Shown piece after piece: positions 1 to 57,697 of a DNA stretch of 57,697 nt. Both the position numbers and the translations under genes were made by a program. The stretch spans positions 12,260,720 through 12,318,416 of the forward strand of contig NC_079879.1 of the NCBI RefSeq assembly GCF_029227915.1, given 5' to 3'. Within the stretch, counting starts at the first letter, position 1. Every line of letters begins with the position of its first letter. The DNA is from Hydractinia symbiolongicarpus (taxonomy: Eukaryota). The notes below the pieces were generated by a model that saw only the letters and a list, made by a program, of their open reading frames with translations, had not been told where the DNA came from and did no database searches.

Positions 1-1165
1 CTTGATCGAACTTTGGACTTTGCCCTAGAACACCGGTACAAAATTAGGTTCTAGCCAATTTAATCTTCATCTGTGTGACATCTCTAATGATACGAATATC
101 TATTTAGCCTAATTGTCTCTCAGACTCGCAGGTTTTAACATCCATCTTCAATCATTCCTTAATTCACTGCCCACGTATTACTAACGTACAACATAATAAT
201 TTTTATACAGGTTTTGTACGATCCAACTTCCAACCTTAATCGAAAAGAGTCTATTGATCAACAAAGGAATTAATACTCTGAATGCTGTTCAAGCAGAACT
301 TATTCTGTAAATAACACTATTTCAAAAAAAGTAGTTTTTTATTTACCGTTTGTTAACGCTAAACATCGACGGATGCTGACAGTTTTATAAATGGAAATGC
401 TCCTTTTTGGGCATGAATAACGCAACATTTATGATTTGCAGAAAAACATGGCTGACCCTTGTAATAGAAGGTTATTTGTATTAAACAATTTTTTATTTAT
501 TTATTTTTTTATTTTTTAAGAGGGAGCAAGACGAGCAAAAAACATTTGTCGCTTAATTCACGTCTTATCGAAGTTATGAAAAAACTGTTCTACTTATGCC
601 TCCTGAAAATTTCACTAACTCAGATGTTAACAATTTTTATTTTTGTTTACTTATTAACCAACAGCAAACAGAGCAAAGAAGACTGGTTTTCTTCTTGGAA
701 GTCTATTCTGCAAGTTCTGCAAATAAGAAATTTAACAGGGCTAGTTTTATGGCCTGTAGTGTGAATGCTCAAAATTATTTTAGTTAAATTAAAAAGCCAC
801 TTGATCACCAATAGTAGTTCTTAGAAAATACAACAAAAATTTGTACGTACGAAAGTTACCCCTTTATCCTTGTTTGTTTTGCTCTGAATCTATTAATTTG
901 CAAAAATTACTACGTCTAAGGAATAACTAGACAGGATGTCAATTAACTTACAATTAAAAAAACTGCACAACATTGACATATACTTTATCTTTCATTTATA
1001 GATATATGTACATATCGAGAAACAAAACCAACAAAACCAGAAAAAGATCTGGAACATTGCAAAAAAACCCAAGACTTGCTGATGAAATCAGTCAGGCATA
1101 ATTTCATATTTGTGATATTTTCTTTCTTACTCATTTTGATTTCTCTTCAACACAACGACCATAAT

Positions 1166-2554
1166 TCAATTGACGATAATAGCAGGATTTTGCAGCGATT
1201 TCCTTCTTAACACCAACACTACAAGTCCAAAACATGACAAAACAGCTAGACAGGTACACACATACTCTAGTTGTGTGAAAGAGATGGCAGCTGTCAATAA
1301 CGCTATTAATTCTCCGAAACGCGAAAATGCCAATCTTATACTTTCTGTTAATGTTTGCACGCGAGAACTAGTCATCTTTGCCATAGCACCAATAAGAAAT
1401 ACATCATCAAAAATAACAAGAATTGCGAAAAGTATTGAGTAACATGTCCAACATACAATGTTTAGAATTAGGTTTGAGTTATATACTGCTAGCACGGTAT
1501 ACATAATTAGGATCAATGTGACAAACAGAGTACAAATCCAACTCATATATACAATTGAATGATCATTTAACGGTCGATACGTTATAAATAGTAGAAAAAC
1601 GACTGAAGCTATTCCATTTCCAAACACAATGATGTTGATTTCAACAACTCCCCAATTCATCAGTTTAACAATTGCTAACGGCAGCCAAAGATCAAATGAG
1701 ACCATGCAATACATGAACATAAATGAAGACAAGAGAACTATTAGCGTATCTGTATGCTTTAAAAGTTGTTTGAATACACAAATAACACTTTCTTTTTTGT
1801 TTTTTGATTTGTTTGGTAGCAACAGTTCATTACTTTCATCATCTGAGTTATTTACTGTTGTATATTCTGCAATCTCCTCACCAACTGTCTCTTGCTCTTT
1901 TAAATCATATTCTTTGGATAGGTCACTTACTAAATACGTCACTAAAATTTGATTTAATATAAAGACGACGGCTAAGCAACAGGCAGGAGCATTTGTGTAA
2001 GTGATATGTAACCAACTAATAAAAAAATCTGCTTTTACAAAAATAAAATTAATTCCTGGGCCTAGAACAAATCCAAGACCAAATGCCATCCCTATTATGG
2101 AAAGCTTTGACGATAGTTCGTCATCAGAATATGATCTAGCTAATTCACTACTAATAATAGATTTATGATACCCTCCCACACCTGAGATTAGTCTACCAAA
2201 AAATAAATTCCAAGGCGAGTATGGTATAGCATAGAGAGCATTTCCGATTGCAATGAAACAATTCCCAATTAGAAACATACTTGATGTATTTCTGTACTTA
2301 TCGAAAATATAACCAATAACAATTGATGCTGCTATCTGTGTCGTTACGTACACTGCAGAAATTAGAGCATAGAACAGCTTTAAATGAGAGGCTTTTAGCG
2401 TTTCTTCAAGATATAGCCATAAAGTTACAAATGTCAAAGAGTATTCCATTCCCAAGCAAGTATTTTGACATGTAAAGGCAATAAAGGTACGATGTCTTTT
2501 TTTATACCATTCTTTAAGGTCTTCGATGCTTATTTTTGGTGTTTCTGTTGTCAT
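1166..2554 (-). CDS. MFSD8: Major facilitator superfamily transporter, MFSD8/CLN7-like, single exon (462 aa, ATG at 2552-2554)
   Basis: Intact 462-aa ORF with ~12 hydrophobic segments. MFS signature motifs line up with MFSD8: 'GRLISGVGG' matches the loop 2-3 motif, 'IAASIVIGYIFDKYRN' matches 'MVASPIFGLWSNYRPRK', and the C-terminal 'LGFVLGPG' motif is present. Symbol assigned by recalled pattern similarity only, not a database search. Confidence 0.55.
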   Translation of the reverse strand: MTTETPKISIEDLKEWYKKRHRTFIAFTCQNTCLGMEYSLTFVTLWLYLEETLKASHLKLFYALISAVYVTTQIAASIVIGYIFDKYRNTSSMFLIGNCFIAIGNALYAIPYSPWNLFFGRLISGVGGYHKSIISSELARSYSDDELSSKLSIIGMAFGLGFVLGPGINFIFVKADFFISWLHITYTNAPACCLAVVFILNQILVTYLVSDLSKEYDLKEQETVGEEIAEYTTVNNSDDESNELLLPNKSKNKKESVICVFKQLLKHTDTLIVLLSSFMFMYCMVSFDLWLPLAIVKLMNWGVVEINIIVFGNGIASVVFLLFITYRPLNDHSIVYMSWICTLFVTLILIMYTVLAVYNSNLILNIVCWTCYSILFAILVIFDDVFLIGAMAKMTSSRVQTLTESIRLAFSRFGELIALLTAAISFTQLEYVCTCLAVLSCFGLVVLVLRRKSLQNPAIIVN

Positions 2555-3283
2555 TTTGGTTCTTATGGTTTTAAGATGATCTAAAAGGAAACAAAAGTAT
2601 TATTTTCAAAAATGACATACACTTTTGATATAATTTGGGCAATTCTGTAATATGTACAATGATATTCGTCAATTTGACTTTAAGCCTCCTTGGAGTGGCG
2701 AGGGGTGGAAGGGTGCTGGCACCGATAACGTCCTACCAAAAAGTTTGTTGTGTTCTAAATACATGCCATAAAACTGTATGTGCCTGACAGTAAATGTTAA
2801 CAATTTTATCTCAAATGATGACTGAAAAGAAAGACTTCTTCCCTCCAAAGTTAACTAACTTAATCTTTATAAATCAACAATATTTAACAGAGTTGTTGAG
2901 CGTAAATTAGCTCAAACTTAGAAACATCTTCACGCCAATGTTTGCCATACATCTAAGGCTCATACACACTTTGCTTTTTTTGTTGTTGTTGTTGATTGCA
3001 ATTTTTACATATTAAAATATGGAATTATTCTCAGTTTATTCTTCTCGGAATTTTTGTTTCCGAAATATGGTTTCATTTTTAATTCTCTTGTTCATAGTGA
3101 TTAAACGGTTTTTTTGACGCATTCGCTGCACTCTTGTCCAAGATTCCTCCAGCAGGCCAGGAAATAGTATTTTTCTCAAATTTTATTTGCTTTTAATTTT
3201 CCTACCTTTTAACTATTAATGGTGTTTTTAGTATGTCGTGATTGGTTTATAAAAATACTCATGTACGCGACACGTTAAAAAAG

Positions 3284-4020
3284 AGCGTACTATGCAATCC
3301 CTCCAAACAGATTGCATGCACAGTAGTACTGGAAAGTTAAATATGAACTTTTTGTTGCTTCATAGTCATAAAAAGAGTTACTGTGATCATTATTTGATTA
3401 CACAAAGGAGGGCGAATTATATTCAATAAACACAACGGATAACAACAAGGAACGAACAACTCTTACCAGTAACGGTAAAAACTAAAACAGGACGTTATTA
3501 CGTGACGTTCAACAAATTTTTACAAATTTTTACAATCGTTACGATTTTTAGATAAAAATTAAATTAATAACTAACCATAAACATGCTTCAATCATGCAGT
3601 CAGAAAAAGAGTCCCTAATTACCTTTTTATTGTCAATGTTGGTTGCTTGCTCGTGACTAACTAGCTTACAAACTAATCAGGTCCTAAATGGGAAATTGAA
3701 ACGTCATTAACACACGCAAAGTTTATTTTAAAAATCGGCGCGTGGGTATTCACATCAGCTCTGAACCATACCATTGCACCTGAGTGCAATGTGTTAACCA
3801 ATTGGGTTTTCGCGAGAGAAATGACAATTGCCCTTTCATTTATTTTGATTATAATGTGTGTATACGCTGTATGTACCGTCACCCGTTCAACCCATATTTT
3901 GATATCTATTGGTCTTTTAGATCTCTATAAGTCGTTTCGTGGGTCGACTCACAGATTCCTCAACATTGTTAGAGCCTTTGCCGTCCTTTAGCGCACCCAA
4001 AGTCCGCTGCTTTCTTTTTA
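3284..4020. repeat. Direct-repeat copy A (~740 bp, carries an extra ~200-bp internal segment) of a two-copy dispersed repeat
   Basis: Near-identical blocks shared with 5575-6105: 'agcgtactatgcaatc...cacagtagtac(t/g)ggaaagttaaat...ctgtgatcattatttgattacacaaa...gttggttgcttgctcgtgactaact...ttagcgcaccca'. Confidence 0.7.
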
Positions 4021-4540
4021 TGAGTAATTGTTTTAACTAAGCTATAACTCTTAATTCTAAGCAGATAACTTGGAGTTTAAGTGATTAAGATCTTCTCAAG
4101 CTAACTTTACATGGTGTTGAAAACTGAGGAAAGGAGACATTCTTCTTATATATATATTTTTAAGTTCTGTATACTTTAGGAGGTAAAGATAAAAAGTCAT
4201 GACAAAAGGTCGTCTTTTATAACACATGGTTATAACACATTTTATAACACAACAATCATGAATCCTTTTTTTAATAACCAGAAACTTTCCAATAGTTTAG
4301 ACCTCCATTGTCAAGGAAAGGACTTCTATTAGCTGAAATTTTTTCGTCAGAAAACTATTTTTCTAAAAAATCGGTACTTTCCTACTTAATTGCTTTAAGT
4401 TGCTATCCAAATGTTTTTGGTTATAAAATCATCACGTGTCGAATTCTCATTCTGTTTCCTGTGCTAGCTATGTCTCTGTGTATTTCAAAAAGAAAAAAAA
4501 TAAGCAGGCGTCATAAAAAAGTTATAATAGATAGATGGAT

Positions 4541-4874
4541 GTGCATATTTTACATGGCTAGCCTCACAAATATCGAGGGATATACCCTGTCTATTATTTC
4601 CAGGAGGGGCCATGGCTTAGATGGAGAGTCCTAGAGTTTAATGCTCATTTTGAGCTACACAGACCCAATTAGGGCCTGCGCTCTACTAGACAACTCCCGG
4701 CAACATCCAACGGCCCACACAGTGTGCCATATTCCCAATTTCCCTCATATGGCTTGGGTTAACCCGGGGCTATAGTAACATTCACTCGCCCATGTTGAAT
4801 CGCCGTCAAGAGGAATCGAACCCCGGTGTCCCGCACAGAGTACGAGAGCTATAACCACTAATCTACGGCGCCAC
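4541..4874 (-). mobile_element. tRNA-derived SINE, copy 1 (minus orientation)
   Basis: Reverse complement begins with a tRNA-like head 'GTGGCGCCGTAGATTAGTGGTTATAG...CCGGGGTTCGATTCC' (A box TAGTGG, B box GGTTCGATTCC). This is followed by a ~250-bp body ending 'CCTCGATATTTGTGAGGCTAGCCATGTAAAATATGCAC'. Collinear with the copy at 11926-12203. Confidence 0.75.
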
Positions 4875-5574
4875 AAATCCAGCATCAAAACCGGGTGTGG
4901 GGGTTTAAACGGGACATACAGCTAGTCTGATATAATAAAACGCTAATTCAGCGAGAAAAACTATTTTGTGGCTAAACAAAAAAATTTTTAGGCGAAGAAA
5001 AAAAATTAATAGATTTCTTAATCCTAAAACCTAGTAAAGTAACTAAAAACACGGAAATAACTATGTTTCATAACTAAATATCCATATTCCTTTCTATTGA
5101 TATTATACTGAACTTTCATTACTGCATGGGTTAAAAAGGAAGCTTAGAACTTTATAAACATCTCTTACGGCTAATAGTAATATTTTTTCTTGATTTGATT
5201 CGTTCTTTTACAACATACGTCCAGCTCCAGACGGTAAAGTTTGTGGTGATGAAATTTTATCAGTATACCCTTCAACAGCAAATCGCACGCCCATTATGAC
5301 CAATTTATCTTTGTTTATGAACTTGCTGATTATATATATCTTTACTCTGGATCCTATTAGCGTTAATAAAGTTATTTCATTGTGGCATATTTGTGTATTT
5401 AGTGCGTCGTAAGGCGCCCAAGAATCAAGGTTAGTAACACGTGGGAAATAAAATTATGCAGTGAAATAGGGCAAATGGCCTAATATTTGTAGAAGTGTTG
5501 CTACCTGTTAGTCTCGTGCTGCACATAATTGGTTGATGAAAATATTCCAGCATGCAGTACATTCAAATTAATAG

Positions 5575-6105
5575 CGTACTATGCAATCATTCTAAATAGA
5601 TGCACAGTAGTACGGGAAAGTTAAATCGTAAAGTTTTTGTTGCGTCATAGTCATGAAGAGAGATACTGTGATCATTATTTGATTACACAAAAGAGGACGA
5701 AATATATTCAATAAACAAAACGAATAACAACAACAAAACGAACAACTCTTATCAGTGACGTTTAAAACTAAAACAGAACGTTTATTACGTTACGATCAAC
5801 AAGTTTTTAAATTATTAACTAACCATAAAGTATGTTTCAATCATGCGGTTAGAGTCCCTAATTACCTATTTACTGTTACTGTTGGTTGCTTGCTCGTGAC
5901 TAACTAACTTACAAACTGACCCAATTGGGCAATTAAAACGTCATTACCATATGCAAAATTTTTTTCAGAAAGCGGCGCGTTTGTCTTTATTGGTTGTTTA
6001 GATCGCTATAGGTCCTTTAGTGGGTCATAGATTCCTTAACATACTTAGAGTCTTTGCAATCCCTTAGCGCACCCACAGTGCGATGTTTTCTTCTTTTTCC
6101 TCAAC
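5575..6105. repeat. Direct-repeat copy B (~530 bp) of the same repeat, same orientation as copy A
   Basis: Collinear sequence identity with 3284-4020. The two copies bracket a ~1.5-kb ORF-free segment that contains a SINE. Possible LTR pair of a miniature non-autonomous retroelement, or a local segmental duplication. Confidence 0.7.
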
Positions 6106-6569
6106 GTGCTTTCATGGCCCCTTTATGACTGGGAAAAGGAACAATTTGAAAAGCACTGATAATTATTTCGAATTTGTTGCAAAACGCAAACGCAGAAGGA
6201 AAAATGATTTTCAAATTAACAAGACAATAAACGAGAATTTTATTTCATTACTCTGTTTATTTATTTCATAAATTTATTTCATAAATCTGCGCTGTTCTAA
6301 TACTGGATTACGCCTTCTAGCATAATGCTAGAAGACATCGTTTTACCGATCCCTTTGCAAATTATCGTAAACAAAATGATTTCCAGACTGGTCCTGCCGA
6401 TATTTTGTTAGTTCTTTCAGAGGACTGATAATGTTTTTAAATATTTTTCGTAGACATTCAACAATTACAAACAAGTCCGCTCCTGTGACACCTCAGGTGC
6501 AGGATGCACAGGAAACGACCACTGAGATCTAGTCCAGTGGTTTAAAAAGAAATATTGACAATAAATGTC

Positions 6570-6606
6570 GAAGCTAATGATTTATTGACAATAAATCATT
6601 AGCTTC
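6570..6606. repeat. 16-bp-stem hairpin palindrome (gaagctaatgatttat / ataaatcattagcttc) with duplicated 'ttgacaataaat'
   Basis: Read directly as an inverted repeat. Confidence 0.6.
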
Positions 6607-7267
6607 ACCCTCAAACAAACGTTGTGGGTTTGAGTTAACGAAGGATGAAAATAAGTCCGGACAACTGCCCTGAAAACATGGCTTCATATGTCAACCGATA
6701 CTAATTGAACCATCTCCCCGATACGAGAGGTAAAGGAGAATTTCTTTTGACATTAACCCTGTCCCTGCAACTTTCCACTCAGAATCAGTTTTGTCATCGG
6801 TTTCTTCATCTTCACCAAAGTACCGCTGAATTTTGCTACCCCATAACAATTCAAATTCTTCTATCGTGTTATATTGAGCCTGCAGAAGACAGAGGTATTG
6901 CCAACCTTTTCAATTTTGTAAGGGCTTTACTCCCAGTTGCAAAATAGAAAAAATTAGCATTCACAAAGAAAGAAATAGACAAAAGTTACTGTAATAGATT
7001 GATAGACAAAAAAGAAAAAGATTATATACGTTATTATTAATGTCCATCCATGTGTCATTGATTTTTTTGATAAAAAAATATTCCAGGGAGGGGCCTTAAA
7101 TTTGCTTGTCGAAAAACTTTTGCGTTTTGTTGTTTTGAAATTTTCAAAGGCAAAAAAATTTCGCGAAAAGGGCCCAAAAGGGCCCGCGAAAGTTTCTACC
7201 CTTAAAGTATTTTAAACATTGGAGAAAACTCATTCATTTTACTTATGAATATATATCTTATGAATGT

Positions 7268-10200
7268 TAACCTAAGAATACAAACAATAGAATAAAGATA
7301 TAACAACAGAAAGACAATAGTCCTACATCCCCCATGTTCGAGTGCTACCCAATCGGATAAATAAAACAAAACAAAGATATCCTCTCTCCCCTAAAAGTTA
7401 ATCAACGTTTCCATGTCTCGGATTCAGGAACATATCGTAAAGGTGCATGGACATGCCGATGGGGTCGTGGTTTGTCAGGTGGGGATCAGGTGGAGTGTCT
7501 GGTGCATGTACCACGTCATCGAATACTACTGGAGGAGGCGCAACATCGTGTTTGCGAGACGATTCTTTATCAAATCGTGAGGAAGGATCGAAAGACAATT
7601 CGCATGGATCGTCAATCTCCAATTGTTAATGGTTGTAGTGGGCGAGCGTGATCATTCAGCAGTTCCAAGGTGCAAGAGAATCGAGGGCGCATAGTATTCT
7701 CCCGCTTTTTCCAAGCTTCACGCCAAGACGGTCGGACTGAAGAGTTCGAAAATTTGGCTTGTCGATTGACGAAAGAGAATGCTTCATGGATCAGTCTGCT
7801 GAAGACTACCTCCGCTGGCGAAATATTACAATTGGGATCTGGTGTGTTACAGACTTGCAATAGTGTGTGCAGGGAACTATAGTTTTCCAGAGATCCATTG
7901 GGATTAATATTTTCCACTAGGAGACGTTTACATTTCTTTACCGCAACCTCAGCTCGACCATTTGATGATACGCAATGACGAACTTCCCAATTCTTCAGAT
8001 GTGGTTGTTCCTCTGGAACTCCAGAAGTAGCAAATAACTTATGGAGGGCAGAAATAAGTCCGTTAGCCCCCGATAGGGCTGTTCTTTGTGGAGACTTGAA
8101 GACTTCGACTCAACCGGAAAGACAATCACCTGCCAGCAAGTAGTGAAAACCACTTAAATCAAAAAAATTTGTAAAGATTGATTCGAACGATGTCGAAGGT
8201 ACAGTAGCCGGTACAGAAAGTGTAGCTGCTTGTAAAGGGGCGTTTCGGTTGCACAATTTACAGTTTTGACGGATTGCTTGAATGTCATTCGTCATACCAG
8301 GCCAAAATACGATAGCTCTGGCACGAGATTCCATCGCTGATACACCTTGATGTGCTGAGTGCAAGACCTGAAGCACTCTACCGCGCAATGATGAAGGAAT
8401 GACAACGCGGTCTCGGTACATGATTGAGTCATCAAGTACATGAAGGGAGTCGCGGTACTGCCAAAATTGAGAAGCTTGACACGACGGGTACAGTCACCAT
8501 CCTCGAAACCGTTTTCAAGGGATTCGCGAAGCTGACGTATAGTTGGGTCTTTTGAAATTTCAGTTGCAATAGTGTCCCAGGATATGCTTATGAGGGATGA
8601 TGTGTTGTGGCAGATGGAAGCAGCGAGTATGTGCTCGTAGTCGTATGGTTCCTGAGATGAGTCGTATGCAGAAAAAGGATATCGTGATGTTGCTAAACCC
8701 CAAGCAACAGCAAGGCATTCGCCTTCGATCGGTGCGTACCGTTGCTCGGCAGGTGAGAGGAAACGGGATCCAGCGAGTACAATCTTCCTTCTAGTAGCAT
8801 ATAAATCGGGGAGTGAAACTTCGCACAAACAGTGCTTTTGTAGGAGAAAGTAGCCAATCCCCTGACGGGACCAATCAGGTCGCAAACAAGTCAATCTCGA
8901 CGGATCAAATATTCCACACCATGACGTATGACATTAATGATAATCCCTTCGAATGAATTGAATGCAGACTCAATTCCGGTGTCTATTTGAAAACGCATTT
9001 TGGGCTTAGGAAAGGTTTAAATGGGGACATCTCTTAACTGTGCGTAGTTTGAGACTTGGTTTACGAGCCCAAACCAGCTTTGTATGTCGGTAGCCGACTG
9101 TGGTGTAGGAAAATTACAAGTAACGTCAATGTACTTTGGAAGTGGCTCGATCGAAGTGTCAGGTATACGAAATCCATCGAAGTCAACCGTCTTGGATGCA
9201 AACTGGAATTTATCCGGATTAAGGACAGTACCGGATTGACCGATGCGAAGGAGGAACTTCATCGTCGGTCATCATCATAATGGAGCGTGTCGTCCACAAT
9301 ACGTTCTTTGCGTTCAAAATCCAAGAGCCATCGCCATCCCTCGAACCAACGAAACCTTGTGGTGTAGTATGATATCTCTATCTTCCAAACGGCGTTATAA
9401 AAGTAATTACGTGTTGAATGTTGACGCAGATAAGTATTCGAGAAGTCATTTTTTCATGCGTGTGTTGTTTTCAGGACAGCATTCAAACGGAAGTTTCTTA
9501 GGAAGTTCCGGTACCATGGTGCAAGGTGGGCACGAACATGTTTCTCCAGGGAGTTCATAAGGTTTCGAACAGCCGGCATTTATGGTCCATTGAAGGTCAC
9601 TTCGTATTTCAGTTGGCACAGTATCTGGTGAAGATGATGAGACATTCGGGAAGTCTTTAGAAACGACATCAAGGTCCTTCATGGCCTAAAACAAGAGGTA
9701 AGACCCTCAGCATGCTTACTGACATAGGCGATTGTAGTACAGTTGTCTATAGTGCCTTCTGCAGCAGTCAAGCGCAATCTTATGGTGATACTTCCCTCAA
9801 TCGATATTGGTGATTTGTTAGCTGCAACTTCTGTGGAAAACCCAACCTTGATAAACTCCTGCAACGACCATAAGCATGCTTGTGCACCACAATCGATAAG
9901 GGCTGTGATCGTGGTAGAGCTTACATTAGGACATTTGCGTTTGAAGTGTTTATAATCAGATGGAAGTGTATATAGCTCCAGTAGTACAGTTGGATGATCC
10001 ATAAATCGGGATCTACGCCATTGTCCTTTAGTAAAAATGCTATGACCGAGTGCAAGATCTTAGGAACGCATTGAAGATACTTGTGAAAAGATGGCTCCTG
10101 TCTCTCCTGGTTGCTCGTTAATGTTGTTGCGATTTGGGCAACGTTTGTTTCGATTAATCCCGTAGCAGTCAATGCACTGGCGATGTGGTTTCGGATTCCA

Positions 10201-10425
10201 CCCCGATCTCCCTTCTGAGAACAGTGAAAAAGGCTTACCGCATCTGGGCATGGGATAGACCGGTTCCGTTGGGGGGCGTTATTTCCCTCCATGGTTTTCT
10301 TCTGATGCTTGACGGATGAAATGCTACCAGAAGATGTGCTGGCTGGAAGCGATGGAAAAACCTAAGAATACAAACAGTAGAAAAAAGATATAACAACAGA
10401 AAGACAATAGTCCTACAAACATTAG
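7268..10425 (-). mobile_element. Degenerate LTR retrotransposon remnant (Ty3/gypsy- or BEL/Pao-like, order gag-PR-RT-RH-INT on the minus strand) flanked by 66-bp direct repeats
   Basis: The direct repeat 'aacctaagaatacaaaca(a/g)tagaa(t/a)aaagatataacaacagaaagacaatagtcctaca' sits at 7268-7333 and 10360-10425. Internal minus-strand ORF fragments are: gag zinc-knuckle remnants (10060-10292, 'CGKP..' and 'GIRNHIAS' in different frames); a PR-like 'IDCGAQ' (9679-10002); RT ('LNPDKFQF...FDGFRI...') at 9017-9262; RNase H ('APIEGECLAVAWGL') at 8292-8894; integrase HHCC ('HSAHQGVSAMESRARAIVFWPGMTNDIQAIRQNCKLCNRNAP') at 8110-8421. Confidence 0.7.
7398..10292 (-). pseudogene. gag-pol pseudogene of the LTR element (multiple frameshifts)
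   Basis: The domains above are spread over at least 6 different minus-strand ORF fragments. The plus-strand ORFs in this interval (8597-8794, 9243-9560 and others) are antisense artefacts. Confidence 0.65.
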
Positions 10426-11269
10426 ACCTATAAAAAGAACACAATTCAGGCTACACTTTTCTCTTTGAAAACTGACCTAAATTAGGAAATCAGTAAAGGT
10501 AACCCCAGTAGTGAAATACTTTAGATTTGAAAACAGCGAAAAAAATGTGTGTATGTCATTGTATTGATTTATATTTGGACAGGTAAAAAAGTGGCTTAAC
10601 AATACTAATCAGCTAATGTCAAACCCATTAAAACTGTAACTACATTTCTAAATGCATTAAGAAGGTTTTGACCTTATCTGGTATTATCCGGCATTTACAG
10701 CTCATTCTAATAGATAACCATAGCACAACATCCTTAGTTATAGGTTATAACTAAAGCTAAGTAGCAAATTAAATTTTGTTTTTTGACCAAGCAGAAAGAA
10801 ATAATTTTCATAACAAAAGAATTCAATTACGTGAGAATAGTAAAAAACCATCTCGCCTAACCCCCTTTGTTAACTGTTTATATGGAGTTTTAAATTCCTT
10901 TAAAAATAGGACTTAAACAAGATCACGGCAAACGGGCTGGCCCTGCTGCCGGACTGGGACTGGCTTGTCTTCCATATAAACAGCCTTTTGTAATGATTTT
11001 GTGGATGATGCCACAGCTTTACGTTGGTCGTCCGGAGTAAACAAGACAAACGCTCTTGTTGCCTCCCTAAGCCCTGACTATTTTAAAAATGTTTACAACA
11101 ACAGGATGTAGTCCAGAGTGCAAGACAACATGTCTAGTTAGCTGTACACAAATTTAATGAGGTGGGACGGGAAGAAGTTTTCTTCAAGTCCTTCCGTGAC
11201 GGAACGGGTTTTGTTATGGTAGCTGATTACTAATAAAGTTTCATTTACTGTTTTGTAACTGAGAAACCT

Positions 11270-11680
11270 AGCATATTTTACATGGCTGGCCTCACAAATA
11301 TCGAGGGGATATACCCTGTTAGACTATTATCAAGTGTAGATTGATGCCTTCTGATTTATTCTACTTAATTTACAGCCCTAAAAATGCTGTATTATGGTAA
11401 AATGGACTGAATAACTTTGCTTCACCTAGTGCCCCCATCTTTTTTCCTGCCACCCAGATACCAGAGCTAAAAGAAGAGCTTACCACTGAAAATGTAAACA
11501 AAGAAATTCATCTATAACTCCCTGCAACATCTAACAGTCCATTTATTGTGCCATGCCATCTCCCCAATTTCTCTCACATGTCCTGCTGGGTTAGCTTTTG
11601 GGACTATGGGACCAGGGGGAATCGAACCCCAGTCGTCTGCACAAAGTGAGAGAGTTAAGCTATAGAACACTTTCTGTGTG
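11270..11680 (-). mobile_element. tRNA-derived SINE, copy 2 (minus orientation, divergent body with a ~190-bp different internal segment)
   Basis: Shares the 3' tail 'catggctggcctcacaaatatcgaggggatataccctgt' and the 5' tRNA-like region '...gggggaatcgaaccccag...' with copies 1 and 3. The head is degraded. Confidence 0.6.
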
Positions 11681-11925
11681 ACGTAGTTGTTTTGATTTTA
11701 CTTTGAGAACACTGTAGCTGAAAAACCCGTCCCACACAATGTAAAATGGTTGTTAATATAGATTAAATAGTTTTTGCATAGCATAAGATCCAAGAGGAAC
11801 TTGAATTAAATTTTAACTATATCCTAATTCTTCTTAAAAAACTTTATCAATTTTTAGCAAATTTTTTTTGATTGATTTCTCTGATTACTGTGATCTGTTG
11901 TTTAGATCTTCCACCTACAGAAATT

Positions 11926-12203
11926 GTGGCACCGTAGCGTAGTGGTTATAACTCTCCTACTTAGTGTGAGAGAGACCGGGGTTTAATTCCCTTTGGTGGC
12001 GATTCAATATGGGCAAGTGAGTGTTACCATAGCCCCAGGTTAACCCAAGCCATGTGAGGGAAATTGGGGAGATGGCGCAATGTGTGGGCTGTTAGATGAG
12101 CATTAAATACTCTAGGACTCCCCATCTAAACCGTGACACCTCCTGGGAATGATAACAGGGTATATCCCTCAATATTTGTGAGGCTCCATTTTAAATATGC
12201 ACA
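11926..12203 (+). mobile_element. tRNA-derived SINE, copy 3 (plus orientation)
   Basis: 'GTGGCACCGTAGCGTAGTGGTTATAACTCTCCTACTTAGTGTGAGAGAGACCGGGGTTTAATTCCC' (A/B boxes), followed by a body collinear with the reverse complement of 4541-4874. Ends '...cctcaatatttgtgaggctccattttaaatatgcaca'. Confidence 0.75.
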
Positions 12204-14638
12204 GCTATCTATCTATCTACAGAAATGCTCGGGTATGTGCAAGAAAACTGCAACTTTTCTAACTTTTGTAAACATTAGCAAGTCATATATGGCACCATAA
12301 ACATATATTTAAATGGGTGATGTGGCTCTACTGACTATGTAAGTCTCTATAGCCTATGTGCACTTTCTAGAGTCAGGTAAGAGTTGTCATCTGTTGGGCA
12401 AACCCAGATCAGGAATAGTTGTCATTAAAAAAGGTTAGAAATAGGTACCTGCGTACATAGCTATTAACAGTCATTATTTACCGTCCTGAAGCAGAAGACT
12501 GGCTAAAGATGGTGGTATATATAGGGTGAGATTATATATACCAGGATATTATAAAATTCATGTTTTTGCTGATAACTTCCAAACTTGTTCCAAATTATTT
12601 CCAAATTTGCCTGAATTATTTCTACAATGCAAAACAACGCTTTCAATTGCTTTGACTCTATTACCAACAATCAAATATCTATATTTATCGATCAACTTGT
12701 ATCAAACAAAGCCTTTCTTTACATTATGTTTTTCGACAGAGTAATGTGCAGGACTATTGCGATACAAGGCTTAAAGTTTTTGTCACTATGAAGATAGGTT
12801 TACCCTGCCAAATTCTTGTTTTGATTGACAAAGTATTGTTGATAAACTCTTTGTAATCCAGTGAAACAAAGTGACTTACACTGAGATTCTCGCAACTTAT
12901 TTTTGAAAAAAAAAGAAAAACTAGGAATTTTAATTTTAGTGTTTTTCATATTTTGCATTCTAAATGATACAGATATTTACCAATGAAGATTTTTACCAAT
13001 ATTTTCTAAGCTTTTTCTACTTCCACCGTACTATGTACAGCTATATATTGTGTGAGCATTGGAAAATCCACTCAGTGATAAAGCTCCTAAAATTTCAAAA
13101 AGCGAATTTATTTCCCTACATGTGCCATTAAACAACAATGTTGTGATGATGATAACTGTTAAACCTTGTGTTAATAGTGGATTTTCTTTTTGTGACCAAA
13201 GAGAAATAAAGTGAAGTATACAATAATCATGGTGTGTAATGGCTGCCAGAAGACAACAAAGATAAAATATTTTTTGTACTTTATAGTCTTTATAATTTTT
13301 TTTATCAAAATTTTTAAACAAATTCAGCTTAGTCAGGTGACTCACCAAGTGCCTAATTAGCTAGTAAGCTTTAATACCCATGTTGAAATGCATATAGGCT
13401 TTCTTTTCCAAAAGTTGCAGACAAACATAACTTGAGTTTGCAAGGTCATGATGCTGTACTTAAGGAGTAGTAACCTCATTTCTTCTATTGCATGTGCTAG
13501 GCAAATGGCATTGGATGAATAAAAAATTAAACCAATAAATTCCCTGACAAGCAGGAGACTGTGTGCTCAAATCCTTCTTGAACCATTGTCTTTATTCCAT
13601 TGAAAGATGATGTATTGGTTTATTTATTTGCTTTTTGCCATGTTTACCATGAAAATGTTTAATTTATAAGGTTGGTAATATAATACAGCACATGTTTTTT
13701 TCTTTGTTTCTTTATTTTGATACATTTCAGTTTGTGTTTTAATCCATAGTTACATGTATACCACAATGCTTTGAATAAATTTATAGAAGGGGGGAAGTAT
13801 TTAAATGGATAAAAGCTGATTCTTTTGTTAGTGTCTTATGTGACCTTTCTTTTGAGAAAAAGTTTGCATGCAAGGATATTTAAAGAAGCAATATGAAGAT
13901 ATGCACAATAGATTGAAGCATGTATTTGTTATGAAAGCATGCTTAAAACACTTGATGTGTGATTTGATTAAATCTTCTTTTTTATTTGTTTGAGCTAGAA
14001 GAAAATGATGATTGAACTTCAATTACTTGAAACATTTTTTGCAAGAGTCGGAAAATTTTCTATAGATTTATATTAAGACTAGATTTTTTTTTGCTTTGGG
14101 TATTATGTTTAAAGATATACTTTTAAATATGATTTGTTACAGTTATTTGTATGTTAAATCTTTTTTTGCTAATTCTATGACTTCCAGTTTGAATTGATTA
14201 ATCTTTTAAGATTGATTTTGATTAATCTTTTCTGAACTTATTCTTAAGTTTAGAATATTTGACAAGAGACTTCTTAGGTCCCTCAGAGTATATCTGAAAA
14301 GCATTGAAAATTGAATTTGGTATTTCTTGATGTGGCCCATGTTTTTTAATAATGTGTATTATCCTGAGAACATTATTGTATTGATTGTGAGTAACGGTTC
14401 TGTACATGTTATTGCTTCAACCAACCAACACGCACTTGTTCTTTAATAGAATATGCTTTATAAGTATATTCGGTGAGAGTTTGACTTAAAAACAGTATGT
14501 CTATTGTTTAGAACAATAAGGGAATAAAAAACGACCAGCCTGGTCAGATATTATTATAATGTAGGTATTATTATAAAAAAGCCTGCACTCAAGCTACATG
14601 TTGTGTTTTATATCTGTAGATATTTAGAATACATAAAA

Positions 14639-16009
14639 ATGTCGGACAAAGAAGATGTGGGATTGTCCTCACCTAAATCAAATCATTTCGCTGAAGAAGA
14701 GGAAAAAGTAGAAGACGATAACTCTGTCTTTACAAATGGTGATATTGAAAACGAATACGACTTCGGTAGTGCTAGTAGCAGGCGCGAGTCTGACGAAGAT
14801 TCATGGGAGACTGTATCGGAAGAAATGAGAGCAGAGGCGATGGAGCATGAAAATGAAGGGCAATGCTGTTGTAACGCCTGTTCTATGAAATCAATGATGC
14901 TTTCCACAAGACTGCAAAACAGGAGCGAGTATCTGGACACTTCGTTACCAGAAAATGTTACAAAGGTCGTCACGGAGACTGGGTCTAGTATATATGTTGT
15001 GGGCACTGCTCATTTCAGTGAAGCAAGTCAAGACGACGTGAAAAGGGTTATACAATACTTGTCGCCCGACGTTGTCATGGTAGAGTTGTGTCCAAGTCGT
15101 GTTGGTGTTTTGAAATACAACGAAGAAGAACTTTTGAAGGCTGCACAGGATGTGAGTTTAGCGAAATTAAAAATGGCTATTAAAGATAGCGGAAGCGTTA
15201 TTAGTGGCGTAATGCAATTACTGTTGTTGAGTATGTCAGCCCATATTACGAAACAGTTGGGGATGGCTCCTGGTGGAGAGTTTCGTGTTGCAGCTAAGCA
15301 GGCCAAAGAGATCCCTGGTTGTCGATTAGTGTTGGGGGATAGACCTATACAAGCAACGCTTGGTCGCGCAATGGCTTCGTTGTCTGTCTTTCAGAAAATT
15401 AAGTTAGGTTGGCATTTATTGTTTTCGAAAGATAACATCACAAAAGAAGACGTCGAAAAATACAAACAAAAGGATATGATAGCTGAAATGTTAGCTGAAA
15501 TGACTGGCGACTTTCCGGAACTGTCTCGAGTATTCGTTGAAGAGCGCGATCAATATATGGCACAAATGCTGGTGCACTGTGCCAACATGGTGAAGAATGA
15601 TCTTCCTGCGTATATATATTTAAACAACGGCAGTGAAAGTAGTAGAGAGAAAGATAAAAGCAGCAAGAATATTGAGGACGAAGAACAAGAGCCTGCGAAA
15701 CAATCCAAAGAAGCAGGAGACGAACGAGTCGTTAAAAAGGACGGCAAAAGCTGCGAGGAAGAAAACAGTGAAAAGACGGTAGAAAGTATATCTAGGTCGG
15801 ATTATAATCCAGTTATTGTTGGCGTCGTCGGAATCGGTCATATGAACGGTGTCATTGAAAATATCGGAAAAGAAGTGGACATGAACGCTTTAAATGAAGT
15901 GCCCCCTCCTTCATACGCAAATCGTGCATTCAAAATGGCACTTAAAGCTGCGGTGGTCGCGGCTGTTAGTTGGGGTGTATATTCAGTTATAAATTGGGTG
16001 AAGTCTTAA
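14639..16009 (+). CDS. TRABD: TraB domain-containing protein (TRABD family), intronless (456 aa from the ATG at 14639; the track ORF starts upstream at 14603)
   Basis: Continuous ORF. The TraB/GumN-family core 'GTAHFSEASQDDVKRVIQYLSPDVVMVELCPSRVGVL' is present, with an acidic Ser/Glu-rich N-terminus and a C-terminal hydrophobic tail. The first in-frame ATG, at 14639, lies in an A-rich context. Confidence 0.75.
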   Translation: MSDKEDVGLSSPKSNHFAEEEEKVEDDNSVFTNGDIENEYDFGSASSRRESDEDSWETVSEEMRAEAMEHENEGQCCCNACSMKSMMLSTRLQNRSEYLDTSLPENVTKVVTETGSSIYVVGTAHFSEASQDDVKRVIQYLSPDVVMVELCPSRVGVLKYNEEELLKAAQDVSLAKLKMAIKDSGSVISGVMQLLLLSMSAHITKQLGMAPGGEFRVAAKQAKEIPGCRLVLGDRPIQATLGRAMASLSVFQKIKLGWHLLFSKDNITKEDVEKYKQKDMIAEMLAEMTGDFPELSRVFVEERDQYMAQMLVHCANMVKNDLPAYIYLNNGSESSREKDKSSKNIEDEEQEPAKQSKEAGDERVVKKDGKSCEEENSEKTVESISRSDYNPVIVGVVGIGHMNGVIENIGKEVDMNALNEVPPPSYANRAFKMALKAAVVAAVSWGVYSVINWVKS

Positions 16010-17959
16010 ATTAATACAACATTTTTTTATTCGTATTAGTAAATTGTTTTTTCTGTAAAATAATTTATATTAGAAAATATAGAATGGTGGAATATATGTT
16101 CAGTTTAGGAAGCTAGACCATTAAGTTTAAAAGGCTTTGCACAAAAGAAAGATAGAAGAGTACCTTATTTATACTGCTTTTCGCTCAGCAGGAAAATATC
16201 TATTTCGCGAAATTTTACGCAATATTAACAAGAACAATACGTTTTCCGTGTTTTAATTATCGCGCAAGTTTAAATTCCCCCGTAAAATTAAGGGTTTTGA
16301 AATACGCATAGTTTTCTTTTGTAATTTTTTTTAAATCTCGCGCACCAACGAACAATTTTGAGTAATTGCGCGTGGACCTAATTCGTATACATTTCTGCGG
16401 ATATTTAATTTCCAGATAAATCATTCAAATCATTTAACACATCAAGGTTTATTTGAATAGGTATTACAGGAGTAAAGGGTCACCTTTTTGTAAACATGAA
16501 TAGAATATATGAAAACCAACTTGACGTACATGTAGTTCGTAAAATAGAAAGCCAAGCCGTTTGTCAAAACAACTTTTTTATTCTCTTATTAAAAACAGGG
16601 ATGCTGACATCAGCGTAAAATGTCAAATTTAAGAAGTTTTCAGCGTTAAACAACAAGTAATTTTTACATGTAATACCATTTTGCCATCCTCTCCTTAAGC
16701 TCTATCCAGAGGTACATGTAGTTTAATGTTTTTTCTAACTTTTACAAGGAATTTTGTCTTTTTGATGATTTTGATAGGGTCAAATTGTTGCCAGCTCTGT
16801 ATTTACGGCTTAGAAAGCAAAATTAATATCCGTGAAGACTAAATGTAATTTTTTAAAGCCGCGAATCTAAGTACTGGCTGGAATTAAGATCATAGAGGTA
16901 GGTGAATGGAAAAAAGACGAAACTAAATAATGCGAAACTGCAACCTCAATCTTAGTCTGTTCTCCGCTTTTTTTATACCTGAGGGGGGGGGGGGATAGTC
17001 CGTAAGAGCAATCTGTGGACAAGTTTGGTGACACTGTTGCTTTACAATCTGAGACAATTAGAATTAAGTTCCGCAACTTTAAAACCAGAATAGACGTTCG
17101 CAATGTCTTATTCCAAATTCATTTCTAAGTTATTCGCAATCTTTTCACTAGTCCGTCAAAAGTCTCTCTATAGCAAATCCAGTATTATAATGCTTTTTTC
17201 ATCACCTGCTTTTTGCCGTGTTTTATTCTAACCTCGTTCCCAAAGTATTTCACCTTTTTGGTGAATTTAATAGCAGGGAATGAATTGCCGGTACATAATA
17301 ACGGTTCAGGGGCCCACAAAACCCTTTTTTTGCGAAAATAATGCACGCAAAAATTGGTTTCTACGTGAAGTAAGCACAAAAAACGAAATGGATACCAGAA
17401 TTATCAGAATTATATGTTGATAAAATAAAAATCTTTATAAAACTACTTCGTAAATCAAGGACGTATGATCGACATTATCACAAAAGGTTACAATCAATAG
17501 GTGAATCACAAACATTTCGTTTGCTGTTACAAAGTGTTATGTCCTCCCGCGGACGAGCAAAGAAGATTTCTCAATTCTAAACCAATCTAAAATGGCGTAA
17601 GATGTTATGAATATTTGGAAATAATTTTGACAATAAAAAAATAATTATTTCGTTTTATTAAATTATATTAAATATTATTTTATATAATATATATAATATA
17701 TAAATGATATATATTAAAATATTTGCGTAAATGATATATTAAAGGTGAAATTTTCTTTTCTTTTTTTACTCAAGTTATTTCACATGTTAATGAGGTTTCT
17801 TATAAACTCCTGGAACTTTCTAATCACACCACAAACGTGATAAAGCGGGGAGTTTACCAGCCTCGATCTCCTCACCATAACAGGTTGGATAAAGTACGAA
17901 CCGTGTTGGATTTCTTACATGGCTTATCATTGTATGGATATCAACACATCGCCGTTTGT

Positions 17960-18277
17960 TTAACCTTTAAACTCTGTAAGCAGCCGGTTAATTAAGTCCA
18001 AATCCATTTTTGCCATATCAAACGGAAGTTTTTTACCGCTGGAAGGTGTCTTCATAATGATTTTTTCACCCGTCATAGGATTCCTTACTACAGGGCAGTT
18101 ACCATGACAATGGGGGTGTTTACAAGTGTCTATAAGTCTCTGTTTACATGGCGCACTGCTTCGGTGATTTCGTTTATTATTAGCTAGCCAACAATACAAA
18201 GCGTCGTTCAAAGTATTCCCCTCGATCTTGATCTTATTTAATGATTCGCTGAAAAGAAAAAAAAATATTTTTAGCAT
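17960..18277 (-). CDS. Unassigned Cys/His-rich ORF (105 aa; '...CKQRLIDTCKHPHCHGNCP...')
   Basis: ORF only. The Cys/His spacing suggests a zinc-binding module but no family was recognised. It could be an exon of a larger gene. Confidence 0.2.
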   Translation of the reverse strand: MLKIFFFLFSESLNKIKIEGNTLNDALYCWLANNKRNHRSSAPCKQRLIDTCKHPHCHGNCPVVRNPMTGEKIIMKTPSSGKKLPFDMAKMDLDLINRLLTEFKG

Positions 18278-19190
18278 TACTTGTTACTCTTTATATTTCA
18301 ATAATTTTTACTTTATAGGGCATGCGCCCACGTATCATGTAAAACAACTTCAAAACCGCTAAAAACTTGTATTACTAAAACTTCGCCCCCAGGGTTACGT
18401 TCCTAATGACGATTTCAAGTCCTGTCTCGTATATAGTTATACAAAAAGGACAAAGAAAAGGAAGAAAAACGCTGAGGTCTGCATAACCTTAATGAGCTTC
18501 AACACATGCAAGTAGTTGGTGGAAGTCTTGTTTGTACATTTACTTCCGTCAACACACTCTTGAGACTTCCGGTATATTTTGCAATTTTCAAAACGCTTGC
18601 CAAGATTATGTTCTATTATTACCCTCCTAATTTAGTTATTGTGATGCAACTTATTCATATATCAAGGTACTTCATTACGACCTTACATCAGGTGATTAAA
18701 AAATTGAAGACAAAAAAGCAGACGGTCAAACAATTTCGAATAATATCATGACCGTGCACAAAAAAAACCCCGTATTTATCTTAAATTGCTGGATTTGATG
18801 ACAAAAAGAACAAAAAATAATTCTATTTAAAGTCGGAAAAAGAAAATGTTGCACAGATAGGAATATGATTTTTTCTGGAAAAAATTCCCGAACTCAAATG
18901 CTTCAGCCTAGTTCGCAAATCTGCAGCCCCCCTCCCCCTCCCTCCCCGAACATAACTTTGTGCTTGTAAAAATATTAAAGTTATTAGATGTCAGACAGCG
19001 AAAAAGAAGCCCAGAATAAAGTTGAATAAAGTTGCTTTTCAAACAATATGTGCTCATACTGATTGCTAAGCCAAAAGTTTTCTAACCTACGTCAAGAAAA
19101 GTCAATAGTCCCAGGGGGGCAAGGTTGGAATGTCAAATAAAACATTCCATATATTTGCTTACAAATTCTCGTCTGAATATTACCACTTAC

Positions 19191-22100
19191 CTTGTTGCTA
19201 GAGCCGTGTGAGAGATACAAGAAGCCGCGAAGATTCCACTAAAAAGAAAATGTTTGTTTTGAAAACGACAACAATATATTTTGCAAACACACGTACGTTT
19301 TAACGAGAAAATAATAAAATCAGAGGTAAAAACAAAGCACAACCGCACGAAACTAAAACGAATAACGTTATCAGTAAATAAATGGCTTTAGTTCAGTTCA
19401 AGCCGTATTACTTAAAACAAACATGTAGATCTGCAATGTTAAGGAAGCTAACGTTCCTTATTTCTTCGAAAGCCATTAAATAATTTGCGGGAATATAATT
19501 GAGACTTAAAAAGGAATAGAAACAGGTACTCTTGTCACTTCATGTCGAAAAAAAAGTTTTTTAACATTCAAAAAATAAAGCTGAAAGTGTTGACGTGAAC
19601 AGGACGCCTAGTGGCATTAAGTGTGGGCGGCGACTGGACGCCCAGTAAAGTATATACGTACTGTTTACTGTTTATGTCTTTTAACGACGTTCGCAAAGTT
19701 TCTCCCAGTTTCTTCACATATTGTTTGTATTTGTAACTGAAAATTTTTTTTGGATCCAATTCTAAATCTTTGTTATCTGCTAATATTTGAGCCGTATCAT
19801 GAATCCATTGAAAAACGAAAATTGGAGCTAAAAAATAAACAAAAAAAACATTAGCTCTTGTTACAAAACAAACTGAAGTCCTTCATTGCAAATACAGTCT
19901 TATTTGATATTGATGTTCAATGGGACATACATTCTAAATTTATTAGACCATTTTTAATCAAAAGATTTCTTACTGTTAATATGCTCGATAGCATTGAGGG
20001 CGAACAAACATTTGTGTTTTTCAACGTGCTTCTTACCACATGAATGATCAACCACAGCGTTCCAATAACTGAAATACACAAAAAGTAATTTAAATGAAAG
20101 GACATACTTCTGGTTATGATGCATTCTCATCCCCAGGGCACCTAGTTTCTTTCTGATGTAAAAATGAACTTTAAGATAAGAAAATCTGGTACAAAATTTG
20201 TACTATTCGGACTTTATGGGGCGCGTGTTTTGCTCCACTGCACAATGTTTCCTCTAGATATTTCGCAGAATCTCAATCTATTTTTGTTTCACGCATTGAA
20301 GATATAGAGCTATCCTTAATTGTCTCAGATTTTGTCATTGTAATGTTTCCATCATATTGAATAGGGTTCTCCATCTGAAATTGTCGAATAACGAACGAAA
20401 AAAAAAGTATAACTACAATCAAACCTAAATCTTTTTGATTATAAAACAATTACGATATCTACGGATAAGTGGTAAGGATACAACACATGTGTGCATGAAA
20501 AAGGACGTAAACAGTGCGAAGATATTGGGAGCAGTAAGGGCAAAGCTAATTATATTTTGATAATTTCATTTACTAACCTTGCTGCTTGTTTAAACATCAG
20601 TTGTGGATGGCATTCGTAAACATTAGAAGAAGCACAGTTTGTACTTATTCCATTATCCACAAACCACGATGAATCAATCATTCCTCTAACATCAATATTA
20701 AGTTTTTTTCTCTTCAGAAAATTTGCAATTCGATCGATGTTTTGTAATACTCCTATACCACCGGCACTATAAAAAAATTATCACCATGTCATGATTTATG
20801 CAATGTAAGAAAAAATTTGTCCGATCCTCGACGTCATTTCACATGTGAAGAAATGGTGACTTCTTACCTACTTCCAACAAAAAACAATCTTGATGAATCT
20901 TTTAATCCATTCTTCAACAAATCTTTTATGACTTCCATTATTATATGTGCGCCCTGAAAACCTATTTTTACTCCTAAAACAAGTGAAAACAATTTTGTTA
21001 AACTTCCTTATGGTGTTTCCAAATGGCTAATATTATACTTCACCGCATCTTTTAACTTTATGACAAAAAGACTGAATCATATAAGATAAAGTACCGAAAC
21101 ATTATCATGGAAGTATTGTATTCAATTACCTTTAGAAGTCGTCTGCGTTGTGTTCCCAATCCAAAAATCACTGGAACAATACGGCACATACCTATCAAAA
21201 AAAAGATCATGATCTTAAGATTTGCGGCGCTTGATTTTTACAAAATACGCCAGTAAAGACACAAAAACGTTTGCTCAGAACTATATAAAGTTATTGGGGT
21301 AGCGGGTTAGGCGTGGAGGAAGTGGTTTAAGGGTCTGTTTTATTTAAATATTATTTTACTACTCTAACTTCATACTTACACGTGGTTTGCTTTATGGAAT
21401 TGTGGATTATGTTTAGCGTGAACATTTAACAGACCATCACCTACAAATAAATGAACATTCAGTATGACACTAGATAACACAATTTTTTTAACATATAGAT
21501 AGTGAAAATGAAGATAGTGAAATCATCCTACCCTGTCTGAGCTTGGGCCATAATTTAGATGACGTCATAGAATAGATACTCGAGTGATTAAATCTTTGCA
21601 TGCACGTTCTTTCGTTGAAACAAAACCAACCGCCTAAAATATACCGAATTGTGTGTTATCCTATAACAATGAGTAGAACCCAATTAAAACTGAAAATTAC
21701 GCCTAACATTAACGTTACGGTTAATAAGAAATTTCTTTTTTTTTCTTTACAAGTGAAAGATTTTCCGTTCTATTAAAAAGTTTACCTTCCAAGTATACGA
21801 TCCACAGTTTACTTTCTTTTTCTCTCCGGATATAGTATCTAAAATAAAGAAAATGCGTGTGAAGAAAGCGCCACGATGTTTGATTGAATACCTAAGCTTC
21901 AATGCCGTAACCACTTCCTTTTAACAACAATCTTGTAATTAGATGTACAAAGGTTGATGTACAAACACTGCAACAAAACGTGATGCTTGTAACACGAACA
22001 AAGAAAAGCGATGTAAAGTATAAATTTTCACAACGTACGCGGTGAATATTTTTTGTATTGTGATTCTCCACTCTCTGTTAGTCGAATATCTATTTAATTT

Positions 22101-23013
22101 TACTATCTGAACTGTGAAAAACAAACGTATGGTGGAGATTACATCTTCAAAAATATCCTGGTTGTCTGCAAGTGATTTTACAGTTGTATTCTTTTTAATA
22201 AACAATTTTATTTCACGTGTATTTTGAAAAGGAGATTGGAAAAATGAATTGGTGATTTGTCAAATTATTTATTGATTAATTAAAATTTATTACTAATAAA
22301 TCCACGAGTTTTTTTTTAACTTCTGGACCAAGACAGGCGCCCTCCCCCCTTCGTTGTCAGAGTTCTTTGCCTATTTTTTCCATCATATGACAGTAAAGAA
22401 CTCCGGGAAGGAGGTTAGCATATCTAGAAAGCAGCTACACTTAGAATTTTTAATTGGAAATTTTTATGTTTGTAATAAAGAAAACAAAACCATTGAAGGT
22501 ATTGATGTCATCGGCATCCCATCGCCATGCGATCTTTTTTTTGTATAAAAATACAAAAGAGGGACGTGAGAATTTTGCAGAATTTTGCTGAACGATAAGA
22601 GAATAAATGAATAGAGCCTGGAAAAAGATCTGCCAGTACATTTCTTTCGTTAATTACACCGAGTATTCCCATCCTATCATACATATGAAAAAAGCGTACT
22701 TATTTGTTAATCCTTAAGAAATTCAACTTTAAAAAACTGTTTCTGAAAAATTGCTCTGAATTGTACACTGAAATTTTAAGGCTAAATTTTAACTTTATTC
22801 TATCAAATTTTAAAAACTAAAAGAACAAAACAAAAATTCTACATACCCTGCAGACGATCCGTCGTTGCATGTAGCGAGCGATGCGGACAAATATCTCCTG
22901 CTCATTGATAGCGCTGACTTCACGCATTTCTCGCCAGCCAACCAAGAACATTGACTTGGTAAACTTCTCACAACACCAACCATGAGCAACACGAAAATGA
23001 TATGTATATACAT
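19191..23013 (-). CDS. NOTUM: Notum / pectin-acetylesterase-family (palmitoleoyl-protein carboxylesterase) gene, multi-exon, minus strand; 3' end unresolved
   Basis: Hand-built model with GT-AG introns and consistent phases. E1 22847-23013: ATG at 23011-23013, signal peptide 'MYIHIIFVLLMVGVV...', then '...ATCNDGSSAG'. E2 21786-21838: 'YYIRREKESKLWIVYLEG'. E3 21532-21633: 'GWFCFNERTCMQRFNHSSIYSMTSSKLWPKLRQ'. E4 21380-21440: 'GDGLLNVHAKHNPQFHKANHV'. E5 21130-21191: 'YVPYCSSDFWIGNTTQTTSK'. E6 20868-20961: 'GFQGAHIIMEVIKDLLKNGLKDSSRLFFVGS'. E7 20578-20766: 'SAGGIGVLQNIDRIANFLKRKKLNIDVRGMIDSSWFVDNGISTNCASSNVYECHPQLMFKQAA', carrying the catalytic GxSxG 'GSSAGG' that spans the E6/E7 junction. E8 19974-20068: 'SYWNAVVDHSCGKKHVEKHKCLFALNAIEHIN' (alternative short form 20037-20068). 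E9 19662-19827: 'TPIFVFQWIHDTAQILADNKDLELDPKKIFSYKYKQYVKKLGETLRTSLKDINSK'. E10 19191-19238: 'GIFAASCISHTALAT'. The order and motifs match Notum: TCNDGSPAGYY, LEGGWYCFN, IPYCSSDVW, GSSAGG, RGLADSGWFLDN, YWNGVV, PVFVVQW. Confidence 0.7.
20106..20160. repeat. Solo fragment of the 'CCCCAGGGCA..TTTCTGA' TIR repeat family
   Basis: 'gcattctcatccccagggcacctagtttctttctga' resembles the left TIR of the 27203-28312 element. It lies inside a Notum intron. Confidence 0.45.
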
Positions 23014-26000
23014 CTGAAATAAAAAGTCTCTGTCAGATGTCGACTGTGTTGATCGCTTAAAAGTATAAATAAGAACTTTCCACTATTTATGTAATAGGGG
23101 GACTAATTAAGCCTTTATTTTTTGATTGACATGTCCTTGAAAAAAATCTTGTCGAGAGGCGCGCTGACGTTATAAAAGGTCTGGCCAGTACAATCCGGCT
23201 TTCTTTATGTGGTTCTTTTAATTAGATTCACTAATGACCTGCGCATTAAATTGACGAGTTATTTTTAACTGCTGGCCTCAAGGCCTATTTGAACTGTACA
23301 TAAAACGTAACAAATAAACAAACAAAAAAAATACGACGTAATATTTACCTCGCGAAAGAATTAACGGATCTTAGGTTGAAAAATAGTAACTAATTTAAAA
23401 ACGACACCTACAGGAATTATTATATAATATACACATATTTGAAAGAACATGTTTATACATTTTCATTATTCTTTTATATCTTCTTGTTTTCTATGACTGC
23501 AAATAAAAACACTCCTTATACTGAGCCCCTCTCGCTTTTCACACCTCTAGAAACTAAAATTAAACATAGAACGCAGTGGTATTATATACTAATGTATTGA
23601 CAGTCATTGCGGCGTGTTATGCTACGTGTTGATATTATCATAAAATAACCAGGAGACGGCATATTTGAATAGATTTGCGAAGCTATGAACTTTTCTTTAA
23701 GTGAGTCTGACCGCCTTATAAAGATCATTCCATCAAAGACACTACAAAGCGGAGTAGCCAGTGGTGTTGTTCTTTTATTTTTTATTTGAAGAAGCGTATC
23801 GGATAAGAATGTTCCTCTCGGGTTTTTTAATAAGTTAACCTCGTCTAACTTTCGTGATCAAACCACGTCGGCACAAGAACAAAAGCATCACAGGGTTTAA
23901 AAGGTTTTGAAACGAGGCTTGCATAAATTAGAATAACAAACAAATCGTTTTGCACTGTTGTATGCATAAATTAACGAAAAGAAAAACAAATCATTTTCCT
24001 CGCGGTTTCTTCAAAACTCAGTATGGCGGTAGAAGGTACGAACACCTCTTTCGCACTTATTCGCCTCAAATCACAGATAAAAAATTTAACTTTATCCAGC
24101 TCCTAGGGATAAGTGTTGGCCGTAGAGAGTGCAGAAAGTTTAATCACTTTTCCCTATCAAAAAAAGAAGAAGCATAGTGTCTATAAACGTGCGAGTTATT
24201 GATTCCACCACCAACTCACTTTTCTATTACATCTCCCACACAATACGGCTTCAACAGAGCTAAAACTAGGTGACTTATAAAAACTTCTGGGAGTTGCCAT
24301 GACAACCATGTTGCTAAATGTGGTCTGAAAGAAACATTCTGACTCTTTTAGCATTATTTACTTATTTTTTTGTATTGTTTAAAAATTTCGACTCCAATCA
24401 AATATTACAAATTGGCTTTTCTTTCAAAATAACGTATAATATGTGCGGATGCTTAGTGTGGCAAAAACATTAAGATTAAAACACGATATATGATAAATAG
24501 ATTAACGTTGTCAGAAATTAAAACTTTAAACCAAAACGTACAACGTAGGAAATTGAAACCGGAAATAATAGTGGTGTTGGAGTGCTGTAGTGTTGAAATT
24601 GAAATTAGATGCTACACTCAAAAATATGTACCCTTGGCATAAGAAAAAAACCCAAAAATTGTGGTAGTCGTGTGGATCTTAAAGGTTTGATGTCAATAGA
24701 AAAAACAATTTATTAGATTCATTAAAATATAATATATTGTATACAAATCACTTTCAAAATGCATCAAGCGTACCAAATTACAATTTGACATGCTCCACTC
24801 TCTTTTTGTACAACTTTGTCATGTCAACAAAACTTTAGTTTTTCAGGAGCCTGGTTTAGCAGGAGTTTAGCTATGTCGGCGCGCCCATATCACCAGATTT
24901 GTTTACTGGCAGAGTGGAACAGTGTTTCTTATGAAAAATAAGTATATCTAAAGACTCCAAACCGCTAAAGACTTGATAAAGAATAATCCAGCTCAAACTT
25001 TATTAAATTAAAATGGTTTTGCATAATAATTTGTTTGCAATTTTTTGAATTCTTTGTCAGTTTTTTTCTTATTAATTGAATCATAATGTAGCGGATAAAA
25101 TTGCTTGTATTGCCAGAAGTAATGATAGTAAGTTTTGTACTTTCCTTTTCTACAATCCTTAAAAACGTTTTGCTTATTACGGCAAAAACTATATATTGAC
25201 ATATAAAACTTCGATCTACCGGGCATGCATTTACTACAATAAGAATTTCATGACGTAACAGCTCGGAATGACAGAAATGACGTCTTTAGTTAATTATCTT
25301 GTCCTGACATCATAATAAATCAATTAATTATTTGAAATAGCTAATTTATAATTATAAAAATTATTTAACAATTTTTTTTTCCAATCATATCCAAAAATGT
25401 ACAATAGATTTTCAATGCATAGCGTGGGGAAATTGGAATGAAAACACAAAAAATAAAATAATATTCAATTTAAAATTGAAATAGTTATTGTAATTCATAA
25501 TTAGCCATAAAACTGGACAAAATCTTGGACATGGCGATTTTTGATAATATCGTGTGATTTTTCTGTTTATTGAAGTATTTTTATCACAATAAAAATGTAT
25601 TTTTAATTTTGTCGGCATATAGGTGTTAAATTATCTTTGTCACGAAACATTCTATCTATAAAGACAATAAAATGTTTTTCCTCTATACAAGCTAAGTGTT
25701 CTTCCCAGTACTATCCGTTCATCTATCTTTAGAGGTTAAGAGAAGTTTTAACATGATTTAAAATAGAAAAGTCAGCAAAACGAAAATTTCTTAAATAAAA
25801 AAATAAGTCTTGTTTGGAAATTCTTGTCAATCAAAAGCATTAGCATCAATATCAAATTTCTTTATATGAAATTTAGACCACTAAGATTACATTAATTAAG
25901 CACAAATTGCTTTGGAATTTTAAAAATTTGCGACAAAAATGAGATTTTTTTCCTAAATACCTCAAATAATGAAATAAGGTTGGTTTAAAAATTTGGCTTG

Positions 26001-27202
26001 CAAAGAGTAGAGTGAAGTGGGAAGAAATGCCCTCCATGCTTCCTTCTAGACAGCGTAATAATTGCATTAACAGTCAAGGATACGGATATTCATTTTTTTG
26101 ACTTGCATTCTTCCGACACTCTAAATAGGATGTCCAGTGGGTATTGCGGCGCTAAGATTTCTTGGAAACAAATTTAACGCTAGATTTAAATGTTAAAATA
26201 ACCTTGTCACATGCCTTTACCTAAACGCTATCGCTAGTTGATGACAATAAATCCAATGCACATTGAAATGAAGATTAAACTTACAGCATTGTGCTCATAC
26301 GCAGATAGCAGTACACCACAACCAAATAAATATTATCAGACAGACTATTAATGAAGTAATCAGACTTAAAATTCAATGTTAGCAACCTTTCTTGAACAAG
26401 AAACGCGCTACAGACACAAAAAACGTACCACATGGGTAACCTTGGAAACATGAAGACAGAGTGCAAAATGAAAACATTTCGTTTCTGCAGAAGTGACAAA
26501 CATTGTTAAAAACATGAAGAAAAAAAAGAAGATACCTTGAAGATTTTTTTGCTGTGACGGTTGTTATTTTCCCCAGTCGTCCTTTATCATTAAATTTCAT
26601 GTAGTAATTATTTTTGTTGTGCGCGTCTTTTGCGTATTTGAATAACTTAACACGAACGAGCACAAAGAAACTAACGGTCGCAAGATAATGAGAAAACACA
26701 CGACGGGACGTTCAGAGGAGCATTAATAATAACTCTACATATCTCAAATCTCGAAAGGTCAGTTTAGCGGAACTGTAAAAGACAAGTGCGAAAAGAAACG
26801 CGTACATGCCATCCAAACAACGTGTTTTTCTTTAAAAAATAAATAAATAAATGTTAGCTTGCTTATTGAATGATAAACTTATTGTTTTAAAAGGAATAAT
26901 TCGAGATGGGTTGCATTTCAACATTAAACGCAATCCCCCGATACTTTCCAAATAAAGCAACATTTCTTTAAACATAAAAGACCCCTAATTAGAGCGCTGT
27001 GTTTTCTTGGATGACAAGTTTGTAAACAAAAAGCTATTATTGCTTGTAAATGTTAGTCTGAAAGCAATAGCCGCAAACCGCTTATTTTATTTCTTTACTT
27101 CTTCATGCACACGCAAGGAACGCTATATTTAACCTCGCGCTTAGAACTTTTGACAGTTCACCTTGATTCGAAAAGGTAACGCTACAAAGGAGCATTCTTT
27201 CC

Positions 27203-28312
27203 AACCTCGTCCCCAGGGCATCTTGTATCTTTTCTGACCCCGGGACGGCGATACGAACATGCTTTGTAATTTGTATTAAAACTCTTGAGATAATATATCA
27301 CAGTGGTGAGCTGGTAAATATCTACCACCATCTTTAGTACACCCTGGATTTAACCATATGCCTGATTGAGCGCTCAATCAAATTTGATTGAGTTCGATTT
27401 TCCGAAATTTCTTCATAGCGTGTTAAAAAAGGCCTAGCAAGAATCAGTTTAAGAAAATCTTCCTACCTTTTTCTCTTCCTCAAAATGGCTTTTTAAATTT
27501 TTTATGCCTCGTGTAAAATTATATTTTATCAGATAGGTTTAAAAGTACTCCTTAACAAGTTTCAAGTCAATAACTTTGTTTTTTTACCGAAGCTTTTGCA
27601 CTTTGAATTTTCTAGAATTAGGCCGGATAAATGTGCACTTAATGATAAAATGGCTCAGACGGTTAACCTACTGGCTTTTTATATCTTTTATAGTAACCAA
27701 AGCATATAAGGTAATAAAACATGCCCACTAATAACAACCTGATATAATTTAAAACGTAATGTATATATATATTTTGTGAAAAAAACATTTTCGATATTTT
27801 GTGCCAAATTATTTTGTCTATAAAGAACATGGGTGGCAATTTTATGCAACGTCATTCTTTGCAAAAAGCTGCAAATCAAACCTGGCCACTTGGAAACAAG
27901 TTGAGTTTCTTTCTTTTGTTCTTATCTTGATAGTTTGCTAGGTATGGTGTGCTAGCTAGCTACTTTTCTAGCTTTATTAAACATTCCCAGCTATTGAAAT
28001 ATTGTCATGTAAGCAGTATTACTTTATGATGTCTTATTTTATACTCTCATTGCTTAGTAATGCTTTTTATTAAATTTTTCACTTTGAAAAAAACTTGATA
28101 CTGCTGATACACCTCCGCCATTTTAATATGAACAGCTTCTTCCTCCTGTTGGTCACAGACTCGCCGCCTCGCCAAAATGTTTTGTATGACGCAATAATTA
28201 TTTGACATATCCGCGCCAATCAGGTTTCATATCGGAGCAGCCTCCTCCAGGGCCATGTTCGTATCGCCGTCCCGGGGTCAGAAAAGATACAAGATGCCCT
28301 GGGGATGAGGTT
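27203..28312. mobile_element. Non-autonomous DNA transposon (~1.1 kb) with 59-bp terminal inverted repeats and a ~9-11-bp target-site duplication
   Basis: The left TIR at 27203-27261 ('aacctcgtccccagggcatcttgtatcttttctgaccccgggacggcgatacgaacatg') is the near-exact reverse complement of the right TIR at 28254-28312 (1 mismatch). It is flanked by the direct repeats 'gcattctttcc' (27192-27202) and 'gcattcttccc' (28313-28323). There is no internal ORF longer than 63 aa. Confidence 0.7.
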
Positions 28313-29373
28313 GCATTCTTCCCTAACAACAGAATAAAATGAGGAACAGACATATTCCTAAGAATCGTAAATATTTATTTTCATAAGAAAGTTATTTCTG
28401 ACGGTAAAGAATTGTTTATATCTGAGTACAGCCCTGTTTATAGATTGGCACTGGATTTTTTTATTAATTTTTTTTTTTCATGTAAATTTCGTAGCACATG
28501 CGTTAAAAACTGCCCTCATATGTTAAAGGACGCAATAAGAACGGAGGGTCCACGGCTCTGAGGGGCGAGAACATCCAATTTCCGACACAAAAATTTTTTC
28601 GCTGTATTTAGAAAATAAAACCTTGAGGATTATCTCTTTGTCATTCACACGTGCTTGTACATTCCACACCATGTTAGCCGTTAATTTTAGACCACCCTCG
28701 ATTTAAAATCTAAATCGTCGGCCCTGTATCCTCATATTTCTAATTGCTCAAAATTGTTAGTTTATGCCTTTTTGCATCAACAAAAAGATAAAGACTTCGT
28801 AGTAACACGTATATAACACATCGAGTCAATAAAGTTAGAATGTTTCTTGTTTGTCTGTTACATTCAATCTGTCGTATTCATTGAATACGACGTGTACACC
28901 CGAAAAGAAATATTCTCATAAATATTTTTTTACTTATAGCAAGAAGACTTTTGTTGCCAATCTGATCATTGCAAACGGTTGTGTTTTCAGAGCTAGTACA
29001 TGATATAAAACAAAAGGGAATGGCGGGCTTTGTTAAATATACTAACTTTTGTATTTTTTGAAAAGAAGGACCCCTATTTATCACAAAATGATTATTTTTG
29101 CTTTTTGGCAAGACATCTTGGCAGCAAAAGACATTACTTAGAATGATAGAAATAGGTCTATCCTTTTATAAAACACATGATGAACAAATCATATGGGTAT
29201 TTTCTAATCGGTTACTCACGGCATGGTCAAACTATATCCATATTTATCAAGGTGTTGTCTTCTTTTATTGAAATGGGATTAGGACTAAATCGAAATATGA
29301 CGTTTATCAATACAAACTTGGCAAACTTACTCAGCTTACCAATAAATTGGGTGGGGTAAAAAACCTTGTATCG

Positions 29374-29398
29374 TGACGTCAATAAATGTTTGACGTCA
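29374..29398. promoter_or_regulatory. Two perfect CRE-type palindromes TGACGTCA spaced 9 bp apart (tcgTGACGTCAataaatgttTGACGTCAtt)
   Basis: Motif read directly. No adjacent gene was identified. Confidence 0.3.
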
Positions 29399-29942
29399 TT
29401 GGTCACACTATCTATAGACCGGGAGGATTTTTGTTTGCAAAGGGTTTAAACACGGACATTAACTGAGATAAACACGACACTAGATCAAGAGGCAGCGATC
29501 TTCCTTGAAATTTGCGAGAATTTACACAATGCTTTAGCTATAAAGAATACCGCCGTGTCATCAATAAAAAGGAAAGGGAACTTCATTGCCAGCGTCATTC
29601 ATAAAACTTTTTGCATCTGGTCCCACAAAACGTTGATAAGTTATTGCATTGTAATTATTAGATTTTTTTGCGTGACCACCAATTTTTATTTCTCGTTCTA
29701 ATTTTCGTTCTGTTTATTAGAAGTAGAACATAAATAACAAAAACGTGCTAGCTACAGCTGCTTATCTACGATTTTTACTGTGTCCAAAGACCGGCCTGAT
29801 CAATTCTCAAATTTACAGTTTAATGTTACATTACAAACTGGTCAAATTTTATGTATTTTTTAATAGGCTCCATCCCAATATAGCCATCTAAAATGACGAT
29901 AATGGAGATTATGCCTGACAGTTTTAAAGAAATATTTCCTAG

Positions 29943-30296
29943 CACTAGACGCCAGCCTCGTGCCCACGGTCTTGTGGCGCCTGAATTCTTTAGGTTGTGA
30001 CTTGCATGAGACTTGAATAAGAAAGTGATGATAAGTAAAGCCTGTTTTGAAGAGTCAGAATTATGTCAGTCAAAGAACATGGCAGCAACCTGAGGCTTGG
30101 ATTGAAAGAAAGCAAAGTATATTTGGCGAAGAGCATTGCTGGAGAAATAATGACAGGGTTTGGAAAGAATGGCATTAGCCCTTTTAAGTTTAGAACGAAT
30201 TGAGTTTATATGAGATCGCCATAAAAAATTAGAATAAAGCAAAATGCCTAGGTATTTAATCAGTACTACAATCATGTGATGGTCTTTCTCTTTCAA
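29943..30296 (-). pseudogene. 5'-truncated non-LTR (LINE) retrotransposon ORF2 C-terminal (RT thumb) fragment
   Basis: Minus-strand ORFs 30066-30296 and 29990-30175 give 'IKYLGILLYSNFLWRSHINSIRSKLKRANAILSKPCHYFSSNALRQIYFAFFQS' then '...AKYTLLSFNPSLRLL...'. This matches the conserved CR1/L2/RTE-type region 'LKFLGV.ID..L.W..HI..+..K..+..G.L.+L...L....L..LY..+IRP.LEY', with a frameshift. Confidence 0.55.
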
Positions 30297-33200
30297 GTAG
30301 CAGAGTAAAAAAATGTATACCCAAAAAAAGTTTCTTGTACTAGTAAAAAGAGACAGTTGGGAGAACTCGCAGACAATAAAAAATGTGCCCGTCCTTCAAC
30401 ACTTTATGACCCAAACATTGAATCAAAACAAAAATGAAATTTTGCAATAAAATAAAGAATTTGCAATCAAAACTATGTAATAAAGATAATAAAATTGGTT
30501 TTGCCCATGTTATCGATATGATGTCGACTCTCTCGTTAGAGAAAAGTATGGAGAATATTATGTTGGTTTGAGATTATAAACTTGCTGTTTTTGATTCAGA
30601 TTTCGAAATTAAATTATGTTTTCCCTCGCACTCAGTTTTCTATGATTCAGGATTGCTTAACGTTGGTCGTCCTACCTCACAAATTCCTAAAACCAGTGAT
30701 TGCTTTCCTACTAATAGGGGTGTTTTGATTTACTCTAAATGGTGACACAATTTTATATATGTTTCGAGAAACCCTTAAAGCTGCCCAGAAATTAAAACGA
30801 AAATTGTTGGTTAAAAAAAAAAATGAATTTTAGATGGCAGAAAGTAAAAAAAGAATTACAGCAAGCAATGTCAAAAAAATCAACATTCGAAAAAGAAACT
30901 TTGAGACTCCTGTAGCCACAATGAAAGATGGGTTAATACAATGTTTTTCGAAAAAGCTATGTAACATGAAAACGATCTCGAAAACGTGGCAGAACAAAAG
31001 TCTTTTAACTATTTAACTTCCTAAAAGTAGCTATACGTAAAACCGGATTGATTTTTCAGCCTTACTTGCTTTGGCTTAGAGCAATCTCCTGATGGTTTGT
31101 TGATTGGTGATAACAAACTTTCACTGATTGAAATTAGCTAAGTGTAGCCACACCAAGCGACACGAGTCCAAAGCAATTGTTGAAGGATGAAATTTTTAAT
31201 GTTTATAAAAAAGATGGTGTTACATTTTTAAAAAGAAAACATCAATATGGGTATATTTCCAAAGTCTAGTTTGCAATGGGACTTTCTCATAGTAATCAGT
31301 GCTAATTTAGGGCTAAATTTGATTGATCGATCCATATAGCGTGAGAGGTATTTCATTCTTTCGAAACTTTTTAACTCGATTTCTTTGTCTAATACACATC
31401 CTTTCTGTTATTGTTCCTGATGGTGATATTCTAGTAAGTTTTTTATATGTTACATGACTTTTGTAGCGGAAGTACATGTGACTTTGACTAGCCAAATATG
31501 ATGGTCGTTGACAAGATAGCTCTGTACAGACTATTATACAGCGAGATTTTAGGTAGGTTTTTTAAAAACTATCAGGCATGCTTTCTTTGATAATTTTCTT
31601 TGAGGCCCCACTTGGAATAAAGCCAAGGGTAAAGTACAAGAAATTCGACCGAGTTTATATGTAACGTGAAATTGTTGACTTTGAAACATTGAACAGCCAT
31701 GATGCATGATTGAGGCTATAAACCTACTTTAAGCCAAGTCAAGTAAAAAAAAAACAACTGGTTTCTAGCATTCAACAAGTACAGCTGGCCCTTAGTTTTT
31801 ATCTGTGGGGTTCTTATTAACAATATCAGGAGATTTTAAGACAAAGTCATTTGTATCTTGTGCATTTTTTGTTTTAGGTCATTCATGTTTGAGTAGTTAT
31901 CTGCAGGAATTAAGAAGAGCTTATATAAAATCTTACAATTTTCAGCTTCTAAGCTGGTTTATGATTTTAAAAAGTTTTTTTTATCCTTTAATATGTTTTC
32001 ATAGTTGTATGATTTTTTTCACAATTTTGTAGCTTTAACTTTAGATTTTCAACTTTATTTTTCAAAGGTACATTTTCTTCTTTCAAATCAATTATCTCTT
32101 GTTTCAATAAATCTTCTTCACTTAATACTTCTGGTTTTTCTTCGGGCTGGACAAAACATGCAGCCATTGCATCATTCAAAGGTTTGTCACTTAAGCTCCT
32201 CAGCCTCTTCTTTGGTGAAAGGTTTTCATTTTCAATATTTTACAAATTCGAAGTGCATTTGCAAGATTTCTTGTTATTACATGATTTTACGTGTTTTTGT
32301 CAGCCAAAAGATAGTGTTTTCATATTCAATTGTTATCAAACATGTTTTAGCTATTAGTCTATATTAATTTTACACAGACCTTTATGAAAAGTGGTGAATT
32401 TAACGCTTCTTCTCTATCAACCGCTCGTTACTGGGACCATACACAGAAAGGAAGAAAAAAATAGATCTTGAATGCGAGACAGAACTGAGGAGAACTCTTC
32501 ATTTATAACGCATGTTAATCGAGACAAACTTGATCTCGCTTTATAATTATCCAAAACGCAATTATTTTTCGAGAAAGTCTCACAGAATAATATCATTGAC
32601 TTGAGTGCGCATTTCCCAAGAGTCATTTCTTTTCCCGTAAAAAAATCGAAATAGCAATTGGAAAAAAAATTATGCTGCATTTTTAAAAAAAACTTGTTTC
32701 TAAAGCAAAATTTATTTTGATTTCAAAGAAAATTAAAACGAATAGGTTAATTTTACTACAAAATGCCGTATTTTTTAAAATTAGTAGCAAAACCTGATTT
32801 TTGATTCTACACGACGTACAACAACAACAACAAAAATGTTTTTCTGTAAAAAATCTTTTTAAAGCATTCAAAAATAGAATGGTTTTTATAGCATTCCTTT
32901 CCCCCGTCTTTTTTCTCCTTTGAGATTATTCAAAACAATAGAATGCTTTCTCGATTGAAAAAGCGGCAGAGTTTCAAAATAATCGTGGATGGCTCCTTCA
33001 ATGGCAAATAAATAGTTCCAGCCTGAACAACTTAAATATTTGATATACATAGCAAATTCGTACGGTGTGGTTAAGCAAAAAGAAATTGTTTCCATCAATG
33101 ATTCAAAGCAAAAAAAGGAGAAAATGCTGTTGATTTATTCTTACCTTTTTGGTGGCATTATTCAAAGTCATGATCCAACCCGTTAATGATATTTATGGCT

Positions 33201-35725
33201 TGATAAGTTAAATAATTTTAGAGCACATTTAACTGAGAGTGACCTATGCTTGAATGTTTCATTTATAAAAACAATTAAAAGTTGGGTTGCATTTGTGCTG
33301 GATGAGAAGGAATTTTTTTTATGATTGCGGAGATCATGCTAGTCCTCAAATCTTTTCAAGAACATTACTTTAACTTTGAAATATATCATTAAGGATAATA
33401 TTTGTGTCGTATTGAAAACAGCTGCTTTTTTGCTATGTCTCTAACCTGTGAGGCTAATAAATCAAATTTCTGGCATCTTTTCTTGTATGGTGACATATTA
33501 CGGCCCTAGTATGGTTTTCTTTTTTTAAGTTCCATTTGTTTTAAAAGCAGAGCCTAGGTTTATGTTACATTTAGTGTTGTCGACCGTTGTGAAAGGGAAA
33601 AAATGCTGATGTTTTTATTAACCTGACTGCATCCAGCTAACATGTTTTTATAGTCGCATTGATTGTGGTAGACAGTACATTTTCTATTTTCGAGGCCGTG
33701 TCCTAAATGTACTAGCTACGTAATCTTGTATTTTTTTATAACAATATTTGGTTTAGAGATAAATAATACATCACTAATTACCCATCTTCGTTTATTATTA
33801 ATTTTAAGAAACTGCGTGTGGAATTGGATAACAGTGCAACTATAGAGTAAAATTAACATTAAAGTTTTCTTTTGCATGATACATTATTCATTTTTAAAAC
33901 TAGAAATATTTGCTAAGTGCGCACGCTTTAACAAAATCTCGTGAGCAAAAATAAAGCTAAATAAAAACAAGCCTTAACGAAAGTAAATTTTAACCATGAT
34001 AAAGATTTCACAGAAAGCCGAGGGAATGTGTGGAATATTTGGCTGATAGCTATGTGTGCAAGGGATAAATATGAACACTCTGTGAGTTTCACACAGCAAG
34101 AAAAACATATTAAACAACTGGCAGTAGATTGGGCAGAATTCTCCCACAATTTTTATTTACTTATGATCTTATAAATTTAATGGTCCATGTTTAAAGGTTT
34201 ACACAATAGAGGCAATAGGTAAACAAATTTTTGAAAAAAAATTAATGACATTATCAAAGTATTTTTTTCAAACTGACTGAACACATAAAAGATAAGATTT
34301 TAGAAAAACTAGTCGGTGGCCCAAAAAATACATGATTTCTCCCGTCCTTTTTTAACGCATTGCGTGCGTCTCGCTTTCTTGCCGTATCATTTTGCGTAAC
34401 AGATAGATAGACGTATAAGGGTATTATAATATAGAATTATTGCAGAGAAAAATATTTGATAAATGTACTGATGTAACTAAAACGTGAAACTATGTTTGTG
34501 GAATAAATAAAGAAAGACCGCTGAATGATAATATACGTCAGTTCTTCTTCTTAATAACAAAAATACTTAGTGCAGGATATTTATATAACACTAGTCTCGA
34601 TCATTCAGGCTAATCCGCACGCCCTGCTGCATCAACTTTTAGAGAGCCATTAAATACATTTTTTTAGGGAAACCATGTAAATACTATGTCTCCACAAACA
34701 ATCGATGATTGTCAAGGCTGTTGCGTAAATAGTTAACACCAAGGCAACTTTTCTCTTAGGTCTTAGCTTATGAAAGTGCAGAAGGCCCTGGTGACGTGGT
34801 TGGGTGTAAAGCTCTATTTGTAGTCCTCACTTTAAGTTTATTAGCTATTTGCCAAATCTGTGTTGTAAATTATTGTAAACCTCAACACCGATTCCAGTTC
34901 TCTTTGGTTCTTTTTTTATGCCGGGATGGTGAGAGAAAAAGACTCCGGAACCGAGGTTCTTAAACCCCAAGAATCCTAATGGGTCTGTCTTCGTAGATCT
35001 GGTATCTAGATGATATTATTGCAAGTGTAAGGCTAACAGATTATTCAAAGCCCCAAATTTGAAACCTAACAATTCCTGATGGCCCATATCTTACGTTTCC
35101 TCTCCGTGAGAATGATCCGTTTGTTGCTAATAACTCACAGATGAAACAAGTCACAACTTAGTACCCAAGAACGTGTTATGCAGGGACTCTATTGTGTTCT
35201 ATGATACCCACGACGTGGTTAGAAAACTGCGTGATAAACTATACAAAAAAGGAATTTTCCGAAAATCAAGAGACTGCAAAATGCATATTTCGCTGCGACA
35301 CTACTGAAAATGTGATCCATCTATTTCTATTGATCCTACTATGTCTGTCTATTAAGTTTGTGATGAAAACATACCAAGCTGGAAATTTTTGAAAAAAAAC
35401 AAACGCAACCAGTATTAGCTGAAATTAAAACGTTTATGTCTACAAACGTAGGAATAGAATGAAGCGAAAGAAATGAATTATTAAGTTTCTAAAAATAATA
35501 ATGAAATTCGAAAAACAAGCATGCAATATTTAATAATTCATAATCGTTTTTCAAATTTCCAAACATTCAATAAGTACTTATTCTGTGGTTATATTCCTCC
35601 CTTCAACTGCAACACAACTCTTTTAGACACGAAAGCATAACATCTTTGCATGCACGTCATCAGACTGTAGTAAGATTATAAGTAAGAAAATATTGTGCAA
35701 ACAATTCAAAACATTCTCATCGCCA

Positions 35726-36805
35726 ATGCATGTCAGACGTATGGAGAGCAGAAACGTGATGTCGATGTTTTTCTTCATATCATTTGCTATTTTTATCAAA
35801 GTGTGTTTGAGTACTCGTTTATCCTGCCTGCGGGATGATATAAAGATTCATGAAGTAGCAAGGGACAAAAAGTTGAATGTTGCGCCATATGTAACAAAAA
35901 CTGTTTCAAACGAAAATGACTGTTTAGTTGTGTGTTTGTATGATGACTATTGTTTGTCATACAACGTCAATATGACTAGTAAAAATGTCAAGTGTCAATT
36001 ATTTTCGAAAATAGTTGGAGCAACAAAGCTAACTCCAAGAAAAGGTTTCAAATATTTTAGAGTAATTTCCTACCATCGTTGCATACCTGTCAAGAATTCT
36101 TCTCCCAAGATTTGTGATTGTCGACCAGTGGCTAAAAGAGATGCTAAAAGAGATTGTTTGGAATGGAGAGAAAACGGTGCAAAGGAAGATGGATTGTACA
36201 ATATTAATGTGGGTAATAAAACTGTGGAAGTGTTGTGTGACATGACAACAGACGGAGGAGGGTGGACAGTGATTCAAAAGCGACAGAGATCAACTAATCC
36301 TGTGAATTTTAGCACAACATGGGACGAGTACAAGCAAGGATTTGGTAATTTTACGACCGAATTTTGGCTTGGAAATGATTATATACATAACTTAACAACC
36401 CAGGGAGACATCACCCTCAGAATCCATTCTACTGCTGAAAATAACATGACAAAGATTTCGATTCTAACACATTTCAGAGTTGCTGACGAAAAGGAGTTTT
36501 ATCAAGTGACTTACAAAAACAGCACAGGACCTTCTTTAGATGGATGGAAGTCAAGATTTAATCGGAGTATTTTCTCCACATTTGATAGCGACAAAGATAA
36601 TAGAGATGACCGCAACTGTGCGGCAGTATTCAACGCTGGTTTTTGGTTTGACAGATGTTCTGGTACAAACCTGAATGGTCCATATATGCCGCATGACAAA
36701 GATTTTGGATTTTTTTGGAGAAAATGGAATAAACCAACTGATGAAGACACATACCAATTAAAAGCAACAACGATAATGATACGAAGAAACGCAAAATCGA
36801 ATTGA
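35726..36805 (+). CDS. Secreted PAN/apple-domain + fibrinogen-related-domain (FReD) protein, intronless
   Basis: The track ORF begins with TTG at 35693; the first ATG is at 35726 (a further ATG at 35741). It has a signal peptide 'MSMFFFISFAIFIKVCLS', a Cys-patterned PAN-like region (CLVVCLYDDYCLSYN...KCQLF), then a fibrinogen C-terminal domain: 'CLEW...GLYNI...VEVLCDMTTDGGGWTVIQKR...DEYKQGFGN...EFWLGNDYIHNLT' plus 'NCA..FNAGFWFDRCSGTNLNGPY'. Confidence 0.8.
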   Translation: MHVRRMESRNVMSMFFFISFAIFIKVCLSTRLSCLRDDIKIHEVARDKKLNVAPYVTKTVSNENDCLVVCLYDDYCLSYNVNMTSKNVKCQLFSKIVGATKLTPRKGFKYFRVISYHRCIPVKNSSPKICDCRPVAKRDAKRDCLEWRENGAKEDGLYNINVGNKTVEVLCDMTTDGGGWTVIQKRQRSTNPVNFSTTWDEYKQGFGNFTTEFWLGNDYIHNLTTQGDITLRIHSTAENNMTKISILTHFRVADEKEFYQVTYKNSTGPSLDGWKSRFNRSIFSTFDSDKDNRDDRNCAAVFNAGFWFDRCSGTNLNGPYMPHDKDFGFFWRKWNKPTDEDTYQLKATTIMIRRNAKSN

Positions 36806-37924
36806 AGGATTCATGTTTGAAAGTAGACTCACTTATAAACACAGAAAAAAGGACGGTGGATTGTGCCAGTGTGGATGAGGCATAACAGCATTAAAAACAT
36901 TGAACAACTTATTTGTAAAAATTATTTTCAAAATGGATGTTTACGTTGCAGTTAATTTTTTCAAATTAGAATTCGTGGAATCTTTGTATATCATTTATCA
37001 AATTGTAGATTTGAAACTCTATTCTCCCTTTTTATAGTTTTTCTTAGTCGATGTAGAAGAAGTTTTAGTGTTCTTATTTATGTGTTGTCAATAGTTTAGT
37101 GTGTCTCGGGTCTTACTGTAATTATTATTAATTTAGTGTAAATCGGCTTTTATATCAATAAGCAAATACAAAAATCATGTGATTAAAGATGGTGTTACAG
37201 AAATAGCTAGTCACATGTCAATTAGCTTTCGAACCGTTAGGTCTTTCTTTTTGTTCCTAATTATATTTAAAATTTCTATATAAAAATGTAAATATTGTAT
37301 CATAGTATCGCAATTTTGATTAATATTTAGGTTGAAGCGAAGCAAACTGTACGATAATCTTAAAGCATACCTCCCGCGAATATTATTTCATATGACAGAG
37401 GTTGAAAAATTGTCTAAAATTTAAATATTTTGTTTGAAAAATCTTAAGATCTTAGACTTAGAAGTTTCGCTAATTATGCATGACATCATAATCTAGCTCT
37501 GAGTAAATATTGTATATGACAGTTTTGGCAAAGCATAGGTTTAAAAATTGTTTTTATGGCCAATCAAATTGGAATATTTGACATAAATTTTAATATCAAT
37601 TTACTATAATTATAACTAGTTCTTGACGTCGTAATGTCGCATAATTAACGAAACTTTGAAAAAGTATATCTTGAAAACTAAGAAGGACTTTTTAAAAGAT
37701 TAAACAAGAAGCCCTGGGGGCTCTAAGAATTTCCGCGCGCTACCAAAATATTTGATGAAAACCTGCTAATTCGTTGTGTTATTGTGCTAAACATTCGAAG
37801 GGGTTTGGTGCATGAACCTCTGAAGATAAAGCACACCAGTGACATTATATCTTACAACAAACGCAAACAAAACGATTCATGGTTGAAAGTCTTGCGATTG
37901 AAACGTTTATGGTCTTAAACGGCA

Positions 37925-38545
37925 TTAGTTGACAAAAAATCAAAATTTTGATGTGACCATCATTTTCAGCATACTTTTTTTATTAACTGTGTCAATTTTT
38001 GTCGAAAATAAAGCAGTTTTAATTTTTGGATAAATTTTGGCCTGAAATGACATTTAGGTGACAAAAAATCAAACTTTTGTACCATAATCATTTTCAGCAT
38101 ACTTAATTTGTTAACTGTGCCAGATTTAGCCGAAAATGAAGTGGTTTTAATTTTTCGACCAATTTTGGCCTATAATGGCATTTAGGTGACAAAAATCAAA
38201 ATTTTGATGTCACCATTATGTTCAGCATACTTTTTTTGTTAGCTTTGCCAATTTTTGTTGAAAATGAAGTAGTTTTAATTTTTGGACCAATTTTGGCCTA
38301 AAATGACATTTAAGGTGGCAAAAAACCAAAATTTTGATGTCACCATCATGTTCAGCATACTTTATTTGTTAACTGTGCCAAATTTTGTTCAAAATAAAGT
38401 AGTTCTAATTTTTGGACCAATTTTTGCCTAAAATGACATTTAGGTGACAAAAATCAAAATTATTATGTCACCATTATGTTCAGCATACGTTTTTTGTTAA
38501 CTGTGCCAAATTTGGCGAAAACAAATACCAATTTTAGCCTGAAAC
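37925..38545. repeat. Tandem array, ~122-bp unit x5
   Basis: Unit 'gacaaaaa(a)tcaaaattttgatgtcaccatcatgttcagcatactttttttgttaactgtgccaaattttgtcgaaaatgaagtagttttaatttttggaccaattttggcctaaaatgacatttaggt' repeated head-to-tail with ~90% identity. Confidence 0.8.
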
Positions 38546-41534
38546 GTCAATACGAGACTTCCCAGTAGTTAAGGAGCTTGGGTACGAAGTTTACATCTGT
38601 AACGGAGCAACGTGAAATCCCAGGGTCGATTTTTTCTCAAAAAATGCTCCGAAAGAAAAAAACGACGGTTTTAAAGAATTTCCTATGCCTTCGGGCGCGG
38701 AAATTCAAAAAGAAAAAATACATCTCGATACTAACAAAGGTCTTTCATATGAACCCAACTTGTATTTTTCGTGGGAGTTGAGCTGTAATAGAAACTCGTC
38801 GATCATTGTAACGTTATTTAAATGATTTTTTTGTATGAGATAAAATGCACCTATGTAAATGTTTCGATCATTTTTAGTCGTAATACCATAGTTTAAACAG
38901 AATCTATGGAAATTTAGACAATGGCTGAAAACCCTATATGTGACATTTACGCTGTCCCGAATATAAAGACGCGAAAAGGGGTCCAGGGGATGGGGATAGA
39001 CGAAAGTGAAATGTTTTTACCCACTTATGTGTTAACGGTACGCACTCTCGCTATTACATAAAAACAACGCAAAGCTGAAACTGTTTTACGACCAATACCC
39101 ATTGAAACTTTGATATTCTCTGGGTTGAAATGAAATTCACTCACACTCTAGTATATTCAGTGATTCGAAAAACATCTCCAGCTCCTTTCCTTCTAACTAA
39201 CAGCACGAAACCAAGATTGTCTTCATGACTTTTTTTTTAAAATTTTGAAAACCCAAAGCCTGTTTTGTTGTTCATTATGATAAATACACCTCCACAATCA
39301 CACAAAGCCATAAATGCTTTGTTGAGGTTGAAAAGTAGAAACCAATTCAACTTTTCATCACGACGAAAATTGCGACCAATCAAATTTGAGTATTTATGTC
39401 CTGTGGAGATTCGCTTTTACACACATTTTCCCGGTGGAATATCACGTGGCACAACTTTCGGTTGAGGAAAAATATTATTATTCAATCAGAAATAAAAACA
39501 AAATGAACATGAGAAAAAGAGCATAGACAAAGCAGTCAAATAATCGTACGAAAGTCTTGAGTTGTGAAAACGTATTGAACGGCATTAGGATAAACACATT
39601 TTCGTCCCCAGAGCTCTTGGAGATTAACACCTAAGTTTATCTCAAAGACCTCTGAAATCAAGAATGGGCCAAACACTCACAAAGAAGCTTTTATTAAACA
39701 AAAACTAAACAAGTATCTAAATTAAACTAAAGCTAAACTATCATAAACTCACCTAACACTGCAAGAAGCCCTGGTGGCTCTAAGAATTTCCGCTTACTAC
39801 CAAAATATTTGAGGACTTGCGAATTTGATGTTATCGTGCCAAACATTTGAAGCTCAGAAGATCGTAATTATCTCAAATATGCGGTTAAGTCCATATAAAA
39901 ACGACTGGAAAAAATGAGGCGTTCGATTTGTTGCCTCGCTCAACTTAGCTAGACGCACACATTTTAAATGCATTCCGGAGTAATATACACCAACCTTGCA
40001 CCAAACGGGGTAACCCTGGCAACCGGGGGATCAAGTTCTAGGGCCGGATTTATTCGGAACCTGCGTGAGCAAATTTAAGCATTTTGCCGCAAACTGTTGC
40101 GCCAATCAAAATCAAACTTTTGTTTAAATCAAGTTTGTCGTCGTGTGAAACTTACCATGACTTAGAAAAAGTAAAGTCCCGGAAACTTGCTATTGTTGTC
40201 CTTTTTTAGAGAGCACTTCTTGGGAAGTAGGTTGTGTTCACTATTGACGAATACCATCCATAGGTCCAATGTAGAGTTTACAATGCTAGTACTGCGTCGG
40301 TCTAAAATGTGTTTGCTTATATAAAAAAAACGTACCTTCATGTCAAATTTCGCGATTTCGCATATTTTTCTATAAATTGTGAAATTAACAGTCAGTTTTT
40401 GTTAACTGCGAAATTCCAGAATTACTAAAGTGGAAAAAGTGGAAGATAAACTTTTGGTCTTTCAAATGTCTACTTACCTCAAGGGGAGAAACTTTCGCGA
40501 GTCGAAAAAAATGAATTTCGCGAATTGACGAGTTTATAAGGTTTCGCGGGTATTCATTTATTTGTGAATAGAAGATTTTACAAATATTAGGAGCTATTTA
40601 ATTTTAAAATTTCTAGTTTTGAGGTACAAAACATCGATGAACCTTATGATTATTTGCGAAAATGTAAAAAATTCAGTGCTGCAAATATTTTTGATAATGC
40701 GATTTCAGGTAAGTTGCAATCATTTTTGTCTGCATTAATTCTTCGGTAGGGGCGTTTCTCAATAACAAATACTCAAACATAGATAAGATCTTTTAGATAA
40801 GATATTTTCCTATAAATAATGGAAAAATGTATAAATATTAACAAAATTATTAAAGAGTACACAATCAAAAGGAGAAAGAATGAATGAAAGAAAAGAAAAC
40901 AATAAAGAATAAAGCTGTGTTTATTGTTGAACATTTATTATCTATGTTAAATCTAATCCTGTTTTTCTGAAATAGAGTTGTGACTTTGGTTCCAGTCTTT
41001 CGCTGTACTGTCATGAGCGGTGGTCGCAACAAGATTACTTAGATGATTTTTGAGGGGTGGTGTAAACCTTTGTATGTGTATTATATATATGTAGCTAGCT
41101 AGCTATGTATATATGTAGCTATACTCTGAAACAATTTAGATGTCGTGGAAATATTAGCTAGCTACTATTTACTGCTTTCACTTCAGTTATCTCTTATTAT
41201 TTACTCATTAGGTGATAGGTTAGGTCTGGATAATTTGCACCAAGAGAATGAGTACTCACATTGACTTCATTCTCATTTTCATGGATGTCAAACAATCAAC
41301 TGTTTGCTACACAACAAAACAATGAAGGACCCGGGGTCGATTTTTTCTCAAAATATGCTCTAAAAGAAAAAAACGACGGTTTTAAAGAATTAAAGATTCA
41401 GTGAAAAACTCAGCCCTTACTTATGAAGAGGTTACCGGTGAATCGCGAGTTTTCCCTTAAGTCATAATGGCTATCCTGAAAAACACGGACCTGTAATTGG
41501 TTTAAAAGTATCGCCTGACATTTACCGATCGGGA

Positions 41535-41583
41535 TTTATTCTATTAGATGGAGCAGAGAGGGTGCTCCATCTAATAGAATAAA
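41535..41583. repeat. 21-bp-stem perfect hairpin palindrome (attattctattagatggagca-GAGAGGG-tgctccatctaatagaataat)
   Basis: Read directly. Confidence 0.6.
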
Positions 41584-41948
41584 AGGTAGCAATGCTTTAT
41601 GGGTAAATTATTAAAGTTGGTAAAGTATTCTAAAAATATATATATATAAAAATAACGCCAATACATAACAATAATTCAATATGTTTTTTAATTATATGTG
41701 TCATTTTTCGTAGTTGTTATCGATATATGTAGCAGTTTGTTTTTTATGTTAAAATCACGGCGATATAGTGTTTATACACATTGTAAAAGAACGATTTTTA
41801 CCGTTCAAGAGATCAATAGAAAATAAATAAAAAAATAACACGTGCCGTGTAAGCGAAAGCACCATCTGCTATAACGAAAGAAGGAATCACACTTCACCTG
41901 CAGAACAATTTTACAAAACATGCTAATTTCAATTTCATTTTTCAAATC

Positions 41949-42830
41949 ATGGCAACCTATTTTGTGTTCTGGTCTTACATTTCATGGCTCAAGTTTGTAC
42001 CTATTTCTATCGTGAACGCTGTGCTTATTGTGAGTGTGCTGCGGAAGCGAACTCTACGTTGCGAAACATCAAGCGTATACTTGTTATGTTTATTAATTGC
42101 GCACTTCCTGGTTGGTTTATGGGGACTTTTAGAAGCTATTCTATTCTCCATCACAAAAACTTTATCGCAGTTGGAAGAAGATGTAACAGCACGAGGGGTT
42201 AGTATCAGTATCTATATTGGGATTCAATGTTATACATTTTCGGCACTTGTGTTGGTGACCATGGATAGACACTTAGCTGTCCATAACCCCTTGAAGTATC
42301 AGTTTATCTCAGCAAGATTTATTGTTATATCGATAATTTTATCCTTATTTCCATCCATCTTGTTTACAGCTTTAATGCTCATACCAGGAGAGCAGCATTC
42401 GTCAGCAATTTTTTGTGTGCTCTCCCTCATCGGTTCTGTTTTTATCGTTTTTGTGAATGTTAAAGTTTATTTGACTGCGCGGTCACACTTTCGAAACATA
42501 AAAAAGGATAGTGTTGCGGAGGATGAAACACAAAGCGTTCTCTTGAAGAAAAGGCTGATGCGACGCCAGCAAAAGTCATTGGTTATTACACTTCTTTTGG
42601 TTGCGACTTTCATTATCGCATGGCTTCCTAGCTACGTGCATCTATTCATAGCTGCCACAGGAAACACAGTACCTGATTACGTCATCGTTATATCATTCGC
42701 CATACTTTCACTCAACTCCCTTGTCGATCCATTTATTTATATCTTCTTAAATGGAAAGTTAAAGCGAGCTGTCAAAAGTTTGTTTTGTAAGCAGATCGAA
42801 ATTCGCGAAGAAACACACTATACAAAATGA
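41949..42830 (+). CDS. Rhodopsin-like (class A) orphan GPCR, intronless, 293 aa
   Basis: Seven hydrophobic segments; a DRY-variant 'MDRHLAVHNPLKY' after TM3; 'AWLPSY' in TM6; the NPxxY variant 'NSLVDPFIYIFL' in TM7, followed by a basic helix-8 'NGKLKRAVKSLF'. ATG at 41949. Confidence 0.8.
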   Translation: MATYFVFWSYISWLKFVPISIVNAVLIVSVLRKRTLRCETSSVYLLCLLIAHFLVGLWGLLEAILFSITKTLSQLEEDVTARGVSISIYIGIQCYTFSALVLVTMDRHLAVHNPLKYQFISARFIVISIILSLFPSILFTALMLIPGEQHSSAIFCVLSLIGSVFIVFVNVKVYLTARSHFRNIKKDSVAEDETQSVLLKKRLMRRQQKSLVITLLLVATFIIAWLPSYVHLFIAATGNTVPDYVIVISFAILSLNSLVDPFIYIFLNGKLKRAVKSLFCKQIEIREETHYTK

Positions 42831-43811
42831 CTGCATAAAGTAAATTCAGCTGTATTCTGAGAGACAAATTTTTCTAGAATCACTAACAAAAACTTTGAGA
42901 CTTGCAGATGTGTTTAATAGGAATTTTGATGGGTAGTGTAAAAATGTATTGGCAACCTCGGAAAAGAAGAAAAATCTCGCCCCCGCCCTCCTTCCACCCC
43001 CGCCAATTTTAACCGACGGAATTTCATTTTGAATTTCATTTAATTTAGGTTTTTAATGAATTTAGGTGGGAAACGGTTATGTCGCCAAAGGAGACCCTGA
43101 GAACGAGCCAGGCTAACAAAACCCCTCCCCCATAACTTCCAAACACCATATTTAGTTAGCTTTTTTACAGTCAAAATGTTTTTGGTATGACGTCATGCTG
43201 ACACCCTTGTTAACGCAGGTGAAGAATATTCGGCTATTTTTTTTTTGAAATATCTTTATTACTAGTTCTAATTTTTTGTTAAACACGCATCATATAAAAC
43301 ATTTATTTTGATTGTAGTGGCGGCTTCTCCCTGTGTAACATGTGCTCTGGGTGTGCTTTAGCTCTAATACTCTTAGTGTAGAACTTTTCCGTTTTCAACA
43401 AAGCTTAGCATAGTATACAAAGAAAAGGATTCTTAATTGTATGATGGTGGTATCGGAGCCGATCCGAAGGCCTATCCTATAGCAGTTTTTTTTATTTCAC
43501 TCTCAATTTAAAGAAACTTATCAGACGAATTAAATTCTGCCAAATTTAGTTTTCCTCAAAAATTCCCTTTCCTCATCTAAACGCTCTAATTTTTGTGACT
43601 TTTCACACACACAAAATATATACATATAAAAAAAGTTTATCAAAAAACCTACCATATTGCATGAAATTAACAGTCAATAAATTCAAGCCTTTTATAAAAG
43701 GTTAGCGAAAAAAATACAGATATCGTGCGATTTATCTGTTTTGTGATCTAAAAAAGCTATAGTTCATTGTCAGTAGGGAATAGTCTACGTTTTAGTTTAA
43801 GTTGGTCAATT

Positions 43812-43895
43812 CTTTAAAGAAACATATACATGGTCGTTCAGCATATATATTTTTTTGGTTATATGCTGAACGACCATGTATATGTTTCTTTAAAG
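43812..43895. repeat. 84-bp perfect palindrome (36-bp arms 'ctttaaagaaacatatacatggtcgttcagcatata', 12-bp spacer)
   Basis: The arms are exact reverse complements. Confidence 0.75.
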
Positions 43896-44561
43896 TATTA
43901 ATATACGTTCACATGAACATGTCATTTAAAAAGTTGGTCAATTGTTGAAAAAGTTTTTCTATGTCGTTGTCAAGGAATTTGTTCCATAGTTTGGGTCCCC
44001 TACTAGTAAAAGAGTTGTGTGTTGTAAATACCAAAAGATTGTTTAAATTACTCTTGGAATCACTGTTTTCAAGTTTGAAAAGAAATATAACAGTCCAAAA
44101 AACGTTTTCCAAATACAAAAATTAGTCTCCAGTAACACCAATGACCCATTCCCATACATTGCCTTATGGAAGCATAAACGAATATAAAGAATTAAATTCA
44201 AAGAAGCAATCAAAAAATTGGTGCCATTTCAAAAGAATGTATATTTGGATCAATCTCAAGCTTTTTCCTGCCGATATATTCAAAATATATATGCAAAAAA
44301 ATAAAATAGAAAAAAATAAATACATGTTAAGTTATCTTCTCCTGACTTTGATTTTAGGTTTAAGAAGACATTTTATGGATAAACCTTGTTCCCAGGGCTT
44401 TTCCCGGCGTGAGATATGTAAAAGACAACAGGTCCTGAGATAGAGGCTGAACATGATAACTGAATTTTTTAAGAAAAGATCCAACGACTCTCTGTACAAC
44501 TAGAGAAACATGTCTATAGGCAACCTCGTTACCAAAGCTTGTTGTCCCTTTTTTATTATGA

Positions 44562-44720
44562 GATTAAGACCGTCCCCACTGTCAGAAAAGATACAAGATC
44601 CTTGGGATGTGGTTAATTCATATAAAGTGCGCTTCCTTCAACCTCGTTACTTAGGCATTCTGTCGTTGGTCATTCTGTAATAACGGCTCAGGGGCCACAA
44701 GACCCTGGGGAGGAAGTTAC
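44562..44720. repeat. Fragments of two dispersed repeat families just upstream of the virus-like element
   Basis: 44562-44612 'ccgtccccactgtcagaaaagatacaagatccttgggatgtggtt' matches the right TIR of 27203-28312. 44683-44715 'taataacggctcaggggccacaagaccct' matches 17290-17325 'ataataacggttcaggggcccacaaaaccct'. Confidence 0.5.
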
Positions 44721-45004
44721 GCTTCCTTGGATAACTTCAAAATAAGCTTCATCAAATGGAAGATAAATTAAATAATCATAGCAGAAATCAAGGAATAAAT
44801 TTCTGTATTCTAAAAATGATTTTTGCGTTTTAAAATATTCGTGTAGTTTTGCGTTCAATAGGTTAAATGGGAGCAATATCTGCGTTTTCTGATAGTAGTA
44901 GTAGGGAGTGATTATAATCAGGTTTTCGCTCCTTCCACACCTTTACCCCCAAAAACCCCGCTTTCACCATTTCCACCACCACCTCATCCCAAAATAGAAA
45001 AATC

Positions 45005-45125
45005 ATATGACGTCATCAACACATAATCATATTCATATGCCAATAACCAACACATAATAATAGATACCAGAAATACATGACATCATCAACGCATGCGCAA
45101 TAGCATATATGCTATATATAAGGGA
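45005..45125 (+). promoter_or_regulatory. Left terminal region: duplicated 'CATGAC(G/A)TCATCAAC(A/G)CAT' motifs (45005-45025, 45076-45095) resembling the adenovirus ITR core CATCATCAAT, followed by a TATA box 'TATATATAAGGG' (45113-45125)
   Basis: Read directly. The first copy contains the perfect palindrome ATGACGTCAT and the second contains 'CATCATCAAC'. Both lie ~100-200 bp upstream of the first ORF of the element. Confidence 0.5.
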
Positions 45126-45203
45126 AATTCCCTGAAATATTCAATCCTTGACCAAACCCAAAAAAAAAGTGCTGGTTGAAATTGAAATCTACCTATAATA
45201 AAG

Positions 45204-46073
45204 ATGAGTTGGTTCAAAAATGCAATCAGTAAAATATATAATATCGTGTCGGCACCAGTAGCGGCAACTCGCGAAGCTATCACTAAACAACTAAGGAGCG
45301 TGCGGGATACCGTTAGTTACTATTATAACAAGGCCAGGGATCAATTTTCAGGAACACCAACTCTCTACGATGAGGTTCAACGGGCCACCATCGAAGATGA
45401 ACATGAAGGAATTGAGGACCTCAAACACATGTTTGGGAAAGAATCTAAGCATGCCACCAACACGGAAGTGATCCAGGATATTCAGAACATTTTTGATGAT
45501 GACGCAGAAATGATAGAAGACGAAAACCGCATCAAAACATGGAGGTTCAACAAAAACCTTAACCAGCCATTGACAGATACCATTATGCGAAAAATCACAC
45601 CACACGTAGACATGTGTGTGAAGGTGGTATACAGCTTTGGCTGTGATATTTACAGAGACGGTGGAGATGTTGCAAATTATCACAAAACCAAGAGCTCCAG
45701 GTCACTATCAATCGAGGCTTTCATCGATGAATGTGAGATGAAACGCCTTGATTTGGAAGATGCGGAGTTTTGGACGAAAGCCTATTTACCACCAGACAGA
45801 ACCATCGAGACCCCAGGAGCATATGAAGGTAAAATAATATTCAAGCACATGCAGATCAAGATAATTTCTACGGGGGAGCCCCTACTTGGATATGCCCCAT
45901 TACCAGATTGGTTGCGCGGAAAAAGGTGCATTTATAGCTTTGACAAGACGGACGAGAGAACAGACAGCTTGTGCTTCTGCAGATGCCTAGCTGTTCATTA
46001 CCGGGAAGAGCGAAAGCAATGCGAAAAGTTCCTCACAAGGTCAGCTTTCAAACTGGCTCGTGAATACTACTAG
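45204..46073 (+). CDS. N-terminal ORF (289 aa) of the pPolB region; possible terminal-protein-like or N-terminal domain of the polymerase, or a separate gene
   Basis: ATG at 45204 in the context 'cctataataaagATGagt'. It is in the same frame as the next pPolB fragment (46257) but separated by two in-frame stops. No motif was recognised. Confidence 0.4.
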   Translation: MSWFKNAISKIYNIVSAPVAATREAITKQLRSVRDTVSYYYNKARDQFSGTPTLYDEVQRATIEDEHEGIEDLKHMFGKESKHATNTEVIQDIQNIFDDDAEMIEDENRIKTWRFNKNLNQPLTDTIMRKITPHVDMCVKVVYSFGCDIYRDGGDVANYHKTKSSRSLSIEAFIDECEMKRLDLEDAEFWTKAYLPPDRTIETPGAYEGKIIFKHMQIKIISTGEPLLGYAPLPDWLRGKRCIYSFDKTDERTDSLCFCRCLAVHYREERKQCEKFLTRSAFKLAREYY

Positions 46074-46256
46074 GACCCCAAGCTAAAGAGGGAAGAAGTA
46101 CGTGCTACGAGGCTCTTAGACCTGGAAGGTATCGCTACAAAATTCAAAATTAACATAAGAGTATTTGAACCAAAAACAAACTCCGACAAGGCCCCATGAC
46201 GTCTCGACTATGGTCAAAATCAATACAAAGAAGACTTAGACAAGATCAATATTGGT

Positions 46257-49004
46257 ATGCTACATGGTCATTGTTTCTATATCAAAAAGATGGATGTATT
46301 GACGCAGCATTGGGAATGCGAGGTTTGTACACAAAGATTTACCAGATCCGAAAATCTCACACGACACAAGAATAACGAATGCGAAGGCATCAAGACCAAG
46401 ATCATTTGCAAAAGTGAAAAGGTCGAGCGCATGCAGAGTAGCTCTGAAAAGGTATTCTGTCCCGATAAAGGGTTCAGTTACGCGGCATGCCAATGGATTG
46501 AGGCCATGTCAGAGCAAACAGGCCGACATATACACCACGCGATTTGTGGAAATGGAAGAAACGTGTGATACGCGATGGTATTAAGGAAGTTTATAGGGTA
46601 GATGGGTATGATCTTTGTACGAAGACAGTATACGAATACCACGGTTGCAAATGGCATGGATGTCCATGTCAACCACAGCGAACCAACACCGATAAAAATA
46701 ATTTCAATCGTACCAAATTTAAAAAAGGCCACATCAAAAAACTAGGGTACAATCTTGTCACTGCATGGAAGTGTGAAGATCCTCCCAAGGCTAACAGGTT
46801 ATTTAAGAAAGAATTTCGACCCTATCCCCATTTCATCGTTTTTAACTTCGAGGCCCTCCGGGCACCATTGAATCAGTAGCCCACGTACGATAGCCTACAG
46901 AAACATCCAACATTCATCATGAATGAAAGGTGCTTGTGCAAAAATTCGTCGAACAATTGGAGCAGAGACATATCCGTATTGTCCAAGAAGTCGAACGTAT
47001 ATATCCCAAGCCGGATGATTTTGATATGCTCCCGGAACAAACCCAAAATGCTTGGCTTGAATGGGTAAATCAAGTGATGGTGATAGGCTTTAACAGTGGC
47101 AAGTACGATATAAACCTGATAAAGCGGTATTTTGTCGAACGAATTGCGGATGATAATAATGTTAAAGTGGCGAAAAAGACAACGACTACATGTTTCTAAC
47201 CACATCGAGGTTCAAATTTATCGAAATTAAGAATTTTCTCGCACCAGGCTTGAGTTATGAAAAATGGTGCAAGTCGCTGGATTATGATCTCGAGAAGCTC
47301 GTGTTCCCATACGAATGGCTAACATGCTATGAAAAGTTGAACCATGTGGGCCCAGTCGATCATGAGGCATTTTATAGCACTCTCAGTGGTAAAAACACCC
47401 TATCACTTGAAGATTACCAGGCTTTCCGGGATGAGTTTTTTAAAAGAGAATGCGTGACGATGCTGGATTGGTTAGCCGAATACAATCTGGCGGACGTAAT
47501 ACCATTTATCGAGGCCGTCGACAAGACCTACAACACGTACTACGAGGATGAGATTGACATTCTAAAAGATGCCGTGAGCATTCCAGGTGTGTCGATGCGG
47601 TACGTTCTGAACAAGTCTCTGCGGTTGAACCATGATATAAATCTTTTTGCACCGGGTGATCCATGTAAGCATAAATGTGAGGCTCATTGTACCAAAGCCT
47701 TATGCAAAGCATGCAAGGAGGTTCAAAAAGATTGTACATCTTGTACAAAGAACAAGGCGTATGAGCTCCTGCAAATTGGCATGGTAGGTGGCCCTGCGAT
47801 CGTATTCTGCAGGTACCACGAGAGGGATGTGACGGGTATTCGCTCACATATTTATACCGAACCAAAAAAATGCAAGACAATACTCGGGTATGATGCCAAC
47901 ATGCTCTACCCAAGCACACTACTACAGGATTTCCCTTGTGGGAAGGAGAAGCTGGTAAAAATGGCAGACCCTGCTGAAAAAATAGATGATCTGGTGCAAG
48001 ACATTCTTGATGAATCGCTCTTCGGGTTTGCACAAGTTGATATTGAAGTGCCTACTGAGTTGTACGAAAAATTCAGCGAGATGTCACCGTTATTTTTGGT
48101 TAGAGAGATGACAATCAAATCCCTCAGCATATGCACGATTATTTGACCAAGACAGAGCGAAAACGTATCCCGGGTACTAAAAAGCTGTTGGGAGTGATGA
48201 AAGCTGAGAAGATTCTGCTTTGTACGGACCTGCTTAAATGGTACCTGGGGCATGGGTTGAAGATTACGGCTTGTTATCAAATACTCAAATACAAACGCGG
48301 TAAGCCATTCGCGTGGTTCCCGGAAGAAATTGCGGATGCGCGGTGCCAGGCAGATAAGGACCCCGACAAGCGAGTATTTAGAAGAGATTGGAAATGCATA
48401 TGAAGTAAGGCGGAGTAAACAAGGCGTTTCCATTAATAGAGCGTATCAATGTCGAATCCTAGTATATCAATTAGCTAAATTGCGGATGCTTCAATTCTAT
48501 TACGACTTCCTTGATAACTACGTAGATCGACGAAATTTCGAATATATTTACGTGGATACGGACTCCACGTATTTTGCAATCTCTGGAGAAAACCTACGTG
48601 ATGATGTTCGTCCCGAATTAATCGAGCAGTACAATGAGGCAGTGCCTAATTGGCTCGTTACAGACAATCCCTCGAGTAGAACCGGAGGGTTATTCAAGGA
48701 GGAATTCATTGGGACCAGTATGTTTGCCCTAACAGCCGAGTGTTATTTCGTCGAGGGTCAAGATGATACGAAATTTTCTTGTAAGGGCATGTCAAAAAGA
48801 CAAAATGAGATAACATGGTCTAGATATATGGGAGCACCTAACAGAGATTTGGATACCACTAAAAAAGTGGGCTTCCGCGTATATAATGAGGGAATGGTGA
48901 CTTATAAACAAAACAAGCTTGGGCTATCGGCGAACGCAATAAATGCCACCATGGGAAACAGCATGGCCATTGTGGAAAAAGGAAAACCAATCGAAAGGCT
49001 ATAG
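46257..49004 (+). pseudogene. Protein-primed family-B DNA polymerase (pPolB), disrupted by multiple frameshifts and stops
   Basis: The fragments are 46257-46568 (f0, C2H2-like 'CEVCTQRFTRSENLTRHKNNEC'); 46544-46879 (f2, 'TVYEYHGCKWHGCPC' Cys/His motif); 46930-47199 (f1); 47190-48146 (f0, exonuclease/TPR region and motif A 'KTILGYDANMLYPSTLL'); 48131-48403 (f2, pre-motif B 'KRGKPFAWFPEEI'); 48330-49004 (f0, 'SKQGVSINRAYQ', motif C 'YIYVDTDSTYF', 'KGMSKRQ'). Confidence 0.8.
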
Positions 49005-49079
49005 ATTCATATCAGAGTAATTTAGCGCTTTATCCAAAGGTGTTGTGAGACACCCCCTTATACACAAAGCTGCAAATAA

Positions 49080-49691
49080 ATGGAGTTATTTTTACTGATA
49101 TCGATACTCCTCCCATACGTAGTAATCATTGCTTGTTTCTGTCGGTACAGACGTCTAATAAACATGGCTCAAGATTTATCGGAGATATTTGACGTAGTTG
49201 ACACTCCAGCCGAGGCTGTTGATCAACCTATAGATAAACGCAAAGCTCTGAAGGATATTTGTAAGTCAAAGCCTCAATTTTTAGCGAAAAAACATACTGA
49301 GGCATTCCTGGACAAAGCATCACCCGAGGTTATAGAAAAAATATACAATGACTGTACTGAACAAGAGTTGGTGGAAAAAGGGCAGAAGACTGCCTTGGCC
49401 CTTTCAACCCATGCGATAAGCTTGTACACTAAGCCAATAGGAAATATTGTACCGCTCGATAGTCCCGAAGGTCTGCGTCATGATTTAGAAAACGATCCTA
49501 TTATCCGCGAATCCATGGCTGATCTTGGGATCCTCGTCTATACAGCATTCGAGAAATTCCTCGCGCTTTTGTTGGTAGCGGCACATACCATTAATCACAC
49601 CCAGCTCTCAATGTCCAAGAGTGGTGACGAGCAGGTTGATGAAGAGAAAGAAAAGAATGGGAAACAGCCTATCGAAGATACACATGGGTAA
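49080..49691 (+). CDS. Hypothetical protein (203 aa) with an N-terminal hydrophobic segment and an acidic C-terminus; alternative ATG at 49164 ('ctaataaacATGgct')
   Basis: Intact ORF. The ATG at 49080 lies in the context 'gcaaataaATGgag'. Confidence 0.4.
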   Translation: MELFLLISILLPYVVIIACFCRYRRLINMAQDLSEIFDVVDTPAEAVDQPIDKRKALKDICKSKPQFLAKKHTEAFLDKASPEVIEKIYNDCTEQELVEKGQKTALALSTHAISLYTKPIGNIVPLDSPEGLRHDLENDPIIRESMADLGILVYTAFEKFLALLLVAAHTINHTQLSMSKSGDEQVDEEKEKNGKQPIEDTHG

Positions 49692-49938
49692 TCGTGAGTT
49701 GGTTGAACGGGTAAACCTGTTACTCACAGGCGGAAAAACAGCCTGCAGGTATACAGATATTACGGGGACGGGGGCTGTTTACGGGGACTGTGCACGTGGT
49801 ATAGAAATCCTGACACCTGTAGGAGATCGCTTCCCACCACAAGCATATGATTTAGTGGCAACTAAACATATGAATAGGGTTATGGTCGATGGTAGAAACG
49901 GTTTAAAGGCCACCAAGAGGAGGCCTTGTATGTTATGA
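49684..49938 (+). CDS. Small hypothetical protein ('MGNRELVERVNLLLTGGKTACRYTDITGTGAVYGDCARG...')
   Basis: The track ORF 49621-49938 starts at GTG and overlaps the previous ORF. The ATG at 49684 is the first after the stop of the upstream ORF. Confidence 0.25.
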   Translation: MGNRELVERVNLLLTGGKTACRYTDITGTGAVYGDCARGIEILTPVGDRFPPQAYDLVATKHMNRVMVDGRNGLKATKRRPCML

Positions 49939-49987
49939 AGATTAAGCTAGAGGGAAGTGATTTTATAACTCGTTGGAGTTATAAAAA

Positions 49988-50263
49988 ATGATCACTGAAC
50001 AATCAAAACAAGAGAGGGTTATAACAAAACCAGTGAAACACCCTGGGAGAGTAGCCCAAGGCCACAGACTAGCGGCACTGATAAGGGAGAGAAAGCTTGG
50101 AAGAGCTCCGCCCAAGAAAGACCCCATGACGTTTAGAGAGTTCTTAAGATACTTTGAGAGAGATTTAAATACTCCTGAAGTCATACTCACGGGGATAAAA
50201 GAGACTGTGGAGATGCTAGAGGAACAGGGTCTATCCCTCTATCTGAATGTAAAAAAGAAGTGA
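49988..50263 (+). CDS. Small basic protein P1 (91 aa)
   Basis: ATG in the context 'gttataaaaaATGatc'. N-terminal motif 'QERVITKPVKHPGRVAQGHRLAALIRERK', shared with the adjacent paralog. Confidence 0.5.
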   Translation: MITEQSKQERVITKPVKHPGRVAQGHRLAALIRERKLGRAPPKKDPMTFREFLRYFERDLNTPEVILTGIKETVEMLEEQGLSLYLNVKKK

Positions 50264-50292
50264 TTTGTTACAGGTCTTACGGCCTATAACAA

Positions 50293-50626
50293 TTGAGTGA
50301 AGAGACTACCCAAGTAATCACCAAGAAAAACGAAGGACGTGTTGCTGCTGGTAAGAGACTTGCGGAATGGAATCGCAAGAACAAGGCCGACTTGAAAAAG
50401 AACATGGGCAAAGGTACTTTGCAGGATGGTCAGGAACCTGCGGCAGGTTCCTCCAAGTCCATGGGAAGAATATATATTGGTGGAGGCCTTATTATCATGT
50501 ATCGGAGGTGTCATATATTTTATCCGTAAAAAACCCGCGGGTACTCAGCAGCCTGCTGCAGTGGCTCAGCAACCAAGCGTTAGGCAGGAGCCTAAGGCAG
50601 ATATTGATATTTTTCACACGAGATAG
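50293..50626 (+). pseudogene. Paralog P2 of the small basic protein (TTG at the start position, C-terminal frameshift)
   Basis: 'MSEETTQVITKKNEGRVAAGKRLAEWNRKNK' aligns with P1. The start position is TTG ('cctataacaaTTGagt', against 'ataaaaaATG' in P1). The frame then shifts into 50426-50626, which encodes a TM-like 'EALLSCIGGVIYFIRKK'. Confidence 0.4.
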
Positions 50627-50637
50627 GCCTATAATAA

Positions 50638-50886
50638 ATGTCAAACGTAAGTCCTCAGCAAAAGGAGATTATAGACATGATTTATGAGACAGTCGTGGAT
50701 CTTGGGTTCACAATTGGATATGCAATGGTTGGGAAGAAATTCCTTGAGATCTCGAGTCCTTCGACTAAGTTGGATACCAGCGACGTTATGAAAATGGTAG
50801 CGTATTCCACCGCAGGGCGAGGCAGTCGTGAGATGGCAGTTAGCAAGGGGTGGTTGCCCGCGAGTATAGTCCCAAAACCCAAGTAA
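50638..50886 (+). CDS. Small hypothetical protein (82 aa)
   Basis: ATG in the context 'cctataataaATGtca'. Confidence 0.35.
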   Translation: MSNVSPQQKEIIDMIYETVVDLGFTIGYAMVGKKFLEISSPSTKLDTSDVMKMVAYSTAGRGSREMAVSKGWLPASIVPKPK

Positions 50887-50901
50887 GCACCTTACTCAAA
50901 C

Positions 50902-51350
50902 ATGTTGGATATTGTTAAAGAACCTCATACAGCGATATTTACCGGGCCTACGTCGTGCGGTAAAACTCAAAGAGTTCTGGCCATGCATGAGCATGAGTAC
51001 AGGGGACAATTCCACAATATCGTTATACTCTGTCCTACTCTCCGCTGGAATGCCACTTATCTCGATAGACCATCGCTTTGGAAAGATCCTTATGTATTTC
51101 TTATTGATCCAGGTGATAATTTGTTCGATTGGATCGAGAAACTATCATCTCTGCTGGCAGGCGAAGAGAGCTTGTTTATCGTAGATGATATCATCGCTAA
51201 TGAATCTCTCGACTAACGAAGGCAACCTTGCTCGAGTTAGCAATATCTGGTAGACATCGAAGGCACTCAATATGGCTCTTGACTCAATCATACACGGCAA
51301 TTCCAAAAAATCTCCGCCGACAGAAAAAGCAGCTGTTTGGATGGTGAGAC
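50902..51350 (+). pseudogene. A32/FtsK-HerA-like DNA-packaging ATPase, split by a frameshift
   Basis: 50902-51216 carries Walker A 'FTGPTSCGKTQ' and Walker B 'SLFIVDDII'. Continuation in another frame after 51216: 'KATLLELAISGRHRRHSIWLLTQSYTAIPKNLRRQ' (the A32-like 'SGRH...Q.Y..IPK..R.N' region). Confidence 0.65.
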
Positions 51351-51459
51351 CAACCTTATCGAAGATTGGGAGTCGATCAAAAACCAGTTGAAAAAATCAA
51401 AGCATGCGTGCCTATATATTCGTCTCGAGCATCCTCGGAATTGGAGTACATTAGAATAA

Positions 51460-51648
51460 ATGGCATACATCAGAACATTAAAACAACAGCTGAAGGCCTG
51501 TCACGAAGAAATGGACAAAATACCCTATCTAGAATCTCAACTGGAAGCTCTTGATGAAGAGCTAAGGTATGCATTAGAAAGGGAAAGGAATACCAAGTAT
51601 TTTTTTATAACCGTCCTACTCATTGTGACCCTGGTTGGGGTAATGTAA
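51460..51648 (+). CDS. Small coiled-coil protein with a C-terminal transmembrane anchor (62 aa)
   Basis: ATG in the context 'tagaataaATGgca'. '...LEALDEELRYALERE...' then 'FFITVLLIVTLVGVM'. Confidence 0.4.
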   Translation: MAYIRTLKQQLKACHEEMDKIPYLESQLEALDEELRYALERERNTKYFFITVLLIVTLVGVM

Positions 51649-51657
51649 ATAATAAAA

Positions 51658-52464
51658 ATGTCCTTACTTGCTTTAAACACATTACCTGCTGGAGCTATTG
51701 AGACTTTATTCGATGCGCAAGATCAGCCTCTTTTTAAACGTGCTGATCTTGGGAGATTCTTGAGAATTATTGATATAAGAACATCTTGTAGAGCTCTAAA
51801 TATAGTGGAGAAGACGCGTATAGAGCCAAATGCTCAGGACCCGGCATGGTATGCCGGGCCAAAGGAAACTAAAAATCCTCACGATGTATTCATCTCCTTG
51901 GACGGTGCTCTTGAGATTTGTGTACATTCAAGAAAACCAAAGGCTCTTGAAATTATGAGAATGCTGGCGTCGAAAGGGATTGAAAAATTACAAGAAACCA
52001 TCGAAGAGCATCATCAAGCTCTTGCAATACTTAGCGATGACCTAAAGGATAGGGACGTAACTATAGCAAACCTTCAGGAGGATCTTCAGGAAAGAGAAAA
52101 CCAACTCGACCTACGAACATTGGAAATTGCGGGACTCCATCAAAGATACGTACCACATGCCAATGATGCGGGCAAGGAAAATGTTATTATGATTTTTCGC
52201 AAACATACAAAACCGGAAGACGATAAATACCACCATCTTCCGTATTACTGTGCCGCGTACAAAAACGGGCAATCTTCAAGAGAAAACGATGGATCAGGGC
52301 TCAATATCCTGAGTCTGAAGAAACTGTTGCTATTGATAATGCAAATGGCATGCATGCGTTTAATCGGTTTGAAGAGGAAGGACATATGGAGCGATACATA
52401 TGCCACTTCAGGCTTATTGGTCTTACTCGCGAGCATTTATATGACCTGGGAGATCCGACATTAG
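51658..52464 (+). CDS. Bro-N (baculovirus repeated ORF N-terminal / KilA-N-like) DNA-binding domain protein with a C-terminal coiled coil (268 aa)
   Basis: ATG in the context 'aaataataaaaATGtcc'. The N-terminal ~110 aa ('LFKRADLGRFLRIIDI...DVFISLDGALEICVHSRKPKALEIMRMLASKGI') matches the Bro-N pattern (...GLY.LI..SRKP.AK.F..W...). A heptad-rich region follows ('LQETIEEHHQALAILSDDLKDRDVTIANLQEDLQERENQL'). Confidence 0.6.
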   Translation: MSLLALNTLPAGAIETLFDAQDQPLFKRADLGRFLRIIDIRTSCRALNIVEKTRIEPNAQDPAWYAGPKETKNPHDVFISLDGALEICVHSRKPKALEIMRMLASKGIEKLQETIEEHHQALAILSDDLKDRDVTIANLQEDLQERENQLDLRTLEIAGLHQRYVPHANDAGKENVIMIFRKHTKPEDDKYHHLPYYCAAYKNGQSSRENDGSGLNILSLKKLLLLIMQMACMRLIGLKRKDIWSDTYATSGLLVLLASIYMTWEIRH

Positions 52465-52635
52465 AAGATTAGAGAGCGTGGTTTTGTGTGTTCATAGCAC
52501 ACAAAATCGAGAAATATTACCATTCCCTAACATATTCTGGCGGTACCTCAGCACCCTCGGGAATCAACATGAGCTCCTCCGCCACAAAACTTCGATCAGG
52601 ACCTCCATCGAGATAATATAGGAGACGGGTACCAG

Positions 52636-53934
52636 TTACGATACGGTCGAGTCTATACGTACGCTTTGACCACCACGCATCAGTCGCGCGTCTTTTGGCA
52701 TCCCCATGTTCCTCACCAGGCTGTAGGAGATATAAATATAAGCCGTCTTCTGGTAATGTGTTTTCCTCGGGTGCTTCTCACTTTTCGCGAGTGGTACTTC
52801 ATCAAGCTTGATCGCTTTTGAAGGTTTCATTCCAATCATCGCGGTCTTGGTGTTGTTCATGGTTTTCACAATATTGTACAAGTGCTTGACCCATGTGGTA
52901 CTAGTTTCGTCAGATGCAAGCTCTTGCGCATCCTCGGGCTTGAAGAGCCTTTGTGCGAGTACTTTGTTGTAGGACTCCACGAACGCTGTGAACGCATGGT
53001 GATATTTAGTAGTTGCCCGGTTGATGGAAACGCGTTTGGATTCCAACAGCTTACTCACATCAGACTTGAACTAACTACCATTATCGCATTGGAAGGTCTT
53101 GGGGTATCGTAAAGGTCCTGCTTTATAAATATCCTTGATATATCCTTAAAATATCCTTCTTAGTACGTAATGGCCTCGCTACCTTATACCTTGAGGCCAC
53201 GTCAATACCCGTCAAAATGTACTTATAGGTGTTTCCATAGACTTTGTCATGGGGCATGTAGAGCAAGTTAATGCATCTCGTTGGGCTTTGTGATTGTGAA
53301 ATGTGGGTAGTTGATGCGCTTGGGCCCTTTGATATGTCGGAGGCAGAGCAACTGACGACCAGTGCATTACTCTCTTTTTTGATAGGCCAGAGTTTTCAGC
53401 GAGCAGTTTGATCGCTTTCCGTCCAGTCCAGAGATTTTCTGGAGAATAGTAGATTTGACTAAGCTTTTCAGCTTCCTCCCCGGTAATGATATGTGCTTTT
53501 GTTTTCGACATCTTTATTATACATGTCGAAAACGATTGCGCCCATTTGTACGCCGCAAAACCCAAAAGGGCTAAGGAGCCAAGAATGAACGTCAGTTCAC
53601 CGTCTTTTTGCTGCTTTGAGGGTGTATAAATATCTGAGAGCTTTGGGGCCCTATCGATAGTAGCAATGAAATACTTTCTCATTCCTTCGTCCAATTCCTT
53701 CAAATCTTCACCAGCTTGCCTTTGCTCCTCCCTTCTCTTATTGTACGTATCAATTTTTGCTTGTCTGTCACGCACCCATTGAGCTTGGGCAGCTTGAAGT
53801 TTTTCTACCGCTAAATCGTGCCTTTTCCGCTCTTCTTCACCATGACCTGAGAGTTTACTGAATAGGAAATTAGAGCCACTAAAGGCCAATGCGTTAATCG
53901 CTGTACCTGCTACGAGCATATCAATTGTTGCCAT
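52636..53934 (-). pseudogene. Retroviral-type (rve) DDE integrase, frameshifted with an internal stop; read through in-frame from an upstream 141-aa membrane/coiled-coil segment
   Basis: Likely integrase ATG at 53509-53511 (minus), context 'gtataataaagATGtcg', giving 'MSKTKAHIITGEEAEKLSQIYYSPENLWTGRKAIKLLAENSGLSKKRVMHWSSVALPPTYQ...'. This resembles the Polinton/Ty3-type integrase N-terminus (YYDP..GF.....L...A......+.+..V..WL..Q). A frame switch leads to 'LTGIDVASRYKVARPL' (catalytic D1). A second switch leads to 'KTFQCDNGS*FKSDVSKLLESKRV...' (D2, with a TAG stop in the DNGSEF motif) and then 'FTAFVESYNKVLAQ' (catalytic E). The track ORF 53212-53934 starts with 'MATIDMLVAGTAINALAFSG...', which has 2 hydrophobic segments and a coiled coil. 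Confidence 0.7.
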
Positions 53935-53977
53935 TTATTTTGTAGACCCAAGGCCTACAAAAACAAATTTTGATCTC

Positions 53978-55189
53978 TTAATATTCTACACTGTGGAACC
54001 TGCCATCCAGGATGTTTAATTGCGCGTCTTGGATAAGGAAGACGTAGCACCTAACGTCTCCATTGCCATCCGCTTTTTTCGTCATGTGCAGGGTTATACC
54101 GTCCCATAACCTTTGCAGAGGCCGCCCACTACCATGTAGGCCCCGATCATGTGTTGCCCTGAAATCAATGAATAGCGCATAGCGCTTGGTGAAAAATTGA
54201 CCTATGGTCACTTCACTATCATGGCACCCAAATAATTTAACGATCTGCTGCAAATGATCTCGAGGGAGCATAGAATGTGAATACCGTGACAGAAATCTTT
54301 TCGATTTTGGGATTGTAGAATTGCTCATTGACACCCGCATAAGCCTTGGATACTTCAGGATCGACGAATAGTAGTAATATACCCACCAAGGATTTAGCAG
54401 GGGTATCGACTTGGAGATTGTAGGATGTATCACTTTTCTTCATAGTCACCACTTTACTCCTCAATACTCGTTCGTATGGTAGGGCAAGGCGGCTGTATTG
54501 CGACATCATAGCGCTCGCCAGATCCTCATTACTAATTGTTCAAACTCGAGCGAAATGTTAGAGATTTTGTATGTAGCGTCAGCTGCCTTGGCTGCGGTTG
54601 AGCCTGCGGCTGGTGTACCGGCATCCTTGATGACTTGATCGTATGAAGCGAAATGTAGAACGAACTTTAGCCTATCGTGGAGTCCATGTTGATAAAACGG
54701 GGGATCTCTCGTCAACTCGAACATTTTCCCCAACGGAATACAAAAAGTGTTTCCGTAAGCCGCGGCTATAGCACGCTCCTCATTTGTTCCTACATGATCA
54801 GACGCTTTTACCTGCAACGCACGGATTGTTCCATCATTTGGATTTATGCCCTCCAAAATCAGGTTATTTTCCCGATTGAATTTTGATATCCATAGATCAC
54901 GGTAGACATTGAATACATTATAATCTGCAATATGCTGGACCTCATTCCCATTCAAAGTAATACGTAGGTCACGCACCAGGGCCTTCCCAATATTGCTAAC
55001 GAGCGTTCTTTTCGTGTTGGTGCCGGTCAGTTCCATATCAAATAGTAGCCGGATACTCCCAGGAAATATAATATCGTCTCGACCAATCGTGGACGGTACA
55101 TGACTCACTTTAACCCGCTGCCTCTTGCCTATGACAGCGAGCATAGTCTTGACTTTCTGATAAGGGTTTAGTCTTCCAAAAACACTCAT
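53978..55189 (-). pseudogene. Candidate major capsid protein gene (~400 aa) split into 3 ORFs (54506-55189, 54237-54509, 53978-54433)
   Basis: ATG at 55187-55189 in the context 'cctaaataaATGagt'. Beta-rich composition ('DDIIFPGSIRLLFDMELTG...LRITLNGNEVQHIADYNVFNVYRDLW'). The size and position match the virion module of Polintons. The assignment is by position and composition only, with no motif-level proof. Confidence 0.3.
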
Positions 55190-55218
55190 TTATTTAGGTA
55201 GTCTGGTGGTTGAAATAA

Positions 55219-55677
55219 ATGGCTGATAATCTGGGATATGAAGATGACTTTACGCCAGAGGAAGATATTCAAGACGAAGCCGAGGAGTTTAGTAGCGAGA
55301 GCGAGATCCTTCGGCCCAAGCCTGATGTCAGCCTAACGCCAGGACAACAGCAGGGAGGTGCGCGTAGGCGATTGGATGTGGGGCTGGGGGAACAGAATTT
55401 AGAGAAAACCGTCGACGATCTTTATGCTAAACTTAGTGAGCATTTAGGATTAAGGCTGTCAACCGATAAAAATTATCATTATTTTAGGGCCGATGAGGGT
55501 AAAAAGCTTGTTTTTAGACAGATGACGAAAGGGGAACGGGTCTATAAAGAGATAGTTCTTACGACTATGACCGGTGAGTTAAGAGCTATTACAGCCATAG
55601 AGACGGACTTAGGACCTACGCGTCTAAAGGCCTTAGGTTTTACCGGCTATGTTACACCAAAAAAGGCAGTAAAATGA
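55219..55677 (+). CDS. Hypothetical protein with an acidic N-terminus (152 aa)
   Basis: ATG in the context 'gaaataaATGgct'. Confidence 0.35.
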   Translation: MADNLGYEDDFTPEEDIQDEAEEFSSESEILRPKPDVSLTPGQQQGGARRRLDVGLGEQNLEKTVDDLYAKLSEHLGLRLSTDKNYHYFRADEGKKLVFRQMTKGERVYKEIVLTTMTGELRAITAIETDLGPTRLKALGFTGYVTPKKAVK

Positions 55678-55970
55678 GAAGTCAAAAACTCCTGAATGAT
55701 ATTGATATCATCAATGACAACCCTGGTGACATCGAGATGCTGCCGCTACTAGAGAATGTAATAGATGATGCGAAGAGCCTGATGGAGGATGCTTCCTTTA
55801 CCGAAGCCTTAGAAGAACGTGAAAGAAAGGGGGTTAACCGCGAGCTTCAGACTCTCAACGGTAAACTGAAGAGGTTAAAGATAAAGAAAGCTACACCAGG
55901 TGTATCCGAGGAGCAACAAAAAATTAAGGACATCCACAATCAGCTGAGGCGATTAAGGAGACCCTCATGA
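55674..55970 (+). CDS. Small coiled-coil protein (98 aa)
   Basis: ATG in the context 'cagtaaaATGaga'. Overlaps the neighbouring ORFs by 4 nt (ATGA). Confidence 0.35.
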   Translation: MRSQKLLNDIDIINDNPGDIEMLPLLENVIDDAKSLMEDASFTEALEERERKGVNRELQTLNGKLKRLKIKKATPGVSEEQQKIKDIHNQLRRLRRPS

Positions 55971-56374
55971 AAATAGCTGGAAATGACACATCCCTACGGG
56001 AGAAATTGATCATTTTGGTCAAAGAGCAGGGGCTCACTATCGCGAGCATCACCTCAGCTGTTGGTCTACTGGTCTCTACCATCGTGCTCGCCGTCACCGG
56101 AGGAAGTGCAGGCGCCGTAGGAAGTACAAGAGGAGGTGGTGGTAGCAAAAGGTTTGTAAGAAAGCAGTTGGAGAGACTGGGAAAATTCCTGAAGTATCTA
56201 GCAGGCAAGGCCGGGGCAGCATTACCAGGGATCATTAGCAGCGTGGTGTCGTTCTTTTTCAGAGTTGCAGCGAGAGTTGTCGAATTCGCAGCAAAGCACT
56301 TGTATATGGCCTTGGCTGCCGCTGTGGGTATTGTTGTTGCGTATGTAAGTAACAGGAGGAGTAAGAATCGATGA
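55967..56374 (+). CDS. Membrane protein with 2-3 TM segments and a Gly-rich loop (135 aa)
   Basis: 'LTIASITSAVGLLVSTIVLAVTGGSAGAVGSTRGGGGSKRF...AALPGIISSVVSFFF...LAAAVGIVVAYV'. Confidence 0.35.
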   Translation: MKIAGNDTSLREKLIILVKEQGLTIASITSAVGLLVSTIVLAVTGGSAGAVGSTRGGGGSKRFVRKQLERLGKFLKYLAGKAGAALPGIISSVVSFFFRVAARVVEFAAKHLYMALAAAVGIVVAYVSNRRSKNR

Positions 56375-56405
56375 AGAGTCTAGTATGTTGTTCAACACAT
56401 TAGAC

Positions 56406-56966
56406 CTATTTCTTCATCCAGATGAAAGCGAGGATAAGTCCTACTCCTACCGTAACCAGCGTGGCTTTGGTATCCTCGTGAACAGCAGCTTCCTTGGAGG
56501 ATGGTGGAGGGAGGGGTATATCATGTACCTGCTTCCTTGCTATGGGATTGGCAACAGTATGCGGAGCGTTAATATTGGGATTGATACCAATCTTGAAATG
56601 GTCCTGACTAATCAAGATCCTGTTGTTAAATCCAGCCACATTTCCGATCCTCAGTGACATATCGCTTGTGATCATATATACGCCACGAGCAACACTATAG
56701 TCGAACTTGCTTCGTGCATATCTGAGTACGTTCTCGAATTCACTAATCTCTCTACCTTTATTTGTAGGTCTAATCCCCAGCTGTTCAAAGGTCGTCAAGT
56801 AAAGCCGTTGAGCATCGATAGAACTGCCTTGATTACCAATAATTCCTGATCGCGCATTGGCTTGGGACTCCAAAATCAAATACGGGTAGCATCGCACACT
56901 TTGCAATAACTTTTCAATACCAATACTGGTAAAGCCTTTGCTATTTTCCATGATCCTCCTCCTCAT
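56406..56966 (-). CDS. Hypothetical virion-module protein (186 aa); possible minor capsid/penton candidate
   Basis: Intact minus-strand ORF with ATG at 56964-56966. No motif was recognised. Confidence 0.25.
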   Translation of the reverse strand: MRRRIMENSKGFTSIGIEKLLQSVRCYPYLILESQANARSGIIGNQGSSIDAQRLYLTTFEQLGIRPTNKGREISEFENVLRYARSKFDYSVARGVYMITSDMSLRIGNVAGFNNRILISQDHFKIGINPNINAPHTVANPIARKQVHDIPLPPPSSKEAAVHEDTKATLVTVGVGLILAFIWMKK

Positions 56967-57396
56967 GATCCGGCATCAAAATACGAAGGTCCCGCACCGG
57001 GAAAATCTTTACGTTTGGCTTGCCAACTACTGAACAACGTTTCATTTTCCCATTCATGCTCACTTGGAAATACTCCAAATACACGGCACGTACAAGGGGT
57101 AATGGAGACGTTAGATGCTGCATCGATATCCCACAACCTGATGTTGCAGCGAGTACAGCAAAGTTCAATTGTGTTCACCAGAGGCTGAAAGGGTGGGTCC
57201 TCCAATCATTAATCGGAGGATTACTATGAAAAACATAGTCCACAAAGATATCGGGAAACCGTACTTTAAATGACGAGCCTTTCGCATCAACAACGATAGA
57301 TTGCACAATGAGATCAGAGCCCTTTAACTGCTCCAGGTACCTGCCATGATTGGGGACATATTTTGCTCTTGAGTTGTACGAATATAGTTGCTTCAT
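56941..57396 (-). pseudogene. Fragmented minus-strand ORFs; speculative adenain/Ulp1-like cysteine protease remnant
   Basis: 'QPLVNTIE...' (frame 56963-57205) and 'AVLAATSGCGISMQHL' (frame 56941-57168, TTG start) resemble the adenain 'VNT..' and 'Q..S.SCG.F' contexts. Weak. Confidence 0.15.
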
Positions 57397-57697
57397 GTTT
57401 CTTAAAGAAAGATGCGACAGTTATATATAACCGACATTTCGAACCCCACGATATTTGAGAATTACCTAGGAGAGGACACGAGGATCGCTCTAAAATCCAT
57501 AAGTATTCGGTTGAACCTCTACAGTAACAACGATTTTACTATCCGTAAGGTAGGGCCCGATCAGACGGTTACTCGAATTGAAATAATGAATGGGTTGTAC
57601 AAGATCGAGGATTTAGCGAGTATCGTCAACAGTCAGGCACAGGGCAAGGTACAACTTTTTGTTCTGAAAAATGGACTCTGCAGGCTACGTGTTAATG

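Follow-up and report, generated by a model that had tools for sequence, protein, structure and literature searches.

From position 44894 onward, the window (the whole stretch of 57,697 nt that was analysed) is occupied by the left 12.8 kb of a Maverick/Polinton virus-like element that has decayed by mutation; the genome is of hydrozoan type. A short motif found twice just inside the left end of this element was confirmed to be a real, conserved cis-element and not a product of chance. Its core is the CRE palindrome TGACGTCA and, based on its conservation in related sequences, we consider it probable that the CREs form a bZIP-site enhancer of a promoter embedded in the terminal repeat. The element itself is of a known kind; the CRE array in its terminal inverted repeat (TIR) is a modest detail that is apparently new, literature searches having returned no description of CRE sites or arrays in Maverick TIRs.

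Element identity and left terminus

At ~45 kb of the window the G+C content climbs from ~0.35 to 0.41-0.47, and the ORFs downstream of this point are broken. Five features by which Mavericks/Polintons are recognised were found, namely a family B polymerase (PolB), an rve integrase, a capsid protein, an A32-type ATPase and a TIR with a reiterated end, the last seen as (AGT)3AG in the window and as a full TIR in one relative, L001 (Table 1). Relatives were gathered as DNA around homologues of the first ORF of the window element; the nearest named ones are Hydractinia symbiolongicarpus proteins, and the others come from ENA assemblies. The first ORF of the window and the Hydractinia proteins P0003 and P0017 were not on record in an exact-protein look-up.

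Table 1. Positions of the mapped features in the window
Feature	Position	Strand	Basis or remark
Host flank TCTGAT abutting the element, candidate 6-bp target-site duplication half	44888..44893	.	just outside the terminus
Left terminus, trinucleotide reiteration (AGT)3AG	44894..44904	+	alignment start shared with L001, L008, L002, L004
Conserved terminal block of ~45 nt (AGTAGTAGTAGGGAGTGA..GGTTT)	44894..44940	+	conserved alignment columns
Motif copy 1 with perfect CRE ATGACGTCAT	45006..45024	+	115 nt from terminus, 196 nt 5' of ATG
Motif copy 2 with degenerate CRE TGACATCA	45076..45094	+	126 nt 5' of ATG
TATA-like run TATATATAAGGG	45113..45124	+	18 nt after copy 2; window-specific
Palindrome AGGGAAATTCCCT, NF-kB/Rel-like GGGAAATTCC, conserved promoter block	45121..45133	.	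motif comparison
Proximal block GCTGGTTGA ... TATAATAAAG, directly 5' of ATG	45171..45203	+	conserved in relatives
Family B polymerase, fragmented	45204..49004	+	Pfam DNA_pol_B_2, tblastx to relatives, motifs
A32/FtsK-like packaging ATPase fragment	50902..51216	+	GPTSCGKT motif
Bro-N domain protein	51658..52464	+	Pfam Bro-N, E=1.1e-4
Retroviral-type (rve) integrase fragment	52636..53139	-	56% identity over 96 aa to the L003 rve gene (PF00665)
Major capsid protein (double jelly-roll), split in two ORFs	53978..55189	-	Pfam Capsid_N, E=4.8e-4
Fragments of a conserved ~390-aa Maverick protein with no assigned function	56406..57231	-	tblastx to L001 15351-16046

That the polymerase is of the protein-primed PolB type was established by Pfam in the window and by the motifs of the intact L002 relative. 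The DNA_pol_B_2 match covers 47190-48146 (E=9.6e-6; 25.2 bits vs a cut-off of 25.8), the pieces of the gene are 52-78% identical to L002, L008 and other relatives by tblastx, and the motifs NSGKYD, DANMLYP and YVDTDS are kept. ExoI-III, motifs A, B and C and KxY are all present in the L002 protein, whose identity rests on this motif inspection; searched by sequence against Pfam, PHROGs and PDB, it gave no polymerase match. The window gene carries an in-frame stop (46071-46073) and at least 6 frame changes, and same-frame homology continues past the stop of the first ORF to 46232. The polymerase is thus split over at least 7 ORF pieces, and in intact relatives it is a single ORF of more than 1,380 codons (the long ORFs leave the loci before the N-terminus). 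The most likely reading of the first ORF, previously taken as a possible TP or N-terminal polymerase domain, is therefore that it encodes the N-terminal part of the polymerase and is not a separate gene. In the N-terminal extension (46257-46879) there are two features conserved in L002, a C2H2 zinc finger (Pfam E=6.8e-5) and the motif YEYHGCKWHGC.

The other genes were identified mostly through their relatives. By tblastx, the ATPase fragment shares 57-73% identity with its counterparts in L001, L008 and L010, and the L013 homologue matches Pox_A32 at 2.2e-8. The Bro-N genes are syntenic in relatives. The integrase identity to the L003 gene applies to 52636-53058 on the minus strand; the fragment itself gave no match in Pfam. 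The capsid fragment is 31% identical to P0175 (E=3e-29), the AlphaFold model of which (pLDDT 87.3) matches the capsids of PBCV-1, iridovirus, mavirus and Sputnik with E-values of 5e-17 to 1e-12; judged by this model, the window fragment belongs to the double jelly-roll major capsid protein family. Past the ~390-aa Maverick protein, no further gene could be recognised up to the window end. Several conserved ORFs had no Pfam match. The window copy is a fossil: it is decayed and its second CRE is mutated, so nothing in this copy is likely to be active.

The left end of the element is at 44894 and reads 5'-AGTAGTAGTAGGG. In the alignments, the window, L001, L008, L002 and L004 become similar precisely at the AGT run, outside which they share nothing, and the boundary therefore lies 112 nt 5' of the first motif copy (182 nt 5' of the second). 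With a slash marking the junction, the window reads ...TTTTCTGAT/AGTAGTAGTAGGGAGTGATTATAATCAGG and the left end of L001 ...AAAGAAAT/AGTAGTAGTAGGGAGTGAATTAAAG, while the termini of L008, L002 and L004 read /AGTAGTATAGGGGAGTGAATT, /AGTAGTATTAGGGGG and /AGTATTAGGG, respectively. The terminal block of ~45 nt is presumed to be the core origin and the integrase substrate. In a more distant group, the terminus is AGTAGTATATA (L003) or ACTACTATATA (L009 and L010). Between these loci, a G/C difference is seen in both terminal trinucleotide repeats simultaneously (L003:9430, L009:9732, L010:9347), as expected if jumping-back copies the second repeat from the first.

Both ends were recovered in a single fetched locus, L001, which is an 8.1-kb deletion derivative. 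The reverse complement of the terminus, ...CCCTACTACTACT, is found 8.1 kb downstream, and the two TIR arms are identical at 166/166 positions when a 59-nt tandem duplication of the left arm is set aside. The flanks of L001 read ...AGAAAT/element/GAAATC..., a 5-nt direct repeat GAAAT abutting both ends, with 6 nt not perfectly matched. The L001 CRE occupies arm positions 95-102, inside the 166-nt TIR, and hence recurs inverted at the other end. Membership of the motif in the TIR was shown in this one relative because the right end of the window copy lies beyond the window, by at least ~1.3 kb according to the synteny with L001; within 44894-57697, neither the terminus nor the motif recurs in inverted orientation. 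The inverted motif that the preliminary description had proposed looking for at the opposite terminus was thus seen in the relative, where the core sits inside the TIR, and not in the window. A scan of IMG/VR and of the JGI metagenomes with a conserved Maverick protein gave no confirmed locus.

Two further observations concern the terminal regions of relatives. Tandem repeats with units of 59 to ~115 nt lie between terminus and CRE in L003 (9540-9830), L010 (9390-9780) and L001 (9755-9872), and their copy number varies between element copies and, in L001, between its two arms. In addition, the metagenome contig L007 opens (1-50) with the Nextera adapter GTCTCGTGGGCTCGGAGATGTGTATAAGAGACAG, which runs straight into GTATTAGGG; compared with the predicted terminus AGTATTAGGG of the element that is chromosomally integrated in L004-L006, the junction lies one nucleotide further in. 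Either a free linear end or an error of assembly could have left this junction.

Several repeats were also observed in the neighbouring host DNA. About 1 kb 5' of the element, 43808-43899 forms a near-perfect hairpin (arms of 40 nt, loop of 12 nt), which probably represents a small foldback or MITE-like repeat. A pair of 60-nt inverted repeats, 98% complementary, surrounds ~1 kb at 27202-27261 and 28254-28313. Related CAACCTCGT... fragments are found just 5' of the Maverick (44521-44664), so other host transposon remnants are present. In L002, a Helitron-like helicase ORF (5753-8320, minus strand; Helitron_like_N, DUF6570) was found ~1.4 kb 5' of the Maverick.

The duplicated motif and its conservation

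By direct reading, the motif is TATGACGTCATCAACACAT in copy 1 (45006-45024) and CATGACATCATCAACGCAT in copy 2 (45076-45094), with a start-to-start distance of 70 nt, as the preliminary description had reported. Its consensus is matched exactly by copy 2 and with one mismatch by copy 1, which begins with T instead of C. The palindrome ATGACGTCAT described for copy 1 was located at 45007-45016, with a perfect CRE core at 45008-45015, and the string CATCATCAAC described for copy 2 at 45081-45090. When up to 3 mismatches were allowed, the degenerate 19-mer matched twice in 57.7 kb, both times at the motif copies, against 0.03 matches expected from shuffling; none of 100 dinucleotide shuffles reached two. 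Under gapped alignment of both copies the repeat grows to ~45 nt. The bare 8-mer TCATCAAC is unremarkable (5 in the window vs 2.6 expected).

The core of copy 2, TGACATCA, is a one-base (G-to-A) variant of the CRE. Copy 2 overlaps a CGCATGCGCA block at 45090-45099, and at the place equivalent to copy 2, L001 and L008 read TGCGCATGCG. The core differences between the window copies are both CG/CA changes. CpG decay was considered as their source and rejected: the observed/expected CpG ratio is 0.88 in the element vs 0.90 in the host part, and there is therefore no sign of methylation-driven decay.

The motif copies had been proposed as the adenovirus-like origin or terminal-repeat core of the element. 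The CATCATCAAC string shares 9 of 10 bases with the adenovirus sequence CATCATCAAT, a superficial likeness, and the element does encode a protein-primed polymerase. Nevertheless, this proposal is almost certainly wrong, since the terminus lies 5' of both copies with its own (AGT)n reiteration, and CATCATCAA is present in one of the two window copies and not conserved in the relatives, whereas TGACGTCA is. The window string exists because copy 2 reads TGACATCA and not TGACGTCA; as it arises from this G-to-A difference, it is therefore incidental. The core does recur in other copies of the element, yet its position is subterminal and not terminal. The element map is corrected accordingly, with the AGT reiteration at 44894, and not the CATCATCAAC string, as the replication/integration end.

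Perfect TGACGTCA sites were found in all of the terminus-to-ATG regions (11/11; 18 sites in total), comprising 8 polymerase ends and 3 ankyrin-gene ends (the right end of L001, L011 and L012). The 8 polymerase-end regions account for 10 CREs in 2,969 bp, vs 12 in the other 183,668 bp of these loci, an enrichment with a Poisson P of ~2e-14 that is to be read with the copies being related sequences and not phylogenetically independent samples. The estimate is conservative because the background includes the right TIR copy of L001 and an unrelated satellite. Among loci carrying the polymerase end, no CRE was found inside the element bodies. L011, alone among the later-fetched loci, has extra CREs, which may lie inside or outside the element. 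Whole-region MAFFT alignments were poor, with indels and tandem repeats, and motif-anchored tables were used for these comparisons.

The number of perfect CREs per region varies from 1 to 6. There is one each in L002, L003, L008, L010, L011 and both arms of L001, two in L004, and two accompanied by three one-mismatch sites in L009. Six tandem CGATGACGTCATCAAAAAATC units are present in both L012 and L013; these CGATGACGTCATCAAAAAATC(AG)GAAAATC arrays lie 5' of the ankyrin gene (L012:6502-6711, L013:1649-1849), and the L012 unit holds the 12-bp palindrome GATGACGTCATC. The units of L012 and L013 also reproduce the ATGACGTCATCAA of window copy 1, without CATCATCAA, so part of the longer motif first described is conserved. 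Among the loci examined, TCATCAA is confined to the window (twice), L008 and the L012/L013 arrays, and CATCATCAA to window copy 2 and L008. The inward flank of the CRE is asymmetric, TGACGTCA being followed mostly by T, C, A and A, and all copies thus share one orientation relative to the end. AP-1-type TGAGTCA sites were found beside the CRE in L002 and L008.

A neutral local duplication, functionless and CRE-like by chance, would suit a decayed fossil in which copy 2 is mutated in its core. We regard this as very improbable, as the perfect core is kept in every terminal region across lineages whose adjacent proteins share only 40-60% identity, and in view of the enrichment given above.

The palindrome ATGACGTCA also occurs in host repeats unrelated to the element, namely a 134-bp satellite in L008 (1383-1921) and, in the host DNA of the window, a pair of sites 17 nt apart at 29374-29398 (29374/29391). 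CRE-like palindromes are therefore not exclusive to Maverick ends.

A probable promoter in the terminal repeat

The suggestion that CRE-like sites drive the polymerase gene, made as an alternative in the preliminary description, gains support from the conservation of the CREs between terminus and ATG. From these sequence data we infer that a bZIP factor binds the CREs and that the CREs activate transcription. The left end of the element is organised in three layers. At the extreme end, (AGT)3AG and the ~45 conserved nucleotides would provide the presumed integrase substrate and the start of protein-primed replication, with the AGT reiteration allowing jumping-back. At 113-201 nt inside the end come the two predicted CRE copies, (A)TGACGTCA(TC)AA, one perfect and one a one-base variant, which would most likely act as binding sites for host CREB/ATF/AP-1-family proteins. 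The putative proximal promoter follows, with the GGGAAATTCCC palindrome, GCTGGTTGA, an AT-rich box and the polymerase ATG, and would drive the inward-facing terminal gene. The CREs lie inside the TIR, so the same cassette would drive the gene at the other end too.

The proximal layer is also shared by the relatives, which have GGGAAATTCCC at -66 to -82, GCTGGTTGA at about -30 and, at their polymerase ends, TATAATAAAG at about -10. The palindrome, which we take to fit the NF-kB/Rel consensus, was mapped 66-82 nt 5' of the ATG in the window, L003, L008, L009 and L010, and also at the ankyrin-gene ends of L011, L012 and L013. Similarly, GCTGGTTGA is found at ankyrin-gene ends, and TATAATAAAG is conserved solely at polymerase ends. 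In L003 (9925-9960) and L009, GGGAAATTCCC is contained in a 32-nt perfect palindrome, AAATGAGTAAAGGGAAATTCCCTTACTCATTT.

Two candidates for a TATA box were rejected. The run TATATATAAGGG is present 18 nt past copy 2, with the ATG of the first ORF (45204) 80 nt further on, as had been described; it is specific to the window, the relatives reading AGTAAAAGGG or AGCAAAAGGG at this position, and is not conserved. TATAATAAAG was rejected as a conventional TATA box as it lies too near the ATG.

The repeat extends into the genes themselves. L001 has a second inverted block further in, GCTGGTTGAGAAAA...ATGAGTTGGTTCAGAAA, that spans the proximal promoter and the first codons, and both terminal genes therefore start with MSWF(K/R)NAI; the ORF at the right end of L001 (17490-17528, minus strand) shares MSWFRNAIANLY. 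In the window, the first 56 residues (45204-45371) are 68% identical (38/56) to the N-terminus of the Hydractinia ankyrin protein P0054. The N-terminus is common to the polymerase and the ankyrin-repeat protein, since the start of each coding sequence falls within the inverted repeat.

The CREs might instead be bound by a protein of the element, as a packaging signal like the adenovirus A-repeats or as subterminal integrase or transposase repeats. A short, subterminal, directly repeated motif of variable copy number would fit such a role, and the element encodes DNA-binding candidates in the Bro-N protein and in the C2H2 finger of the polymerase N-region. We find this improbable, however: the core matches exactly the palindrome of the ubiquitous host bZIP factors, extended to GATGACGTCATC in L012, AP-1-type TGAGTCA sites co-occur with it, and we know of no need of rve integrases for subterminal repeats.

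An auxiliary role in replication, with host bZIP factors at the subterminal CREs recruiting or stabilising the polymerase/terminal-protein complex, seems to us unlikely, if less so than binding by a protein of the element; it is compatible with the promoter role, and the two are not mutually exclusive. Measured to the ATG, the nearest CRE is 100-204 nt away (SD 34); measured to the terminus, the distance ranges from 67 to 521 nt (SD 153), which is only suggestive of a spacing tied more to the ATG than to the terminus (Levene P = 0.09). Such a variable distance from the end argues against the auxiliary role as the main constraint on the CREs. In L003 and L010, long tandem arrays come between the CRE and the end, whereas the auxiliary origin sites of adenovirus are fixed at 25-50 nt from the end. 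On the other hand, the CREs are within the TIR and thus at both ends in L001, equally well placed for replication, and their orientation is constant relative to the terminus. Moreover, adenovirus offers a direct precedent: the inner half of its ITRs holds an ATF site (TGACGT) that is conserved and has a reported contribution to replication efficiency (PMC2685984).

If the CREs are promoter sites as we propose, this hydrozoan Maverick family would keep a recognisable host-type promoter in its terminal repeats, made up of the CRE array, the Rel-like palindrome and the proximal block. The CRE would then offer a concrete, mutable cis-element for studying how endogenous Mavericks switch on; Hydractinia is transgenically tractable. 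A bolder extension, which we put forward only tentatively and with considerable doubt, is that in cnidarian Mavericks the CREs and the NF-kB-like GGGAAATTCCC form a switch, present in both terminal repeats, that responds to host signals. On stress, cAMP or immune signalling, the polymerase and ankyrin terminal genes would then be turned on and host factors would at the same time be loaded beside the protein-primed origin, coupling the transcriptional reactivation of an endogenous virus with its replication. Such a switch would be an ancient counterpart of the ATF/Sp1 half of the adenovirus ITR.

Comparison with known systems

The Maverick/Polinton elements described by Kapitonov and Jurka in 2006 and by Pritham in 2007 reportedly have the end motif 5'-(AGT)n//(ACT)n-3'. 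In vertebrate Mavericks, the commonest end motif is 5'-(AGT)2//(ACT)2-3' (Barreat & Katzourakis 2021, PMC8097293), target-site duplications are 6 bp long, TIRs measure 46-1447 bp, and the end reiteration is attributed to the jumping-back step of protein-primed replication (PMC8097293). The present element is like Mavericks/Polintons in its protein-primed PolB, rve integrase, A32-type ATPase and double jelly-roll capsid, as well as in its AGT end reiteration and, in L001, in a TIR length within the published range; the GAAAT repeat of L001 may be a short target-site duplication. Like most genomic copies, it has decayed by frameshifts. Unlike the published vertebrate Mavericks it has a hydrozoan host, and unlike published Mavericks its relatives have as inward-facing terminal genes a polymerase and an ankyrin-repeat protein that share their first 13-56 codons.

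The CREs resemble those of cellular genes recognised by CREB/ATF/Jun bZIP proteins, having the exact 8-bp palindrome TGACGTCA, extended to ATGACGTCAT or GATGACGTCATC, and multiple sites 100-200 nt 5' of the start codon together with TGAGTCA. They differ from cellular CREs in being carried in the terminal repeat of a mobile element and in their conserved asymmetric 3' flank (TC-A-A), and their binding is a prediction.

In adenovirus, the ITR contains the core origin CATCATCAAT/ATAATATACC, NFI and Oct-1 sites, and Sp1 and ATF sites in its inner half; the NFI, Oct-1 and Sp1/ATF sites stimulate the initiation of replication, and the inward-facing E4 promoter is ATF-driven. The present element differs in its triplet (AGT, where adenovirus has CAT), in having no NFI or Oct-1 sites that we could see, in its internal and incidental CATCATCAAC string, and in its integration via an rve integrase, which adenoviruses are without. 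Both are linear protein-primed genomes with a terminal trinucleotide reiteration for jumping-back and the counterpart of the adenovirus CATCAT is the AGT reiteration, not the duplicated motif. Finally, both have a TGACGT(CA) ATF/CRE site in the inner part of the terminal repeat beside an inward-facing promoter (PMC2685984 for the ATF site), and it is to this ATF site in the inner half of the ITR, not to CATCATCAAT, that the duplicated motif bears its resemblance.

Follow-up and report, generated by a model that had tools for sequence, protein, structure and literature searches.

An A/T-only box at the start codons of a decayed Maverick/polintovirus-like element in a hydrozoan genome: a candidate initiator resembling poxvirus TAAATG

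In a stretch of DNA from the hydrozoan Hydractinia symbiolongicarpus (57,697 nt in all, here called the window), an integrated element is found in which a short A/T-only box (AATAAATG, TATAATAAAGATG) adjoins nearly every gene start, and the question raised by this locus is what that box does. The sequence-only reading had taken it for a promoter or initiator signal belonging to the element itself, of the kind in which the TAAATG of poxvirus late genes provides the start codon. The element is a decayed, integrated Maverick/polintovirus-like element:

44893..57697, no strand assigned: Maverick/polintovirus-like element, with its right end beyond the window

Its left boundary is approximate and was placed at a step in GC content together with a TAGTAGTAGTAG run, GC being 0.42-0.46 in the element versus 0.33 in the host part of the window. 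The element genes encode a protein-primed PolB, an rve integrase, an A32-like ATPase, a likely capsid protein and a Bro-N protein; Pfam matches in the element are to DNA_pol_B_2, Bro-N and Capsid_N, and the integrase, ATPase, capsid and other genes are homologous to those of related elements at loci L001, L004, L007, L008 and L011. The protein-primed family B polymerase was recognized from one fragment of a frameshifted gene (DNA_pol_B_2, E=9.6e-6, 25.2 bits versus a cut-off of 25.8). Pfam gave no direct match on the integrase fragments of the window; the stretch 53496-52502 on the minus strand aligns over the full length of a 342-aa protein of L001 (44-58% identity, E=5e-76), which carries PF00665 and whose alignment begins at its residue 3, that is, at window position 53496. 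The ATPase is homologous to Pox_A32-annotated genes of L001, L004 and L011. The capsid assignment comes from a weak Capsid_N match (E=4.8e-4); the AlphaFold (AF2) model of this protein, with a mean pLDDT of 51.7, was too poor for a fold search, a profile search of the PDB found nothing, and a scan of IMG/VR with the capsid profile returned neither relatives nor a related free viral contig. A capsid homologue of 62% identity, LOC130647207, is on record from Hydractinia symbiolongicarpus. Frameshifts have broken up three genes, those of PolB, the capsid protein and the ATPase, and a copy decayed in this way need not be active.

All 13 sites that had been listed from the sequence, ten on the plus strand and three on the minus strand, read exactly as quoted, and a divergent pair with a TTAAAGAAAG-type variant, 57396(-)/57412(+), is extra to that list. 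The sites are as follows:

45192..45206, plus strand: CCTATAATAAAG-ATG, start of the PolB gene
49072..49082, plus strand: GCAAATAA-ATG, start of a 203-aa ORF
49154..49166, plus strand: TCTAATAAAC-ATG, internal second start of the 203-aa ORF, just past its hydrophobic N-terminal segment
49978..49990, plus strand: GTTATAAAAA-ATG, start of a 91-aa ORF; a TATAAAAA variant as in L007
50283..50295, plus strand: CCTATAACAA-TTG, probable decayed instance, two substitutions from CCTATAATAA-ATG
50628..50640, plus strand: CCTATAATAA-ATG, start of an 82-aa ORF
51452..51462, plus strand: TAGAATAA-ATG, start of a 62-aa ORF
51647..51660, plus strand: AAATAATAAAA-ATG, start of the Bro-N protein gene
53509..53522, minus strand: GTATAATAAAG-ATG, integrase start, with the motif within the 3' end of the upstream reading frame
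53932..53944, minus strand: ACAAAATAA-ATG, start of a conserved membrane-protein gene; the L002 orthologue has CTAATAAACGA-ATG
55187..55198, minus strand: CCTAAATAA-ATG, start of the major capsid protein gene, N-terminus conserved from the first Met (L005, L002, L008, L009)
55211..55221, plus strand: TGAAATAA-ATG, start of a 152-aa ORF paired divergently with the capsid gene, the two ATGs being separated by 29 nt
55666..55676, plus strand: GCAGTAAA-ATG(A), TAAAATG variant overlapping the stop codon of the upstream ORF
57394..57414, both strands: divergent pair whose ATGs are separated by 15 nt, TTTAAGAAAC-ATG (minus, 57396) and TTAAAGAAAG-ATG (plus, 57412)

The ORF at the decayed site 50283..50295 is a paralogue of the one at 49988, and the pair in L007 that is homologous to 57396/57412 has TATAAAAA-ATG on both sides. 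At 49164 and 53511 the motif is present as quoted, but both starts are embedded in upstream reading frames, while 56966 on the minus strand is not a gene start but an internal fragment of the frameshifted gene that starts at 57396(-). The window copy uses two forms of the box: PolB and the integrase have TATAATAAAGATG, whereas AATAAATG stands before structural and small genes. TAAATG occurs at 7 gene starts in the window, the remaining starts having TAAAG-ATG, TAAAA-ATG or TAAAC-ATG. After homology-based curation, a TAAA-type box lies at most 7 nt from the ATG in about 14 of 16 real gene starts. The two starts without it are 55967, which overlaps an upstream stop, and the ATPase start 50902, unlike the ATPase orthologue in L005, which has CTCAAATAAATG / AAATAAATG at its start.

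One simple explanation would be that the association arose by chance, or as an artefact of ORF calling or of the composition of an AT-rich genome: A+T makes up 67% of the host, in which TAAATG is a common word (65 sites). The association with starts was measured over 45,001-57,697 of the element, which contains 519 ATGs on both strands, with the first ATGs of ORFs of at least 60 aa as the gene-start set. AATAA occupies -5..-1 at 6 of 37 ORF-first ATGs versus 1 of 482 other ATGs in the element (Fisher p=5.9e-7), and ATAA occupies -4..-1 at 7 of 37 versus 4 of 478 (p=1.4e-6). The same start-codon test in the host control (1-44,900) gave 0 of 40 ORF starts versus 13 of 1602 other ATGs. In mononucleotide shuffles, ATAA is found at -4 in 0.7% of ORF starts (maximum 6.5%) compared with the 19% observed, so that ORF-calling bias via in-frame TAA cannot account for the enrichment. 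Moreover, AATAAATG occurs 7 times in the element where dinucleotide shuffles predict 0.93 (none of 300 reaches 7), and TATAATAAA 3 times where they predict 0.23. The T of the box is itself specific, beyond mere A/T-richness: of the eight curated starts that are all-A/T at -5..-1, six have exactly AATAA (p=7e-6 under an A/T-only null). With p about 1e-6 inside the GC-richer element, no association in the host, shuffles that never reach the counts and conservation of the box in relatives, chance or compositional artefact is refuted and has virtually no likelihood left. Coupling of stop and start through an in-frame TAA was also rejected: the TAA is not the stop of the upstream ORF, and its T lies out of frame in the relatives. 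The box is a real, non-random, element-specific signal tied to gene starts on both strands.

The conservation is seen in related elements of other genomes, which keep TAAA by their start codons in at least four other sources at 37-70% capsid identity, and in which the intergenic spacers diverge while the box stays. When the divergent region between the capsid gene and its partner is compared among the window, L005 (70% capsid identity) and L002 (56%), the two boxes alone are conserved. In L004, the box is at 10 of 29 ORF starts versus 23 of 475 other ATGs (p=3e-6), and in L001 at 7 of 41 versus 32 of 627 (p=0.007); L007 has TATAAAAA-ATG at 3 of 3 genes, L008 has the box at most genes, a 930-aa PolB among them, and in L011, which belongs to the same capsid family but is more distant, the start codons adjoin TATA(A/T)-type boxes. 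The distance of the T from the ATG differs with lineage, being -3 in the window, -4 in L004, -5 in L001 and -6 in L007. Across 7 loci, 45 of 78 starts bear the motif, and these 45 give the pooled consensus WWWAAA-ATG-G, with A in 78% at -3 (78-96% over -3 to -1) and G in 53% at +4.

The TATA-box-like appearance of TATAATAAA, and of TATAAAAA in L007, raises the possibility that TBP binds the box as a Pol II TATA box, so that the transcript would start about 30 nt downstream and the true start codon would be a later ATG. The capsid N-termini, however, are alike from Met1 (MSVFGRLNPY / MSNVFGTKLDPY / MTSFGKTLNPY / MTTYGRKLNPY), and the next in-frame Met is residue 16. This conservation means that the box-touching ATG is used and that the transcript cannot begin about 30 nt downstream of the box. 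Conservation likewise starts at the box-touching Met in capsid orthologues from five loci, in the membrane protein and in the ATPase, and these N-termini rule out a TATA box at -30 combined with an internal start codon, an arrangement that we consider very unlikely. Judged by this protein conservation, the ATG adjoining the box is a real start codon.

Another possibility is that the A/T stretch is a translation-initiation context, i.e., an A-rich, unstructured ribosome start site on transcripts that begin further upstream from ordinary promoters. The Kozak rule asks for a purine at -3 and G at +4, and the pooled consensus of the relatives, with A at -3 and G at +4, would suit a eukaryotic context of this kind. 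The nearest upstream ATG is mostly 50-250 nt away, which leaves ATG-free stretches long enough for normal leaders; ordinary 5' UTRs would fit, although these distances do not separate short from ordinary leaders. Two genes also have canonical TATA boxes ahead of their ATG, at a distance of 85 nt for PolB and of 28-36 nt for 57396, and these are compatible with plain host Pol II promoters. However, the purine at -3 that is present in the L001/L004/L007/L008 clade is missing from the dominant AATAA-ATG of the window, where the T at -3 (the six starts of eight noted above) is unfavourable for scanning ribosomes, and the T is kept at lineage-specific offsets rather than being replaced by A. The longer shared words (CCTATAATAA, TATAATAAAG) reach past any known start context, the single-exon host GPCR gene starts with CAAATC-ATG, and none of 40 host ORF starts has the box. 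A translational role is unlikely, though it and polyadenylation are the main rivals of the reading preferred below.

A third explanation looks to the other side of the box, where AATAAA would primarily direct cleavage and polyadenylation for the co-oriented gene that precedes it and would have been pushed against the next start by genome compaction. AATAAA is present in every window instance if the A of the ATG is counted, and 10 of the 13 AATAAA hexamers in the element fall at box sites, 0-2 nt from a gene-start ATG. That this hexamer is the canonical poly(A) signal is a point absent from the sequence-only reading. In co-directional arrays, the boxes lie 9-110 nt past the upstream stop, and the box variants of relatives (ATTAAA, TATAAA, CATAAA, TTTAAA) resemble known poly(A) hexamer variants. 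AATAAA is also mildly depleted in sense gene bodies (4 observed versus 8.7 expected, with 10 of 200 shuffles as low), a depletion that is marginal and partly due to stop-codon avoidance. The box thus shares with the eukaryotic AAUAAA signal both its hexamer and, within arrays, its location downstream of a co-oriented gene, but differs from it in being present where there is no such gene and absent at the ends of terminal genes. Three boxes, those of the first gene (45204) and of the divergent pair 55189/55219, have no co-oriented gene upstream and so cannot be 3'-end signals, and the same arrangement recurs in the divergent pairs of relatives, with ATGs 19-21 nt apart in L004 and L007. Neither of the convergent junctions of the window (52464/52502 and 56374/56406), where the terminal genes of arrays end, contains AATAAA; they have hairpins instead:

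52477..52511, no strand assigned: hairpin lying exactly between the stops of two convergent genes, Bro-N (plus) and integrase (minus), -16.4 kcal/mol, z = -4.8
56367..56423, no strand assigned: hairpin between the convergent ends of the 55219-56374 (plus) array and the 57396-56406 (minus) gene, -18.2 kcal/mol, z = -4.6

None of 200 shuffles folds as well as the first hairpin. Such hairpins are clear in the window and in L004, and not clear at the junctions of the other relatives, which are only roughly defined. Finally, cleavage 10-30 nt downstream of the box would land inside the next ORF. A primary role in polyadenylation is quite unlikely, while a poly(A) role alongside a promoter role may exist.

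Hydrozoans trans-splice, and the box might also be a processing signal of polycistronic precursors that receive a spliced leader, as in hydrozoan operons. AG stands directly before the ATG in two boxes (45204 and 53511), but boxes occupy both strands of divergent pairs, and spliced-leader operon processing was rejected because most boxes lack an AG acceptor within 6-20 nt of the ATG; it retains a very slight likelihood.

The explanation that we prefer, and to which we would give about an even chance, is that the box is a compact core promoter or initiator that places transcript starts at the start codon, as poxvirus TAAATG does; it is from position, conservation and analogy that we infer a transcriptional function and initiation inside the box. 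The box would be the element's own gene-start signal, with the consensus (A/T)TAAA followed by 0-2 nt and the ATG, and would set the point of initiation inside the A-run or a few bases before it. The resulting mRNAs, one for every gene or short cluster of overlapping genes, would have almost no templated 5' leader, an architecture known from the intermediate and late promoters of poxviruses (TAAA / TAAATG) and from late initiators of other giant viruses. In tight divergent pairs, the box of each partner would double as the upstream A/T box of the other, and within co-directional arrays the AATAAA form may also act as a poly(A) signal for the gene before it. Weighing against this explanation, no independent upstream element stands out in the pooled profile of the box-bearing starts, which has no TATA or A/T peak at -30; the all-A/T box at about -22 in the L004 clade and about -30 in the window clade belongs largely to the divergent partner.

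As to which enzyme would read such an initiator, one candidate is host Pol II under the direction of a factor from the element (VLTF3 in a sister clade, perhaps the Bro-N protein here), and another is the polymerase of a hypothetical helper giant virus. No RNA polymerase, capping enzyme or VLTF3 was found by Pfam in the visible 12.7 kb of the element (44,893-57,697; it continues past the window), and the remaining window ORFs, searched against Pfam with E values up to 1, yielded no relevant match. The proposal of an own initiator signal with virus-type transcription is supported in part, namely for the motif and the analogy; virus-type transcription itself would be a conjecture. A tblastn search with VLTF3 against the window and all loci matched in L011 only, with none in the window, L001, L004, L007 or L008; L011 encodes Pox_VLTF3 (E=7.7e-19), and in L011/L012 this factor accompanies rve, A32, Bro-N and capsid genes. 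A wider VLTF3 homology search brought up thousands of near-identical copies, all of them from a single ENA genome and uninformative about hydrozoans more closely related to the host.

A bolder form of the proposal is that this hydrozoan Maverick family is transcribed from pox/giant-virus-type late initiators and not as ordinary Pol II genes, its members behaving like virophages or satellites of a cnidarian pox/NCLDV-like virus or redirecting a polymerase by means of VLTF3; this we regard as unlikely. The traits cited for a virus-type reading are TAAATG at the start codon, hairpin 3' ends and VLTF3 in some lineages. If it were true, the late-promoter architecture of NCLDVs would be common to Polinton-like ancestors and perhaps older than their separation.

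A conserved box in contact with the start codon, identical in its core to the late initiator of poxviruses, provides a concrete, mutable cis-element for the expression of an animal Maverick. Should transcription start there, animal Mavericks would rank beside virophages and Polinton-like viruses as users of giant-virus-style signals. Helper viruses in cnidarians, or a mechanism centred on VLTF3, would then be indicated, and the result would be relevant to the proposal that giant viruses descend from Polinton-like ancestors. Should it be a translation or 3'-end signal instead, the box would still annotate true gene starts, including the hidden ones at 49164 and 53511.

A close known parallel is with the intermediate and late promoters of poxviruses (TAAA / TAAAT(G)). 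Poxvirus late transcripts start in the A-triplet and acquire a non-templated 5' poly(A) leader, and they are made by a multisubunit virus RNA polymerase with VLTF-1/2/3. The element shares with these promoters a TAAATG that overlaps the start codon in all-A/T surroundings, the lack of space for a templated leader, an A-run before TG that could permit polymerase slippage and, in its relative L011, the matching late factor family. The likeness to poxvirus late promoters claimed from the sequence is exact for the TAAATG core, and does not extend clearly to the T-rich core 8-20 nt upstream: in the box-bearing starts, the pooled A+T is 0.68-0.74 at -20..-6 versus a background of about 0.62. Unlike poxviruses, the element has no gene for a virus RNA polymerase or capping enzyme in its visible part, its extended consensus is AATAAA or TATAATAAAG, and the spacing between box and ATG floats over 0-4 nt in a lineage-dependent way. 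Baculoviruses and nudiviruses have the late initiator (A/G/T)TAAG, and ASFV has a late TATA-type initiator; these are animal-infecting large DNA viruses with, as here, a very short A/T initiator near the ATG, but the box is TAAA or TAAAG rather than TAAG, and those viruses encode their own polymerase.

Among the relatives of the element itself, a VLTF3-encoding subgroup of polintoviruses is attributed to Krupovic & Koonin 2016 in a passage of PMC11131425, and VLTF3 also occurs in the adintovirus-like MELD viruses (PMC8502044). L011/L012 resemble such polintoviruses in gene set, whereas the visible part of the window's element, L001, L004, L007 and L008 are without VLTF3. In the literature examined on Mavericks, adintoviruses and coral polintoviruses, no promoter motif is described.

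For virophages and Polinton-like viruses, promoter borrowing from giant viruses, of which the sequence-only reading had named the late motifs, is documented for protist systems: the 'TCTA' of mavirus and EMALEs is copied from the CroV late promoter, and the 'AAAATTGA' of PgVV from a mimivirus-type early promoter. The element differs from these in its motif sequence, in the direct contact of the motif with the ATG and in having an animal (a hydrozoan) as host. It resembles them in being a small Polinton-related genome, without a polymerase of its own found in the visible part, in which one short motif stands before most genes and the variants of that motif follow the lineages of the elements.

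From about 44,893 to its end at 57,697 (12.8 kb), the window has a GC content of 0.42-0.46, vs. about 0.33 in the remainder, and carries intron-less ORFs crowded on both strands. Pfam gave three matches on these ORFs (DNA_pol_B_2, Bro-N, and a weak Capsid_N), and homology to related loci identified further genes:

45,204-49,004, plus strand: PolB gene, DNA_pol_B_2 on one fragment, split by frameshifts into at least five ORFs
50,902-51,453, plus strand: A32-like packaging ATPase, by homology, frameshifted
51,658-52,464, plus strand: Bro-N protein, by Pfam
53,511-52,502, minus strand: full-length rve integrase, by homology
53,934-53,545, minus strand: conserved membrane protein, by homology
55,189-54,506, minus strand: capsid gene, weak Capsid_N match, extended by homology to about 53,978-53,981, frameshifted
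57,396-56,406, minus strand: large gene, by homology, 459 aa and intact in the related locus L007, split by a frameshift here

This gene content identifies an integrated, decayed element of the Maverick/polintovirus type, which continues past the right end of the window; this copy is pseudogenised, frameshifts having split four of its genes (PolB, ATPase, capsid gene, and the counterpart of the 459-aa gene). The element sits in a hydrozoan host: its closest named capsid homologue is from Hydractinia (62% identity), and a neighbouring single-exon GPCR shares 93% identity with a Logan contig and 49% with a receptor from Hydractinia symbiolongicarpus. The PolB region contains a C2H2 zinc finger (46257-46568), and two adjacent small ORFs (49988-50263 and 50293-50529) are paralogues with the basic motif GRVA(Q/A)G(H/K)RLA in common at the N-terminus. 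A candidate left terminus (44893-45122) begins with a TAGTAGTAGTAG run at 44893-44904, on the step in GC content, and includes two copies of ATGAC(G/A)TCATCAAC(A/G)C (45007-45022 and 45077-45092), which contain a CRE-like TGACGTCA plus CATCATCAA, the latter recalling adenovirus ITR ends. About 1 kb further left, host DNA holds a 40-nt near-perfect inverted repeat (43808-43899; 98% complementary, 12-nt loop), which looks like a MITE or hairpin with no bearing on what follows.

The sequence-only reading had described a motif recurring at the start codons of the element, and its 13 quoted sites all proved exact. The observation holds and gains in strength: the motif, a short A/T-only box of TAAA type set against the ATG, is specific, conserved, and family-wide. 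With first ATGs taken from ORFs of at least 60 aa, AATAA occupies positions -5 to -1 at 6/37 first ATGs of the element vs. 1/482 other ATGs (p=5.9e-7), whereas the AT-richer host DNA of the window gave 0/40 and 13/1,602, respectively. The bias that an in-frame TAA introduces into the calling of first ATGs is small (0.7% expected from shuffles vs. 19% observed). The words AATAAATG (7 observed vs. 0.93 expected) and TATAATAAA (3 vs. 0.23) reached these counts in 0/300 shuffles, and chance is excluded by such enrichments. Ten of the 13 AATAAA hexamers in the element adjoin a gene-start ATG. The T of the box is specific, rather than a side effect of A/T-richness, because six of the eight all-A/T starts in the window read exactly AATAA (p=7e-6).

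When the gene starts of the window were curated by homology, a TAAA-type box lay within 7 nt of the ATG at about 14 of the 16 genuine starts. Two sub-forms stand out, TATAATAAAG-ATG (PolB and integrase) and (A)AATAA-ATG (capsid gene and small genes). One exception, at 55,967, has an ATG overlapping the upstream stop codon (ATGA); the other is the ATPase start at 50,902, where the box has probably been lost from this copy, the orthologue in L005 carrying CTCAAATAA-ATG. Three consecutive genes (55219-56374) are joined by ATGA overlaps at 55674-55677 and 55967-55970, with a full box only at the first, and look like one transcription unit with coupled translation. Within 49080-49166, one ORF has two in-frame starts (49080 and 49164), each with a box, separated by a 28-residue hydrophobic segment, and may yield membrane-anchored and soluble isoforms. 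ORF 50293 has TTG as its first codon, behind a degraded box.

Related loci were reached through capsid homologues in several sources:

Loci related to the element, with capsid identity to the window
L005, Logan run SRR9332373: 70%
L002, Logan run SRR3722386: 56%
L006, Logan run SRR3722386: 61%, over 65% of the query; left out of the box comparison, being without informative gene starts
L010, ENA assembly ERZ25068511: about 45%
L001 and L004, ENA assembly ERZ25878582: about 40%
L011, ENA assembly ERZ25878582: 39%
L007, L008, and L009, metagenome or WGS contigs: 37-42%

A box is kept at gene starts in L001, L002, L004, L005, L007, and L008. In the clade of the window (L005, L002), cat-TTATTT...AATAAA-atg persists between the capsid gene and its divergent partner, the 15-20 nt separating the two boxes being unrelated in sequence, and AATAAA-type boxes also precede the membrane-protein and ATPase orthologues. 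The form in the L004/L001 clade is TAAA(A)-ATG, present at 10/29 ORF starts vs. 23/475 other ATGs in L004 (p=3e-6) and at 7/41 vs. 32/627 in L001 (p=0.007). L007 has TATAAAAA-ATG at 3/3 genes, including a divergent pair merely 21 nt apart, and L008 has the box at most genes, including an intact 930-aa PolB. The morphogenesis genes of L008 and the window are homologous, yet their PolB genes (5034-7826 and 45204-49004, respectively) have no tblastn similarity at E<1e-4, which suggests that the replication module was swapped.

Pooled over seven loci, TAA with its T at -3 to -7 occurs at 45/78 starts; in these 45, G and C are almost absent from -6 to -1, and the preferred offset of the T varies by lineage (-3 in the window, -4 in L004, -5 in L001, -6 in L007). 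The capsid N-terminus is conserved from Met1 in five loci, which indicates that the ATG at the box is the real start codon. A Pol II TATA box with a start about 30 nt downstream was rejected, as conserved N-termini would be lost; so were a spliced-leader acceptor, AG being missing from most boxes, and stop/start coupling, the TAA not being the upstream ORF's stop and lying out of frame in relatives.

The box keeps its place at gene starts on both strands over a protein divergence of 37-70%, with lineage-specific spacing and drifting adjacent spacers, which marks it as a functional cis-element. Three readings are left, more than one of which could apply. A core promoter or initiator located at the start codon would be the primary function with roughly even probability. 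The box may instead serve as a translation-initiation context, a reading compatible with the A at -3 and the G at +4 in the consensus of the relatives, and upstream ATGs would be absent from leaders 50-250 nt long; however, the T at -3 in the window is unfavourable to scanning ribosomes, and the longer shared words CCTATAATAA and TATAATAAAG exceed a start context, points that favour an initiator. As the primary function, a translation context is unlikely. A poly(A) signal, less probable still as the primary function, would account for the window box always being AATAAA and for its position after the upstream stop in gene arrays; elsewhere, AATAAA is depleted to a marginal degree. However, boxes occur without any preceding same-strand gene (at the first gene and in divergent pairs whose ATGs are 15-35 nt apart), as expected of an initiator, and AATAAA is missing at terminal genes. 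Exactly at both convergent junctions of the window lie strong hairpins instead, with no AATAAA nearby, as at one in L004, the junctions of other relatives being definable only roughly:

Hairpins at convergent gene junctions
52477-52511, window: z = -4.8
56367-56423, window: z = -4.6
14277-14336, L004: z = -5.2

Their role may be that of bidirectional terminators or of 3'-end signals; they recall the hairpin-type 3'-end formation of mimiviruses, and those of the window count in favour of the initiator reading. In arrays a dual role is plausible, as one box could close the transcript before it and open the one after it.

The initiator reading is also favoured by more distant members of the capsid family, L011 and L012, which encode a bona fide Pox_VLTF3, the poxvirus-type late transcription factor (E=7.7e-19; 4136-4942 and 10001-10807, respectively), together with a weak TFIIB-like zinc-ribbon match, and whose own start codons carry boxes of the TATA(A/T) type. 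The VLTF3-encoding Maverick lineage is massively amplified in one eukaryotic genome (ERZ25878582), with >3,000 VLTF3 protein clusters, the best 120 matches listed having 84-93% identity to the query.

The proposal of a virus-type promoter is partly supported. The window box is the same sequence as the late initiator of poxviruses, TAAATG, a further argument for the initiator reading; no RNAP, capping enzyme, or VLTF3 was found in the stretch of the element that the window covers (by Pfam, and for VLTF3 also by tblastn). Two genes have canonical TATA boxes ahead of the ATG, PolB at a distance of about 85 nt (TATATATAAG, 45113-45122) and the 57,396 gene at 28-36 nt. Given both observations, host Pol II would be no less likely than a helper-virus polymerase to use such an initiator.

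Protist virophages and Polinton-like viruses carry the promoter motifs of their helpers: mavirus and EMALEs have TCTA, from the CroV late promoter, and PgVV has the helper-type motif AAAATTGA. VLTF3 is already known from a polintovirus subgroup that includes coral elements, and a preprint on entomopoxvirus-associated Polinton-like viruses, which does not discuss promoters, groups cnidarian Polinton capsids with them in one tree. In the literature searched, a TAAATG or TAAA-ATG box was not found described for animal Mavericks. The box matches the pox-type late promoter in sequence, but the cognate virus polymerase that defines such a promoter is missing from the visible sequence, and an upstream core could not be demonstrated; it is therefore termed pox-late-like rather than classed as a pox late promoter. 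It represents a known kind of signal, in an altered form and in an unexpected host setting.
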